From: an uncultured Verrucomicrobiales bacterium
Lineage (GTDB): Bacteria; Verrucomicrobiota; Verrucomicrobiia; Verrucomicrobiales; Akkermansiaceae
Length of the DNA stretch: 64,000 nucleotides
Direction: 5' to 3'
NCBI GenBank assembly: GCA_937934595.1
Contig: CALGZA010000036.1
Span: 7,637 to 71,636 of the forward strand
Shown: one piece after another, positions 1 to 64,000 of the stretch
Numbering within the stretch: the stretch's first letter is position 1
Layout of the letters: the number at the start of each line of letters is the position of its first letter
Program-made: the position numbers and the translations under genes
Notes under the pieces: generated by a model
Database searches by the model: none
What the model was told of the DNA's origin: nothing
What the model saw: only the letters and a program-made list of their open reading frames with translations

Positions 1-1
1 C

Positions 2-814
2 GCCTACCTCCTATACAGCCTCTCATCAGACAGAAAAGACGCTCATAAAATGCAAAAACTACACCTCAGTAACATGGATGCAGCATACAAAGACATGCCA
101 GACGGACACGCCTGCGCTCTCATGGGATTCACCTGGGGACTCGCAGGCACTTTCGCATCAGACAAAACCAAACTCAAAAAGAAAGTCGCCAAATACTACA
201 AAGCATGGCTCAACATGGCCAGATGCCACGGCAGTGACTCATACATCACCCTCCCATCTCGTGACTACTCAGACTTCTCATACTACCGCGGAAACATCCG
301 TAACCACACCACAGCATCCGTCGCATTCATCTACAGCTTCTCAAACCCAGTCCTACAAATCACAGGCCTAAACATACCCAAAAACATTGCATCAAAAAAA
401 ACAAAACAACCAAAAGCACGTAAACTATCAAAAAATAACCAACGAAGACTCAACCAAGGACTCATCAAAGCACTCTCAGCACTAGACCAAAGAAACGAGC
501 TCAAAAAAGAACCCATCCAGCTATCTCGAGCCCGCACCAAAGTTTGGCTCGCAGCAGTAGACAGCTCCAAAAGCCTCACCTTCCAATCCATGGTTAACGA
601 AAAACAAGCAAGCTTTGGATTCAAAGAACTAAAAACCAACGATTACGCAAACCTAGCCACCCTGCTAGCAGAATTACAACCAGAAAATCAAGAATCACTA
701 GCCTCAGCCGGAGTCTACCACGAACTCCTCGGAGACACAAAAACAGCGCACACATACTACGACAAAGTAAACCCAAAAGTCCTAGAAAAAATAGACCAGT
801 TCTTTGAACAATAA
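2..814 (+). CDS. C-terminal part of a DUF6288-like secreted protein (5' end outside the window), ending in a short TPR-like segment
   Basis: Frame is open from base 2 (AYLLYSLSSDRKDAHK precedes the listed Met). GHACALMGFTWGLAG...WLNMARCHG aligns by eye with GHTGPYFGLFWTGLGA...WLRNGHRRWNG of the 28691 protein. Confidence 0.6.
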   Translation, partial: AYLLYSLSSDRKDAHKMQKLHLSNMDAAYKDMPDGHACALMGFTWGLAGTFASDKTKLKKKVAKYYKAWLNMARCHGSDSYITLPSRDYSDFSYYRGNIRNHTTASVAFIYSFSNPVLQITGLNIPKNIASKKTKQPKARKLSKNNQRRLNQGLIKALSALDQRNELKKEPIQLSRARTKVWLAAVDSSKSLTFQSMVNEKQASFGFKELKTNDYANLATLLAELQPENQESLASAGVYHELLGDTKTAHTYYDKVNPKVLEKIDQFFEQ

Positions 815-899
815 ACACCATAAAAACAACCCATCATACACCCCCAAAACCAAAAAAATAACACACCACACATCCAGAGCCAAACAAATAACAGGAATC

Positions 900-930
900 T
901 AATACCATTTGAACTGTTAAAATGGTATAA
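900..930 (+). mobile_element. 31 bp minimal (internally deleted) copy of the 211 bp MITE
   Basis: taataccatttgaactgtta-aaatggtataa is the left ~20 nt of the element joined directly to its right terminal 11 nt. Confidence 0.75.
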
Positions 931-1102
931 CCAGACCATCGTCACAAAAAATAAATCCATCAAGCCTAACAAACAATTAACTTAACCATAACATCACCCC
1001 TCCTGAGCCACAGCTCATGAACCAATAAAAAATACACAAGCAAGACTTTACAAAAGCGTACGAAATAGGCATATACCAATAAATTTACCGCACACCCGCA
1101 TC

Positions 1103-4100
1103 ATGCCTAAAGATACTTCGATCAAAAAAATTCTCGTCATCGGCTCCGGCCCCATTGTTATCGGCCAAGGCTGTGAGTTCGACTACTCAGGCGTCCAAGC
1201 CTGTAAAGCCCTCGCAGAAGAAGGATACAAAGTCATCCTCGTGAATTCTAACCCGGCCACCATCATGACCGACCCAGAATTCGCATACCGCACCTACATC
1301 GAACCCATCACTCCAGAAGTCGTCGAAAAAATCATCATCAAAGAACAACCAGACGCACTCCTCCCAACACTCGGTGGACAAACCGCACTCAACTGCTCCA
1401 TAGACCTCTTCAACAGCGGCACACTAGACAAACACAACGTCAAAATGATCGGCGCAAACGCAGACGCCATCGACAAAGGCGAAGACCGCCTCCGTTTCAA
1501 AGAAGCCATGCTCAAAATCGGGCTAGACCTCCCACACTCAGGTGTCGCACACACCATGGAAGAAGCACGCCAAATCGCCAAAGACATCGGCACCATGCCC
1601 CTCATCATCCGCCCAGCATTCACCCTCGGTGGCTCAGGCGGAGGCATCGCATACAACATCGAAGAATTCGAAACCATCTGCGCCCGCGGCATAGACCTCT
1701 CACCAGTAAACGAAATCCTCGTAGAAGAATCACTCCTAGGCTGGAAAGAATACGAAATGGAAGTCATGCGTGACTGCGCTGACAACTGCGTCGTCATCTG
1801 CTCCATCGAAAACCTAGACCCCATGGGAGTCCACACCGGTGACTCCATCACAGTAGCACCAGCTCAGACCCTAACAGACCGTGAATACCAAATCATGCGT
1901 GACGCATCATTCGCATGCATCCGCGAAATCGGAGTAGAAACCGGAGGCTCAAACATCCAGTTCTCAGTAGACCCAAAAACCGGCAGATGCATCATCATCG
2001 AAATGAACCCTCGCGTCTCTCGCTCATCAGCACTTGCTTCAAAAGCTACAGGCTACCCCATCGCCAAAATCGCCGCTAAACTCGCAGTCGGTTACACACT
2101 CGATGAACTAACAAATGACATCACACGCGTCACACCAGCATCATTCGAGCCCACCATCGACTACGTCGTTACCAAACTCCCCAGATTCACATTCGAAAAA
2201 TTCCCCACCGCAGACTCCATACTCACCACACAAATGAAAGCAGTCGGTGAAGCCATGGCTATCGGCAAAACATTCAAAGAATCCATGCAAAAAGCTCTCC
2301 GTTCACTCGAAACAGGAAGATCTGGATTCGGATTCGACGGCAAAAGCTACCAAAACCCAAGCCGTGAACGCATCGAACGTAAACTACACGTCCCAAACGC
2401 AGAACGCATATTCTGGCTAAAAACAGCATTCAGCAACGGCTGGACTGTAGAAGAAATATTCGAAGCCACAGCCATAGACCCATGGTTCCTCGAACACCTC
2501 AAAATCATCGTCGATGAAGGCAATAACCTCCCAAACATGGAACTCAGAAAAGCAAAAAAACTAGGCTTCTCAGACGTCCAAATCGCACACCAAAGAACCA
2601 AAGCAGGAAACCCATCCACACAAGATGACATCCGCAAAGAAAGACTAGAACAAGGAATCATACCCACCTACAGACTCGTTGACACCTGTGCCGCAGAATT
2701 TGAAGCATACACTCCATACTACTACTCAACATACGGAGACGAAAACGAAGCACGCCAAACTGATAAAAAGAAAATCGTCATCCTCGGAGGCGGACCTAAC
2801 AGAATCGGCCAAGGAATCGAATTCGACTACTGCTGCGTCCACGCATCCTTCGCTCTCCGCGAACTAGGATACGAAACAGTCATGGTCAACTCAAACCCAG
2901 AAACAGTATCAACTGACTACGATACATCAGACAAACTCTACTTCGAACCACTAACACTAGAAGACGTACTCCACATCTGTGACCAAGAAAAACCAGACGG
3001 AGTCATCGTCCAGTTCGGTGGACAAACACCACTCAACCTCGCCGCAGACCTAGAACGCCACGGAGTCCCCATCATCGGAACATCACCAAAATCAATCGAA
3101 CTCGCGGAAGACAGAAAATTCTTCTCCGCACTCCTAGACAAAATAGGACTCAGACAAGCAGAAGCAGGAACAGCAGTCACTCCAAACGAAGCAGTCACAA
3201 TAGCAGACCGCATCGGATACCCAGTCCTCGTCCGCCCATCCTTCGTCCTCGGAGGCCGCGGCATGATGATCGTATACAATGACATAGAACTCCGTAAATA
3301 CATCAGCGAAGCCGCAGACGTATCACCAGACAGGCCCATCCTCGTAGACCGCTTCCTAGAAGGTGCCGTCGAAGTAGACGTAGACTGCATCGCTGACGGT
3401 GAAACAGCAGTCGTAGGAGCCATCATGCAGCACATCGAACAAGCAGGTATCCACTCCGGTGACTCAGCATGCGTCATACCAGCTCCATCACTATCAGAAA
3501 ACATCACCGCCCAAATCATGAAAGGCGCCAAAGACCTAGCCCGTGAGCTTCAAGTCATCGGCCTCATGAACATCCAGTTCGCCGTCAAAGACGAAGAACT
3601 ATACGTCATCGAAGTAAACCCTCGCGCATCACGCACAGTACCATTCGTCTCAAAATCAATCGGAGTCCAACTCGCAAAACTAGCCGCTAAAGTCATGGTC
3701 GGCAAATCACTCAAAGAACTCGGATTCACAGAAGAAACTCTCCCCAAACACTACTGCGTCAAAGAAGCCGTCTTCCCATGGCCTCGCTTCCCAGGCATTG
3801 ACATAGTCCTCGGACCAGAAATGAAATCCACAGGAGAAGTCATGGGAATCGATGACGACCTCGGAATGGCATACGCAAAAGCACAAATCTCCGCATTCAA
3901 CCCACTACCAACCAGCGGAAACGTCTTCTTCTCAGTTAACGACAGAGACAAACCACAATCCATCGCCATCGCTAAAGAACTCGTAGACCTAGGATTCACC
4001 ATCTACTCCACCGGTGGAACCTTCAAGCTATTCCAGTCAGAAGGCATACCCGCCGAAAGACTCTACAAACTAGCTGAACAAAAAAGACCAAACGTCATGG

Positions 4101-4309
4101 ACATGATGAAAAACAAACAGATCAACTTCGTCATCAACACACCAAGCGGTCACGAAGCAAGAGAAGACGAAATCACCATCCGCTCCGGAGCAGTTACCAA
4201 TAAAATCTCTCACTGCACCAACCTCTCCGCAGCCATCGCATCCGTCAGAGCCATAAGATCACTAACAGAACAAGAACTAACAGTCACACCACTACAAGAC
4301 AGAGTATAG
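1103..4309 (+). CDS. carB: Carbamoyl-phosphate synthase large subunit
   Basis: [49 protein letters not shown], second-half [27 protein letters not shown] and a C-terminal MGS domain; 1068 aa. Confidence 0.99.
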
Positions 4310-4428
4310 CGAAACTTTAATACAAACCCTCCCACATGCTATCTAATATAATAATAAGCTCCATAAAGAACTTTTTATTTCATCAGCATAAACGCTTACT
4401 TAGTATTCACTGAAAAGCGACTAGCTCC

Positions 4429-5412
4429 ATGGAACTCAGCGTCTACATCCCTAACACTCCAACAAAGTCTGAGCTAAACTACCTCTCTAACCACCTAAGT
4501 GGAATAACCGCACTTCTAACAGGAAAAAACACACCTGATGTATTCCATGTCCTCGTCACAGGGCGCCCCACGCGTGAACAGCTTGAAACCAGCACATCAC
4601 TACACACACTCATCATCCCCTTTGCAGGACTCCCTGCAGACACCCGCGAGTTGATGAAAAACTACCCACACATAAAAATATACAACTCCCACCACAATGC
4701 CATCGCCACCGGAGAAATGGCACTTACACTGATGTTCGCCTGCGCACGCCTCATCATTCCCGCAGACAAATCATTCCGTAAACAAGACTGGTCTAGCCGC
4801 TATCAACCCTCCCCACAAATCATCCTCAACCAAAAAAACGCCTTAATCCTTGGTTACGGATCCATCGCTAAATCCATCACCCCAGCCCTTAAAGCACTAG
4901 GAATGAATGTCACAGGCATACGCCGCTCAAAAAATAACCCGGAAAAAAACATATACACACCAGAATACCTACACCAGCTACTCCCCCATACACATATACT
5001 TATTGTCACCCTGCCAGCCACTGATGAAACAACAGGCATAATAAACAAAAAAGAATTTGAACTACTCCCCAAAGGAGCCATCGTCATTAATGTTGGAAGA
5101 GCCCAAGTAATCGACCAGCACGCATTCTACAACGCACTCAAAACAAAACACCTCCACGCCGGAGCTTCAGACGTATGGTACCACTACCCCAGCTCTGAAA
5201 AACCTAACAGCAAAATAAATACCCACCCAGCAGACGCCCCTTTCCACGAGCTAAACAACATAGTCATGAGCCCACATCGGGCAGGGGCATTTGGAAATCA
5301 TGACGTAGAAAAAGCACGCTACGCATTCATCGCAAATCTGATCAACCTCATAGCAGATAACAAAAACAACCCACAGCTACCTCCACCAGTGTGTCTAGAA
5401 ACAGGCTATTGA
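4429..5412 (+). CDS. D-isomer-specific 2-hydroxyacid dehydrogenase family protein (NAD-binding)
   Basis: ILGYGSIA Rossmann motif, LPATDETTGII, INVGRA, AGASDVW and MSPHRAG are family motifs. Confidence 0.9.
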   Translation: MELSVYIPNTPTKSELNYLSNHLSGITALLTGKNTPDVFHVLVTGRPTREQLETSTSLHTLIIPFAGLPADTRELMKNYPHIKIYNSHHNAIATGEMALTLMFACARLIIPADKSFRKQDWSSRYQPSPQIILNQKNALILGYGSIAKSITPALKALGMNVTGIRRSKNNPEKNIYTPEYLHQLLPHTHILIVTLPATDETTGIINKKEFELLPKGAIVINVGRAQVIDQHAFYNALKTKHLHAGASDVWYHYPSSEKPNSKINTHPADAPFHELNNIVMSPHRAGAFGNHDVEKARYAFIANLINLIADNKNNPQLPPPVCLETGY

Positions 5413-5420
5413 TCACCAAG

Positions 5421-6416
5421 CTAATGTCGCTCACCGTGCTTAAATAAAAGCCATAAGAAAAAAGGACCACCCAAAAGCGCAGTTACAATGCCAACCGGTA
5501 TCTCAGAACTCACACTCACTGTCCTCGCTAACGTATCACACCACGTTAAAAACACCCCACCGAAGATTAACGAAGTCGGAACAAGCACTCTATGATTAGC
5601 GCCAAAAACTAACCGGCACATATGCGGAGCCATAATCCCCACAAACCCAATCGGTCCACATACAGTAATAATTCCAGCCACCATCAGTGATACAGCAAAA
5701 AACAAAACCACTCTAACACCATCAACATTCACCCCTCTACTAGCTGCTATCTCATCACTAACAGATAATAAATTAAGTTCACGCCGTAGATACATCACTA
5801 TCAATCCCCCACTCGCTACAAAGGGAAACACCTGCAGCACAGAGTCCAGATTAGCCCTTCCTATATCTCCCATCAGCCAATGAATAACCCGGAAAGAATC
5901 ACCAATATCCATCAAATATTGCAGCAACATAATCAAACTAGAAAAGAAAAAACTAATAGCCACACCTCCCAAAAGCATCGTCATAGGAGAAGACTTCCCA
6001 GAAGCCCTCACCAACCCATACAGCAACAATATAGAAAACACTGCCCCCCCCATCGCTGCCAAAGAAATACCACCAATACCCAAAATCGAAAAACTCAACC
6101 CCAGCTGAACCCATAAAGCCACTCCAAAAGAAGCCCCCCCCGCCACACCCAGTGTAAACGGAGTCGCCAACGCATTTCTAAACATCGCCTGAAACACCAC
6201 ACCACCTAATGACAAGCCCACACCAGCAAGAAATGCTAGTAACAAACGAGGAACCCTAATCTGCCAAAAAATAACAGCATCCAAGTCATCCACACCCATC
6301 GTAAAAGGACGCGCTAAAACGTCAAAACCAATAGACCTCTCACCCAGCCACGGAGTAACAAACACAGTCACCAATGCCAGAATTATTAAACACCATATCT
6401 TAACATTACCCTTCAC
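5421..6416 (-). CDS. btuC: Cobalamin/iron-chelate ABC transporter permease (BtuC/FecCD family)
   Basis: IRVPRLLLAFLAG, FRNALATPFTLGV, GPIGFVGIMAPH, EIPVGIVTALLGGPFF; last gene of the riboswitch-led operon. Confidence 0.92.
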   Translation of the reverse strand: MKGNVKIWCLIILALVTVFVTPWLGERSIGFDVLARPFTMGVDDLDAVIFWQIRVPRLLLAFLAGVGLSLGGVVFQAMFRNALATPFTLGVAGGASFGVALWVQLGLSFSILGIGGISLAAMGGAVFSILLLYGLVRASGKSSPMTMLLGGVAISFFFSSLIMLLQYLMDIGDSFRVIHWLMGDIGRANLDSVLQVFPFVASGGLIVMYLRRELNLLSVSDEIAASRGVNVDGVRVVLFFAVSLMVAGIITVCGPIGFVGIMAPHMCRLVFGANHRVLVPTSLIFGGVFLTWCDTLARTVSVSSEIPVGIVTALLGGPFFLWLLFKHGERH

Positions 6417-6418
6417 AC

Positions 6419-7255
6419 CTAACTAATCCCCCCCTCTCTATTCCTCACAGTCGGAACCACCATCCCACGCTCTGTATCAGGATGAGGAACTATCGTGAAA
6501 TCAACTCCAAACAAAGCACGCAGTCCATCACACGTTATAACCTCACTAGCTAACCCCTCCGCCACCACACGCCCATCCTTCATACCAAACACATAGTCAT
6601 AATCCATCGCTGCCCAGTTAAGATCATGTGTCACAGTAAGAATCGTCAAGCCACTGCTCTCAGCTACACCAGCCAAAAGCCGGTGAACCTCCTCACTCTG
6701 ACGAGGATCAAGATGAGCAGACGGTTCATCTAAAATCAATATCTCTGACTCCTGCGCCAAAGCCGCAGCCAGACACACCTTCTGCCTCTCTCCACCACTC
6801 AGTGTATGAAGCTTCCTATCAATAAACTTACTCATATCAACCCTCTGCAGAGCATCCATAGCCACACCCTCTCCTTCCTTATCCTGGTATCCAAATCCAC
6901 CCTCATAAGCATAACGACCCATCATCACAAAATCTAACACCGTAAACGAAACACTCGCATTCAACAACTGCGGAACATACGCAAGCTCCCTAGCAAGATC
7001 CACTCTAGAATACAAATTCACATCCCTACCATTCACCTCAACACGTCCAGAACTCGGCTTAACCAAACCCAGCAAACACTTCAAAACAGTCGTCTTCCCC
7101 GCACCATTAGCCCCCAAGATAGCCGTCATCGAACCCCGCTTCACCTTAAGAGAAACATCATCTAACAACCGCGACCTTCCAATCGAAAGCGAAACACCCT
7201 CTACCAAAATCGAATACTCTAAATCACCACTACCAGCTTTCAAATAATCTCCCAT
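6419..7255 (-). CDS. btuD: Cobalamin/iron-chelate ABC transporter ATP-binding protein
   Basis: Walker A GANGAGKT, signature LSGGERQ, Walker B ILDEPSAHLD, H-loop VTHDLN. Confidence 0.92.
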   Translation of the reverse strand: MGDYLKAGSGDLEYSILVEGVSLSIGRSRLLDDVSLKVKRGSMTAILGANGAGKTTVLKCLLGLVKPSSGRVEVNGRDVNLYSRVDLARELAYVPQLLNASVSFTVLDFVMMGRYAYEGGFGYQDKEGEGVAMDALQRVDMSKFIDRKLHTLSGGERQKVCLAAALAQESEILILDEPSAHLDPRQSEEVHRLLAGVAESSGLTILTVTHDLNWAAMDYDYVFGMKDGRVVAEGLASEVITCDGLRALFGVDFTIVPHPDTERGMVVPTVRNREGGIS

Positions 7256-7257
7256 AC

Positions 7258-8280
7258 CTATTCTATATCCCCCTCCTCAAAATGCTTTAAAATAGTAGAC
7301 TTCCGCTCCACCTTCACCCCATGAATACCCTCAGAAAAAACATCCAATGTCTTCAAAAAACGAGGCCCCGGTAGAAAATGCTCAGCCCCATCAGCTATAA
7401 CTACCCTCCTATTCTTAACCGCATCAAGCTCACCATAGACATTCCATAAGCCCTTTAACTCATCACGAGAACGCTCATTCACCACCTTCTTATTCACCAG
7501 ATCAATAATAATATCAGGATTAAGATTAATCAGATTTTCACGTGATAACTTAGGAAAAGCCACCGGCCCATCGTAAGCATTCACCCCACCTGCTATCTCA
7601 AGTAACTCACGGTGATAACCACCACTCCCACATACTATAATCTGCTCTGGCTGCGATACGTCAGTCGAATGATGAATACATATCAATACTCGCGGCCTCC
7701 CCCTTCCCTCTACACTCTCTCTTACACGTTCAATATGCTCCCTAATCTCATCACAGATCGCAGCAGCTCTCTCCTCATTACCACAAAGTTTAGCAATCTC
7801 AGAAAATGAAGACACTATCCCTTCCACACTCTCATGATTCACACTCAATGTCTTGATCCCTATCTCCTCAAACTTCTGAACCAAACTACGCTGACTCTCT
7901 AACAAAACAACATAATCCGGCTTCAAAATTAACATCTGCTCAAAATCCACATCCACCATCCCACCTATCTTTGGTAAGTCAGCCGCTGCCGCAGGATAAC
8001 TCGTATAACGGTTCACACCCACCACCTTGTCGCCTAGCCCAAGCGCAAACAACGTCTCCACATTGCTTGGAGACAAGCCTACCAGCCTCTCTGGAAACTG
8101 ACCAGCATCAGACCTCTTCTCCGCATACATCGCCGCCTGCTCAGCAGACCACCCCCTCACCCAACTCCTTCCCAAATGACTCAAAACAAACAAAACCAAC
8201 ACACAAACCACCACAAACCATCCACCAGAAGACAACCGAAACAGAGATTTATTAACAAACAATTTCATAAGTAATACCAA
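7258..8280 (-). CDS. btuF: Periplasmic cobalamin-binding protein (helical-backbone fold)
   Basis: RLVGLSPSNVETLFALGLGDKVVGV, ENLINLNPDIII, PGPRFLKTL; operon context. Confidence 0.88.
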   Translation of the reverse strand: MVLLMKLFVNKSLFRLSSGGWFVVVCVLVLFVLSHLGRSWVRGWSAEQAAMYAEKRSDAGQFPERLVGLSPSNVETLFALGLGDKVVGVNRYTSYPAAAADLPKIGGMVDVDFEQMLILKPDYVVLLESQRSLVQKFEEIGIKTLSVNHESVEGIVSSFSEIAKLCGNEERAAAICDEIREHIERVRESVEGRGRPRVLICIHHSTDVSQPEQIIVCGSGGYHRELLEIAGGVNAYDGPVAFPKLSRENLINLNPDIIIDLVNKKVVNERSRDELKGLWNVYGELDAVKNRRVVIADGAEHFLPGPRFLKTLDVFSEGIHGVKVERKSTILKHFEEGDIE

Positions 8281-9756
8281 TTAATCTCTAAGTGACGCAT
8301 AAACCTGATCCATATCAGTATGCTCTCTAACCAGATCAGCTAGCCTATCATACTGCTCCTCCTTAAATTCACCAATATCAAAATCCTGAAGTTCCTGATC
8401 ACTCACAGCGGCCACCATCTGCGCCACCACCTCACTATTATCAAAACAACCATGAATATAAGTACCCCACGTCTTCTCATTCTTATAATAACCATCCATC
8501 ACCCCATCCTCAAATTCACACAAAGGAGACGCCTCTGCACACTCACTCACACCCATATGAATCTCATAACCCTCACAAATCACAGCACCACCCCGGAAAT
8601 AAAACCGCCTCTGCAAAGTCACCTTCTCCTCAGATAATGTCGTCACAACGGGCAACAAACCCAACCCAGGCATGGACTCCAGCTCACCTTCAACATGGTA
8701 AGGATCTCGTATCTCCTCTCCCATCATCTGATAACCCCCGCACACACCATAAACAGCCACACCATTATCATGTGCCCTCAGAACAGCACCCGCCAACCCA
8801 GACTTCCTAAGCTCACCCAAATCCCCCATCGTATTCTTTGAACCAGGTAAAATAATAATATCCGCCGCAAGAATATCTTCCTCATCACTTGTATAATACA
8901 GATTTACCTCAGGCACCCGCTCCAGAGAATTAAAATCAGTAAAATTAGACATATGATGAAGCAGCACCACAGCCACATTCACCTTGCCTCTTCTTGCCCC
9001 ATGCCCCTTCAAACCTAAACAAACAGAATCCTCATCATCAATTTTAATGTCCCTAAAATAAGGAACCACAGCCACCACAGGAACACCTGTCATCTCCTCT
9101 AACATAGCACGCCCATCATCAAACAAGCTCATATCACCACGAAATTTATTAATAATAATCCCCTTTACCAGCTCTCGCTCCTCTACAGGTAGCAACTCTA
9201 AAGTTCCATAAACTGAACCAAAAACACCGCCCTTATCAATATCCGCTATCAAATACGTCGCCGCCCCAGCTGCCAACGCCACACGCATGTTCGTAATATC
9301 CCTATCTCGTAAATTCACCTCAGAAATACTACCTGCACCCTCAATCACCACAGGATTAAAATCCCGATCCAAAGAGCCATAAGACCTCATAACCTCACCA
9401 AATAACTCGTCACGGTCACCATCCCCAAAATACTCCGCAGCAGTCTGCACACCTATCGGCTTTCCATTCACCACCACCTGAGATGACGTGTTCGACATCG
9501 GCTTAAGTAACACAGGATTCATCTCAACCTGACAAGCAACCCCACACGCCTCAGCCTGTACTACCTGAGCCCGCCCCATTTCTAACCCATCAGCTGTCGC
9601 ATAGCTATTCAGCGACATATTCTGAGCTTTAAATGGAGCAGGCCTGTAGCCATCTTGCTTTAATATCCTACAAAATGCCGTATTTATTATAGACTTACCA
9701 ACATCTGAGCCAGTCCCCACAAACATGATCGGACGTAATCGCTCAGACTTCATCAT
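8281..9756 (-). CDS. cobQ: Cobyric acid synthase
   Basis: FVGTGSDVGKS, PFKAQNMSLNS, EMNPVLLKP, IEGAGSISEVNL, SNFTDF, GVCGGYQMMG, GTYIHG. Confidence 0.97.
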   Translation of the reverse strand: MMKSERLRPIMFVGTGSDVGKSIINTAFCRILKQDGYRPAPFKAQNMSLNSYATADGLEMGRAQVVQAEACGVACQVEMNPVLLKPMSNTSSQVVVNGKPIGVQTAAEYFGDGDRDELFGEVMRSYGSLDRDFNPVVIEGAGSISEVNLRDRDITNMRVALAAGAATYLIADIDKGGVFGSVYGTLELLPVEERELVKGIIINKFRGDMSLFDDGRAMLEEMTGVPVVAVVPYFRDIKIDDEDSVCLGLKGHGARRGKVNVAVVLLHHMSNFTDFNSLERVPEVNLYYTSDEEDILAADIIILPGSKNTMGDLGELRKSGLAGAVLRAHDNGVAVYGVCGGYQMMGEEIRDPYHVEGELESMPGLGLLPVVTTLSEEKVTLQRRFYFRGGAVICEGYEIHMGVSECAEASPLCEFEDGVMDGYYKNEKTWGTYIHGCFDNSEVVAQMVAAVSDQELQDFDIGEFKEEQYDRLADLVREHTDMDQVYASLRD

Positions 9757-9791
9757 TACAAATTAAAGTAAAATACTATAATAAATAAGCA

Positions 9792-11696
9792 CTACCAGTG
9801 TATCGTTGCTCCACCAAAGAAACCAAACCCACTACCAGGCCTAACATTCTCACCACCACCAAATGCAGGTGATATACTATGGTGATACTCTTTATCTAAT
9901 ACGTTATCAATCCTTGCTGAAAGTGTAACCTTATCATTCACCTTGTAATCAGTATACAAATTGACCAGCGCATAATCCGGCAGTGACTCACCAAATAACG
10001 CGCGGTGCCCCTGATAAGTAGAAGACATTCCAATGTTCCACTTCTCAGTCGCTTTGTAATTCACCCTCACACTACCTGTATGCTCAGGAAGAAAACTAGG
10101 AGCCACCAGCGTCTGACGGTTTAACCACGTATAAGAAAGACTCGCCGTCACACGCTCATCTAAAAACGAAGCCTTTGCAAACACCTCCACACCACTCGTC
10201 TCGTTTACCGCATCACGGTTGCCATATAGAGCTCCTGAATCCCACCCCAAATAATCAATCGTATTATCTATCCTAGTCTCGAAGTAAGTAGCTCCTAATG
10301 TTAATTGCCCATCATTGAACTCCTGCTCTACACCAAAATCCCAGCCCACAGACTCTACAGGATCCAGAACATTATTGGGTATTTTATTATAAACTTCATA
10401 ATACGTAGGCAACTGAAAACCACTACCCATACTCGCCCTAAATATCGTATTCGTAGCCTCTAGCTTATAAGATCCTGCCACCTTACAAGTAGTCACATCA
10501 TCCTTAAAACCATTCGCTGCATCCTCCTCATAATCCGTCCAGCGTAAACCACCAGATACATGAAGAGCATCAGTCACATCCCACACATGGTTCACATAAA
10601 GCCCAGTCTGCTTTCGCCTATTCCTACTAAGAAAAAGGTTTTTATACTCTGAATCCTCATAAGAAATACCTGCAGCTGTAGAATGTTGAGGTCCCCACAC
10701 CAGCGTATTATCCCAATAAGCTGCAAACTTATTAGCATCCGTACTGTAAGTCTTCATATCCCCTGCATTAGGATTATAGGTAGCATAGTTCTCATCATAA
10801 TAACCTAAAGTCAACTTCGATGACCATACATCACTCAAATCATACTCACTAAAAATAGTAGATAAATTAGAGTCAAACTCAGCATCAGAATTCCGCGGAT
10901 AGGACGGATCACTATACACAGGTAGCCTTCTCTGCGTATCTACTCCTCTTGTCGTTAAACCAAAACGTAACCTCTCAGATACATCATAGTCTAACCGCAA
11001 TTGATACGAATTAGAGTAAAACTCGCTATTGGGTAAATCATTATCAGTCTTCTCCCTCCCAAGACTCATTGAGTAAGACAGCTTACCACTACTCCCCTGC
11101 ATCCCAAAACTAGAATAATAAGAATCAAAAGATCCCGCCTCAAAACGTAAACTACCTCGGTAATCCCCAGCCCCCTTCGCCGTAGACAAACCAAGCACAC
11201 CAGATACAGAACTCGCTCCATACAGCACCCCCTGAGGCCCCTTTAAAACCTCTATCTTCGATAAACCTGAAGTACCACCAATGCCATAAAAAGTTCCAGT
11301 ACTAAACCCACCAGAACCATCCATCCTAAATCCATCGATGATCACACCACTATACTTACTAGCATTACCCCTTATAAACAGTGATGATGTAGTGCCTCGC
11401 TGACCAGATGATGTGTCAGAATTCACCCCAGGAACTAACTTCAAAGCATCATCCAGCTGCCTCACCCCCTCGCGGTCAAGTTGCACCGCATCCAAGATGC
11501 TAACAGAATTACCCACCTTATCTAGGTCAGTTTTTATACGAGTCGCAAACACAGTACTCTCCTCAAGATCCTGCACATCCTTATCCGCCTCAGCTCCAAC
11601 ACTAAGATTAAAACTTGATAACAATAACCCTCCTGCGCAAAAAGTGCGCAAGCCTACTCTCTCAATCTCATGTAGAGATGATTTTCTTATTTTCAT
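9792..11696 (-). CDS. btuB: TonB-dependent cobalamin receptor
   Basis: Plug motifs DALKLVPGV, SLFIRG, KIEVLKGPQGVLYGA; C-terminal RIDNVLDKEY...ATIHW; directly downstream of a cobalamin riboswitch. Confidence 0.9.
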   Translation of the reverse strand: MKIRKSSLHEIERVGLRTFCAGGLLLSSFNLSVGAEADKDVQDLEESTVFATRIKTDLDKVGNSVSILDAVQLDREGVRQLDDALKLVPGVNSDTSSGQRGTTSSLFIRGNASKYSGVIIDGFRMDGSGGFSTGTFYGIGGTSGLSKIEVLKGPQGVLYGASSVSGVLGLSTAKGAGDYRGSLRFEAGSFDSYYSSFGMQGSSGKLSYSMSLGREKTDNDLPNSEFYSNSYQLRLDYDVSERLRFGLTTRGVDTQRRLPVYSDPSYPRNSDAEFDSNLSTIFSEYDLSDVWSSKLTLGYYDENYATYNPNAGDMKTYSTDANKFAAYWDNTLVWGPQHSTAAGISYEDSEYKNLFLSRNRRKQTGLYVNHVWDVTDALHVSGGLRWTDYEEDAANGFKDDVTTCKVAGSYKLEATNTIFRASMGSGFQLPTYYEVYNKIPNNVLDPVESVGWDFGVEQEFNDGQLTLGATYFETRIDNTIDYLGWDSGALYGNRDAVNETSGVEVFAKASFLDERVTASLSYTWLNRQTLVAPSFLPEHTGSVRVNYKATEKWNIGMSSTYQGHRALFGESLPDYALVNLYTDYKVNDKVTLSARIDNVLDKEYHHSISPAFGGGENVRPGSGFGFFGGATIHW

Positions 11697-11744
11697 TTAT
11701 ATATATGGTTCCTACCCGTCTTACGCAGGTAATTGATCCAATAT

Positions 11745-11895
11745 CCTAAGGCTGGTACCCTGACTTAATATATCATTCGTAATGAACCATATAAATCACA
11801 GTGGCGTAACCGCTCCGGAATTTGAACTCTCTCAAGCCCAGCACCGGTATTCCCCATCTATTGCCTGCTCGTGCCACGAGCCTCCCTAGAAAATC
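11745..11895 (-). promoter_or_regulatory. Cobalamin (B12) riboswitch
   Basis: Minus strand reads GGGGAATACCGGTG...AAATTCCGGAGCGGTTACGCCACTGTGA...AAGTCAGGGTACCAGCC, which are the B12-box and core motifs; upstream of btuB. Ends are approximate. Confidence 0.9.
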
Positions 11896-12182
11896 AAAAT
11901 CACTCATTACAAGTAACTTCGTCCCGCACGTAGTAGTCAGAAAATCAACAATAGCAAGAAATGATTCTATCTAATGAAACAAACATCCCATGCAGTAATA
12001 CCAAAAAAACAAACAAAAGAATCATTTCTCTCTATCTCAAAAACATAATAAAAAAATGACACATGATGCATCACTAAAGAACATCGCAGCTAGAATGAAA
12101 CAGCCCCTAAAATACCCCAAAATGCACTTAAACCCCGAGAGCACATGCCACAAATACCAGCAAAGCCTCTAACATAAACTTA

Positions 12183-12998
12183 CTACTCTCCCACACCATA
12201 CTTCTCCTTCGCCTCCTTAAGAGGCACCGCTGTAGATGCCCCATCTTTCATCGCTATGATATAAAATCCATTACTAGGCTTCGGTGAAACAATAAACGCC
12301 TGCTCCGGATTCCCTCCAGCATCCACCCTCATTACCCAGTCCATCAAAACACCTGACTCAGGATCCCTAAACTTCATCGAATCTTTCACCTTAAGGTCAG
12401 CATACTTGACCCAATGCTCATTCAAAACCTTAGCCTGCAGAGCCAGCGTATATACCTGCCTTACCTTCATTATCTCCATAGTCTTTGCACTCGCAACCAA
12501 AGACGCCCTCATTGTCTTGCCTATCCGAGACATCAATAGCTGATCAGCCACATCAGAATCTGCAGTAAATGTACTAAAATAACGACAAATAACCAACATT
12601 TGTAAACCCACAGGCTGATTCGCACCTTCTATCTTCTCTCGAGTACTGTCCCAAAATGCTAATTGCTTCTCAAAACCCTTTACTCTGACATTATTCTTAA
12701 GACGCTCCTTATCTGCATCAGCTAAAACAAACACACCATCCCTCCTATATTTTTGTAACACGCCAGCAGCTACTTTTTTAAACCCACCTCTCGGCACAGC
12801 CTTACCCCTAGACTTCGCCACACCTTCTAACGCAATCAGAAAGCCTTTCATAAACCTCTCCTCTAAAACATTAAGATCCCCAACAGCTGCCCCACCTTCA
12901 ACATCCACTGGCTTTTTTGCACGTAAATCACTACCAGTTGCCATACCGAACACCACTAACAACAACACACCCATAACTCCAAATCTTCTATTCTTCAT
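12183..12998 (-). CDS. Hypothetical exported protein
   Basis: 271 aa ORF with signal-peptide-like N-terminus (MKNRRFGVMGVLLLVVFGMA); G/T-ending codons like neighbouring minus-strand genes; spaced as an operon with the 13007 gene. Confidence 0.75.
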   Translation of the reverse strand: MKNRRFGVMGVLLLVVFGMATGSDLRAKKPVDVEGGAAVGDLNVLEERFMKGFLIALEGVAKSRGKAVPRGGFKKVAAGVLQKYRRDGVFVLADADKERLKNNVRVKGFEKQLAFWDSTREKIEGANQPVGLQMLVICRYFSTFTADSDVADQLLMSRIGKTMRASLVASAKTMEIMKVRQVYTLALQAKVLNEHWVKYADLKVKDSMKFRDPESGVLMDWVMRVDAGGNPEQAFIVSPKPSNGFYIIAMKDGASTAVPLKEAKEKYGVGE

Positions 12999-13006
12999 AA
13001 TCGTAC

Positions 13007-13363
13007 CTATTGAATAATTCTCTTCTTCTCACCCTCCACATCCACACTCACAAACGTCACATTCGTAGAAAAAATAGACTCATTATCATCCGCCCTACCA
13101 CAATAAACCTCTACATTATAAGTAACAGATGTCTTCCCTAAATGCTTCTGCTCACAATGTATTACAAGTATTGAACCATTACTCACACCATGCTTAAAAA
13201 CAACCTCATCCATCCCTATCGTAACAAACTTACGCTTCGGAAAATCCAAACTCGCAGCTATAAAACTAGCCTCATCCACCCAGCTCAACAACGTCCCACC
13301 AAACAAAAAACCATACTGGTTCAAATCCGTCGTCATTACTAATCTACTAGTCTCATGTTTCAT
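13007..13363 (-). CDS. Acyl-CoA thioesterase (hotdog fold, YciA-like)
   Basis: DLNQYGFLFGGTLLSWVDE, VTIGMDEVVFK, GKTSVT motifs. Confidence 0.9.
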   Translation of the reverse strand: MKHETSRLVMTTDLNQYGFLFGGTLLSWVDEASFIAASLDFPKRKFVTIGMDEVVFKHGVSNGSILVIHCEQKHLGKTSVTYNVEVYCGRADDNESIFSTNVTFVSVDVEGEKKRIIQ

Positions 13364-13367
13364 ATCT

Positions 13368-13820
13368 CTATTCTATTTTCGGTGAAATTTCTACCCGCTT
13401 ATAACGAGCTGGTGACTGAGGAGAATGCGTCTCCACAGGCGCATCCATCAACGCATTATGCACCAAACGCCTATAATACGCATTCAGAGGACGCGTCCTA
13501 ACAGACTTACCAGTCTGCGCAACCTTAATTGCCAACTCCTTAACGTTAGACAATAAATCACCCTCCTGGCCCTGCCGATATCGGTCACAGTCCACCTTCA
13601 CCCTCGGAGCATCCTCATAATGCTTCTGCAATATCCGGTTCACCAAATACTGAATATCCTCCAGCCTATCTCCATTCTTGCCAATGATACTCTTACTGTG
13701 CTCAGATCCAATATGCAGACACAAACCACTATCCATACGCTCCCCACTTACCTCTATATCAAATCCAAGATGACCCATCATCGTCATTAAAATCTTCTCA
13801 GCCGCCAATTCCCAATTCAT
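13368..13820 (-). CDS. Jag/KhpB-like RNA-binding protein (KH + R3H)
   Basis: IIGKNGDRLEDIQYLVN (KH GxxG), VDCDRYR, PLNAYYRRLVHNAL (R3H). Start set at MNWEL (13820); the longer ORF to 13889 is possible. Confidence 0.85.
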   Translation of the reverse strand: MNWELAAEKILMTMMGHLGFDIEVSGERMDSGLCLHIGSEHSKSIIGKNGDRLEDIQYLVNRILQKHYEDAPRVKVDCDRYRQGQEGDLLSNVKELAIKVAQTGKSVRTRPLNAYYRRLVHNALMDAPVETHSPQSPARYKRVEISPKIE

Positions 13821-13928
13821 AACCACACTATAAGCCCCTCTCTTAACAAGCGCAATATCGAAATATTGCTTGCTGGAAAACCACCCCACAGCTAAAACTA
13901 ATTAAAGCCAATCACCCATCATAACCTA

Positions 13929-15065
13929 ATGCCAGCTAAGCCAAACATCCACCTCATCCACGGAACTGACGACGGCGCTGTCGCAGAAGCCGCCACCAAA
14001 CTATTTAACCAAGTCAAACCATCAGATGAAAACGACTTCTCTAACGATATCATCGACGGAAACGCAGACAACGCTGAACACGCAAACAAAATCTGCCTAG
14101 ACACCATCCAAGCCCTCCTCACTCTACCATTCTTCGGTGGAGCAAAAGTCGTCTGGCTCAAACGCGCAACATTCATGGGCACAGACAGAACAGGTGAAGC
14201 AGCACGCGCAAAAGAAGGAGTAGAAGCTATTCTAGACACACTCGAAGCAGGCATCGGAGACGATATCCACTTCATCATCTCAGCCACTGCCATCCATAAA
14301 AGTCGCAGATTCTTCAAATACCTCAAAAAACACGCCAACCTCATAGAACACAACAAACTAGACACATCAAAAGATGGCTGGGAAGAACAAGTCGCCATCA
14401 TCGTAGAAAAAAAAGCAGCCGCGCTAAAAATCACTTTCGATCAAGATGCCATGGAACTATTCGTCGCCCTCGCAGGTGAAGACACTCGCCAAATCAACAA
14501 CGAACTCGAAAAAATCGACCTCTACATCGGAAAAGAAAACAGAACAGTCAGCATTCAACACGTCCGTGACATCGTCCCCCTTTCCCGTGCTGGCGTCATC
14601 TTCGAAATAGGCAGCTCCATCCAGAAAGCAGACGCCATCCGCGCGCTAGAACTCATTGATCAGCAACTAGCCAGAGGAGAATCAGCCATCGCCATACTTC
14701 GCGCATCTCTCATCCCCACCATCCGTAACCTATTCATGGCAAAAGCTGTCCAGCAAATGTTCCCTAACCAACAACTCGACCGCTTCAACATCAGCAAAAC
14801 ACTCAACTCACTCCCCAGCAGCGACACCCAATGGCTCCCTCAAAAGAAAACCGGCGGAGTCAACACCTGGTCACTCGCATTCGCCATCATTCCTGCAAGA
14901 GCATACCCCATGAGCGCACTCATACACGCACTAGAATCAGCACTATACGCAGACAAAAACCTCGTCACCACAAGCCTAGACCACCGCATGATTCTCCACC
15001 GCCTAGTCGTCGAACTCATCTCATCAGCCACCACCAAAAACAAACCAAAACAACACGCATCCTAA
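13929..15065 (+). CDS. holA: DNA polymerase III subunit delta
   Basis: IHLIHGTDD, TLPFFGGAKVVWLK, NELEKIDLYIG, IFEIG, DKNLVT; 378 aa. Confidence 0.85.
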   Translation: MPAKPNIHLIHGTDDGAVAEAATKLFNQVKPSDENDFSNDIIDGNADNAEHANKICLDTIQALLTLPFFGGAKVVWLKRATFMGTDRTGEAARAKEGVEAILDTLEAGIGDDIHFIISATAIHKSRRFFKYLKKHANLIEHNKLDTSKDGWEEQVAIIVEKKAAALKITFDQDAMELFVALAGEDTRQINNELEKIDLYIGKENRTVSIQHVRDIVPLSRAGVIFEIGSSIQKADAIRALELIDQQLARGESAIAILRASLIPTIRNLFMAKAVQQMFPNQQLDRFNISKTLNSLPSSDTQWLPQKKTGGVNTWSLAFAIIPARAYPMSALIHALESALYADKNLVTTSLDHRMILHRLVVELISSATTKNKPKQHAS

Positions 15066-15075
15066 AATAACCACC

Positions 15076-15444
15076 ATGAAAATAACCCTCATCGCCCTCA
15101 CCGCAGGCGCAGCAGCTGGACTACTAGGCGCACTCTGCGGTGTAGGTGGTGGTATCGTCATGGTCCCCATATTCACCACAGCACTCGGCATCGAGCACAA
15201 AAACGCCATCGCCACATCACTCGCAGTCATCGTCATCACAGCACTAGTCGCCACCATTAACAACGCTCGTCCTCACACCACAGTAAACATAGACTGGCGC
15301 ATCGTCGCCATCACAGCCACAGGCGCAGCCATCGCAGCATGGTGGGGCTCAGACCTCATGCACCAACTCAAATCCCCCATCCTCACCAAAATATTCGCCA
15401 TCACTCTCATCCTATTCGGCGTCAAAATGCTCATCACCAAATAA
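15076..15444 (+). CDS. Half-size sulfite exporter TauE/SafE (TSUP) family protein
   Basis: GALCGVGGGIVMVP and AIATSLAVIV motifs; about 4 hydrophobic segments in 122 aa. Confidence 0.85.
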   Translation: MKITLIALTAGAAAGLLGALCGVGGGIVMVPIFTTALGIEHKNAIATSLAVIVITALVATINNARPHTTVNIDWRIVAITATGAAIAAWWGSDLMHQLKSPILTKIFAITLILFGVKMLITK

Positions 15445-15457
15445 CCAAATAACACAC

Positions 15458-16540
15458 ATGCCACTACCTAAACTATACATCCCTGGACCAGTCGATATCG
15501 CACCAGAAACATACGCCGCCATGGCAGAACCCATCATCGGACACCGCGGACCAGACTTCGAAAAACTCTACGCAGCCATCCAGCCAAACCTCAAAAAAAT
15601 CGCAGGAACAGAACATAACATCTTCATATCAACATCATCAGCATGGGGAGTCATGGAAGCGGCCATCAAAAACCTCGTCCAATCAAAAGTCCTCAACCTC
15701 TGCTGCGGTGCATTCTCAGACAAATGGTACTCAGTAGCCAAAGCATGCGGTAAACAAGCAGAAAAAATACAAGCAGAATGGGGACAACCCATAGACCCAG
15801 AAACAGTCCGCGCAAAACTCCAAGAAGGAGGGTTCGACACCGTAACACTCGTACACAACGAAACCTCAACAGGCGTCATGAACCCACTCAAAGAAATCGC
15901 AGCCATCGTCAAATCATTCCCAGACACACTCCTCGTCGTAGACACCGTATCATCATTCTCAGCAGTACCCACACCCATGGACGAACTCGGCATAGACGTC
16001 CTCCTCGCAGGCGTACAAAAAGCCCTCGCACTCCCCCCAGGCATCACCATCTTCGGAGTATCCCCCGCCGCCCTCAAACGCGCAGAAACCACCCCAGACA
16101 GAGGATACTACCTAGACTTCCTAGAATTCGCCAAAGCTGACAAAAAAAATAACACACCCACCACGCCAGCCATCGCCCTACTCTACGCACTCAAACACAA
16201 AGTCAACGCCATCGCACAAGAAGGACTAGAAAACCGCTACGCGCGCCACACCAAGCTCAACAAAATGCTCATCGCATGGGCCAACAAACACGGACTAAAA
16301 AGCATAGCACCACCCTCCGCACAATCCCAAACCCTCCTCTGCATAGACAATAAAGACAACCGCATCGACGTCCCCGCATTCATCAAAGCACTCAAAAACA
16401 AACACAACATCCTCATAAACGGAGGATACGGCAAAATCAAAGGCACCACCTTCCGTATCTCAAACATGGGCAACGAAACAGAAACCACCATCAACCACCT
16501 CACACAATGCCTAGACGACATCATAAAAGACTTCATCTAA
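15458..16540 (+). CDS. Class V PLP aminotransferase (alanine-glyoxylate/serine-pyruvate family)
   Basis: IPGPV, VHNETSTGV, VDTVSS, GVQKALALPPG (PLP lysine), FRISNMG. Confidence 0.93.
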   Translation: MPLPKLYIPGPVDIAPETYAAMAEPIIGHRGPDFEKLYAAIQPNLKKIAGTEHNIFISTSSAWGVMEAAIKNLVQSKVLNLCCGAFSDKWYSVAKACGKQAEKIQAEWGQPIDPETVRAKLQEGGFDTVTLVHNETSTGVMNPLKEIAAIVKSFPDTLLVVDTVSSFSAVPTPMDELGIDVLLAGVQKALALPPGITIFGVSPAALKRAETTPDRGYYLDFLEFAKADKKNNTPTTPAIALLYALKHKVNAIAQEGLENRYARHTKLNKMLIAWANKHGLKSIAPPSAQSQTLLCIDNKDNRIDVPAFIKALKNKHNILINGGYGKIKGTTFRISNMGNETETTINHLTQCLDDIIKDFI

Positions 16541-16550
16541 CCAAAAAAAC

Positions 16551-17219
16551 ATGCCCAGCCACACCAACAACCCATACGCACCACCAGAAACCAACAGCAA
16601 CCCCCAGCCAAACACACAATACCTAGAGCAAGACGGCTACAGCCACAAAGGCCAGCTCATCGCAAACCAACACTTCAAATCACCCCCCATCTGTGCCAAA
16701 CTAGGCACACCCATCCCACCAGAAACCAACACAAGCAAAACAGAAATCACGGTTACCAGAACCACCCCACTCCCCAGAATCCTAGCCGCCCTCGCCTCCC
16801 TGGCAGGATTCATGCTCATCCTACTATTCTGCCTTTACGGAACCTTCTACCACATCACACCAAAAATAGTCGCCTACCTCCTCATCACCAAACTCATCAA
16901 ACACCTCTGCACTAAACCCTACAAAATACCCTTCTACCTCTCACCCACATACACCCGCATCCGCTCACGCCGCATCAAAACATTCGCCGCCATAGCCATC
17001 ATCCTCACCCCACTCCAAATCTACGCAATCATCCAGCAAAGCATTAGCATCTCACTCCCCACCCTCATCATAGCCATCATAACCTACGCCCTATACACAC
17101 TCAAAACAACCTACTTCATCGTCACCCAAACCATCGGAGAATACCACTACATCACAGGCGTCCACCCAAACCTACTCCAAACCCTCCACCCACTACCCGC
17201 CACCCAACAATCCCCCTAA
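16551..17219 (+). CDS. Hypothetical membrane protein (NPYxPP N-terminus)
   Basis: NPYAPP start typical of PVC membrane proteins; about 4 hydrophobic segments; operon spacing. Confidence 0.7.
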   Translation: MPSHTNNPYAPPETNSNPQPNTQYLEQDGYSHKGQLIANQHFKSPPICAKLGTPIPPETNTSKTEITVTRTTPLPRILAALASLAGFMLILLFCLYGTFYHITPKIVAYLLITKLIKHLCTKPYKIPFYLSPTYTRIRSRRIKTFAAIAIILTPLQIYAIIQQSISISLPTLIIAIITYALYTLKTTYFIVTQTIGEYHYITGVHPNLLQTLHPLPATQQSP

Positions 17220-17270
17220 TCAGCACTATTGGAGTTGTAAAATAAAAACTTATCACTAGGGTTCCCCCCC

Positions 17271-17924
17271 GTGTCAGATCAACCACAAAACACCCCGCTC
17301 CACGCAAAAACCAAAAAAAAGCCACGCCCAGTCAAAAAACACTGGCGTAAGCGGTGGTCCCTACGCGCACTCATACTCCTCCTCATACTCATAACCTACT
17401 CAGCATGGCAAATGTGGGACATCAACCACTTCGGCCACACAGATGACCAGTCCTCAGCTGACTGCGCCATCGTCCTAGGAGCCGCCGCATGGCATAACAA
17501 ACCATCACCAGTCTTCAAAGAACGCATCAACCACGCCATCATACTTCTCAAACAAAAACGCATCAAAGCCATCATCCTCACAGGCGGATACGGAAACAAC
17601 GCACAATACGCAGAATCAGAAGTCGCCCGCAAATACTGCCTCAAAAACGGCGTCCTCCCTCACCAAATACACATCGAAAAAGCATCTCAAACCACCCAAG
17701 AAAACATCATTGAAGCTAAAAAAATCATGCAGCAAAAAAACTTCAAAAACACTCTCATCATAAGCGACCCCTGGCACCTCAAACGCGCATGCAACATCGC
17801 AAAACACTACAAAATTAAAGCAAAACCATCAGCAACCAAAACATCACTCTACACATCAGAAAAAACCCAGACCACATTCATCTGGAAAGAATTCCTCTAC
17901 CTTCACCTCTGGAGACTCAACTAA
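17271..17924 (+). CDS. YdcF/DUF218 family protein
   Basis: AIVLGAA, IILTGG, SEVARKY, EKASQTTQENI, ISDPWHLKRA; GTG start. Confidence 0.9.
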   Translation: MSDQPQNTPLHAKTKKKPRPVKKHWRKRWSLRALILLLILITYSAWQMWDINHFGHTDDQSSADCAIVLGAAAWHNKPSPVFKERINHAIILLKQKRIKAIILTGGYGNNAQYAESEVARKYCLKNGVLPHQIHIEKASQTTQENIIEAKKIMQQKNFKNTLIISDPWHLKRACNIAKHYKIKAKPSATKTSLYTSEKTQTTFIWKEFLYLHLWRLN

Positions 17925-17933
17925 TTAATAACC

Positions 17934-18983
17934 ATGACAGTAAACTTCAACACAGCAAACATCACCGCACTAACTCTCGCAAAAGTAGGTAACCCACAAC
18001 GCGGAGAATCACTCAAAACATCAAAAGAACTCTGCCGCTTCAGTGACCAAGACAAAGACATGCTAACCCTAGCATTCACCAAACCATTCAGAAACCTAGA
18101 CCGTAGCAGCTTCTACCACTCATCAAACATCGAACTAAACGAAATGTTCAGCTTCGCATCCACCATCTTCGACCAACCAGAAAGATTCCTCACATACTCC
18201 CGCAAAATAGCCAGACACCTATTCGACCAAACAAAACACCCCAACATCAAATCCGGTGACCTCTGCATCGCAAGCATCGAAGGAATCAAAGTAGACGGCA
18301 AAACAACTAACGCCATCGCCATCATCAAATCAGAAAGCCTATTCCCATTCCTAGAAATCTCCGACAAAGACGGCGACCTACAACTCACCACACACAACGG
18401 AATCTACCCAGAAAAAATCGACAAAGGATGCCTCATCCTAGACACAGACCGCCAAAACGGAAACATCCTATACACATTCGATAAAGCAGGCGCTGACACC
18501 AACTTCTGGGTCAGAGACTTCATCGGCGCTCGAGCCAAAAAAGACAACGACTTCAAAACACGCCAATACGCAGACATGTGCGTCTCATTCGCAGAAGAAG
18601 GACTCCCAGGTGACGTCCCCACAGAAGAACGCTACCGAGTCGCCAATGACGCCATCACCTACATGAACGAACGTGAACAATTCGATGAAACACACTTCCA
18701 AGAAGAAGTCCTAAAAGAACCCTCACTCGTCGAAAACTTCCAAACCTTCAAAAAACAATTCAAAGACGAAGACGGAGAAGAACTAGACCACAACTTCACC
18801 ATCTCAAAAGCACAACTCAAAAAAGCCAGCAGCAAAATCAAAGCAGCACTCAAACTAGACACAGGTGTCATCATGCGCTTCACACCAGACTTCGTCGAAC
18901 GAGAATCAGACATCCTAGAAAGAGGCTACGATGAAGAAATGAAAATGAAATACGTCAAAATCTACTACAACGAAGAACTCTAA
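17934..18983 (+). CDS. Nucleoid-associated protein (NA37/YejK-like family)
   Basis: HPNIKSGDL, IAIIKSE, GIYPEKIDKGCLI, FWVRDF, LKLDTG and YVKIYYNEE resemble the 37 kDa nucleoid-associated family. Confidence 0.75.
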   Translation: MTVNFNTANITALTLAKVGNPQRGESLKTSKELCRFSDQDKDMLTLAFTKPFRNLDRSSFYHSSNIELNEMFSFASTIFDQPERFLTYSRKIARHLFDQTKHPNIKSGDLCIASIEGIKVDGKTTNAIAIIKSESLFPFLEISDKDGDLQLTTHNGIYPEKIDKGCLILDTDRQNGNILYTFDKAGADTNFWVRDFIGARAKKDNDFKTRQYADMCVSFAEEGLPGDVPTEERYRVANDAITYMNEREQFDETHFQEEVLKEPSLVENFQTFKKQFKDEDGEELDHNFTISKAQLKKASSKIKAALKLDTGVIMRFTPDFVERESDILERGYDEEMKMKYVKIYYNEEL

Positions 18984-19127
18984 AACCTCCACCTCCACCT
19001 TCCCCCCAAAAAAAATCCCCACAAAAAAACTGGAATAATCAGCCCCCTCGTCTATCATACCTAATAATAACTCAAAATAACCACCCCTCCCTTAAGACCA
19101 ATCACTAACCATAGACGAAACACCGCC

Positions 19128-19544
19128 ATGACCAAAAAAATCACACTCATTCCCCTTCTCCTCCTCACACTCACCATCACCACCCTCGCAGGAGGTAAAC
19201 ACCAACCAGAAATCACCCCCAAAGCGCGCCAAATAATAGCACTAAAAACACTCAAAAAATCCCCTAACTCCATCCTCGTATTCGCCAAAGGACTCGTCTG
19301 CGAATCCTGCGCCATCGGCATCAGAAAAAAACTCCAGCGCCTAAAATTCATTAACACCAAAATGCCAAAAAAAGGAATCACCCTAGACGTCTATTCACAA
19401 CTCGTCACCATCACACTCAAACCAAAAGCACCCATCAACAAAAAAGCCATAACAAAAGCCATCAAAAGCGCAGGCTACAAACCCATCACACTCTTCATCC
19501 TCGGAAAAAATAACAAACTCATCACACACCCACTTACCCAATAA
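19128..19544 (+). CDS. Exported heavy-metal-associated (HMA-like) protein
   Basis: Signal peptide, then GLVCESCAIGIRKKL (CxxC) and AIKSAGY, both typical of HMA domains. Confidence 0.75.
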   Translation: MTKKITLIPLLLLTLTITTLAGGKHQPEITPKARQIIALKTLKKSPNSILVFAKGLVCESCAIGIRKKLQRLKFINTKMPKKGITLDVYSQLVTITLKPKAPINKKAITKAIKSAGYKPITLFILGKNNKLITHPLTQ

Positions 19545-19570
19545 TCACCCAATAATCACCCACTACACTC

Positions 19571-20383
19571 ATGAAAATACTCTGGGCACTCGCCATCACC
19601 ACACTCCTCCCGCTCAAACTCATTGCCGACCAACCCATCACCAACATGATGCCCCGCTGGAACAACGGCTACGGATTCCAATTCATCCAAGAATACCGCC
19701 ACAACACTGACCTACTCCTCGGAAAACAAAAAATAGGCAACGGACTATCAGAAGAAGCTCACATCATAAACATCGAAGGAGTATACACCTGGAAACGATG
19801 GATCCGCCTCACAGCCAAACTCCCATACACACTCCACGCCAAACGTCAGCTACTAGACCAACAAGGAAACACATTCACCCAAACCACACAAGGAATAGGA
19901 GACCTCACACTAGCCCTACCACTCAAAAAATACTTCAACCTAGACGGCAGATCGGGATCCTGGACCATCGCACCACAACTCAGAATCCCACTCACAGGTA
20001 AATCCCCATACGAAATCGGTGACGGAGAATGGGGCGGCGGACTATCACTAGGATATGAAACAGAAACAGCACAATGGTTCTTCGGAACCAGCACCACAGC
20101 ATGGGTCTTCGATAACCACGAACCCTTCGAAATATCAACCAGCATCGACCTAGGACGCAACATAGCAGCATTCGGATCCAGCGGCCAAATCACATGGGAA
20201 ACAGACTTCACTTGGGAAGACAACGGATCACGTAAAATCAAAGCAGGACCAGCCATATACTGGAAACTAAATGACACCATTCACCTCCGTGCAGACTGGA
20301 AACACCACTTCTACGAAAAAAAAACCATCCTAGACCACGGAAACGGAGACACCCTCAAGCTAACACTAGGATTCGTATTCTAA
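19571..20383 (+). CDS. Putative outer-membrane beta-barrel protein
   Basis: Signal peptide, GIGDLTLA motif, alternating beta-strand pattern, C-terminal LTLGFVF. Confidence 0.7.
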   Translation: MKILWALAITTLLPLKLIADQPITNMMPRWNNGYGFQFIQEYRHNTDLLLGKQKIGNGLSEEAHIINIEGVYTWKRWIRLTAKLPYTLHAKRQLLDQQGNTFTQTTQGIGDLTLALPLKKYFNLDGRSGSWTIAPQLRIPLTGKSPYEIGDGEWGGGLSLGYETETAQWFFGTSTTAWVFDNHEPFEISTSIDLGRNIAAFGSSGQITWETDFTWEDNGSRKIKAGPAIYWKLNDTIHLRADWKHHFYEKKTILDHGNGDTLKLTLGFVF

Positions 20384-20463
20384 TACAATCAACCCATCAG
20401 CCCACCTCAAAAAACAAAACGAACGAACAAACGGACCCCCCAAACTCCCAGACCTAGAACGAA

Positions 20464-20674
20464 TTACACCATTTTAACTATTAGAATGGATTGATAGCAC
20501 AACAAGATAGCAAGTGTAGCAAGGCAAGAGGAAAGCGAATAGCGGACTATACAACTGACCAATAACAACGCTAATCTTGATATACTGTTTTGCACTTCAT
20601 AAAATCAGCGCTGCTGCTGTTCCCAAATGTATTAAAACTACTAGCAACCCAGACTAACTGTGAAAATGGTATTA
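20464..20674 (+). mobile_element. MITE-like repeat, copy 1 (211 bp)
   Basis: ttacaccattttaac...gtgaaaatggtatta; high similarity to the copies at 30923, 41962, 45714 and 61439. Confidence 0.88.
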
Positions 20675-20690
20675 TGGAGGAGATATGAAG

Positions 20691-20738
20691 AAAAATCAAA
20701 AAAGAAGAAGCACGTCCAGGTATTCCTGACGTGCTTCT
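20691..20738 (-). terminator. Intrinsic terminator of the island operon
   Basis: agaagcacgt-c-cagg-tatt-cctg-acgtgcttct hairpin; the minus strand continues TCTTTTTTGATTTTT; lies about 30 bp past the 20771 stop. Confidence 0.8.
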
Positions 20739-20770
20739 AGTTGTTTACGAAAATATAGTTGTAGCTTTGA

Positions 20771-21226
20771 TCAAAACCCAAAAACGTCTTCTAAATCTGT
20801 GTCTGGATCGTCGTATTTTTTCATGGTGCCTAACCATTCTTCTTTGCCTTGTTTGATGAGGTCTTGGAATTCTTGGTAGTCGGTTTTTGAAAATGCTCCA
20901 AGGTCATTGAGCCAGCCATAAAACTTTTTAAAGCTAGAGATATATTCTTTAATGGAGGATTCGCTTGACCACATACATTTGCGGATGAACCAACTGCCGA
21001 GGAAGTAATCGATGTGAAACATTGCCATATCGACTGTGGGTATCTCGTCTTCTTCACAGGTATTGATGATGAAATCATTGCCGTAGAACGCAATGTTCGA
21101 GCAGTGCTTTTCTATGGTTTTTTTAGTAAGTCCCTTTTTTTCAAGATAGACATAAAATGCTCTGATTTTGTTGTCGTTGATCTTGATGGTGCGTTCTGCC
21201 ATTTCTTCGTAGTCGTCTTCGCTCAT
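20771..21226 (-). CDS. Orphan protein resembling a tyrosine-recombinase N-terminal (core-binding/SAM-like) domain
   Basis: FYVYLEKKGLTKKTIEKHCSNI...FLGSWFIRKCMW...SSFKKFYGWL; no catalytic R-H-R-Y domain (151 aa). Confidence 0.65.
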   Translation of the reverse strand: MSEDDYEEMAERTIKINDNKIRAFYVYLEKKGLTKKTIEKHCSNIAFYGNDFIINTCEEDEIPTVDMAMFHIDYFLGSWFIRKCMWSSESSIKEYISSFKKFYGWLNDLGAFSKTDYQEFQDLIKQGKEEWLGTMKKYDDPDTDLEDVFGF

Positions 21227-21254
21227 GATAGCTATGGTGTTTATTGCAATACAT

Positions 21255-22283
21255 TTATAGATTTCCCATTTTTTCCCAAGCTTTTTTAGCTGTGTATTTG
21301 GAGGCTTGAAATAGTGCTTCTTTGCTATGACTACGGAGGGTGAGCTTGCCTGGTTTGGTTTCCCAATTGTGGATGGTTTGGGTGGAGACTCCGAGGAGGA
21401 GGGCGAACTCGATGTGGGTCATGCTGAATTTTTTACGGAGCTTTGCAACGTTGAGGCCTGTCGGGTCGAAAAGCTTCGCTGCTTTTTTCTTGGCGGTTTT
21501 TTTAGCGGCAGCTTTCTTTTTTATCGGTTTTTTAGCTTTGCTTGGTCTCCTGGCTGGTAATGGAGAATCTGCCATTTCTACCCCGAAGACATCTGATAAA
21601 TCTGTGTCTGCTATGCGTCTTCTACTACTCTTTGCTTCTCTTTTTTCGTTAGAGTCGAGATCTATATCTGAGGAAATGAGCTCATTGTGATCTATGCCAC
21701 GGAGGGTGAAAAGGAGTTCTGGTTGGGTGTCAAGTCTGGCTCCTATGCCGTAGAGGACGGCGGCAAGGTGTTTGCACATGTAAGCTCCGTCTGGGCAGTC
21801 ACAGCGGAGCTTGATTTCATCAGGGGCAGGGAAGAGTCCATACTGTTTGTCGGTGACCGTTTCTAGGATGTTTTCGGGAAGTTTGCCTTGGAGGAGAGAG
21901 AGAAGAGAGTTGATCTTCCCTGTGCATTTCTTTTTAAGAGTCCGCCATTTAGTGACTGAGAGTTTGGTAATATTAATTCTCACACTGTAAGGCTCTGAGC
22001 CACTGACCATAGCGTTAATATTACCTTCTAAGATGTCTAGGTGGCATACGGACCCGTTGCGGACGTAGGTGCGTCCTCGGTCTAGGCGGTTGGCTAAGTC
22101 TGCGTAGGATTCTAGATGATCACACCAGGCAGTGCCCCAGAATGTTTTGGTGATTTTTCTACCTTGAATAGTCACGGGCTGCGGTGTGATGCCCTGCTTT
22201 TCAGCCATTTGTTGCACTTTTAGTATCCCTTTGGCTCTGCGTTCAGCAACGGGGACGTAAGGTTTCCAGTGTCCGTAACTCAT
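21255..22283 (-). CDS. SWIM zinc-finger protein with C-terminal XRE-type HTH
   Basis: RLDRGRTYVRNG, CDCPDGAYMCKH (SWIM CxC...CxH), HLAAVLYGIGARLD; HTH LRKKFSMTHIEFALLLGVSTQTIHNWE. Confidence 0.88.
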   Translation of the reverse strand: MSYGHWKPYVPVAERRAKGILKVQQMAEKQGITPQPVTIQGRKITKTFWGTAWCDHLESYADLANRLDRGRTYVRNGSVCHLDILEGNINAMVSGSEPYSVRINITKLSVTKWRTLKKKCTGKINSLLSLLQGKLPENILETVTDKQYGLFPAPDEIKLRCDCPDGAYMCKHLAAVLYGIGARLDTQPELLFTLRGIDHNELISSDIDLDSNEKREAKSSRRRIADTDLSDVFGVEMADSPLPARRPSKAKKPIKKKAAAKKTAKKKAAKLFDPTGLNVAKLRKKFSMTHIEFALLLGVSTQTIHNWETKPGKLTLRSHSKEALFQASKYTAKKAWEKMGNL

Positions 22284-22293
22284 GTTAATGCTC

Positions 22294-25026
22294 TTAGATT
22301 ATAGTTTGATCAATGTCGAGGCTGACGGTGTTGATGAGTTCTTCATTACTCATTTCTGTCAGGAGTGTGCTAGCTTCTCCTTCTAGGAGTTCGTTTGCCA
22401 TGTTAGATTTGTCTTGGATGAGAGTGTCAATTTTTTCTTCGAAGGTGCCTTTGGTGATGAATTTGTGGACGAGGACGTTGCGTTTTTGTCCAATGCGGAA
22501 GGCTCGGTCTGTAGCTTGGTTTTCGACTGCTGGGTTCCACCATCGATCGAAGTGAATGACATGCGAGGCCTCTGTGAGAGTGAGTCCTGTACCGCCTGCT
22601 TTGAGAGAGAGGACAAAGAATGGTGGGCCGTCAGGATCCTGGAATTGTTTGACCATCTTCTGGCGTTGTTTGACGGGGGTGCCGCCGTGAAGGATGAGTC
22701 CTTGGCATCCGAAAATCTCTTCTAGCGTGGCGGCCAGAGGCTGGGTCATTTCTTTGAATTGGGTAAAGACGAGCACTTTTTCTTGCCGTTGAGAGACTTC
22801 TTGGCAGAGTTCCTTAAGACGTAGGAGTTTGCCACTGTTATCGATGTGGTAGTCTTTGTTGCCCAGAAGTTGGTCTGGATGATTACAGATTTGCTTGAAC
22901 CGCATGAGAAAAGAGAAAATGAGACCACGGCGCTGAATGCCGTCGAGGTCCTGGAGAGATTTTTCTAACTCGTTAACGGAAGTTTGGTAGAGGGCTGCTT
23001 GTTGCTTGGTGAGGGTGCAGTAAGTCTTAAGTTCGGTTTTATCAGGAAGGTCGGTAATGATGGTTTTATCGGTTTTGAGGCGTCGTAGGATGTAGGGAGA
23101 AATAAGGGTGCGTAGTGGGGTAAATTGATCGTGTTGGCGTTTTTCTAGGGATTTGGTAAATTGTTTAAATTTGGTGAGGTTTCCTAACAGCCCTGGAGAG
23201 ATGTAGTCGAAGAGTGACCAGAGGTCTGAGAGGTTGTTTTCTACTGGGGTGCCAGTGAGGGCGATTCTGGCGTTGGCTTTGAGCTTTTTAGTGGCTTTGG
23301 TTTGTCTGGAGTTGGGATTTTTGATAGCTTGTGCTTCATCTAAGATGGCGAGGTTCCACTGTTGTTCTGTTAGCCATGGCTGGCGCAGGAGCATGCCGTA
23401 AGTGGTGAGGATGATGTCTGATGTGTTGAGTGTCTTCTCTGGGAAATGAGAGACGCTTTTTAGCTGTTCTTTGGTGGTGGCTGAGGGGTGAATGATGAGA
23501 GTGCGGAGAGTGGGACTAAATGTTTCTATCTCGGCTTTCCAGTTGTTGATGAGTGAGGCGGGAAGGACGAGAATAGATGGTGGTGTTTTTCCTTTTGATT
23601 CTTCTTTAATGGTAGCGAGAAGTGAGATGATCTGAACTGTTTTACCAAGTCCCATATCGTCAGCTAGGCAAGCACCGAGACCAAGATTTACGAGTAGATG
23701 AAGCCAATCTTTTCCTATTTGCTGATAAGGACGTAAAGTGCCCTGGAAGGTTGTTGGTGTGCTGCCATTTTGATTTTCTAGGAGGTGCTTAGTGGGATCT
23801 CGGAGGTGATCTAGTGTTTTCTTGAGCCAAGGTCCTGCGTTTACCATAGACCATGAAAGCTCTTGGTCTTCGCTGAGGTTGTCGTTTAGTTGTGTGGGGG
23901 CTCCTGCGAGTAATCTCATTCCTTCAAGGAAGGTGACGCCATCTCCAGCGGAGTTCGCTTCTACTTCTTGCCAGTGATCGAGTGCTTGCTGGAGCTTTTC
24001 TTTATCAACCTCTATCCACTGTCCTTTGATGAAGATAAGCTTTTCATTGGCTTCAAGGATTTGTTGCCATTCTTTTTTTGTTAGTGAGGCATCTCCTATC
24101 GCCATGGAGACCTTGAAATCAAGCATGGCATCCATGCCGAAACTTTTAGTTTGTTTGTTTCCTACGCTGACTGAGACGGTGGGGCGGGTGCGTTTTTTCC
24201 ACCAGTTAGGGAGCTTTACGGTGAGTCCAGCAGCTTCTAAGGTTTCGCTGTCTTTGAGGAGTTGGAGGGCTTCGTCAGGTGTCCATGAAAGTGGGTAGAA
24301 GATGTCGCCGGAGTCGATCATTTCCTCTACGAAAGGGAGCTGCGTAGCGGCCTGCTGGATTGGAGTTAGTAGATTTTCTAATGCTGCCTTGTTTTCTGAG
24401 CCTGCATACTCCTTGAGGGCTTGTCCGAGCGGCTGATGTTGCACGTTACCAGTTGCTGAGAGCCCAGGGGCGTATGTTGCCATGAAGGCGAAGGGATAGT
24501 CTGGGTCTCGTTTATTTTCTGCTAAATGGAAGCAAACTCTGCCTACTTGGTTCCATTCAGGAGCTTGTTCATCTAGCCATGTGATTAGATCTTTCTTGGA
24601 TTGTTGTATGGTGACGCGGATTTGATTATCTAGATACATCCAGATCGTGACAAGAACCTGATTAGAGAGGTATTCGCCACCCATCATGGGTGGTGCAGAT
24701 AAAACCATTTCCATTTGTTTGATTTGATCCGGAATGGGGATGGCAGGGTAGGTGCCAGTTTTTTGAGAAAAAGAAGATTCTGGAAGTTTGCATAGCTCTA
24801 TTAGGTATAGGCTGGCGAAGTCTCTCCAATAGGTAAAATCGGTTGGTAGCTTAGTAGTAGTTTTGTTCGCCGCAAGGGCAAATAGGCCTAGTGCAAAGTC
24901 TTTTTCAAAGTTGGAGATGAGGGTGTTGAGCCATACTTCGTCTATTATTTTTTGGGAGTCTGATTTTACTTCAACAGATTTTAGCTGAAGAGATCCGTGT
25001 GGAGTGAGGCAGATGGTATATGACAT
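22294..25026 (-). CDS. SNF2-family (SWI2/SNF2) helicase-like ATPase
   Basis: LADDMGLGKT, ILDEAQAIKN, ALTGTPVENN, LSLKAGGTGL, DRWWNPAVENQATDRAFRIGQ. Confidence 0.95.
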   Translation of the reverse strand: MSYTICLTPHGSLQLKSVEVKSDSQKIIDEVWLNTLISNFEKDFALGLFALAANKTTTKLPTDFTYWRDFASLYLIELCKLPESSFSQKTGTYPAIPIPDQIKQMEMVLSAPPMMGGEYLSNQVLVTIWMYLDNQIRVTIQQSKKDLITWLDEQAPEWNQVGRVCFHLAENKRDPDYPFAFMATYAPGLSATGNVQHQPLGQALKEYAGSENKAALENLLTPIQQAATQLPFVEEMIDSGDIFYPLSWTPDEALQLLKDSETLEAAGLTVKLPNWWKKRTRPTVSVSVGNKQTKSFGMDAMLDFKVSMAIGDASLTKKEWQQILEANEKLIFIKGQWIEVDKEKLQQALDHWQEVEANSAGDGVTFLEGMRLLAGAPTQLNDNLSEDQELSWSMVNAGPWLKKTLDHLRDPTKHLLENQNGSTPTTFQGTLRPYQQIGKDWLHLLVNLGLGACLADDMGLGKTVQIISLLATIKEESKGKTPPSILVLPASLINNWKAEIETFSPTLRTLIIHPSATTKEQLKSVSHFPEKTLNTSDIILTTYGMLLRQPWLTEQQWNLAILDEAQAIKNPNSRQTKATKKLKANARIALTGTPVENNLSDLWSLFDYISPGLLGNLTKFKQFTKSLEKRQHDQFTPLRTLISPYILRRLKTDKTIITDLPDKTELKTYCTLTKQQAALYQTSVNELEKSLQDLDGIQRRGLIFSFLMRFKQICNHPDQLLGNKDYHIDNSGKLLRLKELCQEVSQRQEKVLVFTQFKEMTQPLAATLEEIFGCQGLILHGGTPVKQRQKMVKQFQDPDGPPFFVLSLKAGGTGLTLTEASHVIHFDRWWNPAVENQATDRAFRIGQKRNVLVHKFITKGTFEEKIDTLIQDKSNMANELLEGEASTLLTEMSNEELINTVSLDIDQTII

Positions 25027-25052
25027 AATGATGTATTTTTTTAGATGAGGGG

Positions 25053-25487
25053 CTAAAGAAGTTTCTGTTGCTCTACTCTTACTTCTGCTTCTGTGTTGTC
25101 ATTATGAATGGTTTCTCTGATAACTTTGTCTGTGATGTTAGAAATGTAATCTGTAAGGACATCATTTAGCTCGCAATATTCAGGCCAAAGAGTTCGGTCA
25201 CAGAAGCTTTTAGGGACTCTTACCATCACGGTGGTATAGCGTTGGCGTTTATAGCGATAAGGGTTCAAGCCATAACGCCGAGCGAGGGCTACAAAGAGCT
25301 GGCGTGACCAGCGGTCAGTAAAGGTGAATTTATACTCTACAGGTGGGTCTTGATGAATGATATCCTCTAGTTTTTTAAGAATTTTTTCTCGAGCATTTTG
25401 AGCAGCATTTTTCTCGCCTTCTGTAGTAGCTCCAGCGAAGAGACGTTCTATCTTTTCTAGTTTTTGTTTTAGCTCATGCTCTGTCAT
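25053..25487 (-). CDS. Conserved hypothetical protein with DUF2786-like N-terminal helical hairpin
   Basis: KLEKIERLFAGATTEGEKNAA resembles DUF2786; first gene of the SNF2-SWIM operon. Confidence 0.75.
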   Translation of the reverse strand: MTEHELKQKLEKIERLFAGATTEGEKNAAQNAREKILKKLEDIIHQDPPVEYKFTFTDRWSRQLFVALARRYGLNPYRYKRQRYTTVMVRVPKSFCDRTLWPEYCELNDVLTDYISNITDKVIRETIHNDNTEAEVRVEQQKLL

Positions 25488-25885
25488 AGCAACATGAGAC
25501 TAAGAAGACTGTCAGTGATATTAAAGTTTAAAACTCTATATTTGAGAGTTGGCATAATCGAGAAATGATTAAAATAGTGTAGTTTTAAAAATCTGAGCCT
25601 CGTATCAGCCTCAGCCTGATACACATTAAAAGCTATCTAGTTCCAAACCCATGCCAAGGACAAGTTTCCTCAACATTCATTTTATCCAAAGACACACAAA
25701 CACCGATAGAGTTATTTTGGATGACATTCATTTGCTCTCTCAGAAAAACTACGTTACTAAAAGAATTTATCTACCTAACAAAACCATGATCCAAGAATAG
25801 AAAGTTTGTCCGGTTTCTTGTCCTGTTTCAAATAGCACCAAAAGGGACATCTTAGAGACAGGATAGAGTTTGAGATATCATAACA

Positions 25886-25925
25886 CAAAAAAAGCTTAAC
25901 CCTTTGTGGATCAAGCCTTTTTTTG
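25886..25925 (-). terminator. Probable intrinsic terminator downstream of tRNA-Glu
   Basis: Imperfect hairpin caaaaaaagcttaac...tcaagccttttttg flanked by A and T tracts, about 20 bp from the tRNA CCA. Confidence 0.55.
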
Positions 25926-25942
25926 CATTTTCACCTAAATAA

Positions 25943-26020
<78 letters not shown>

Positions 26021-26115
26021 GCTGTAATGGTTGCGACTAGCGCGGGCGCAAAAGAACATAAAATCATGAATCACGCAAGAATTTTTTGCTATTTTCATCA
26101 TTTTTTTATCTCACA

Positions 26116-26877
26116 CTACCTACCCAAGCGCCCATAAAGCACCTTCATAAACCGCTGCACATGCCTGCGCGTATACAATCCACCACCAATACAACTCAAA
26201 AAATGATTCCTAAAACCCGGTATAATAATCGGCTTCCTCCCCACATACTTTAAAGCCGTGCTCACCACCTCACCCACTCCCATCCACTTGATCGGCAACT
26301 TACTATAATCAATGTCAAAATGATCTTTCCCAGGCGTATCAGTTGCCCCAGGACACAAAACACTCACACCTACCCCATCAGCCTTACCCTCCCAGTAAAG
26401 TGACTCACCCAGATTAACCAAATACCCCTTAGTAGCAGAATACTGAGCCATATAAGGAACCCCCTGAAATCCCAAGCTCGATGATACAAATAAAATCTTC
26501 CCAGACCCAGCCAAACGCATCCTCGGCATATAAAAATGCGCTAACTCCATCGGAGTAACACAATTCAACTGAACCAAACCCACATCATCAACCACATCCA
26601 CAGAACCAAAATCCCCAGGATACCCAAATCCCGCATTAGAAATCAATAAATCAACCTCAGGCGCAAATTCAGTCACTCGCCTCGCCGCACCAACCTCAGA
26701 CAAATCACAAACCAACACCCCCACCTCCACACCATAAGAACCCATCAAACGCTCAGCCAAAGCCTCTAACAAATCCCCCCTACGTGCCACCAAAACCAAA
26801 TCCCAACCCTCCTCCGCCAATCGCACCGCAAACTCCTCACCAATTCCAGAAGAAGCACCCGTCACCAAAGCTCTCAC
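26116..26877 (-). CDS. Short-chain dehydrogenase/reductase
   Basis: ALVTGASSGIG, ISNAGFG, YSATK catalytic motif. Confidence 0.95.
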   Translation of the reverse strand: MRALVTGASSGIGEEFAVRLAEEGWDLVLVARRGDLLEALAERLMGSYGVEVGVLVCDLSEVGAARRVTEFAPEVDLLISNAGFGYPGDFGSVDVVDDVGLVQLNCVTPMELAHFYMPRMRLAGSGKILFVSSSLGFQGVPYMAQYSATKGYLVNLGESLYWEGKADGVGVSVLCPGATDTPGKDHFDIDYSKLPIKWMGVGEVVSTALKYVGRKPIIIPGFRNHFLSCIGGGLYTRRHVQRFMKVLYGRLGR

Positions 26878-27284
26878 TTAAGATCCCCTCCACGCATCGT
26901 ATGATTAGCAGACAAGTCCCCATCCTCCACCAACCCCATCCTAACAGCATCCTCCATCGCCACAGGCTTAGCTTTACAAACCTTCTGCCAATCCGGAAAA
27001 TTCCACCTATTCGGAAACCCCTTACACTGAAATGGCTTCACCTCCTGAATCTTACAACGCCCATCCTCCAGCATAATGCACTCATCATTCTCACGCTCAA
27101 TCAGAGACAAACCATTCCTATTCATCCGCAATCTCGTAAAATCCTGAATAAACACATCCTCATCCATACCAAGAAAACCAGCAATAGCTCGCACCTCATC
27201 ATCACTCACCTTCACATCACCCGGCCACTTACAACAAGCCGTACAACGGTCACACTGATACCAAACCTCAGAATCCATCGCCAT
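26874..27284 (-). CDS. YkgJ-family cysteine-cluster (Fe-S/Zn) protein
   Basis: CDRCTACC, CIML, CKIQEVKPFQCKGFP. Start placed at MAMDSE (27284, or 27278) just after the amidase stop. Confidence 0.9.
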   Translation of the reverse strand: MAMDSEVWYQCDRCTACCKWPGDVKVSDDEVRAIAGFLGMDEDVFIQDFTRLRMNRNGLSLIERENDECIMLEDGRCKIQEVKPFQCKGFPNRWNFPDWQKVCKAKPVAMEDAVRMGLVEDGDLSANHTMRGGDLK

Positions 27285-27288
27285 ATCA

Positions 27289-28170
27289 CTAATACCTCGG
27301 AACCCTATTCCCATAAACTCGCCCCGGATAAACTGAGTCCTGGCGCCCATAAGGAGAGCCATAACCCCCCTGCCCAGCATACCCACCAGAAACCCCAGTA
27401 TCCCTACTAATCATCTTATAATAACCTAACACCTTATCCTGAAACGCCCGCCACTTCCGCCCAGGCCTCCCATTATCCAACAAAAAATGCGGACAATTCT
27501 TATTCGGCTTACTCACACCCGCCCTCGGCCAATGATAATGAGGCACCACATTCCCAATAGGAATACCATGACGCTTCATCAAATAAGCAGCCAACTTCGC
27601 CGTCCGCTCAACCGTAGCTGACCGGCTATTCCCCCTATTCTCACACATCTCCAAACCCAACGAAAAATTATTCCCAGGCCCATCAAAATCCGCATGCTCA
27701 CCCTGCTCATTATCTGGTAAATGCTGCACCACACGTGACTGATCTATCGTATAATGCCACACCAAATAACCTATCCTATTACCACCACGTAACTTCCTCG
27801 CCCTCAGCTTCCCATTCTTCAGCGCCTTACTATGCTGCCACGCATCCGCGGATGCACTATAATTCTGTGTACTATGAATCGTTATATAACGCGGATCCAT
27901 ATGCCGCCTATACTTACGAGCATGCCTGCCATAAGGAATATAATCCCGCCTCAAATTCACCTGCCTCAACAATTCACCTGAAGAAATCCGCGGCCGGCTA
28001 TCAGGAATCCCACCACCAGCATAGCCCACACTCTGCGGATAACTCGGAGAATAAACAGACGCACCAGAATAAACAGACGGCCCAGGACCACTCCCACACA
28101 TCGTCAACACCCCTACCATCACCCCTACCAACGAAAGATTAAACCATAAATGAGAAAACATAATCACCAT
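27289..28170 (-). CDS. N-acetylmuramoyl-L-alanine amidase (Amidase_2), probable lipoprotein
   Basis: ITIHST, WHYTID, EHA, GLEMCE, VVPHYHW, KNCP; lipobox-like VLTMC; G/Y-rich tail. Confidence 0.9.
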   Translation of the reverse strand: MVIMFSHLWFNLSLVGVMVGVLTMCGSGPGPSVYSGASVYSPSYPQSVGYAGGGIPDSRPRISSGELLRQVNLRRDYIPYGRHARKYRRHMDPRYITIHSTQNYSASADAWQHSKALKNGKLRARKLRGGNRIGYLVWHYTIDQSRVVQHLPDNEQGEHADFDGPGNNFSLGLEMCENRGNSRSATVERTAKLAAYLMKRHGIPIGNVVPHYHWPRAGVSKPNKNCPHFLLDNGRPGRKWRAFQDKVLGYYKMISRDTGVSGGYAGQGGYGSPYGRQDSVYPGRVYGNRVPRY

Positions 28171-28492
28171 CTATACACTCACTTCTCCCAAAAAGCCAGA
28201 CCTCTTTACAAACTCCATTTCCCCATAAACCACCACTACCTGAGACGTACCTCCTTATCCAACTCAAACGCAGAATCACCAAATCAACCTTCACCGCCCC
28301 AGCATCAGGCCCAGAAGCCCCCTCCCATGTATCATAAGATGTACCTGCCGCCGGAGGCCTAGAAAAATCCCCCGGATAAGCCACCCCAGCCGCATCCCCC
28401 ACCTCAGCTCCACTCATCACCACCCCACCTAGAAACACCCCAGTCATAAACACCAAAACACAGAAACTCCTAAAATCAATCATCATAATCAA
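28139..28492 (-). CDS. Possible small exported hypothetical protein
   Basis: 117 aa ORF with hydrophobic N-terminus and minus-strand codon style; overlaps the amidase start by 32 nt; no recognised motif. Confidence 0.35.
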   Translation of the reverse strand: MIMMIDFRSFCVLVFMTGVFLGGVVMSGAEVGDAAGVAYPGDFSRPPAAGTSYDTWEGASGPDAGAVKVDLVILRLSWIRRYVSGSGGLWGNGVCKEVWLFGRSECIDGDYVFSFMV

Positions 28493-28690
28493 CTCTTACC
28501 AAATCCAAAAGACACTAGCAAGAGCCCACCTATCCATCATCAAATATTCACCTCATAACCAAAAAAATTAACACACATTTTATATAAAAAAATCCAATAA
28601 CCTGAACCCTCAACCCTAACACAAAAATGACATAACCCACAAATAAACTTTAATAATTGATCATCCAGCAAATTCACAATACGAACTAAC

Positions 28691-30775
28691 ATGATCAAAA
28701 CCTACAACCACAAAAACACCATAATGAAATATCTATGGTTTATGCTAACAATATTAACACTCGCCAACACCGCTAAAAGCGCTCGCGGCGGCAGACACTG
28801 GGGACCACTCGGATTTGAAACCATCAACCACAAAATCACCCACATCTACAAAGGATCCCCAGCACACGGATTACTAAAAGTCGGCGACATACTCTCCAGC
28901 AATAACAACAGAATAACATTATTCCAAAAACACTTCGACTCCCTAGAAGCAGGAAAAAACCAAGGCAAAATAAAAATCGAACTAAACGACGGCCGCTCAG
29001 TCCAACTAAAAATCCCCAATAAAGGATCCTGGTCACCCTCAGCCCCTATCCAATGCAAAAAATGTGACCAATTAATCCAAGAAACCACCAGCTACATCAT
29101 CAAAAATAACGCTCTCGGCAGAAGAAACATGAAATCTCTTGCCCTCCTAGCCCTCCTAGCAACAGGCAAAGAAGAAGCTATCAGCTACGTCAGAAAATCA
29201 ATGGAACTTATTCCCGCATCAGGAACAGGATACAGCAACTGGTTCAATGCATATAACAACATACTCCTCTGTGAATATTACCTCATCACAAAAGACGAAA
29301 CCGTCCTGCCCATCATCAAAAAAATCATCACCAACCTTGACCGCAACCGCGACGGAGCAGGAATCTGGGGACACGGCGCCCAATCAAAAATAATGCCAGG
29401 CGCATTCAAACCTCTCCGCCAAGTAGGCTACGGATCAATAAACGCTACCACCTACGCCTGCCACCTCTCCATGATACTTGCAGAAAAATGCGGCCTCATA
29501 AATGACCCCAATATACTCAAAAGAAATCGTAAAGTCACCGCCTACATTAAATCCTGGGTCGGCCGTGATCTATTCTACTCCATAGCCAGCTACAGCGATG
29601 AAACCTCATTTGCCAAAAACGGCCTATCTGCAATGGCTGCTCTCATTCTTGCTCTAGAAGGTGACATTGAAGAAGCCCGCTACTTTATCGGCATATCACT
29701 TGCCGCAGGTAACGATATCGAAAAAGGCCACACTGGACCCTACTTCGGACTATTCTGGACAGGACTAGGCGCCTCACTCGCAGGTGACAAAGCCTCCGCA
29801 GAATTCTTCAAAGAAATACGCTGGCTAAGAAACGGACACAGACGCTGGAATGGAGGATACAGATACGACAGCAGAGTCCAGCTAGGATACAACGCTCTCA
29901 GCGAAGAAGCCCCTCACCTCCTCAATCTAGCCAGAGGCAGAAAAAAACTCATCATCACAGGTAAAAACGCAGACAAAAGACTAACCTTCACAAACAAACA
30001 AATAGATAATATCCTCAAAAAATTTGATCCAAAAAAAGCACAATCCCCAGAGTGGTTCATCACACACCGGAACAGCTACAACCCAGCTAAAAGAAAACAT
30101 GTCGCCATGAAAATTGGCAAACAACTATCTCAGCCTTCCTTCTATCAATGGGTGAAAAAGAACATCCAAGCAGGCAGCCTCATGAACAGAATCGGCGCAT
30201 TTGACATCATCAAATACTCCAGCCGTAATTTCTCAAAAATACAAAAAGAAAATATTCGCAACACACTATACCAAATCACCAACAACAAAAAACAAGAAAT
30301 GAGATACCGCGCCATAGCCGCTGAAATATTACTCACCCCAGAATATCGCAAAATACTAACACAACCACATTTCGAGTCCATCGTTCGCCTCCTCATAAAG
30401 AAATCAAACTTCCCTAACCAATTTCTAAACTACAACGCCGTAAAAAACCTACTCTTGACCAGCAGAGGAGCCATCCTACTCAGAAAAGAACACTTCGGAA
30501 CAAATGAAAAACTATACCACCAAACCATACGCTTCCTTCTAAATCACCCCATAGGATGGTTCCGCAATGACACAGTGCGCTATTTACAACAATTCGCAAA
30601 GGCTGACCTAAACAGACTAAAACAATACGCCCAAGCACTCATTGACATCAGCAATGATAAACGCACAGACTATCACACATACACTGGCAGACACAGAAAC
30701 GCTGACCCCACCCTAAAAACACTCAATGCATACTTCAAAAAACTTGGAATAACCGCAGATGACCTGAAAAATTAA
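28691..30775 (+). CDS. DUF6288-like secreted protein (PDZ-like + alpha/alpha barrel + helical repeats)
   Basis: KGSPAHGLLKVGD (PDZ-like), LALLALLATG, ILLCEYYLITKD, GIWGHG, VGYGSINA, KGHTGPYFGLFW; likely start at MKYLW (28724). Confidence 0.75.
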   Translation: MIKTYNHKNTIMKYLWFMLTILTLANTAKSARGGRHWGPLGFETINHKITHIYKGSPAHGLLKVGDILSSNNNRITLFQKHFDSLEAGKNQGKIKIELNDGRSVQLKIPNKGSWSPSAPIQCKKCDQLIQETTSYIIKNNALGRRNMKSLALLALLATGKEEAISYVRKSMELIPASGTGYSNWFNAYNNILLCEYYLITKDETVLPIIKKIITNLDRNRDGAGIWGHGAQSKIMPGAFKPLRQVGYGSINATTYACHLSMILAEKCGLINDPNILKRNRKVTAYIKSWVGRDLFYSIASYSDETSFAKNGLSAMAALILALEGDIEEARYFIGISLAAGNDIEKGHTGPYFGLFWTGLGASLAGDKASAEFFKEIRWLRNGHRRWNGGYRYDSRVQLGYNALSEEAPHLLNLARGRKKLIITGKNADKRLTFTNKQIDNILKKFDPKKAQSPEWFITHRNSYNPAKRKHVAMKIGKQLSQPSFYQWVKKNIQAGSLMNRIGAFDIIKYSSRNFSKIQKENIRNTLYQITNNKKQEMRYRAIAAEILLTPEYRKILTQPHFESIVRLLIKKSNFPNQFLNYNAVKNLLLTSRGAILLRKEHFGTNEKLYHQTIRFLLNHPIGWFRNDTVRYLQQFAKADLNRLKQYAQALIDISNDKRTDYHTYTGRHRNADPTLKTLNAYFKKLGITADDLKN

Positions 30776-30922
30776 AAAAATCCCCTCCCCACCTCAAACA
30801 CACTCATAAAACACTCCTTCCAGCTAAGCATTTCCATAGAACACAAAAGGTGCTTAGCACACCAAGTTTGCTGAATAAGCTATCACCTAAACCCAGCGAC
30901 GTCAGCAAAATCCAACCACTCC

Positions 30923-31133
30923 TTATACCATTTGAACTTTTAGAATGGATTGATAGCACAACATGATAGCAAGAGTAGCAAGGCAAGAGGAAACCGAATA
31001 GTGGACTACACAACTGACGATAAACGAAGCTAATCTTGATAGATTGTTGTGCATTTCAAATAATCACCTCTGCTGCTGTTACCAAATGTAGTAAAACTAC
31101 TATCAACCCAGAATAACTGTGAATATGGTATTA
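30923..31133 (+). mobile_element. MITE-like repeat, copy 2 (211 bp)
   Basis: ttataccatttgaac...gtgaatatggtatta. Confidence 0.88.
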
Positions 31134-31260
31134 GCACAAAACCAAATCGCCAAACATTTTCTAAAATACCTCATAACAACCATGTCGCTGATCTGCTTTA
31201 CACACCATCATGAGGTATACCAATCTCGCTATAACACTTTGCCCATCAACACGAACCTAA

Positions 31261-32196
31261 CTAAATCCTCCCCCGCATCGACCTTAAATTCTCCAGCTCA
31301 TTAAGAACCTTATCCACGCCTAACACATTAGGCAAATGAATCACCTCATTACTCCCCCCACTTGTTCGTATAACCAAATCCCCAGAACCAAACCCCAATA
31401 AATAATGCTTAAAGAAATTATCTAACTTCTTCTCCATCATCACACCAATAGTATCATAAGCACGCGCGCCCTCACCTATCTCATGAACAATAGTCACTGT
31501 ATTAGATTCTATCTTCACATACTTACGCGTATCAAAAAGGAAAACCACCAAACACCAAGGCAAGAAAAGCATCACACCAATAGCCAAATAAAACCCATGA
31601 TTAAGATAAACCGGCTGCTGAATAACCCAGCTCGATACCGTATCCCACACCCCATAATATGACATAAGAAAGACTCCAAAAATCAAACACACTAACGTTA
31701 ACAAAGCCCACACCCCCCTCAAATTCACCCCAGTAGCAAAAAGCGAAAATGCCAGCACCATAATATACACCAGCCCATAACCCGTCTCCTGCATCACCAA
31801 CAAACTAGTACTCAATCCCTCAACAGCCACATGCGAACCAAAAAACAACGTAATATCCCCAAAAACAAAACTCACTAACCAAAGCGGCCAATAATAAAAG
31901 AACTCCGAATGTGAATAAAACGTAATGCTATCACTAGACTTCTTGTATCGCGCAGTATGAAACATCTGACCCAAAGCCCATATAGCCAGTGCAATAGGCG
32001 TAAACGCAATAGGCGTAATCCCCTCTTGCCCCTTCTTAGAATAAAATATAACAACCGCAGCTACCCCCATTATAAGAGCAATAAAAAAGTAAACAAGAGG
32101 CGCCCTACTTTTACCAAGCTCTGACGGACTCTGTGAATTAGTATATTGAGTTACCTCATTATCTACCGGATTGGATGTATTTGTTTCTTCAGACAT
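31261..32196 (-). CDS. Hypothetical multi-pass membrane protein with C-terminal soluble (bacterial PH-like) domain
   Basis: About 6 hydrophobic segments; tail LLGFGSGDLVIRTSGG...LPNV resembles bPH-type domains. Confidence 0.75.
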   Translation of the reverse strand: MSEETNTSNPVDNEVTQYTNSQSPSELGKSRAPLVYFFIALIMGVAAVVIFYSKKGQEGITPIAFTPIALAIWALGQMFHTARYKKSSDSITFYSHSEFFYYWPLWLVSFVFGDITLFFGSHVAVEGLSTSLLVMQETGYGLVYIMVLAFSLFATGVNLRGVWALLTLVCLIFGVFLMSYYGVWDTVSSWVIQQPVYLNHGFYLAIGVMLFLPWCLVVFLFDTRKYVKIESNTVTIVHEIGEGARAYDTIGVMMEKKLDNFFKHYLLGFGSGDLVIRTSGGSNEVIHLPNVLGVDKVLNELENLRSMRGRI

Positions 32197-32286
32197 AGTT
32201 TTGATGACAAAAGTCTACACCGAGAGATCAATTTAACAAGTTTGAGCTTTCTAAAATTATGACCTTTGAATAAATAGCAGAGAGTC

Positions 32287-32504
32287 TAACAACATTTGCA
32301 CAACTATTCTGGATTAAACAGCAAGATCAAAGCGGTAAAAACAATAATGCAAAAGCTACCAGTTAAACTCACAAAACGTCTTGATAGCTATCCACTAACG
32401 AAGCTAATTCCGCTAAATTAATTTGCCAAAAAAAAATCAACTTTAACTAAAAAATAGAATCCATAAAACATCTACAAGCTCAGAATAACTGTTAAATTGC
32501 TATT
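32287..32504 (+). mobile_element. Degenerate MITE-like copy
   Basis: Retains taacgaagctaat, aaaaaatcaact and cagaataactgttaaattgctatt in consensus order and at about consensus length. Confidence 0.7.
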
Positions 32505-32565
32505 CCTTAAGTATTGAAACTTATACCACACATAAAACACATATTTCCTCAATATGCTATAGAGC

Positions 32566-32594
32566 TTGACAAGATCGATCTGACTAAACATACT
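32566..32594 (+). promoter_or_regulatory. Candidate sigma70 promoter of the PEP-CTERM gene
   Basis: TTGACA, 17 nt spacer, CATACT; 60 bp upstream of the ATG. Confidence 0.5.
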
Positions 32595-32654
32595 TAAGTA
32601 TTAGCGACTATTTCATCTTTACGAGTAACCTTAAATACTAACTTCACCAACATT

Positions 32655-33314
32655 ATGAAACAAAAACATAACAAACCTTTGATTCTATTCATAGTATCTA
32701 CTACTCTCACAAGTGGCTTGCTCCTAGCAGATCCTATTTTTCCCGTATCAGCTGTTGCATCCAGTCATTTTAGAGATAATTCTGCAGATCTGTTAATTGA
32801 TAGCAGTGGATTTGAAGAGGATATATTTTTTATTGAAGATAGTTTTATACCAGAAGGTAATAACAACTTCGCAACTTCATGGGTAACCGACTCATGGCCA
32901 GGATCTTATGTGGATTTTGATCTAGGAGGAACTTTTGACGTGACTGATTCCCATGTATGGAATTACTCCCAAAATAATGAGGGCGTTCCTAATTCATTTC
33001 AGATTGGTTCTTACCAATTAACTTTTTCAAGCGATTCTACTTTTGATGCTAGTGACTCGATGTCCTCTGTATTTAATCTAGCTGCAGTCGTAGGTGAAGA
33101 ATCCGACAATACCGGTTCGCATGAGAATTTTACTGCGGTTCCTAATGTTAGTCATATCAGGCTTTCCCTAGTATCTCGAATAGATGGAAATGCTAGCGGA
33201 TTTGGAGCACTATCTGAAGTCCGCTTCGGTGGTATAGCCTCTGTCCCTGAGCCCTCTTCTACATTACTCCTAGGCCTTGCCTCCCTGGCATTACTCAAAA
33301 GAAGACGCAAATAA
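32655..33314 (+). CDS. PEP-CTERM surface protein (discoidin/F5-8-like beta-sandwich)
   Basis: Signal peptide; YVDFDLGGTFDVTDSHVWNY; C-terminal VPEPSSTLLLGLASLALLKRRRK. Confidence 0.93.
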   Translation: MKQKHNKPLILFIVSTTLTSGLLLADPIFPVSAVASSHFRDNSADLLIDSSGFEEDIFFIEDSFIPEGNNNFATSWVTDSWPGSYVDFDLGGTFDVTDSHVWNYSQNNEGVPNSFQIGSYQLTFSSDSTFDASDSMSSVFNLAAVVGEESDNTGSHENFTAVPNVSHIRLSLVSRIDGNASGFGALSEVRFGGIASVPEPSSTLLLGLASLALLKRRRK

Positions 33315-33336
33315 GCAAATACAAAATCATACTCCA

Positions 33337-33365
33337 GCAACAGGTAACAACCCTGTGGCTTTTTT
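33337..33365 (+). terminator. Probable intrinsic terminator
   Basis: gcaacagg-taacaac-cctgtggc imperfect hairpin followed by TTTTTT, between convergent genes. Confidence 0.55.
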
Positions 33366-33385
33366 GTTTCAAAATCAAAACCCCA

Positions 33386-36300
33386 TCACTCACCACCCTG
33401 CCGTATCTCCGGATCTACATCAATAGGCAGCTTCTTCTTACCAGGCTTACCAGTCTTCTCTATACTCTCCACCCCATCTTCCTCAGCTGCCATCACATTG
33501 ATATCTACCTCCACAGGAACTGCTCTTAACCCAGATATTATCTTCTCCAGCTGAGAAATCGTCTGGGAATGCAGTGTTTGCGGCTGATTATAGTTATCAG
33601 ATGCCGTTGTTATACTCTCATTTATCGAAGTCAATTGCGCCACAAGACGCGTCACCGGATCAGACTCACCATCACCGCCCACCATCTTATTCCTTGTAAA
33701 ATCCTTCTTAATACTATCCCAGCGAGCAACCTCCTCAGGCGTAGCCAAACCTTCCATTTCCTTAAACTTCAATAAATTCGACTCCGCTCCACTAGTGAGC
33801 GTCTGTGACTCATTTTCATAATGATCCAAAATAATATCCAAAACCTCCTGATCCGTCATCAAAGGAATAATCTTCTCAGCTATACGATTCATATTCCGGT
33901 AAGAACCCTGGAGCTTAAACGGAGGCTCAGTCCGGTAGGCATCCTCCTGCGCAGCACTCTCAATATACTGCAAGTTCACCCGCAAAATAGCATCTCGTAT
34001 ACGATACAGATGCTTAGTCACTTTAACCATCTCATCAATCTCAGCTGGCGTATAATTACCATCAAAATCAATACCCTCCTGACTATCAGTCTCAGCTATG
34101 CGCATCACAGCATATACATCCGTCTGACTTTTACTAGCCAACTTACTCAGAATCTTATTCGATGTAAGCGAGTTCTCAATATAAGAAGCCTTAAAATCCT
34201 CAGCAGCTCCTCCTATAATATCACCCAGATTATAAGTATCCGCTCGGTTAGCTAACATATCAGGAATTTGAAATTTCCCACCAGTCTCCGTATACGGGTT
34301 ACCAGCCATCACAACCGCCACTTTCTTACCCCTCAAGTCATATGTCTTAGCCACCCCATTATAAACTCCTTCTATCTTTCGTTGCGCATCACATAGAGAA
34401 ATGAATTTCTGCAAAAACTCTGAATGCGTATGCTGAATATCATCCAAGTAGATCAATACATTATCCCCCATCTCTAACGCCAAATTCAACTTCTTCACCT
34501 CCTCTGCAGCCGTCGCATTGGGTGCCTCTAAAGGATCCAGCGACGTAACATCATGACCCAGAGCCGGCCCATTGATCTTCATAAAAGTAAGACCCAAACG
34601 GTTGGCTACATACTCCATGATGGTAGTCTTACCGTAACCAGGTGGAGAAATCAAAAGAAGCATACCCATCCTATCCGTTCTAGTATCCTTACCAGCTGTA
34701 CCTAACTGCTTGGCTAAATTATCACCTATCATAGGTAAATAGAGATTATTCAGTAGCTTATTCCGAACAAAAGCAGACATCACTTTCGGCTTAAACTCAT
34801 CAAGACGCATAGAGACTCGCTTTGCCTCTAATAGCTCATGCTTCCTATCTTGATAAGCTTGGAACGTCGGCACAGCATTCCCACAGAAATCACGTAGCTT
34901 ATCCATGAACCGATTATAATGCAGATGATAAACACCCCCATCAACTACCGCATGAGACCCAATCATCCCCTCCACATCAACACTCACCCTCACATCATGA
35001 ACCGCTAATTGTTGAATCCCGCCACGCACCAAATGTGCTGCAGCTTCAGCTAAATAATGACCAGAATCCCCACGCTCAGAATCCTCCAGACCTTGCTCCA
35101 ACCTATCTAACAATACCTCATACTTCGCCGTCTCACTAACTTCTAACTTATCCATCACCTCATTGAATTCTTTCTCAGTATGTGATACAGTCAGTCTATG
35201 CTTAAAACCCTTCACCAACTCAGCCGCTTCCGGAGAAACAACAAATCCCTGACTCTGCTTTCCCTCACAAAGCTGACTAAACAAATAGTCAGCAGCACTC
35301 CTAGGATGACTAGAAATACTACCTGCAATCGGATTTTCAGACAGCCAAACCTCTAAATACTCAAAGAGCTGATCAGCATAATTATGCCGCCTATCCGCAC
35401 CTGAAACCTTACGAGCTCCACCACCACCTTGAGATCCAAGAACAATCCCACGCCCATGAGCAGATAACTTTATAGACAAGATATCCCGCTCAGGCGACTG
35501 CCAACTTTGCCAAAATAACATCGCTAAAGCCCGATCTCGCGCATCAAAGCGCAATAACCCTATATCTTCATGAATCGGTAATATCGCCTCAAGCAGCTTC
35601 GCCGCATCTACATCATGAACCCCTTTCGTATATGACTCTGCATAACGAGGCTGAGAAAATTTCTGCACAAAGTCCAACCGCTCACCCGCATCAGCAAAAC
35701 CAAAATCCTCCCCACTCATCAGTATCTGATACACAAGATACTCTACCCTATAAACATCCTTATTCTCTGACATCACCTCCTGATCCCAGACCCCTCTAGT
35801 CGACAAAAAACCCTCATCAGTAATGCGCTCAAAATAATCAGTCCCATTCAAATGAAAACACATATACTCATCCTGCGGAACCACCGTAAGCTGAAGATCC
35901 TGTGTATTCACATTAAACTTCTGCTTACCAAACTGAATGATGTTCTCACCATCCACATAAAGCTCATTACGGTCCTTTAATTGACGTACAGCATCTTCTC
36001 GTGTCGTTTTCAACCGTGTCTGAATATCATCCGCTTTGACACTGTCACCTAAATCAATAAGCTGTGCTATAATATCACGGACCTTTTCAATCATAAGATC
36101 ACCTGCAAAATAACCATTAATCTCATTGATCTCTTTAAACCCTGATACACGATTCTTAATCCCTGAAAGTATACGCTCAGCAGATTTTATTAGAGTATTT
36201 GCCCGCTTACTCTTCTTTTCTAACAACTGCTGCTTACGCCCCTCAAAGGCATTATATATCTCCTCCCTCTTGCCCGTTAACTCCTCAACATAATCATCAA

Positions 36301-38497
36301 ACTCAGAGAACTTGCCCTCAAGCTCCTCAATTTGTATCATCACTTTAGTCAAGTAACCCTCAGTCTTTTCAGGTGTATCACAAAGATCCAGATAACTCAC
36401 CACCGCCTGGCTGAGAAGCTTCATCTGTGATCCAAACTGAGCCATACCCTCAGACTTAGATAAATCCCTACGCTTATTCTTTAACTCCACCTTCACCCCA
36501 TTAAGAGTAGAATAAATAGACGATATAGAATCTATAATAGCCGTAGTCTTTGTAGAATCCTCTATCTTCAAGTTAGACACCACATCAATCAACATCTCTA
36601 AATCCAAACCAGATTCCGTAAGCGCCTCTCCTAACTCGTCGACTTCAGTCACCTTCGTCAACTTTTTCAATGCTTCCTTCTGCTCACTAACCTTGTTAAG
36701 ATAAGGATCTAAAGCCTGTGGCTCTAACAAAAACGAGACAGTCTTATCAGAAACAACACCCGTAGCATCTACAACACGCTGCTCCAATATCTCAGTCGCC
36801 TCTACATCCATGTAGCGCATCTCTCGCGTAGAAATAATCTCACCCCGTATCGTTCTTAACTCAGAAAGCTGCTTTACAAAACCAAGTATATCATCTGGCG
36901 GCGAATGCTCAGCTGAACGGAGTATCTTATCCGAACGCTCTGTAATATCACCTAAGCGCTCCCTCGCAGTATAACGCAAGCGCTTTACCTTATCAAACTC
37001 CTCTATAGCAGAATTCGCAGCCTCATTGATCAACTTAAGCGGCTCATCTAAACGCTTAGTCTCATCACGTGCAATCCAAAAATAACTATCTAACAAATCC
37101 GATGACTTCTTGACCAAATCAAGATAAAGCCCACCATAATTATCATCCTTAGCCACAAGCGTAAGAATCGCCCTGCACTCAGCCATCGCTGATACAATTT
37201 CCGCATTTCCTATCTTAAATAAATAAGACGCCTCATCTTTTTGCTGAGAAGCCACAGCATCCTGACTCAATATAGGTGTCTGCCATATCTGTATACTATG
37301 ATGCTTCTGTGCTTCAATCTCAGTCTTAAAATAGAGCAATTCCCCATTATCAAATAGCGAATACCCATTACATACTATCGGTGTCGAAACCTCTTGCTCA
37401 ATAAGATTATAACTTAAAAGTGCATAATCACCACTCACTCTATTATAAAATGCAAACAATGTATCCTCTCCATTCCCAGAACTCACTCTGCGCTCAAAAC
37501 GCATATCTGTCAGCCCATGATCAAACGTCTTTAACTCACCACTCAAAAGATAATAACCATTCGCAAATATAATTCCATGATCCTCCGGTAACAACACACA
37601 AGAATTACCTATGGAATCTATTCTCTCCACACTCTGATTCTTCTCGTTATATACAAAATAACGGTAAGCAGACTCACGATAAGGCAAAATCTTAAGCAAA
37701 ATCAACGGACCTACTATCGCATAATAAATCTCAGAATCATCCAGCGTCTGGTCCTCATCCTCAACCTCCTCTGAAAAAACACCTACTCCATCTGCCGTAT
37801 TATCCTCAACCTTGATCGTCAAGTCACCACCTATTGTCTCCACAAAAACTCGGTCCTCTATCGAAATATGCGGATGCTCACCACTACGGTGCATATCCCT
37901 ATTACACCGCAACCAATCAAACTCTTGCTGAGCAGGAAATTGGTATTCATGATCAAACCTATTCCCCTCATACTTCAAAACGCCATCACCCTGCAGCAAC
38001 CACTTGAACGTCTTAATATCAGTATGCTCCTTACCAATGCGTAAAGCCATATAAAGATAGGGCCCTATCACCATCATCTTCGCAAAAACAGTCTTCTTAT
38101 AATACTTATATAGATACTTAAAATCCTCAACAAATGCAGCATCACCTAAAACATCCTCAACCGGTAACTGACTAAATGTGTGAGCATCAGGATCATATTC
38201 ATAAACAGCAAAAACATCCTTTATGTCAGTCGTTGCCTTTAGACCAAACTGAATATTATATCCAAAAATAAAACGATTATTACCAATAGATATCAAATCT
38301 CGTGGAGTACAATTATGCTCAGTTGCCACACGCTCAGTTGAAACAAGCGCAGCCTCCACAGCCCCAAAAATCCCCTTCCGCTCCACATTAAGAGCATCTA
38401 AGCGTCCTCGTAAGTCTAATGCTTGCTTCTGCAAACGAGCCTGTATCACCTCATAAGCTCCACCCTCCAGTTGCTGTTTATTATTTTCTTCTGACAT
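33386..38497 (-). CDS. Very large coiled-coil AAA+ ATPase (DUF3686, so-called DNA repair ATPase family)
   Basis: GGAYEVIQARL N-terminus; long coiled coil; Walker A SPPGYGKTT, Walker B IYLDDIQH, MAGNPYTE; follows flotillin. Confidence 0.85.
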   Translation of the reverse strand: MSEENNKQQLEGGAYEVIQARLQKQALDLRGRLDALNVERKGIFGAVEAALVSTERVATEHNCTPRDLISIGNNRFIFGYNIQFGLKATTDIKDVFAVYEYDPDAHTFSQLPVEDVLGDAAFVEDFKYLYKYYKKTVFAKMMVIGPYLYMALRIGKEHTDIKTFKWLLQGDGVLKYEGNRFDHEYQFPAQQEFDWLRCNRDMHRSGEHPHISIEDRVFVETIGGDLTIKVEDNTADGVGVFSEEVEDEDQTLDDSEIYYAIVGPLILLKILPYRESAYRYFVYNEKNQSVERIDSIGNSCVLLPEDHGIIFANGYYLLSGELKTFDHGLTDMRFERRVSSGNGEDTLFAFYNRVSGDYALLSYNLIEQEVSTPIVCNGYSLFDNGELLYFKTEIEAQKHHSIQIWQTPILSQDAVASQQKDEASYLFKIGNAEIVSAMAECRAILTLVAKDDNYGGLYLDLVKKSSDLLDSYFWIARDETKRLDEPLKLINEAANSAIEEFDKVKRLRYTARERLGDITERSDKILRSAEHSPPDDILGFVKQLSELRTIRGEIISTREMRYMDVEATEILEQRVVDATGVVSDKTVSFLLEPQALDPYLNKVSEQKEALKKLTKVTEVDELGEALTESGLDLEMLIDVVSNLKIEDSTKTTAIIDSISSIYSTLNGVKVELKNKRRDLSKSEGMAQFGSQMKLLSQAVVSYLDLCDTPEKTEGYLTKVMIQIEELEGKFSEFDDYVEELTGKREEIYNAFEGRKQQLLEKKSKRANTLIKSAERILSGIKNRVSGFKEINEINGYFAGDLMIEKVRDIIAQLIDLGDSVKADDIQTRLKTTREDAVRQLKDRNELYVDGENIIQFGKQKFNVNTQDLQLTVVPQDEYMCFHLNGTDYFERITDEGFLSTRGVWDQEVMSENKDVYRVEYLVYQILMSGEDFGFADAGERLDFVQKFSQPRYAESYTKGVHDVDAAKLLEAILPIHEDIGLLRFDARDRALAMLFWQSWQSPERDILSIKLSAHGRGIVLGSQGGGGARKVSGADRRHNYADQLFEYLEVWLSENPIAGSISSHPRSAADYLFSQLCEGKQSQGFVVSPEAAELVKGFKHRLTVSHTEKEFNEVMDKLEVSETAKYEVLLDRLEQGLEDSERGDSGHYLAEAAAHLVRGGIQQLAVHDVRVSVDVEGMIGSHAVVDGGVYHLHYNRFMDKLRDFCGNAVPTFQAYQDRKHELLEAKRVSMRLDEFKPKVMSAFVRNKLLNNLYLPMIGDNLAKQLGTAGKDTRTDRMGMLLLISPPGYGKTTIMEYVANRLGLTFMKINGPALGHDVTSLDPLEAPNATAAEEVKKLNLALEMGDNVLIYLDDIQHTHSEFLQKFISLCDAQRKIEGVYNGVAKTYDLRGKKVAVVMAGNPYTETGGKFQIPDMLANRADTYNLGDIIGGAAEDFKASYIENSLTSNKILSKLASKSQTDVYAVMRIAETDSQEGIDFDGNYTPAEIDEMVKVTKHLYRIRDAILRVNLQYIESAAQEDAYRTEPPFKLQGSYRNMNRIAEKIIPLMTDQEVLDIILDHYENESQTLTSGAESNLLKFKEMEGLATPEEVARWDSIKKDFTRNKMVGGDGESDPVTRLVAQLTSINESITTASDNYNQPQTLHSQTISQLEKIISGLRAVPVEVDINVMAAEEDGVESIEKTGKPGKKKLPIDVDPEIRQGGE

Positions 38498-38600
38498 TAT
38501 TTCACTAAAATTAATTGATTCCTATTACCTCGCACCACTCTAACCCATCTCTCCAATAGAAAAGGCTCTAACTGCCTAACTAAAGAAAAATGCTAAAATC

Positions 38601-38840
38601 CTAATTCACGATACCTCCTATGCATAACCGCGGATAACTTTGCAAATTCACCAGTATACCCAGCTGCTTTACTGATGCCTGCAAATAATTGAGAGCCTTA
38701 GACACAAACGCTACATCTTGATCCACAAGATCCAGCTCCAGACATTCCTGGTAACCATTCTCAAGAAATCCTGCGCCCTTCTCATTATAAACAGCACCTC
38801 TCAGCGCATAAGTTTCATCCTTAAAATATAAATCCTTCAT
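38601..38840 (-). pseudogene. Internally deleted GxxExxY (PD-(D/E)xK-like) gene
   Basis: GAVYNEKGAGFLENGYQECLEL (GxxExxY) is joined in frame to LNYLQASVKQLGILVN; the family's central segment is absent (79 aa versus about 125). Confidence 0.75.
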
Positions 38841-38964
38841 TTCATCATACAGACCACCACTATAAAAGCATCATGCTGGTTCCGTTACTTCAGTATCTTC
38901 CGTAGTTAAAACATCGTCCTGCCGGGCTTCAACATCCACCCAGCAGAACAACATCACCAGCAAT

Positions 38965-41064
38965 CTACAAGAAATCCTTCGCTGGCCTATCTCCAAAACC
39001 AAATCGCTCAGCAGCACCTAACAAATTATTGATCTGTGCCTTAGCATCACCTTTTGCCATCGGCAGTAACTGAGTCAGCGCCGCAGTCACACTTAGATTC
39101 TTAAGATCCTCAGAATTAGCTCCAAATTGTGCAATCCACTCCTTCAGCTTACCTTTAAAGTAATCCGGATTACCATTGAAGAATGTATCCTTCACATCCG
39201 TTAAAACATGTGAATTATCCACTAAACGATCCGCAGCTTTACCCTTAATAATACTATTCGTAATACGGTCAAAGAATTCAGTCTCTCCACCCACAATATC
39301 AATCTTAGAATGCTTAAGGGCTTCACCAATAACAACTGCCTGCTGCTCAGCCACCTGACGCTGAACATCAATCTCAGCTAGCTCAATGACCTTCGCCTTA
39401 TCCAGCTCTAACTTGAACTCCTCGTGCTCCTGACCAGCCTCTTCAAACAGCTTCATAGCAGCTGCCTTCTGCTCAATACCCTTAGCCTCAGCCGCAAACC
39501 TAAGACCCTCAACTTCTGCCTCAGCTGCACCCTGCTTCTGAGTAGCTTCCGCATCTGCCAGCTTCACCTCTACAGCACCTAAGCCCTCAGCAGCTGTTTC
39601 TTTTGCTACAGCCTCAGCGATCATCTTCTTACCAGACGCATCTTTCTCAGATGCCGTAAGGTTCGCCTCAGCCATAATAATCCTCTCTTCTGCAGCCTTC
39701 TCACTAGCGGTCTTACTCGCCTCTGCTGCACGTGTTACTCGGTAAGCATCCTCATCAGCCTTAAGCTGAGCAGACTCTTTCTGAGCCTCCGCCTCCTTAA
39801 CCTGGCGTATTAGAATCTCAGCCGCCTCAGCTTCAGCAGTAGTCACGGTCACCTGCTTGTGACGCTCAGCTCCAGCAAAAGCCTCCGTATCCTTTATCTT
39901 CTCTTGCTCAATAACCACCGTCTTCTCCAGTGCAACTCGGTCTTTAATAACCTCCTGAATATTCTTCTTCTCTATCTCGATAGACTTCTCCTTCTCTATC
40001 GTCTTGAGTTCAGTCACACGCTCACGCTCGATCTCCTCAAGCATCCTCTCACGCTCAACTCTCTCTATCTCCACCGCATCAGTCCTCTCCTTATTACGAA
40101 GAGCCACTAACACCTGACGCTGCTTGTTCTCTTCCGCAATTTCAATTTCCTCCTCAGATGTTATACGAGCCTTCTCAGCCTTCTGGTTCTCCTCCTCACG
40201 CACCTTATCAGTCTCAGCCTGCTCACGTAATTTCACAATCTGTACTTCACGTGCTTGCTTAGCCTCAGTCTCAGCAAGCTGACGCTCTAACTCCAAAATA
40301 GCCTCCCGTGCCTCAACATCCTGCTGCTTTATAACCTTCTGCTTATCTCTCTGTATATGGTTAGAGATCTTCGCTTGCTCAGCAGTCAAATTATGAATCT
40401 TCTTTATACCCTCAGCATCAAGAATATTATCAGGATCCATCATCTCTAGTGGCGTCTGCTCCAAGTAATCAATAGCAGCATCATCTAATACAAAACCATT
40501 AAGATCCGTTCCTATCACTTTTAAGATCTCATCACGGAACTGATCACGCTGCTCGTAAAGCTGAATGAAATCAAATTGCTTACCCACAGTCTTCAGTGCC
40601 TCAGAAAACTTAGCATCAAAAAGATGACGAATCTCCTGCTCAGAAGATGCACGGTCACATCCAATCGCTCCAGCCACTTGGAGCACATCCTCATCAGCAT
40701 TATTCACTCTAACAAAAAACGCCACTTTAATGTCTGCACGCATATTATCCTTACAAATCAAACCGTTCTTCCCCGTTCTATCTATCTCAACACGCTTTAA
40801 AGAAATATCGATAAGATCAGCACGGTGCAAAATCGGTATGATCCTACCTCCGTTAAAATAAACCGCCGTCCCACCATAGCCAGTTCGCACAATAGCAGTC
40901 CCCTTCTCCACCTTACGGTAAAAAAGTATGGTGATAATCGCAACAATTGCGATAACTGCCACGATTAAACCCATTACCCAATAAATGATAGTAAGCGGAT
41001 TAGGTAAGGCCAAAGTAGTCCCAAAATTGGGTAAATTAAGTAGTATATTATTCATATTGTTCAT
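38965..41064 (-). CDS. Flotillin/SPFH-domain protein (YqiK-like)
   Basis: N-terminal TM, GLICKDNMRADIKVAFFVRVN, FSEALKTVGK, long EA-rich coiled coil. Confidence 0.92.
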   Translation of the reverse strand: MNNMNNILLNLPNFGTTLALPNPLTIIYWVMGLIVAVIAIVAIITILFYRKVEKGTAIVRTGYGGTAVYFNGGRIIPILHRADLIDISLKRVEIDRTGKNGLICKDNMRADIKVAFFVRVNNADEDVLQVAGAIGCDRASSEQEIRHLFDAKFSEALKTVGKQFDFIQLYEQRDQFRDEILKVIGTDLNGFVLDDAAIDYLEQTPLEMMDPDNILDAEGIKKIHNLTAEQAKISNHIQRDKQKVIKQQDVEAREAILELERQLAETEAKQAREVQIVKLREQAETDKVREEENQKAEKARITSEEEIEIAEENKQRQVLVALRNKERTDAVEIERVERERMLEEIERERVTELKTIEKEKSIEIEKKNIQEVIKDRVALEKTVVIEQEKIKDTEAFAGAERHKQVTVTTAEAEAAEILIRQVKEAEAQKESAQLKADEDAYRVTRAAEASKTASEKAAEERIIMAEANLTASEKDASGKKMIAEAVAKETAAEGLGAVEVKLADAEATQKQGAAEAEVEGLRFAAEAKGIEQKAAAMKLFEEAGQEHEEFKLELDKAKVIELAEIDVQRQVAEQQAVVIGEALKHSKIDIVGGETEFFDRITNSIIKGKAADRLVDNSHVLTDVKDTFFNGNPDYFKGKLKEWIAQFGANSEDLKNLSVTAALTQLLPMAKGDAKAQINNLLGAAERFGFGDRPAKDFL

Positions 41065-41767
41065 TAGTTGTTATTAAGTTTTCAGTTTCTTCTTTTCCAG
41101 ACTCTCGATAAATCTCATTGAGTTTATCCGTATGACTTGCCGTAAGAGATCTAACAATGTAGCGCTGTGATGACTCCTCGTATTTCACTACTAACACGTC
41201 ATCCCCCTTCTCCAAAGCCTCACCACCCTCGCTCAACTTACAGTTAAGCAGAGCCGGAGCATTTTTATCCCTTGGTATTTCTACCTGTCCATACCTATGG
41301 TCAATCACCTGGCTCTTCACTTTCCCCACCTGTCCTATCAAGGGGGCAGCTTGCTCCACGTCATTCTTAAGTGAATTGAAAAATGGAGCTATGGGCTTCG
41401 TCGTATATTTCGTCAAAATAACACTTAAGACAAAATTACCCCCAAAAAGCACCAACGCCAACCACTCAATCTCCTCCGGATTCAAAACATGGTTAGTCAA
41501 CATAGCAATCGCCCACATATAAATATTAATGAGTGTCAACACCAGCATCAGCGGAACTTCAGTTGCATTTACAAAGCTCAATACAGAACTAAAAAATCCA
41601 AACCCCACTCCATCAGCATTCACATCAGTATCCAAATCGATATCAACATCAGTGTCAAAATCCATAATACCAATACTGCTGACTAACCAGTATACAAAAA
41701 AGATGATCAACCCTATTGTTAAAGGTAGATTATAAGTCTGCGTTGCTTGTTCCCATATTTCTCTCAC
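41048..41767 (-). CDS. YqiJ/DUF1449-like (NfeD-type OB-fold) membrane protein
   Basis: TM helices with VPLMLVL, then LIGQVGKV...GQVEI OB-fold; overlaps the flotillin start. Confidence 0.8.
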   Translation of the reverse strand: MREIWEQATQTYNLPLTIGLIIFFVYWLVSSIGIMDFDTDVDIDLDTDVNADGVGFGFFSSVLSFVNATEVPLMLVLTLINIYMWAIAMLTNHVLNPEEIEWLALVLFGGNFVLSVILTKYTTKPIAPFFNSLKNDVEQAAPLIGQVGKVKSQVIDHRYGQVEIPRDKNAPALLNCKLSEGGEALEKGDDVLVVKYEESSQRYIVRSLTASHTDKLNEIYRESGKEETENLITTNEQYE

Positions 41768-41961
41768 GACAGATTCATTCCAACTGAAAAAAACAACTTC
41801 GGCGATTATAATTTATCATAAAAATCACACCTGCTGTGAGCCTCATATACTAAACACATTACAAAAAGCACCTTAACCCTTCTTACGCATCAATTACGCA
41901 TGAATTACACCTCACAATAAGACCTACAGAATAATTTACAGAATCCCCACCTCTTTCCAAC

Positions 41962-42172
41962 TAATACCATTTTAACCGTTAGAATGGATCGATAGCACAA
42001 CAAGATAGCAAGAGTAGCAAGGCAAGAGGAAAGCGAATAGTGGACTATGCAACTGACGATTAACGAAGCTAATCTTGATATATTGTTGTGCACTTCAAAA
42101 AATCAGCTCTGCTGCTGATTCCAAATATATTGAAACCACTATCAGCCCAGAATAACTGTGAAAATGGTATTA
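41962..42172 (+). mobile_element. MITE-like repeat, copy 3 (211 bp)
   Basis: TIRs TAATACCATTTTAACCGTTA / TAACTGTGAAAATGGTATTA (18 of 20 complementary). Confidence 0.9.
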
Positions 42173-42196
42173 TTTCATCATCGCTGCAAAAGTGCA

Positions 42197-42904
42197 CTAT
42201 TTCTTCTGCATCTGTAATATAAGATTCACAGATGTTTGAGCAAAACGCCTACCCAGAACAACATATCCCTGCTTAGTATAATGAAGCCCGTGATGAATAC
42301 TCCCATCTTTTTGCTTTTCATCATTCAAATCGTCAGTATCCACCCACGCTCCACGCGCATAAGACTTAGCAAACCCTACTTGGACTCGCCGCATACGCTT
42401 CCTTCCCTCTAACCGCTTCTTCTGGTCCAGCCCATTATCACTAATCCGTCCTAATACGACATTGATCTCATTAAAACCAACATCCTCTCTAATCTGTTTA
42501 AGTAACTCCCTAAGATAAATAGCATAAGCCCTATTATTCAGATCCGACTCACCCTGCATCCATACAAATGTCACGGTTTTAAGCTTTTCTCCCTTAATAG
42601 CCAGTTTCACCACATCCATAAAAGGCTTATACAAATCCCCCCTAACCTTAGGAACCCTGCCTCCCAGTGGAGGCGGAAACTCATGATTCGCTTTCACCCA
42701 GCTCCGAATAGACGCACCATTAAAAGCCTTTTTTACTACAATAATATGCTCTTTACCAAACGTCTTTGCGATCAAAGGCGTAAATGATGCCTCTGGATTC
42801 ATCCCCACCATATTTGACTGCCCAGAAAGAATAAACAAATGCTTACCACCTCCCAGACAAAGAGAAGCCGTGAAAATCTGTAAAAGAACAACAATGACCC
42901 TCAT
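42197..42904 (-). CDS. SASA/DUF303-type SGNH carbohydrate acetylesterase
   Basis: FILSGQSNM, WMQGESD, and GLHY in the DxxH position. Confidence 0.9.
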   Translation of the reverse strand: MRVIVVLLQIFTASLCLGGGKHLFILSGQSNMVGMNPEASFTPLIAKTFGKEHIIVVKKAFNGASIRSWVKANHEFPPPLGGRVPKVRGDLYKPFMDVVKLAIKGEKLKTVTFVWMQGESDLNNRAYAIYLRELLKQIREDVGFNEINVVLGRISDNGLDQKKRLEGRKRMRRVQVGFAKSYARGAWVDTDDLNDEKQKDGSIHHGLHYTKQGYVVLGRRFAQTSVNLILQMQKK

Positions 42905-44817
42905 TATTTCACCGGCTTCAAAGTAAAGCTCCTTATGCTCAAACCCTTATTAGGATGCTTCATCGTCAACTGAAGCTTATTACTACCCTCCTTAAGCTCC
43001 ATAACCACTGGCTTAGTATCCATCCATTCAGCAGACGTATAAGGTATAGCAATGTTATACATATTCCTCCTATTCACACGCATGGTAAAATTACGGTCCA
43101 CCGTCACTGTCGTGACATTAGCTGTAAACTCATACTTCCCCCCCTTAGGAAGCTTCAGCTTATACGTCCGCAACTCTGGACGTTCACCAATAAGCGCATA
43201 ATGAAGCTGTACAAACTTCTCATCAAAACTTTTCATAAACCTCACCTTCTTCGAGCTCTCGGGCTTAGAACAAGCCGCTACAGGTATAGTGATAACTCCA
43301 TTCGCATCAGTAGTTATCGTCTTATCTGCATCAGTCAGTTCCACCTGCGGATAGACCTCCTTCTTCTGCTCAGGTGAACCATCCTCCTCACTCCAGTCAG
43401 AATTCGGTGACTCAGCAGCCTCAGTAGATTCCGCAAACTCAGCACCCACTGACTCCAGCTCCTTAACCTTCTCATCCTCCACAATTGCTAGCTTAATATA
43501 ATGCGCTAATGACTTCCAAAACCCACCACCTACTCCAAACTGCATACGCGCCACTATCCCCTCTCCATAAACATCTCCTATCCAGTTCGCCCTATGAACC
43601 TGACGGTATAACTCAGTCTTCATTCGCGCGCTTGACTCCAATTGAAAATCAAGACCACACTGCCCCCTAAAATAATTATACGTCCAGTGAGCCCCAAAAA
43701 CCGTCACCCATCCATCAGGCGTCCAATGACTAATAGCAGCATGCCCTCGCTGCGGCGCTGGCCGTGAAGGTATCCCAAATGCATGAGTTGCCGCCCTGCC
43801 CGTAAACGCCCTTGGCCCACAAATCCCTCCCTCCAAAAAGTAATCCTGAATCCTTGTTAACTTCATCTCTGGGCGAACCGGCCGTGATACACCCATAACA
43901 TAAGGAATATCTGTGCGCGTAATACGGCAATAACGCCACTGATACCCAATCCTCATCAAATCTGGACGATAATTGCGTATCACCTTCCTCATCCAAACCA
44001 TCGAATCCAAACTCCTAAAAGGAAAAATAAAACGACAATTCCAGCCTGATAACCCTAGAAAAGCAGGATCCAACTCGCCCTTTAAGCTCGCTTCCTCGTA
44101 ATTCTTATAAAAATTAACGAAAGCATCCGGCATCGCCTCTCCCTCTCTCACATAATTCCCATCTGGATGCTCCAGAGAACTAGCCAAGGCCCACAGCCTA
44201 TAAAAATCATTCTCAACCGCATTCCTACTTACCTTCTGAACAGCTTTATAATTCCTAATCGCCTGACCATACTTATTCTGATAAGCACCACCTAGCTCCA
44301 TCACATCAATGATCAACTGCTCATCATTAAGCAGCATTTCAATATGAGACTTCTCCTCATCTCCCTGACTAGCATAAACAGCCATTTCTCTAGCCGCTGT
44401 ATGCAGTAATGCACATTTTGCGAGCTTCGCATGCATCTCTTTCCCTTTCAGAAAAACTTCGGCATCTTTCATAACCTCCCTCGCTGCTATTAGCGCATTG
44501 CGCTGAGCTTCCACATAAGCCGGGTTGCCAGGCGCAAAAGTCACCGGTGCCATCTTAAGCTCCTGTGGATTTGGCAATTTAGGTAATTTACCTACTTTCG
44601 CATGCAGAGAATAGTAAGAATCCTTCTTCACACTATCCACCTTAGGTAGAGCCGCTTTTATCTCCGCCCTCAGCGAATCAAGAGTAGCTGTATACGAAGC
44701 CAACAGCTTTTGCCCACCCTCAGACAACAACTCAGTATTTTCTGCCCTAACAGAAAACTGAGATGAATATGCCAGCACTAATCCTATCAATAATTTCAAC
44801 CCAAATAACCTATTCAT
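42904..44817 (-). CDS. Exported hypothetical protein with possible Cys-His catalytic region and C-terminal CBM-like beta-sandwich
   Basis: Signal peptide; GGICGPRAF...GHAA; C-terminal MELKEGSNKLQL. Confidence 0.75.
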   Translation of the reverse strand: MNRLFGLKLLIGLVLAYSSQFSVRAENTELLSEGGQKLLASYTATLDSLRAEIKAALPKVDSVKKDSYYSLHAKVGKLPKLPNPQELKMAPVTFAPGNPAYVEAQRNALIAAREVMKDAEVFLKGKEMHAKLAKCALLHTAAREMAVYASQGDEEKSHIEMLLNDEQLIIDVMELGGAYQNKYGQAIRNYKAVQKVSRNAVENDFYRLWALASSLEHPDGNYVREGEAMPDAFVNFYKNYEEASLKGELDPAFLGLSGWNCRFIFPFRSLDSMVWMRKVIRNYRPDLMRIGYQWRYCRITRTDIPYVMGVSRPVRPEMKLTRIQDYFLEGGICGPRAFTGRAATHAFGIPSRPAPQRGHAAISHWTPDGWVTVFGAHWTYNYFRGQCGLDFQLESSARMKTELYRQVHRANWIGDVYGEGIVARMQFGVGGGFWKSLAHYIKLAIVEDEKVKELESVGAEFAESTEAAESPNSDWSEEDGSPEQKKEVYPQVELTDADKTITTDANGVITIPVAACSKPESSKKVRFMKSFDEKFVQLHYALIGERPELRTYKLKLPKGGKYEFTANVTTVTVDRNFTMRVNRRNMYNIAIPYTSAEWMDTKPVVMELKEGSNKLQLTMKHPNKGLSIRSFTLKPVK

Positions 44818-44897
44818 AACTTATATTTAATTAACGTCTATTTCCTTTATCATCTTTCATTAGATTCGGTATTGAAAACTCTATGTAAACAAAATTT

Positions 44898-45662
44898 CTA
44901 CATTCTATTACGTCTTCTTACCGATGAAAATCCCACCAGACCAATACCCAGTAAAACCACACTCGTCGGCTCAGGTATGTTGTTCACTTCACCATCAAAT
45001 ACTAAATTATCAATCCCTACCAGCGATGTGCTTGTATTTGATCCCCCATCCCATACATAAATACGAAAACTCGTGGCCGAAGTAACTCCCTGAAATTGCA
45101 TGCCAGTCAAATCAATATCATACGCTAGCGCATTAGCCACAGTAACTCCACTACTACTCGGTGAAATTTCTCCAGACCCCAAAATATTTACAACCGAATG
45201 ACCATCTATGCTAGACGTCACTGCAAATTGATCCGCACCACGGCTCTTATTATTCACCCATGCATAAAACGAAAGCGTATTAAAACTCATCTCATATTGA
45301 GCATCCGGTGTAAGCGTCACCTCAAAATACTCACCCTGGCTAAATGCCTGAGCTTGCGTCCCATTCGTGTTCACCCCGCTCCCCCTGTTAGCATATAAAA
45401 AACCATCACCTAGACTATACCCAGTATTCCCAAGGTTGTCACTACCAGTGCTCACTCCAAGAGCACTTACCACTCGCCCAGTGAAGCCCACACCCGTTGA
45501 AAATGAACCCACAGAAATGTGAGAAGCCACACGAAAAGCTTCAGCTTCAGAAGCTGGAATATCAACAGCCACCGCAGAGTTCTCAAAGTCAAAACCCGCC
45601 AACTCAGCTGAGCGAACTTCCGATAAACCTAAAGCCATAATCATAAAAAGGCAGTATTTCAT
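44898..45662 (-). CDS. PEP-CTERM surface protein
   Basis: C-terminal IPEPTSVVLLGIGLVGFSSVRRRNRM. The true start is likely MKYCLF at 45662; the longer ORF from 45845 begins inside MITE copy 4. Confidence 0.92.
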   Translation of the reverse strand: MKYCLFMIMALGLSEVRSAELAGFDFENSAVAVDIPASEAEAFRVASHISVGSFSTGVGFTGRVVSALGVSTGSDNLGNTGYSLGDGFLYANRGSGVNTNGTQAQAFSQGEYFEVTLTPDAQYEMSFNTLSFYAWVNNKSRGADQFAVTSSIDGHSVVNILGSGEISPSSSGVTVANALAYDIDLTGMQFQGVTSATSFRIYVWDGGSNTSTSLVGIDNLVFDGEVNNIPEPTSVVLLGIGLVGFSSVRRRNRM

Positions 45663-45713
45663 ATTGTATAAAGTGTAATCTAATACAGATAATACAATCA
45701 AACCAGCAAAAAG

Positions 45714-45924
45714 TAATACCATCTGAACTGTTAGAATGGATTGATAGCACAACAAGATAGCAAAACTAGCAAGGCAAGAGGAAAGCGCATAGTGGACTAC
45801 GCAACTGACGAATAACGAAGCTAATCTTGATAGATTGGTTTGCACTTCAAAAAATCAGCTCTGCTGCTGTTCCCAAGTACATTGAAACTACTATCAACCC
45901 AGAATAACCGTGAAAATGCTATAA
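45714..45924 (+). mobile_element. MITE-like repeat, copy 4 (211 bp)
   Basis: taataccatctgaac...gtgaaaatgctataa. Confidence 0.88.
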
Positions 45925-46009
45925 TATCAATGCATCTAAAACAATAAAGATCCTCTAAATCACCACTGCCAAATAAATACTAATTATAGCTCAAAAAACA
46001 TTATACCGG

Positions 46010-48769
46010 CTATTCACCCATAGATTTCAATCGCCAGCTTTTCAGCTTTTCATGGAATTGTGTATAAATGTTCGGTGAATAAGCCGCAGGCTTCACAGCT
46101 GCTAATTTCCGGAACCTCGTCGCCTCATCAGAACGCCCCAGCTTTTCAAGAATGATAGCTTTAATTGTAAACAACTCTATCCTACTGCTAGATGGAAAGT
46201 CAGGGTCTTCAATTAATCGCTTAGTACTGTATTCCGCTATCGCCATGTCTATGTCACCCAGAGCAGCATCCCACTGATCTAACTTCATATGCGCCAATGC
46301 CCGGCCTTGAAACCTAGGACTAGCCCAAGAAAAACGTTCATCTTTCTTCTTGGGAAACGGCCCAGCAAACACTTTAGCGGCCTCTTTGTATTTACCTTTC
46401 TCTAAATAATCATATGCCAGCGCTATATCACACAGCTCAGTCTGTAAGATCATCCCCTGATACACTGAAAAACCATGACTAAAAGCACACTTATACTTAA
46501 GACCTGTAGAATGCCACGCAATGGTCCCATTACGTCGTAATAAAAAAACATTCGGTATTGTATCCGCAGATAGTATACCCAGCTTGTTCACTACCGGATT
46601 ACTTAACCCACCAGGAGCCATCGCTACCTGACATTTCAACCCATATTTCTCAACAATAGCACCTACTCGCTCCTTATCGTCAGTGAGAAATACCACCACC
46701 ACTTCTAGTTCCTGATTCACATGATCATTGGCTAACTTCGTAGCAAAACCATGAGCACTCGGAAGATGCCGCTTTCTATCTGCACCAGGATTATCAAAAA
46801 ATTTCACGTAGAGAGACTCAGCAGGGTCAGCAGGGGGCTCTACAAAAAGCAACATAGTCAGCTTACCATTACTGTCTTCCGGAAGTCTCAGACTCGTCCC
46901 GTCGAGCTTCTTAAGCTCACTCGAAGGAAAAGGAATAGCCGTCTTATTCCATCCCAGATTCACTATATTACTACGTGACAGCTTGCGTTCACGCCGCCTA
47001 TTCGTAGCACGGAAAATATGAAAACTATAATACCGATCACGCAAAAACGATACCACAGGCCATAATAACTGAGCCCCCTCGTGCTCATCAAGTATCTTCT
47101 TACCATACGCCTCATACATGCTCCTCAAATGAAACTCTAAGGACAAGATCGCTGCACACGCATAGGTCTGAACGGATGCCTTATCGCCTCCTCTTAACTT
47201 AACAAAATCAGATATTACTAACTCCGCCTTAGTAGGATCTTCACGTAACAAACACCTAGTCAAACAAAACGATGCAACCAGATCTGCACCACTCGGCGTT
47301 TTCTTTGCTAAAACTTTTTGAGATTCCTCTTTTGCTGCAACAAGAAAATTTGAATCAATGCTCGCCTTCCATTTTCCCATCAATGCAATAATCCTATAAT
47401 TTTGAGCCACCCATAGGTTAGATGCATTCGGGAACTCCTCTATCACTGATCTCGCCTCCTCCTCAGCCTTACTATAACTAGCTAGTGCCTCTGCCTTTGA
47501 AAGCCTATAGCGAAGTGGAGCCGGAGTAAAACAAGCATGTATGGCATCTAAACTAGATTGAGGTATCGAATCAGAGGAACCAACAGGAGAACTTTGTGCC
47601 ACAGAAACAAGGAAATCACCCACCAAAAGAGACTGCAGTTGCGCTATACTTCGAGCATGCGGCATATAGGCATCAGTTACAATCACTTCAGTCTGAGCCC
47701 CTGCCTGACGTATTTTATCAATCTTACTGCCCTTAACATGATTACCTTTTACAAGTTCAGATACCAACAGCACGTATCCATAAGAATTAACCAAATACCC
47801 GTATGGCGCTTCCCCTGCAAAAATACGAGCTAGTTTACTCTGCTTACCTTGAGGCAAATGCATAGCCATCCAATGAATACCCATATCGCGCAGCTCCCTC
47901 TCGCCTGCATCTTCAAGGCTGTCCATATTGAAACTATATATATTCAGCTGGTCATCATACTTACTGACCTTTTCCTGGATTATCTTTAGCTCCTTCTTAT
48001 AGTCAGGCATACCCTTGGACCAGAAAACAACCACACTAGCCTGACCTGATAAATCTGACGGAAAGCTCACCATCACTCCATCAGCTCGCTTAAAATTCCC
48101 AGTAACAGGAACATCCACACGACCAAAACCAAGATTTTTTAAACGAAATTTCACTATGTCAGGGTCACTAGCAAAGCGCTCCGACATCAAAACAACAGCC
48201 TCGCCCTCCAGCGACCGAGACTCTATCTTACGAGCTATCATTGCCACAACAATAAGACTCTTAGACTCAGCCTCAGTACCTCGGTAACGCACTAGTATTC
48301 CACGGAGTGCCTCTACACGATCCTTCACACTAGCATCATTATCATCCATCTTACGATTCAATAATAACAAGTCCGCTTCTAACCTGTAACCCGCGTAACT
48401 ATCAGGCGCTTTTGCTAACTTCGCGCTAGTCTTGAACAATGACTTCTGATTCCGTTCATTGTTATCCATAGAAAGTAATCGCTTCTGACTACGAAACATT
48501 ATAGTCAGAACATCAAAACGCTTCTCAGCATCTGGAAATTTATTAATAAGTGAATTACCAGCTCTCACTATACTTTTGTATGAGCTACGCTTCTTAGCCG
48601 CAGATTTCAGCCCCTCTACCCCAATTAACTTCTTTTCCAGTAATACAACATCACTATCTTTAATATCAGCATAAGATATCGGTGCTAATCCTATAAAAAT
48701 ACTAACATAAATTGAAAAAATCATTAATTGAACCAAAGAAGACCTTCCGGTATTTGAAAATGTGATCAT
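46010..48769 (-). CDS. Exported protein with two thioredoxin-like folds and TPR repeats
   Basis: Signal peptide; VVVFWS...YSFNMD and MLLFVE...VFLTDD...PNVFLLRRNGTIAW (TlpA-like scaffolds); C-terminal TPR (GRALAHMKLDQWDAALGD). Confidence 0.7.
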   Translation of the reverse strand: MITFSNTGRSSLVQLMIFSIYVSIFIGLAPISYADIKDSDVVLLEKKLIGVEGLKSAAKKRSSYKSIVRAGNSLINKFPDAEKRFDVLTIMFRSQKRLLSMDNNERNQKSLFKTSAKLAKAPDSYAGYRLEADLLLLNRKMDDNDASVKDRVEALRGILVRYRGTEAESKSLIVVAMIARKIESRSLEGEAVVLMSERFASDPDIVKFRLKNLGFGRVDVPVTGNFKRADGVMVSFPSDLSGQASVVVFWSKGMPDYKKELKIIQEKVSKYDDQLNIYSFNMDSLEDAGERELRDMGIHWMAMHLPQGKQSKLARIFAGEAPYGYLVNSYGYVLLVSELVKGNHVKGSKIDKIRQAGAQTEVIVTDAYMPHARSIAQLQSLLVGDFLVSVAQSSPVGSSDSIPQSSLDAIHACFTPAPLRYRLSKAEALASYSKAEEEARSVIEEFPNASNLWVAQNYRIIALMGKWKASIDSNFLVAAKEESQKVLAKKTPSGADLVASFCLTRCLLREDPTKAELVISDFVKLRGGDKASVQTYACAAILSLEFHLRSMYEAYGKKILDEHEGAQLLWPVVSFLRDRYYSFHIFRATNRRRERKLSRSNIVNLGWNKTAIPFPSSELKKLDGTSLRLPEDSNGKLTMLLFVEPPADPAESLYVKFFDNPGADRKRHLPSAHGFATKLANDHVNQELEVVVVFLTDDKERVGAIVEKYGLKCQVAMAPGGLSNPVVNKLGILSADTIPNVFLLRRNGTIAWHSTGLKYKCAFSHGFSVYQGMILQTELCDIALAYDYLEKGKYKEAAKVFAGPFPKKKDERFSWASPRFQGRALAHMKLDQWDAALGDIDMAIAEYSTKRLIEDPDFPSSSRIELFTIKAIILEKLGRSDEATRFRKLAAVKPAAYSPNIYTQFHEKLKSWRLKSMGE

Positions 48770-48828
48770 ACTATTGTTATCTGTTGTTTATTAATTATAG
48801 ACTAAAATCTCATCTAAAAGACAAATTT

Positions 48829-49899
48829 CTACCTCTGATAAATAGGAATGTAACGGTGAGGTGTCGCTAAAATAATAATAGCCATCGGCGTACTGTGCAC
48901 CCCTCCATGTCTGCCTGCTATCCACGCCCCGTTCTCCTTCTGCTTACTGATGAGTGCATCCCGTATCACAGGATACCACTCCATATAATAATCATCACCC
49001 GCCTGCACCATAGCCTGAATCGCATAATAATGGGCATAGTAATAATGACCAGAACCACCAGTAATCACCGCAGGAAATTGCTTCTTCATGTAACGTAGCC
49101 CAGATGCAACCATTTCTGAATCTCTAAGCCCCGCAAGCTGAGCAGAGTATATTCCTCCCGCAGAACACGCAAAAGACGAGTTCCCACTACCTCTAGAAGT
49201 ATAAGTAAAACCACCATCTTGCTTATTCTGAGCCCTCTTCAGAAACTTCCCCACTTTAGTAATAGTACGCTGAGGGACCATTATCCCTGCCTGACGTGCA
49301 GAAGCTAACGCATGAAAAACAGTCTGAGTACATGAAGTATCTTCACCTCCATCAGACTGCGGCTGGTACCTCCACCCACCACCTCTGTTCTGAGAACGTA
49401 CTATCACATCCACCGCTTTCTCTAAAACCTTTTGTATAGCGTCATCATCCTTCGCATCGCGAGTCATGCCCCATATCTCAGATAAAGCAAGTGTCGCCAA
49501 ACCATGTTCATACATAGTTGTCCCTAAGTAGCCATCAGTGCGAGCTTTTGCATACTTAAGTAAAAAATCTTTAGCCCGGTCTAGCTCCTTACCATATGTA
49601 CCAGAACCAGGAAAATGAGCCTTTGACATATAAGCCATCATAGCCAGCGAGGTAATGCCTATCTCCCTGCCACCCTGACCATCTTCATCCCAGGAGCCAT
49701 CTTTTTTCTGAGTCGTAAGCAGATACTTCAGACCCTTATCAATAGCCTGAGACGCCTTCGCTGTCAGCTCTGGAGCATCAACACCACTCACCTTGGTTTG
49801 AGCATTTAATGGCAAAGCCAACACGCCAGACACAGTGAACAATGTCACTAATCTGCCACACAAGGCACGAAAAATTTGAGTATTTTTTAATGTCATCAT
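48829..49899 (-). CDS. Prenyltransferase/squalene-oxidase-repeat (alpha/alpha barrel) protein
   Basis: QW-like repeats QKKDGSW, SQNRGGGWRY, AQNKQDGGFTY, KQKENGAW; MYEHGLATLAL, YYYAHYY. Confidence 0.88.
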   Translation of the reverse strand: MMTLKNTQIFRALCGRLVTLFTVSGVLALPLNAQTKVSGVDAPELTAKASQAIDKGLKYLLTTQKKDGSWDEDGQGGREIGITSLAMMAYMSKAHFPGSGTYGKELDRAKDFLLKYAKARTDGYLGTTMYEHGLATLALSEIWGMTRDAKDDDAIQKVLEKAVDVIVRSQNRGGGWRYQPQSDGGEDTSCTQTVFHALASARQAGIMVPQRTITKVGKFLKRAQNKQDGGFTYTSRGSGNSSFACSAGGIYSAQLAGLRDSEMVASGLRYMKKQFPAVITGGSGHYYYAHYYAIQAMVQAGDDYYMEWYPVIRDALISKQKENGAWIAGRHGGVHSTPMAIIILATPHRYIPIYQR

Positions 49900-52800
49900 T
49901 GAGCTAGTTTTTCATAGTAGTCTTTAAGCACTGCCCTATATTCTAAAGGCAACTCACGGGCAAAATTTTCATTAAGCGCTGCCCGGTCTCGCTTCCCTAA
50001 CACCTCCCACTCTTGACGCCCACTCTTAGGCTTACTACCACGCACAGCACCCGGCATAAACATATTCATACTGTCCGTTAGCGACTCCACAGGATCGGTG
50101 TTAGCTGGATCTGTTGGCCCAGGAGGCCCAGGTGGAACCAAAAACTCACTGATAAAAGCAATTAAAGTATACCTCGTGTGCGCACCCGCAGAATGCTGAG
50201 CATTAACAGCCGCTTTAGCTTCTCCCGCATCAAGCTGTTCTACAGATTGAACCGCCAGTCTTTTAGCTTCTGTAAGATGCTTCTCGTATGTTTCCAAGAA
50301 CTTCACCAGCCTATCATGCTTAATCAAAGCTCCCCCCGCCTCAGGAACATTCGCTCCCGCCTGCCCTCCCAATTGCTTCTCAGCCTCGCCTTGAATACGC
50401 GTCAGAACAAAAGCTCGGGATCGATTAATCAACGAGTCATAACGTGCTGTAAATTTACTCTGAGCATCAGTAAACTTCTTATCAAGTTTGCCATTCGCTG
50501 CTTGAATCTTTCTTACAAGCACCTTCTGATCTGTAGCTAGTGATAACATCTCCAAGACCAACTTGTTCTCAGGTAAAACAACAGGAACCAAAGGCGGCTT
50601 AAGAACGTTCGATAGTAATTCCATAAGCAGTATCATTTTCTCTCCCTCAGCCATAAGTTGAGCATCAGCCATTTCCATCGCTTGAATCGCAGCACTTCTA
50701 TCTCCAGCCTTTAACTTGCTTTTAGCTACCGCCATATGCTCAGAACCAACGGCGTAGATATTCTCACCAGTCACCTCAAAAAGCTTCTCCCCATAGGATC
50801 GCGCTCGCTCCTCAAGCTTTTTCTGTGCGTCTATAAACGCTACTAATGCTTCCTCTTCTTTTGCACCCGCTACCAGATTTTTAATCTTATCCTGCTCCAT
50901 TCTAATAAGACCAGACTCTAAAGAAATCTGTTGATAAAAATCCACCAACTCAAGTATGTAACTATACCGAGGCGTCACCTTATCTAACTCTTTAGACAGA
51001 CCACCTAGCGTTTCTGCTACAAATGAACCCGCGTCCACAGCCTCTTCTATATCATTTTCTTCAATCGCCTCAGCTGCTGCATCCATATCATCCTTCGCAA
51101 AAAGAAAAACAGTCCCAGATTCTATCTGATGCGCTAGTGGATCGAGCGAGGCTAACACTGCATTCACCGCATGTATTAGATTTTTTTGCACAATAGCCAG
51201 TTTAGGCAATGCCGCCGGCTTTACCTTTTCTAACTGCTTAACCATATCTAACTGCTCAGCCTTTATATCTCCCACAAACGGAGCCGGCATCAATGCTGCC
51301 TCAGTATCGCCTAGCGTGATAAACAATGCACTATTTTGTAATAACTGACTCTCTAACAACTTACTCGCCTTATCAAGCGCATCAACAGCCGTTCCCTGAT
51401 GCTCTACCGCTACATCGATATCCTTACCTTTGAGAGCCACTGTCGCATTTTTCATAGCTAGCTCAATCTGCTCAATAAAGTTTAACAAGGGAGGAATTCC
51501 TTTGCATGGACTGATCTGATCCTTATCCCACTTAACCACTCTTAGCTTAAATTTACCAAAGTCATGAGCCAACTTCTCTTGAAGACGAGCAAAATTAAGC
51601 GCCTCACTGTCTTCCTCAGCATCTTCTGTCTTCTCAAGCAAGTTAATCTGGCGTTCCTCAAATTCAATGATCTCAGTCGCATGCTTGGAAATACCACCGT
51701 TAACTCCAGACATGATTGACCTCTCCGTTACCTGTTCTATCCGACTATGGATCACCTGAACCAAAGCACTGAATGATTCTTCTACTAATTTCTGCTCTCT
51801 AGCAGCATGACTACGCTCCCCTTTCTGAATAAAACCAACAGCTTGTTTCATAGCTCCCTCAGCCGCTGATAATAACTTTTCCACAGGAGGCCTTTTAGGC
51901 AATTCTCTATCCAGAACTGTCGGCCGAAAACTAGGAATATCCGGCATCAACAACAAATGCATCTTCTTCTGAAGAGCCGCTTGAGCAAGAGCCATCTCAC
52001 CACGTCGCTGCTGAAACTGCTCATCAGAAATAGAAGCACATGCCTCCCGTATTTTCTTCTGCTCTATGACTTGATCAGTAAGTAATGCCCCAGCCTTTGT
52101 GAGTGCATCATGCTCAGCTCCTATGCGTAACCGAAACTCAGCGTATAATATTGACTCTATAATCTCGGCTTGAAGTAATCTCGCCTTCGCTAAAGAAGCC
52201 TCTCCTGATTCACGTATCAATGCCCCTGCTTGCCTCATCTTATCTTCTACTCCCCCTTGTCTTAAACCTTTCACTAGCCGTGACAAATTAAAGGCCACCA
52301 ACGCATCGCTTATAGAACTCTCCTTATCCTCAGGAAGCGCATTAAATAACCTACTCACCCACTGACCTAACTGCTCTTGATGCTTGGCTAAATTCTCCTT
52401 ACCCGCAGTTGTCGCATCCTCTAACAATATGGTTTTCGACCTCAAAGGAGCCTGATTTTCCGCTATCGCATGTATTTCACGAGCCATCACTTCAGTCGCT
52501 TCTCTAAAGCCCATTTGTAAAACCAAAGTACTCAGCTCACGGGCAACATTATCAATAGCACGTACCGCCTTATCTAAATCAGGCCGTGACACATGACTTT
52601 TATCCTGAGCTAAAGCCCCCAAGTCCCGCAAACTGTCAGCCGCCATTACTAACTGCTTATCAGAAATACGCTGCATTTCTGCACTCAGACTTACCAAAAG
52701 ATCCGTTATCGATTTATCTTTAATCTCATTGGCCGCTAAATCATCCATCAAACTCTGAATACCCTGCTTAAGAACTCCTAATCTCTCCCTAAACAAATCC

Positions 52801-54497
52801 TGCCTCACTGCTTCTATCTGGCACGCCTGAACAAATTCTCCAGCACCAGGGTCTAACTGACTCACAGTTACGTGCACCTTCCGCTCTTCACGGTAAATAG
52901 CTCTTAACTTATTAAGCAATCTGCGCTTCTGCTTGTTAATTTGTTTCAAATAATCTTTTTTAGATAAAAATGTAATACTCCTAGATTGAGACCTGCTCCT
53001 GTGCGGGCCATCAGCACCAGGATAAGAATCAGCTAGCTCTACCACAAAAGAAACTGTATCGCCTATCGCCAAATCAGGTAATGCTTTCCGATAGTCCCAT
53101 GCCACTTTCTCCAGACCACCATCACTGCCTCCCTGCACCTCAAAAGGCACCTTCTGCTCCTCTATCTTATTCACCCGGTACGCCACATGTGATGAACCTA
53201 TCCCATGATCATCACGCCCACGAAAAGCTATATCAAGCTTTCTGCCCAATGTCGCATAAAGATTACTCTTAGGTGATGCCAGCTCCACTCGGGGCGCTTG
53301 ATCCGGTGCTACCTGTAAGTAATGGTTTGAGCTCACAAATGAAAATCCATGACCCTTCTCCTCCCATGAAAAACTATATCCGCGAGATTCCTTGGCAGAC
53401 TGACTCATCGTAACACGCATTCCATCATCACTAATCTCAAGCGGCTTAGCTTCTCCACCTGCTGGACTGTATAAAGCCTTCTTTACCGCCTTATCTAAAT
53501 CTAGCTGCCACTCAATAATGGTTCCCTCCGGCACAGTCATAGTCAGTGAATCCAGTGTTTCCTCTGCGCGCTTCATATAATCAGGATATTTAAGCAGCAC
53601 TCTAGCCTTCTTAATGCGCGGCGAAGTTACTACTTCCACTTCCAACCATTCACTCTTTGCATCTCCCGCCAGTATCCGGTATTCAAAACCACGATAGGCC
53701 GCTTTTATCGTATAATCACACTTCCCATCCACTATCTCTAAATGATGAACTCTAGGCTCCCCCTTACCCGTGCGTAATTCAAGCTTGGCTGAGCTAGGAA
53801 CCTCACCAGATACCATAGCACTTATCACAGCAGGTGACCCCTCCTTCACCACCATCACTTCATGAGACAACTCGAGCTGAGTATCAGTAGGATATGAAAT
53901 AGACTTCCAAGGCGGTAAAATACGAGCAATACCAGCAGAAACCAATGACCCATTAAACGCACTAAACAAAATCGCAGATAACACGATGACTAACGCAATA
54001 ATCACCGGGCGCTGAAGACCACTGTAACCAACAACCTTCTCCGGCCTCACATCCGCAACCGCCTCTTCTGCCTTCCGGCAAGTGGCTTCTTGTAAAGACT
54101 TTGATGTGCCAGGCGCTAATTTAGATTCTCTAAACTGAACGGCAGTAACCAATATACTCTCAAAATCTCCATGATGATCTTCAATCTGCTTCGCCGCCCG
54201 CTCAGAATTAAATGCACAAACCCTTCCCCATCCAGCCATCCAAGCCTGATAAAATGAAACCCCTACTATAACCAATAACAGCATGACACGCAACAATGTC
54301 GGCAAATCAATCAGCCAATCAGCAAGTAATCCACCAGCAAAAAGCAATAGCCCCCACTGGAGAAATACTAATAGACCTGCTGAGAGATGTAACTTCTGGC
54401 TGCGGAGCCAAACGTTCCTCAAATGTGTATCAAGATTTTCTAGTTGCTTATCTTCGCTCTGGTTCATGATAAATCGTATCTTCTTCGTGTGATCCAC
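49896..54497 (-). CDS. Large membrane-anchored coiled-coil protein (DUF4175-like)
   Basis: N-terminal TMs, Ig-like region (PDQAPRV, GRDDHGI), long helical repeats, C-terminal WEVLGKRDR...PLEYRAVLKDYYEKLA. Confidence 0.75.
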   Translation of the reverse strand: MDHTKKIRFIMNQSEDKQLENLDTHLRNVWLRSQKLHLSAGLLVFLQWGLLLFAGGLLADWLIDLPTLLRVMLLLVIVGVSFYQAWMAGWGRVCAFNSERAAKQIEDHHGDFESILVTAVQFRESKLAPGTSKSLQEATCRKAEEAVADVRPEKVVGYSGLQRPVIIALVIVLSAILFSAFNGSLVSAGIARILPPWKSISYPTDTQLELSHEVMVVKEGSPAVISAMVSGEVPSSAKLELRTGKGEPRVHHLEIVDGKCDYTIKAAYRGFEYRILAGDAKSEWLEVEVVTSPRIKKARVLLKYPDYMKRAEETLDSLTMTVPEGTIIEWQLDLDKAVKKALYSPAGGEAKPLEISDDGMRVTMSQSAKESRGYSFSWEEKGHGFSFVSSNHYLQVAPDQAPRVELASPKSNLYATLGRKLDIAFRGRDDHGIGSSHVAYRVNKIEEQKVPFEVQGGSDGGLEKVAWDYRKALPDLAIGDTVSFVVELADSYPGADGPHRSRSQSRSITFLSKKDYLKQINKQKRRLLNKLRAIYREERKVHVTVSQLDPGAGEFVQACQIEAVRQDLFRERLGVLKQGIQSLMDDLAANEIKDKSITDLLVSLSAEMQRISDKQLVMAADSLRDLGALAQDKSHVSRPDLDKAVRAIDNVARELSTLVLQMGFREATEVMAREIHAIAENQAPLRSKTILLEDATTAGKENLAKHQEQLGQWVSRLFNALPEDKESSISDALVAFNLSRLVKGLRQGGVEDKMRQAGALIRESGEASLAKARLLQAEIIESILYAEFRLRIGAEHDALTKAGALLTDQVIEQKKIREACASISDEQFQQRRGEMALAQAALQKKMHLLLMPDIPSFRPTVLDRELPKRPPVEKLLSAAEGAMKQAVGFIQKGERSHAAREQKLVEESFSALVQVIHSRIEQVTERSIMSGVNGGISKHATEIIEFEERQINLLEKTEDAEEDSEALNFARLQEKLAHDFGKFKLRVVKWDKDQISPCKGIPPLLNFIEQIELAMKNATVALKGKDIDVAVEHQGTAVDALDKASKLLESQLLQNSALFITLGDTEAALMPAPFVGDIKAEQLDMVKQLEKVKPAALPKLAIVQKNLIHAVNAVLASLDPLAHQIESGTVFLFAKDDMDAAAEAIEENDIEEAVDAGSFVAETLGGLSKELDKVTPRYSYILELVDFYQQISLESGLIRMEQDKIKNLVAGAKEEEALVAFIDAQKKLEERARSYGEKLFEVTGENIYAVGSEHMAVAKSKLKAGDRSAAIQAMEMADAQLMAEGEKMILLMELLSNVLKPPLVPVVLPENKLVLEMLSLATDQKVLVRKIQAANGKLDKKFTDAQSKFTARYDSLINRSRAFVLTRIQGEAEKQLGGQAGANVPEAGGALIKHDRLVKFLETYEKHLTEAKRLAVQSVEQLDAGEAKAAVNAQHSAGAHTRYTLIAFISEFLVPPGPPGPTDPANTDPVESLTDSMNMFMPGAVRGSKPKSGRQEWEVLGKRDRAALNENFARELPLEYRAVLKDYYEKLAQ

Positions 54498-56851
54498 TCA
54501 AAGCCCATAAGGACTACAAGTAGTAATATTACCCACCCGTTATCCCACAGCGAGCGGTCTTTACGGATGGAAGTAGTGTGTTGTGTGCGGTTGAGTAGCG
54601 ATGGAAGCTCACTGAGGCGGGACACAGTCAAATACTCTCCCCCTGAAAGAGCTGCCATTTTCTGTAGCCGTTCGCTTTGCATGCTCGTACTTGCCATCTC
54701 AGAATTAACGTCTGCAACCTGAAATTCAGTAATATTCGCAAGCTCAGAATCTGATGAACTAGCCTCCATCCTATAACGCCCAGGACTCCGAGGCGTATAA
54801 TACCCCTCATACAGCCCAGGATTCGTAATATCTGGTCGTAGTGTCACTCGCTGAGATGGCCCATCGTTACCGTCTTGTTTCGTTATTTGTACTTCAAACC
54901 CATTTTGATTCACCGGATCATATGCATCGTCTAACACATGAGCATACAGCTGAACCTGCTTACCACTCTGATAAATAGACTGATCCGTTTCTAACCGTAT
55001 CCTCTTATGCTCGCCCATAAGTCGTGACAGAGTCAAAAATTGAATCGCCTGTGACCAAGCTCGCCAATGATACTTATCTCCAGTCTTAAATCGTAATAAC
55101 CACAAACGGTCAGTTCCCATAACCATACATTTCCCAGTACCATAACGGTGCCACGCTACAAGCGGATATCGCCCTGAACGAGACAACGAATCAGAAAGTT
55201 CCGCCAATATAGTAGCACCCGGCTTAGCCGATAGCAATGGCGGCACACGATCAAGTGGAGCAACGCGTGTCCATACCCTATCATTTTTCTCACGCTCATG
55301 CTCTAAAGTCATCACAAGACTGCTTCGCCCCTCAGGAGTCAAAACAGGATGCACACTCTCATCCACCTCTTCCCACTTGCCCTTGGCATCAAAGTGAACA
55401 GGTAACATTTTCTCAACAGGCGTCCCAGCGTAGCTAGTAGGTGAATAACGTGAACCACATAACATTAACAAAGACCCTCCTCGCTCTCTCACCAGCTCCT
55501 CTAGCCTAGAAAACTCATCCGCATTAAAAAAAGTTGCATCCACATCACCAAGAATAACAAGATCATACTTAAATGCCTCATCTCGCTTACTTGGAAAACG
55601 TGCTATATACTCAGATGAACTCTGAGCCATCTCAGCCTTTGCCCGGGTCGCTATAAATGTAGCATTAATGCGTGGATCCCGCTTTAACATAGCCCGTAGA
55701 TAACGAAATTCCCAACGCGCACTCCCCTCCATACACAACACATTGATCTTTTCATTCACCACCCGCACACTGCGTTCAGTTCGGTTATTCGCAGCTGTCG
55801 CTTCATCATCAAACGGATCAATCACCACCTCAATGCGCGCCGCCCCTTTTTCACGTACATCAACATTAAAGAAAAGATCTTCAAACTGCAGTCCACCTTT
55901 TAAAGATATACTCCGTGTCGCTACAGAACGCCCATTCAATAATACTGAAATATCTGCAACCCGCTTCTCATATCCTCTAGACTGAATCTGAATCCGCACA
56001 GGAACCTTATCACCTGCAAAGGCCACCTCTTGAACGATAACATTACGGATAGAAACATCATCAGGATCACTTATACCCATAGGCACAGGAAAAACAGGTA
56101 TCCCATACCTTCCTAAATCATTCAGTGCCTCATCAGCACTACGCGCTGAAGTATCCAAACCATCACTAAGAAGCACTACCCCAGACAAAGGCGCTCCTCG
56201 GTCAATAGTCGAGATCCCTTTAAGCGCTTGAGTTATACCAGTACCAGAATCCTCTGCTTTCAGACCTGCTATAGCTTCCTTCGACCCCTCATGACCATCA
56301 CTAAGCATCCGCAGCGAATCCCCAAAAGCGTAATAGCTAATATCCAGATCCCCACTCAGTTCAGTCAACATATCATGAGCCGCTGTTGATAAAAGACTCT
56401 TGCTCAGATCCAATCGTGATGATGACGAAACAAGCTGTAGCTGATTCGTATTCAGTGCCATACCTGATAAACCCCCATCACTTTCTCCCGCTAACGGCAA
56501 CATACCTAGTGCTCTAGCTGATTCCGACTGATCTTCAGGCTTCTTGCGCTGATCCCTAATAGACATACTCTTAGACACATCTACTAAAACCGCCAGACGC
56601 CTTTTGCTACTCTGTGTCTCTTTTACTACAGCCGTTGGCTCAAATAATAAAATCAAAACCAGACTCAACACCACAAACCGGCAAACCCCCAGCGTTATCC
56701 TAATCTTAAGCGGCAAGCCCTGCCTGCGGATATAAAGATAAACAGTCAATGCCAAAATAGCCAAAATAGCCAACACCATAACCCATGTGGAAACCGGTCG
56801 GCCCCAGATGAATTCCTCTATTTGAGTATTATTTGATAACCAACTAATCAT
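54464..56851 (-). CDS. Membrane protein with vWA and glutamine-amidotransferase-like domains
   Basis: LVDVSKSM (MIDAS), LLSDG, RWEFRYLR, YDLVILGD, GGSLLML, C-terminal LWD...EWITRRR. Confidence 0.85.
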   Translation of the reverse strand: MISWLSNNTQIEEFIWGRPVSTWVMVLAILAILALTVYLYIRRQGLPLKIRITLGVCRFVVLSLVLILLFEPTAVVKETQSSKRRLAVLVDVSKSMSIRDQRKKPEDQSESARALGMLPLAGESDGGLSGMALNTNQLQLVSSSSRLDLSKSLLSTAAHDMLTELSGDLDISYYAFGDSLRMLSDGHEGSKEAIAGLKAEDSGTGITQALKGISTIDRGAPLSGVVLLSDGLDTSARSADEALNDLGRYGIPVFPVPMGISDPDDVSIRNVIVQEVAFAGDKVPVRIQIQSRGYEKRVADISVLLNGRSVATRSISLKGGLQFEDLFFNVDVREKGAARIEVVIDPFDDEATAANNRTERSVRVVNEKINVLCMEGSARWEFRYLRAMLKRDPRINATFIATRAKAEMAQSSSEYIARFPSKRDEAFKYDLVILGDVDATFFNADEFSRLEELVRERGGSLLMLCGSRYSPTSYAGTPVEKMLPVHFDAKGKWEEVDESVHPVLTPEGRSSLVMTLEHEREKNDRVWTRVAPLDRVPPLLSAKPGATILAELSDSLSRSGRYPLVAWHRYGTGKCMVMGTDRLWLLRFKTGDKYHWRAWSQAIQFLTLSRLMGEHKRIRLETDQSIYQSGKQVQLYAHVLDDAYDPVNQNGFEVQITKQDGNDGPSQRVTLRPDITNPGLYEGYYTPRSPGRYRMEASSSDSELANITEFQVADVNSEMASTSMQSERLQKMAALSGGEYLTVSRLSELPSLLNRTQHTTSIRKDRSLWDNGWVILLLVVLMGFEWITRRRYDLS

Positions 56852-59079
56852 GATGAATGTTCTAATTCCTGCTCCCCTTCTGTTGCAGATTTATGGGTTG
56901 AAGGCTTACCTTTGCCCTCTGAATTTAAATGAGGCGCGCGATGCGACGTAAAATGTGCAATCACACTCTCTATGATAAGAAATACAAAACAAGCTATCAT
57001 CAAAGAACGCCAGAATGATAAACCAGTCCGTGCTTGCTTTATCGTATCCACTAATGCTGAGTCAGAACTTGCCACCACAATATTACCTTCACTAAACTTT
57101 CTCAACAAAGCATCAGCACTCACACACTGAACATCAGATTCACGGCTATCTATATTCACCGCAATAGGCATACTCGGCGCCTGCACACTCACCCTTGCTA
57201 AGTAAAAACCCGCCTCATTAGCACGGTCAAGTAAGGCTATATACTGGTTACGATGCTCCTTAACTGGAACCGTGATAGTCTCACCCTTAGGTGTTTCAAA
57301 CACCGCATCACTCGAGTCAGGCTGGTCAACATAGGATAATGATAATGAACTACCCACCACCCTCGGCTTCTCAAATTCCCTCGCCGTCAAATACGTAACC
57401 ATCTGCTGGATTAACATAGGAAAAACCGGTGTCAGTGCCATATTATTCCATGTTGGCTCAGCTGAAGATGTAAACATAAATACCTGACCACGTCCAATAG
57501 ACTGCTCTATCAGCAAGGGTTTAGAACTACCCTCCAATGCCAACACAATAGAACTCTCCGCCGTAGGCTTCACATTAAGAACCTTCAGAAATTGTGTCTC
57601 ACTCAGCAAGTCCTCTGATAGAGACCTTAAAGGCCTACATACAGAATGATCAGAAATAGCAGAAGCTAATGGCTGCCCCACTCCTGAATCATTACCCACA
57701 GACTCCACATCCTCTAATAACGCCGGCAACAACCGAACACTACCTAGCGCAGATTGCTTATTCCAAATCGTAGGCTTGGTTTGATCACCCGGAAACCATA
57801 CCAATCCATTGCCCGAACGCACATAAGCCTCCAGCTGCTTAGACTGACCAGGCGTGATAGCCGGAACATTCGCCAAAATCACCACATCGTATCGAGCCAA
57901 ATCCTGATTGGGTAGTGAAACCCAAGGCACAGACTTTACTTTGAAGTCCTCCTGGCTAGCTCCATTATCACGTGCACTTAACGCCGCCGAAATAAATCCA
58001 CTAAACCCAACAGAAGATGACGAAGAACCCTCAACACATAAAATAGAGACCCGCTCTCGTACCACAGCTACTGCATAACACTCATTATCCAGCAACAGCG
58101 CATCATCATCAAGCTTCGCTGTAATCTGAACTGCCCCAGCATTGCGAAACGGTATAAATAAGGAAACCGTCTCTGACGCCCCAGCTGCTATGGATGGAAT
58201 AGACTTCGTATCCATATTGATGCCATTAACTCCACCTCGCACCATGACATTACTCACCGGAACATTCCCATAGTTCTTAACAGTAGCTTGATAACGAGCA
58301 GTCGTCCCCTTCCTTAACACTCCAGATACAAGCTCTAATTGAGTAATCGCAAGATTGTCAGACGCCCCAGAAACAGGAACTATCACCAAACTAGCATCCC
58401 TACTCAGCCCCTCCAATGCCTTCTCTATCTGCCCATCTCGCCCACTCCAGTCATGCTCCTGAACATCAGTGATAAGATGAACCTCCCTCTGCGCTACATC
58501 TAATCCATTCAACACCTCACGCAATAAACCAGCTGCACTATCCAAGTTAAGCGGCTCATCAGTCACCTCCAAACCATCTAATATCCCATGAAACCGATCG
58601 CGATCATACGCCATATCGCGAACTACAACACTATGCTCACCACTCAGCATAACCAAAGAAACCGTATCTCCAGGCTGTGCACTCTTCGTGATAAGCTTCG
58701 CCTTCTTGATAGCTCGCTCAAATCGTGTCGAAGAGCCATCACTATGCTGCATACTATATGATGCATCTATAGCTATAACCATGCCAGTCAATGGTTCACC
58801 AAACTTACTAGCCACACCACCCCTAGATCCATCACCTGATCGCTCTAAAATCGGTTTAGAAATAGCAAAAACCAAAAACAAAACAGCCGCACATCGAAGT
58901 ATCAATAACAACAAATCGCGTAACTTAATCTGCCGCGAACGCACATTCACCGCACGGTTAAGAAACTGCATCGCAGCCCAAGTCGTATGCTTATACTGAT
59001 GCTTATTCAGCAGATGAGCCAGAATCGGTAACGCGATTCCTACAGCCCCAATCAAAAGTAGTGGATTTAAAAAATTCAT
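56848..59079 (-). CDS. BatA-domain / vWA protein
   Basis: MNFLNPLLL...PILAHLLN...WAAMQFL...LLLILRC (BatA N-terminus); IDASYSM MIDAS; LITD. Confidence 0.9.
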   Translation of the reverse strand: MNFLNPLLLIGAVGIALPILAHLLNKHQYKHTTWAAMQFLNRAVNVRSRQIKLRDLLLLILRCAAVLFLVFAISKPILERSGDGSRGGVASKFGEPLTGMVIAIDASYSMQHSDGSSTRFERAIKKAKLITKSAQPGDTVSLVMLSGEHSVVVRDMAYDRDRFHGILDGLEVTDEPLNLDSAAGLLREVLNGLDVAQREVHLITDVQEHDWSGRDGQIEKALEGLSRDASLVIVPVSGASDNLAITQLELVSGVLRKGTTARYQATVKNYGNVPVSNVMVRGGVNGINMDTKSIPSIAAGASETVSLFIPFRNAGAVQITAKLDDDALLLDNECYAVAVVRERVSILCVEGSSSSSVGFSGFISAALSARDNGASQEDFKVKSVPWVSLPNQDLARYDVVILANVPAITPGQSKQLEAYVRSGNGLVWFPGDQTKPTIWNKQSALGSVRLLPALLEDVESVGNDSGVGQPLASAISDHSVCRPLRSLSEDLLSETQFLKVLNVKPTAESSIVLALEGSSKPLLIEQSIGRGQVFMFTSSAEPTWNNMALTPVFPMLIQQMVTYLTAREFEKPRVVGSSLSLSYVDQPDSSDAVFETPKGETITVPVKEHRNQYIALLDRANEAGFYLARVSVQAPSMPIAVNIDSRESDVQCVSADALLRKFSEGNIVVASSDSALVDTIKQARTGLSFWRSLMIACFVFLIIESVIAHFTSHRAPHLNSEGKGKPSTHKSATEGEQELEHSS

Positions 59080-60005
59080 TAGCGTGCTCCTACTGATGGC
59101 CCCATCATATTTAATGCCCGGTTCTCTACATACTTACTCAGTAAACCATCCAAAGGACTTGATGTATCTACCAAAGTATAATCAACACCACTCCCTATAC
59201 AACCAGTCTTTAGCTCCTCAAGATAAGCAGTCAGATTCTCCATATATTCTTTCCGTATTTTTTCAGGTTGCGTTATAAGCTCTTCATCCGCCTCAAGCGC
59301 ATCAAATTTCCAAGTCCCCTTAAACGGAAATTCAAGCTCATAAGGATCCAGCGTATGGAATACTATCACAGTATGCCCAGCATATCTAAGCCGCTGGAGC
59401 CCTTTCATAATGTCACCAACATCAGAAAATAAATCCGATATCAGTATCACAAAAGAACGCCGCTTTATCTGAACCGCTATATCATTTAACTGCTTCGCTA
59501 TACTCGTCTTCGGAGTCGGCTCTATCTCCTTTAAAATCTTCTCTATCTGTAATATAATACTCATCGCAGATCGCGGAGGAAGATGAGCTCGCATCTCAGA
59601 ATCAAACACACTCAAACCTACAGAATCCCTCTGATTAAGCACCAAGTAGCTCAATGCAGCTGCCAAAAACTTAGAATACTCTAACTTACTAACAGCACCA
59701 GATCCATACGTCATCGAAGAACTCGCATCCATCAAAATATGACAGTCAAAGTTAGTCTCAGCCTCATACAACTTCGTGTAATACCGCTCAGTCCTTCCAA
59801 ACACTCGCCAGTCCAAATCCCGTATCGGATCCCCAGGAACATACTGACGGTGATGCGCAAACTCCGTACTAAAACCCTTCAGTGGACTACGGTGAGATCC
59901 AGCTCGCTGACCCTCCACTATCTCACGAGCCACCAGCTCTAAATCACCTAGCTTCTGTAAAAGCTCCGGCTTCAAATAATCTAAGTTTGGTAAATGCTGA
60001 GACAT
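59079..60005 (-). CDS. DUF58 protein
   Basis: GSHRSPLKGFSTEFAHHRQYVPGD, LDWRVFGRT, ILMDASSSM, ILISD. Confidence 0.95.
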   Translation of the reverse strand: MSQHLPNLDYLKPELLQKLGDLELVAREIVEGQRAGSHRSPLKGFSTEFAHHRQYVPGDPIRDLDWRVFGRTERYYTKLYEAETNFDCHILMDASSSMTYGSGAVSKLEYSKFLAAALSYLVLNQRDSVGLSVFDSEMRAHLPPRSAMSIILQIEKILKEIEPTPKTSIAKQLNDIAVQIKRRSFVILISDLFSDVGDIMKGLQRLRYAGHTVIVFHTLDPYELEFPFKGTWKFDALEADEELITQPEKIRKEYMENLTAYLEELKTGCIGSGVDYTLVDTSSPLDGLLSKYVENRALNMMGPSVGAR

Positions 60006-60023
60006 AATAGATGTAAGTAACCG

Positions 60024-61031
60024 CTATTTTTTCTCTCCAGTCGGAGTCTCCTTGATCAGCCTCTCGACTAAACTATCTGCCGTCATCCCCTCAGACCTAG
60101 CCGCAAAGTTAGGTATAACTCGGTGCCGGAGAATAGGCACCGCCACCGCCTGTATATCCTCAATAGCCACATGACATCTACCCCTCAAAGCCGCCCTAGA
60201 CTTACCAGCAAGTATCAAATTAAGCGATGCCCGCGGACCAGCACCCCATGACATATACTCTTTTACCCATTCCGGTGCATCCTCCTCATTCGGACGCGTA
60301 GATCTTATCAGTGACGCAGCATACTCAAATATATGATCCGCCACCGGTATACGGCGAACTAACTCCTGAAACTTCTGAATCGCCTCACCATCTAAAACCT
60401 TCTCTATCTTAGGCTGATGATCACTCGTCACACTCTTCATGATGCCAAGCTCCTCCTCGCGGTTAGGATACTTTACCACCACATTGAAAAGAAAACGATC
60501 GAGCTGTGCTTCAGGTAAAGGATAAGTACCCTCCTGCTCAATAGGGTTCTGCGTAGCCAATACAAAAAACGGCTTGTCTAATTTATACTCTACTCCTCCA
60601 GACGAAACCCTCTTCTCCTGCATAGCCTCCAGCAAAGCTGCCTGCGTCTTTGGCGGTGTACGGTTAATCTCATCAGCAAGTAATAAATTCGTAAATACCG
60701 GCCCCTCCATAAACTTAAACTTACGGGCATGTGTCTCAGGATCTTCCTGCAAAATCTCAGTCCCTGTGATGTCAGACGGCATCAGATCCGGAGTAAACTG
60801 AATGCGCTTGAAAGATAACGAAAGCGCCTCCGCAAGAGAACTCACTAATAGAGTCTTAGCCAAACCCGGCACACCCACCAGCAAACAGTGCCCTTGAGCA
60901 AATACAGCAATCATCATCTCATCGATAACATCTTCCATACCCACTATCACTTTACGTAGCTCTTTAACTACACCATCTCTTGCCTCTCCCAGCTCCTCTA
61001 CTAACTTTACGTCATCCGTTGTTTTACTCAT
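60024..61031 (-). CDS. MoxR-family AAA+ ATPase
   Basis: GVPGLAKT, RIQFTPDLMPSD, LADEINRTPPKTQAALLEAMQE, ATQNPIEQEGTYPLPEAQLDRF. Confidence 0.97.
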   Translation of the reverse strand: MSKTTDDVKLVEELGEARDGVVKELRKVIVGMEDVIDEMMIAVFAQGHCLLVGVPGLAKTLLVSSLAEALSLSFKRIQFTPDLMPSDITGTEILQEDPETHARKFKFMEGPVFTNLLLADEINRTPPKTQAALLEAMQEKRVSSGGVEYKLDKPFFVLATQNPIEQEGTYPLPEAQLDRFLFNVVVKYPNREEELGIMKSVTSDHQPKIEKVLDGEAIQKFQELVRRIPVADHIFEYAASLIRSTRPNEEDAPEWVKEYMSWGAGPRASLNLILAGKSRAALRGRCHVAIEDIQAVAVPILRHRVIPNFAARSEGMTADSLVERLIKETPTGEKK

Positions 61032-61238
61032 AATATTCGTTATTAATTGCCTTCTTTATCTGTTAAATCCTTCGAGATTGATCATCACTATGAACTATAA
61101 ATCACAACTACTCCAGAAATAAGTTGTTAGAAATAGCCCCTTCATCCTAAACCTAAACGTCAGTCATTAAAGCCATCTTTCGCTTTTATTATATTTTTTA
61201 TCTAAATGACACAGAATCTACATCTCAACATCATTCCA

Positions 61239-61441
61239 TTATAACAACTGAGCCTTAGCAGGATGCATAGAAAACCACAATAGCGGAGGAGGCAAAACAG
61301 ATGAAAGGCACACAGTGAGCTAAACAACTAATGACCAACGAAGCTAATTTCCTATATTGCTCTTCAAAAAATCAGCTCTGCTGCTGTTCCCAAATGTATT
61401 AAAACTACTATCAACCCAGAATAACTGTGAATATGGTATTA
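61239..61441 (+). mobile_element. MITE-like copy 5 (left half degenerate, right half near consensus)
   Basis: ttataacaactgagcc...aacgaagctaat...gtgaatatggtatta; abuts copy 6. Confidence 0.75.
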
Positions 61442-61649
61442 TACCATTTGAGCCGTTAGAATGGATTGATAGCACAACAAGATAGCAAGAGTAGCAAGGC
61501 AAGAGGAAAGCGCATAGTGGACTATGCAACTGACGATTAACGAAGCTAATCTTGATAGATTGTTGTGCACTTCAAAAAATCAGCTCTGCTGCTGTTCCCA
61601 AATGTATTAAAACTACTATCAGCCCAGAATAACTGTGAAAATGGTATAA
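61439..61649 (+). mobile_element. MITE-like repeat, copy 6 (211 bp)
   Basis: ttataccatttgagcc...gtgaaaatggtataa; shares TTA with the end of copy 5. Confidence 0.9.
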
Positions 61650-61802
61650 AACCCTATCAAGGTACAGCGAAAGAATCATGCACCCATCATCACGATCCAG
61701 AAAAACAAATTCTCACCACATCTCACCAAGCAGCACACAAAACCATCCCAATCACGCTAGAACGCTACTCAGAAAACCACCACTCCTCACCCCCCACCAC
61801 TC

Positions 61803-62411
61803 CTAATACTCCACACCTTTCTGCGCCATCACCCCATCCTTAAAAGGATGAGCCAGCTCCTTCATCTCAGTAGCAAGATCAGCTATCTCTAGCAACTCAG
61901 GCAAAGCATTCCTTCCCGTAAGAACCACATGAGTCATAAACGGTTTCTCATCTAACAAAAAACGCACCACTTTCTGAATATCCAGATAATCATAACGCAA
62001 AGCTATATTGATCTCATCCAATAAAACCATCCTATTCCCACTATCTCGGATAAGCTCTTTAGCCTTTTCCCACGCCTCCTCAGCCTTTTCAATGTCTCTA
62101 TCCCTATCCTGAGTCTCCCATGTAAAACCCTCACCCATCGTGAAAAAAGGACACTCCTCCGCAAAATGCTCAGTAATAAACTTCCTCTCCCCAGACTCTA
62201 TAGCACCCTTGATAAACTGCACCACCGCACACGGCATACCCCACGCAATATGCCGCATGATCATCCCAAAAGCAGAACTACTCTTACCCTTACCATCTCC
62301 CGTATGAACAATGATTAAACCCTTCTCTTCCGTTTTAGATTCCATCAACTTGTCGCGCCCCTTCTTCAGCCGCGCCATCCGCCTATTATGCTTCTCACTC
62401 TTCTCGTTCAT
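61803..62411 (-). CDS. cobO: Cob(I)alamin adenosyltransferase (CobO/BtuR)
   Basis: VHTGDGKGKSSSAFG, VQFIKG, GEGFTW, LLDEIN, VLTGR, HPFKDGVMAQKGVEY. Confidence 0.96.
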   Translation of the reverse strand: MNEKSEKHNRRMARLKKGRDKLMESKTEEKGLIIVHTGDGKGKSSSAFGMIMRHIAWGMPCAVVQFIKGAIESGERKFITEHFAEECPFFTMGEGFTWETQDRDRDIEKAEEAWEKAKELIRDSGNRMVLLDEINIALRYDYLDIQKVVRFLLDEKPFMTHVVLTGRNALPELLEIADLATEMKELAHPFKDGVMAQKGVEY

Positions 62412-62527
62412 CCTATATACCCACTCACCTATTAAACCAGAGCATCTGTAAAAATGCTAAAACCTCACTAGCCACAACCTCGACCACTCAACCAGTAACC
62501 AAGACAAACTAACAACCACCAACAAAA

Positions 62528-62764
62528 CTAATCTCCCCCAACTGGAGGACAAGCCTTCGTTCCTCATCCAGGCCCCACTCCCTCAGACTGCTCGCCAACT
62601 GGCGAGCTAGATCCAAACAGTCAAGAAGACACCCCCATCTTAGGCATCGCCCACTGAATCACTACATAAACCAACAACCCAAGACCCAGCCACAACAACG
62701 TCCTAGACCTAGACGGCTGGCTAGCCTCCACATTCTCACTCTTTACTTCATCTTCTTCACTCAT
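62528..62764 (-). CDS. Candidate 78 aa single-TM selenoprotein with two Sec (47 aa if the first UGA is a stop, 66 aa if only the first is read through)
   Basis: MSEEDEVKSENVEASQPSRSRTLLWLGLGLLVYVVIQWAMPKMGVSS-U-LFGSSSPVGEQSEGVGPG-U-GTKACPPVGGD-TAG. In-frame TGA at 62623-62621 and 62566-62564, each followed by a SECIS-like hairpin. Confidence 0.65.
62534..62549 (-). promoter_or_regulatory. Candidate SECIS hairpin 2
   Basis: UCCUCC-AGUU-GGGGGA; 20 nt separate the UGA at 62566-62564 from the first loop base. Confidence 0.55.
62590..62607 (-). promoter_or_regulatory. Candidate SECIS hairpin 1
   Basis: GCUCGCC-AGUU-GGCGAGC perfect 7 bp stem; 20 nt separate the UGA at 62623-62621 from the first loop base; no U-tract, so not a terminator. 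Confidence 0.6.
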
Positions 62765-62817
62765 AACCGTAAGAGCACCATCAATGCCTAATTATTCCCA
62801 AATAAATAAATCACACC

Positions 62818-63327
62818 CTAAAACGGTATATCATCATCCTCATCCGCAAAATCAGGCATATTACTAGCTGGGGATCCACCCTGTGGCTGCGTCTGCTGTG
62901 GCGCAGCCTGCGGCTGCGGCGGAGAACCCTGCATCGGAGGATGTTGCTGCTGCCCACCTCCTCCTTGATTACCACCACTTGGAGCACCACCTGGAGCACC
63001 ACCTATAAACTGCATATTCTCACCCACTATCTTCAACTTAGAGCGCTGCTTTCCTGTCTCCTTATCAGTCCAGCTATCCGTCTGCAGCCTCCCCTCTATA
63101 AATACCTGACGCCCCTTGCCTAAATACTGATTCGCTAACTCAGCCTGTCGCCCCCACAGCGTAACATCCGCAAAGGTCACATCCTCTATCTTCTGCCCAT
63201 CCTCACCAGTACGGAAACGATTAGAAGCCACTGTCATATCAGCTACAGCTGTCCCCTTAGGGGTATACCGAAGCTCAATATCACGTGTAACATTACCCAT
63301 GATCATTACTTTGTTGAAATTTGCCAT
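62818..63327 (-). CDS. ssb: Single-stranded DNA-binding protein
   Basis: NKVMIMGNVTRDIELRYTP, GRQVFIEGRLQTDSW, G/Q/P-rich linker, DDDIPF tail. Confidence 0.98.
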   Translation of the reverse strand: MANFNKVMIMGNVTRDIELRYTPKGTAVADMTVASNRFRTGEDGQKIEDVTFADVTLWGRQAELANQYLGKGRQVFIEGRLQTDSWTDKETGKQRSKLKIVGENMQFIGGAPGGAPSGGNQGGGGQQQHPPMQGSPPQPQAAPQQTQPQGGSPASNMPDFADEDDDIPF

Positions 63328-63446
63328 AATGAGGAAATAATAAAGGGTTTATCAGCCTAAGCAATACGAAAATCTCGTATCACCAAAAATGGCTAATAAA
63401 CCCTATTTTTATACTTATAGATTATTACTATATACCACCCTGAAGA

Positions 63447-63734
63447 TTAACCCTGGCGGTTATAACTCTGCAGGTAGATCGCATCATTAAGATCAAGGCT
63501 CTTCTTTATCTTATTGATAACATCAGGCGCCGCATCGAAAATGTAGCTAACATAATGACCACCCTCGATCTGACGCGCATTGTATGCAAATGTCTTACGA
63601 CCTAGGTTCTTCACTTCATCCAGCTTAGCGCCTTCTGCTTCGATTTGTTGACCCACAGTGCTCACTAGCTCTTCGATCGATGTGTCTATGCCTTTTGTAT
63701 CGAGTACAATAAGACCTTCATATTTTCTGCTCAT
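63447..63734 (-). CDS. rpsF: 30S ribosomal protein S6
   Basis: RKYEGLIVL, LGRKTFAYN, GHYV; 95 aa, upstream of ssb. Confidence 0.93.
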   Translation of the reverse strand: MSRKYEGLIVLDTKGIDTSIEELVSTVGQQIEAEGAKLDEVKNLGRKTFAYNARQIEGGHYVSYIFDAAPDVINKIKKSLDLNDAIYLQSYNRQG

Positions 63735-63755
63735 AATATTGATTTGTTTGGTTGG

Positions 63756-64000
63756 TTATTTATTGACGTTGTAAATGTTAGCAGCAGCCTCCACACCCTC
63801 AGTAAGAGCACAGTGAACTGCTTTTGTAGCCTTATCAAGCGCGTTTTGAACTTCTGATCTCTCGTCCTGAGAAAATTTCCCCAAAACATGCCCCACCATC
63901 TCCCCAGACCTCGGCGCACCGATGCCTAGCTTGAGTCGTGGAAAGTCATCGCTCCCAAAATGCTGAATCAGTGACTTCATGCCATTGTGTCCACCCGCTG
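63756..64000 (-). CDS. pth: Peptidyl-tRNA hydrolase, C-terminal part (5' end outside the window)
   Basis: Frame extends to AGGHNGMKS; FPRLKLGIG, VGHVLGKF. Confidence 0.95.
   Translation of the reverse strand, partial: AGGHNGMKSLIQHFGSDDFPRLKLGIGAPRSGEMVGHVLGKFSQDERSEVQNALDKATKAVHCALTEGVEAAANIYNVNK

Follow-up and report, generated by a model that had tools for sequence, protein, structure and literature searches.

Anatomy of the locus

In the 64-kb stretch of DNA analysed here (the window), the minus strand from 62764 to 62528 reads as an ATG-initiated frame of 47 codons, a TGA, 18 codons, a second TGA, 11 codons and a TAG, and its translation is MSEEDEVKSENVEASQPSRSRTLLWLGLGLLVYVVIQWAMPKMGVSS*LFGSSSPVGEQSEGVGPG*GTKACPPVGGD* (Table 1). 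This micro-ORF begins 53 nt after the ssb stop codon, and cobO, which lies outside the element, is its downstream neighbour in the window genome only. The ORF list gives only the piece of 47 residues, which bears out the original prediction that the complete frame was missing from the ORF track owing to the UGA at codon 48. That piece is a genuine coding region. Its hydrophobic helix precedes a conserved juxtamembrane motif, PK(M/V)GV(S/A)(S/T)-U. An opposite-strand gene was rejected, given that no plus-strand ORF of at least 30 aa occurs across 62452-62882, and a genome-wide reassignment of UGA was also rejected because TGA, which ends 10 of 49 long ORFs, is an ordinary stop in the window genome.

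Table 1. Features of the micro-ORF locus, in window coordinates
Feature	Position	Strand	Description
ssb	62818..63327	-	Upstream neighbour; Pfam SSB
Full read-through micro-ORF	62528..62764	-	78 sense codons + TAG; in-frame TGA at codons 48 and 67
47-aa piece (protein P0001)	62621..62764	-	Sole product in the ORF list and in public annotation
Single hydrophobic helix	62645..62698	-	Codons 23-40, LLWLGLGLLVYVVIQWAM
UGA-1	62623-62621	-	Codon 48, proposed Sec
Minihelix 1 (hairpin 1), SECIS-like	62607-62590	-	GCTCGCC-AGTT-GGCGAGC, 7-bp stem
UGA-2	62566-62564	-	Codon 67, proposed Sec; conserved context (P/S)T-U-G
Cys-72 codon	62549..62551	-	TGT; makes U-x4-C with proposed Sec-67
Minihelix 2 (hairpin 2), SECIS-like	62549-62534	-	TCCTCC-AGTT-GGGGGA, 6-bp stem, one G-U pair
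U-rich tail 3' of hairpin 2	62519..62533	-	GAUUAGUUUUGUUGG; basis: terminator scan
Terminal stop	62530-62528	-	TAG
cobO, corrinoid adenosyltransferase	61803..62411	-	Downstream; Pfam CobA_CobO_BtuR, E = 4.6e-60

Each TGA is followed by a hairpin whose AGUU loop begins 20 nt past it, at 62600-62597 for hairpin 1 and at 62543-62540 for hairpin 2, so that the two in-frame UGAs with equally spaced hairpins described in the original prediction were confirmed by translation and by the hairpin positions. The RNA of hairpin 1 encodes SSPVGE and that of hairpin 2 encodes CPPVGG, the RNA apex CC-AGUU-GG giving rise to the repeated peptide P-V-G as a by-product. The claim that neither hairpin has a U-tract held for hairpin 1 but not for hairpin 2, behind which the T-rich tail GATTAGTTTTGTTGG was scored as terminator-like in the window by the terminator scan. 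This tail is not kept in relatives, and hairpin 2 may double as the operon terminator in the window genome.

Regarding chance expectation, CCAGTTGG is not rare by itself, with two occurrences in the window against 1.5 expected, and the loose SECIS consensus, which allows a spacing of 16-37 nt, is satisfied by 59 of the 2806 TGAs of the window (about 2%), so that a loose match alone proves nothing. The strict pattern, consisting of a TGA, exactly 20 nt and a stem of 6 bp or more capped by an NG[GU]N tetraloop, was found at three of the 2806 TGA trinucleotides, two of which are the UGA-1 and UGA-2 sites, while a first-order Markov simulation yielded about 1.7 such matches per 1887 TGAs. Therefore, two consecutive in-frame cases are far beyond chance.

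Conservation of the frame and of the in-frame TGAs

When the window sequence alone was used as a protein query, it matched only itself, since its relatives share too few 5-residue words, and an alignment built from genomic loci was used instead. In total, 21 distinct homologues were recovered from assemblies of genomes and metagenomes, most of them marine. For the homologues fetched solely via the N-terminal 46 residues, there is no bias towards conservation downstream. In every N-terminally retrieved homologue, the first stop is TGA, the frame is open past it and an AGUU loop lies 20 nt further on, except in a distant subfamily, where GGGU starts at this point instead.

Across the 21 distinct sequences, the frame is open through one to three in-frame TGAs, and the internal stops are TGA in 48 of 48 cases, never TAA, TAG, TGY or TGG; at UGA-1, TGA was found in 21/21, with no sense codon or other stop. 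Terminal stops, on the other hand, are TAG or TAA, and probably TGA in L053-L056. Beyond the first TGA, the sequences differ in length only by multiples of three, with inter-UGA spacers of 12, 16, 18 or 21 codons, and of 8, 9 or 10 codons, and tails of 10 to 25 codons. Past UGA-1, only the micro-ORF frame is open. The codon immediately following UGA-1 specifies Leu through five synonymous forms (CTG, CTA, TTA, TTG and CTT), and the Pro and Thr codons preceding UGA-2 also vary synonymously (CCC/CCT and ACC/ACT). The synonymous excess amounted to 61 in frame versus 21 and 13 in the other two frames for the 47-aa part, and to 20 in frame versus 9 and 4 out of frame after UGA-1. Per-site entropy at codon positions 1, 2 and 3 was 0.56, 0.22 and 1.21 upstream of UGA-1 and 0.63, 0.41 and 0.77 after it. 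The amino-acid sequence of the tail is only modestly conserved, and the signal by codon position is confounded there by the constraint on the RNA. Altogether, the conservation anticipated past position 47 was observed in 21 sequences as an open frame, multiple-of-three indels, synonymous variation and a constant 20-nt hairpin spacing.

In more distant members, the number of modules varies from one to three. L041-L046 carry three UGAs, L052 presents two T-U-x4-C-x-P-G-D modules with a hairpin for each, and the last module of L047 departs from the pattern; the modular design seen in L052 and L041-L046 was counted in favour of the selenoprotein reading. Most two-UGA members retain Cys-72, as does the distant subfamily (U-x4-C-x-P-G-D), and its position is occupied by Ser in L036 and L041-L045 and by Asn in L046. 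Thus, the predicted composition of two Sec and one Cys agrees with the two UGAs found here, but it does not extend to the family, which spans one to three proposed Sec and in which the Cys after the second is not conserved.

In an alignment of 12 database homologues, the residues T, L, W, Y, I, Q, W, P, K, G and S are invariant. The protein-database homologues are all annotated as 'hypothetical protein', are 42-83 aa long and end at PK(V/M)G(V/L/M)x(S/T), in keeping with the truncated annotations mentioned in the original prediction. No Cys-containing homologue was retrieved by a word-indexed search of 5.8 billion proteins or by an exhaustive HMM search of 1.84 billion representatives. The only longer match, P0017 (71 aa), was considered as a Cys form and rejected, since it results from a TGA miscalled as Trp. 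Consequently, of the Cys/Sec alignment expected at the UGAs, only the alignment of TGA with TGA throughout was obtained, and no Cys form was found.

Hairpins as candidate SECIS elements

The bacterial SECIS consensus comprises an apical loop of 3-9 nt in which one of the first two bases is G and the base after it G or U, an upper stem of 4-16 bp, a distance of 16-37 nt from the UGA and a minimum free energy of at most -7.5 kcal/mol (PMC13188914). Compared constraint by constraint, both window hairpins satisfy it, with an AGUU loop, stems of 7 and 6 bp, a distance of 20 nt and core energies of -12.9 kcal/mol for hairpin 1 and -8.8 kcal/mol for hairpin 2. The placement of the loop is very similar to that of G23/U24, the bases read by E. 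coli SelB, which lie about 2 nt nearer to the UGA.

Across 15 sequences, 92% of the cells of hairpin 1 are paired, and four of its seven pairs show compensatory changes, for example from CGCC/GGCG to CAUC/GAUG, CAUC/GGUG and CACC/GGUG, around an invariant loop, which fits sequence-specific recognition. None of 500 shuffles reached the observed score, and slid controls paired at 31-52%. In the case of hairpin 2, analysed in 16 sequences, the loop and the top 4 bp are invariant or change by wobble only, and the lower three pairs are weak. No consensus-fitting hairpin serves the middle UGA of the three-UGA subfamily, and in many relatives the last UGA is found inside a further covarying hairpin.

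Rfam 15 yielded nothing at the gathering threshold and, with E values up to 10, chance matches only, those in 62450-62800 all having E above 1. When 378 kb of related loci were scanned for other selenoprotein genes, the pattern of a TGA followed after 16-25 nt by a hairpin with an NGUN loop gave, as additional hits, only out-of-frame matches within pth and random sites.

Genomic context and selenocysteine machinery

The order pth-rpsF-ssb-micro-ORF is kept in nearly all lineages, according to the gene tables of L001, L038, L043-L047 and L053-L055, and the downstream genes differ among relatives, including a VTT-ATP-grasp gene, convergent genes and others. The window SSB is 69-81% identical to the SSB of Rubritalea metagenome-assembled genomes, and the family is one of marine Rubritalea-like bacteria. 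No selA, selB, selC or selD was detected in the 64-kb window or in the fetched loci, as assessed by Pfam on about 40 window ORFs and by tRNA scans of the window and 17 loci. The Sec trait, defined by selD, selA and selB orthologues, has been published for Rubritalea marina DSM 17716 (PMC5029168 Table S2), and only three Sec users among Verrucomicrobia were recorded in that survey (PMC5029168).

Comparison with known systems

The arrangement is the same as in the E. coli fdhF paradigm, in which SelB acts with an in-ORF SECIS, in that an in-frame UGA has a stem-loop directly behind it, inside the coding sequence. Selenoprotein P, a eukaryotic multi-Sec protein, depends instead on a SECIS located in the 3'-UTR. 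The small loop with G and then U at positions 2-3 is that of bacterial SECIS elements as defined by the bSECISearch consensus (PMC13188914). However, unlike ordinary SelB/SECIS genes, the micro-ORF concentrates two, and elsewhere up to three, candidate UGA and SECIS modules in about 100 nt, and it represents a family without Cys homologues or a recognisable redox fold and with a predicted membrane anchor, whereas Cys forms occur in almost every selenoprotein family known (PMC13188914).

Among the known families, only a small subset has two or three Sec (PMC13188914). The selenobacteriocin SbtA (TIGR04081, motif SGUG, 2 Sec; PMC13188914 Table 1) is also small, with two predicted Sec each followed by Gly, and likewise stands outside the thioredoxin-fold world, but the micro-ORF differs from it by its N-terminal transmembrane anchor and by its phylum. 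Additionally, neither TIGR04081 nor any other NCBIfam model matched up to E = 10, apart from a lone chance CoaP_CTERM match (E = 0.5), and the neighbours of the micro-ORF are ssb and cobO, with no radical-SAM/SPASM maturase beside it. MbdU, the UxxU metal-binding protein and the rhodanese/DsbD fusion TsoB with UxxxxU (PMC13188914 Table 1) also carry more than one Sec per polypeptide; these are, however, domain proteins with close Sec pairs and Cys homologues, while in the micro-ORF family the proposed Sec would be 9-22 residues apart in a low-complexity tail. No family match was obtained with Pfam and NCBIfam for the 47-aa form or for the 78-aa form with U entered as C, and none of the 119 prokaryotic selenoprotein families inventoried in 2026 resembles it.

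Proposed decoding and alternative explanations

Taken together, the locus probably encodes a member of a new family of multi-Sec micro-selenoproteins that would be decoded by the ordinary SelB/SECIS mechanism. Counted against it are the sel genes missing from the window and the fetched loci, the lack of Cys forms in both protein sets, the modestly conserved tail, the middle UGA of the three-UGA subfamily, the deviating last module of L047 and the terminator-like look of hairpin 2. According to the selenoprotein model, transcription would take place just behind rpsF-ssb, and the ribosome would translate 47 codons that specify an N-terminal acidic part, a single transmembrane helix and PKMGVSS. 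At UGA-48, SelB-GTP-Sec-tRNA(Sec), held by the AGUU-tetraloop minihelix with its loop 20 nt downstream, would insert selenocysteine, and a second insertion would occur 19 codons further on, at UGA-67, through the second minihelix with the same geometry. Translation would then stop at the UAG located 11 codons after UGA-67. The predicted product is a 78-residue (~8 kDa) single-pass membrane protein with a 31-residue Gly/Ser/Pro-rich tail containing Sec-48, Sec-67 and Cys-72.

The simplest alternative is that the gene ends at UGA-48 and encodes a membrane protein of 47 aa, the hairpins being non-coding RNA elements of the rpsF-ssb transcript, for instance a terminator, a site for stability or processing, or one bound by a protein. 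Every annotation pipeline reports this end, nucleotide conservation just past UGA-1 exceeds that of the upstream coding part, which shows RNA-level constraint, and the lack of Cys forms in both protein sets is also in its favour. Moreover, Rho-independent terminators of ribosomal-protein operons also place a GC-rich hairpin past the operon, and in the window hairpin 2, followed by its U-rich tail, is scored as one. Nevertheless, invariance of the loop sequence and of the distance to an in-frame TGA is not required of a terminator, and plain terminators were rejected, since hairpin 1 has no U-tract and no conserved one exists in relatives. An end at UGA-48 also leaves unexplained the multiple-of-three spacing changes, the second and third TGAs always placed in frame and 20 nt before a loop, the five synonymous Leu codons and internal stops that are never TAA or TAG while the terminal ones alternate, so this alternative is considered unlikely.

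Conservation of the frame past the UGAs would equally be expected if the UGAs were read through without selenocysteine, by hairpin-stimulated near-cognate decoding as Trp, Cys or Arg, resulting in an isoform of low abundance with a C-terminal extension. No stop codon is leakier than UGA, and the Sec machinery of the window genome is only putative. However, two or three successive leaky stops would reduce the yield to negligible levels, and none of the 48 UGA positions has drifted to TGG or TGY; such drift would be expected at some of them if an ordinary residue were acceptable. Considering also that both the loop sequence and the spacing of the hairpins agree with the SECIS consensus, and that the genus includes a Sec user, near-cognate read-through is very improbable. 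Even less credit is given to a regulatory leader peptide, in which a ribosome terminating or paused at UGA-1 by hairpin 1 would control downstream structures and the next gene, for instance in RF2 or selenium sensing. Hairpin 1 starts 13 nt past UGA-1, so that a ribosome there would indeed abut it, and the additional covarying hairpin around the last UGA in many relatives also speaks for this reading. But the gene to be controlled is not conserved (cobO, VTT-ATP-grasp, convergent genes or others), the transmembrane helix and juxtamembrane motif are conserved under purifying selection, unlike a leader, and frame conservation past UGA-1 would have no explanation.

Possible function of the proposed selenopeptide

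Assuming selenocysteine insertion, the most likely chemistry would be a selenenylsulfide (U67-C72) or a diselenide (U48-U67) that makes the tail a membrane-tethered redox or chalcogen/metal-binding peptide; a function as a membrane-tethered redox or chalcogen-binding peptide is a guess. A selenolipoprotein, with Sec as the +1 Cys of a lipobox, was also evaluated and rejected. A lipobox, [LVI][ASTVI][GAS]C, directly follows an h-region and a short n-region of positive charge; although V-S-S-U fits formally in the window, V-P-S-U, L-N-S-U and V-A-T-U occur in relatives, the acidic n-region is long, and PK stands between the helix and the motif.

If confirmed, this would be an unusually small bacterial selenoprotein, with 78 residues, and would join the very few that contain two or three Sec. 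It would also constitute a rare family without Cys relatives, which would imply that it cannot function without selenium itself. Such genes escape methods based on Cys/Sec pairs as well as those that exclude very short ORFs, and marine bacterial selenoproteomes may therefore be undercounted. In addition, the tandem UGA and minihelix modules, with their invariant AGUU at 20 nt, offer material for the study of SelB recognition in Verrucomicrobia and of successive Sec insertion.

A gene for a VTT(DedA)-ATP-grasp protein, with which the peptide possibly works, adjoins the micro-ORF in several relatives, and one for a TANGO2-like protein does so in several lineages. A more ambitious interpretation, which is doubtful, holds that an obligate-Sec, membrane-tethered poly-Sec peptide lacking a sulfur counterpart would form, together with the VTT(DedA)-ATP-grasp fusion and the TANGO2-like protein, an undescribed membrane system for the handling of selenium, another chalcogen or a metal, or for peptide modification, and that three-UGA members would decode one Sec codon without a consensus SECIS, the signal being a hairpin whose loop displays the next UGA.

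Micro-ORF and hairpins

It was confirmed that the minus strand of the window carries a 78-codon micro-ORF with two in-frame TGAs (UGA-1, codon 48; UGA-2, codon 67), each followed by a SECIS-like hairpin. The window translation matches exactly the read-through peptide of the original prediction, the ORF lister returns only the first 47 codons, as had been claimed, and both TGAs show the same spacing of 20 nt before an AGTT loop. The octamer CCAGTTGG is by itself unremarkable in the window, with 2 occurrences seen versus 1.5 expected. Of the 2806 window TGAs, 3 have a tetraloop of the form NG[GU]N on a stem of 6 bp or more at exactly 20 nt 3′, and two of these belong to the micro-ORF.

Coordinates of the micro-ORF elements in the window and of the VTT–ATP-grasp fusion gene beside the micro-ORF in relatives
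Feature	Location	Strand	Details
Start ATG	window 62764	minus	then 47 sense codons
TGA-1	window 62623-62621	minus	then 18 codons
Hairpin 1	window 62607-62590	minus	stem GCTCGCC/GGCGAGC, loop AGTT, core -12.9 kcal/mol
TGA-2	window 62566-62564	minus	then 11 codons
Hairpin 2	window 62549-62534	minus	stem TCCTCC/GGGGGA, loop AGTT, core -8.8 kcal/mol
Terminal stop TAG	window 62530-62528	minus	
VTT–ATP-grasp fusion	L035 3274-4974		
VTT–ATP-grasp fusion	L036 3259-4947		
VTT–ATP-grasp fusion	L048 10258-12611		

The published bacterial SECIS consensus comprises a loop of 3-9 nt with G in its first two positions and, as a rule, G or U next, a stem of 4-16 bp, a spacing of 16-37 nt and an MFE <= -7.5 kcal/mol (PMC13188914), and both window hairpins pass all of these constraints. 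However, since about 2% of all window TGAs satisfy a loose proxy of this consensus (4-nt NG[GU]N loop on a stem of 6 bp or more, 16-37 nt beyond the TGA), the weight rests on conservation rather than on the consensus match. Across relatives, 92% of hairpin 1 cells are paired, versus 31-52% in slid controls, compensatory changes occur at 4 of the 7 pairs, and the covariation score was reached by none of 500 shuffles. In hairpin 2, the loop and top four pairs are unchanged or show wobble changes only, conservation of the lower three pairs is poor, and core energies range from -2.3 to -12.8 kcal/mol. The earlier statement that neither hairpin has a U-tract held only in part, as hairpin 2 in the window carries the tail GATTAGTTTTGTTGG, a U-rich stretch not kept in relatives. 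The P-V-G repeat of the peptide arises because the CC-AGUU-GG of the hairpin apex is translated.

Relatives and their stop codons

The window peptide alone retrieved only itself in a protein search. Two loci fetched via SSB (L003 and L004) have a homologue directly 3′ of ssb, with two in-frame TGAs each; the three-sequence alignment led to seven further homologues in marine metagenomes, and an eight-sequence alignment to 13 proteins in the databases, each 44-57 aa long and ending PK(V/M)G(V/L)x S, which bears out the earlier statement that such micro-ORFs are annotated in short, probably truncated form. An exhaustive profile search with the N-terminal 46 positions against 1.84 billion representatives gained a few more homologues and no longer Cys-containing form; none with Cys at the UGA positions turned up.

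The DNA behind the truncated proteins forms a set unbiased as to what comes after the first stop. In every such locus this stop is TGA, the frame stays open past it, and an AGUU loop (AGGU in one case) lies 20 nt beyond; in a distant subfamily, GGGU begins at that distance instead. Altogether, the 21 distinct sequences, in which TGA is aligned and the frame remains open past UGA-1 as the original prediction expected, hold 48 internal stops, all TGA and none changed to TAA, TAG, TGG or TGY, whereas both TAG and TAA occur as terminal stops.

One database protein, P0017 (locus L047), was rejected as a full-length homologue: the public gene call applied a UGA=Trp code to the contig and rendered three TGAs as Trp, which yields a misleading 71 aa. 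This locus (5809-6150) is irregular, with a TAG four codons past the third TGA, the last AGUU hairpin out of frame and CAA at the expected TGA position; gene decay or misassembly of an old metagenome may account for this. L003 (JBLHQF010000206.1) is labelled Cryomorphaceae (Bacteroidota), yet has a Rubritalea-type pth-rpsF-ssb-microORF block, and the contig is probably mis-binned; its VTT–ATP-grasp gene has an internal deletion, leaving only 149 aa.

Probable translation past UGA-1

The comparative evidence supports translation of the region past UGA-1. Length differences among relatives are always multiples of three, with inter-UGA spacers of 12, 16, 18 or 21 codons and of 8, 9 or 10 codons, and tails of 10-25 codons. 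The codon after UGA-1 encodes Leu (CTG, CTA, TTA, TTG or CTT; Met once), and the Pro-Thr preceding the last UGA varies synonymously. The synonymous excess, taken as the number of distinct codons less that of distinct amino acids, is 20 in frame past UGA-1 versus 9 and 4 in the two alternative frames, both of which contain stops; the upstream values are 61 versus 21 and 13. Codon-position entropy is 0.63/0.41/0.77 past UGA-1 versus 0.56/0.22/1.21 upstream, a weaker signal, as is expected where RNA structure overlies a coding sequence.

Modular layout

Two-UGA members, including the window, follow SS-U-LFG...PVG...(P/S)T-U-G-x3-(C/S)-PPVG. The proposed U-x4-C at the second site is present in the window, but the Cys five residues past the last Sec, frequent in the family, is not invariant, since some members have Ser. 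The more divergent L041-L046 have three UGAs (SS-U-LFGTSAPVGxxT-U-GSxxxxxPT-U-xxxxSPPVG), the middle U aligning to a Glu of the two-UGA group. The only conserved structure downstream of this middle UGA is a covarying hairpin (GCUGA...UCAGC, GCCACGC...GCGCGGC and GUUCC...GGAAC, for example) that begins 15-18 nt past the middle UGA, encloses the last UGA in a loop of 12-16 nt and departs from the SECIS consensus. The distant subfamily (L048-L052) ends LPK(V/M)GVAT-U-M-x3-C-x-PGD, and L052 has two U-x4-C-x-PGD modules, each with its own hairpin, in which the loop is CGGGU and one C is bulged.

Predicted product and novelty

The product would cross the membrane once and have a short Gly/Ser/Pro-rich tail bearing two Sec and one Cys, which could form a selenenylsulfide or diselenide. 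At the protein level, conservation in the two subfamilies alike is strongest in the juxtamembrane motif (I/L)Q(W/L)xxPK(V/M)GV(S/A)(S/T)-U, which puts about seven residues between the helix and the first Sec. Topology cues conflict, with the acidic N-tail and the SRxR that precedes the helix pointing in opposite directions. Several relatives have, next after the micro-ORF, a gene for a VTT(DedA)-domain and ATP-grasp fusion protein of 552-566 aa; in L048-L051, a TANGO2-family gene stands between the two. Two lineages in which the micro-ORF occupies different genomic sites share 65% identity in this fusion, which hints at a functional partner; the fusion gene is absent from the window. A membrane-tethered redox or chalcogen/metal-binding role seems the likeliest, with low confidence.

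No Pfam, NCBIfam or Rfam model matched the micro-protein or its region, and a 2026 inventory of 119 prokaryotic selenoprotein families contains none of this sort (PMC13188914). The nearest in kind is the selenobacteriocin peptide (TIGR04081, SGUG), likewise two-Sec; however, the micro-protein has neither a TIGR04081 match nor a radical-SAM neighbour. Independent comparative evidence supports the interpretation as a two-Sec micro-selenoprotein; the decoding mechanism proposed is the ordinary bacterial one, and the novelty lies in the protein family and in its layout of tandem modules.

Organism, Sec trait and genomic context

The gene order on the minus strand is pth, rpsF, ssb, micro-ORF, cobO. 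The window SSB shares 69-81% identity with the SSB of Rubritalea MAGs, indicating a marine Rubritalea-like verrucomicrobium, and the sequencing runs containing the sequence are marine or seawater metagenomes. With 10 of the 49 long ORFs ending in TGA, UGA functions as a normal stop codon in the genome. Nothing relevant to Sec machinery, including tRNA-Sec, was found within the 64-kb window or the fetched loci. When the Sec trait was defined by SelD, SelA and SelB orthologues, Peng et al. (2016) found it in Verrucomicrobia only in Rubritalea marina DSM 17716 and the SAGs SCGC AAA164-E04 and AAA168-F10 (PMC5029168); the trait thus exists in the genus and is only putative for the window genome.

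The window has 44.7% G+C and a very strong strand skew (15.6% G versus 29.1% C on the plus strand), and about two thirds of its long ORFs lie on the minus strand. Directly after the micro-ORF, cobO lies 50 kb from a B12 uptake/salvage cluster (5421-11903, minus) of TonB-dependent receptor, CobQ-like amidotransferase, periplasmic binding protein, ABC ATPase and FecCD permease, downstream of a cobalamin riboswitch (RF00174, 11733-11903). Between cobO and a moxR-like gene, a stretch of about 770 nt is free of genes and contains an 88-nt direct repeat (61358-61445 and 61566-61653; copies 94% identical, 208 nt apart), surrounded by more inverted repeats. At 49896-61031 (minus), two very large ORFs of 1533 and 795 aa, neither matching Pfam, precede a BatA/VWA/DUF58/MoxR "aerotolerance"-type operon. 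Finally, a 1703-aa DUF3686/DUF7902/AAA protein followed by two ORFs with no Pfam match (33386-41767, minus) and an SNF2-family helicase with DUF3670 (22294-25026) may constitute a defence or repair island.
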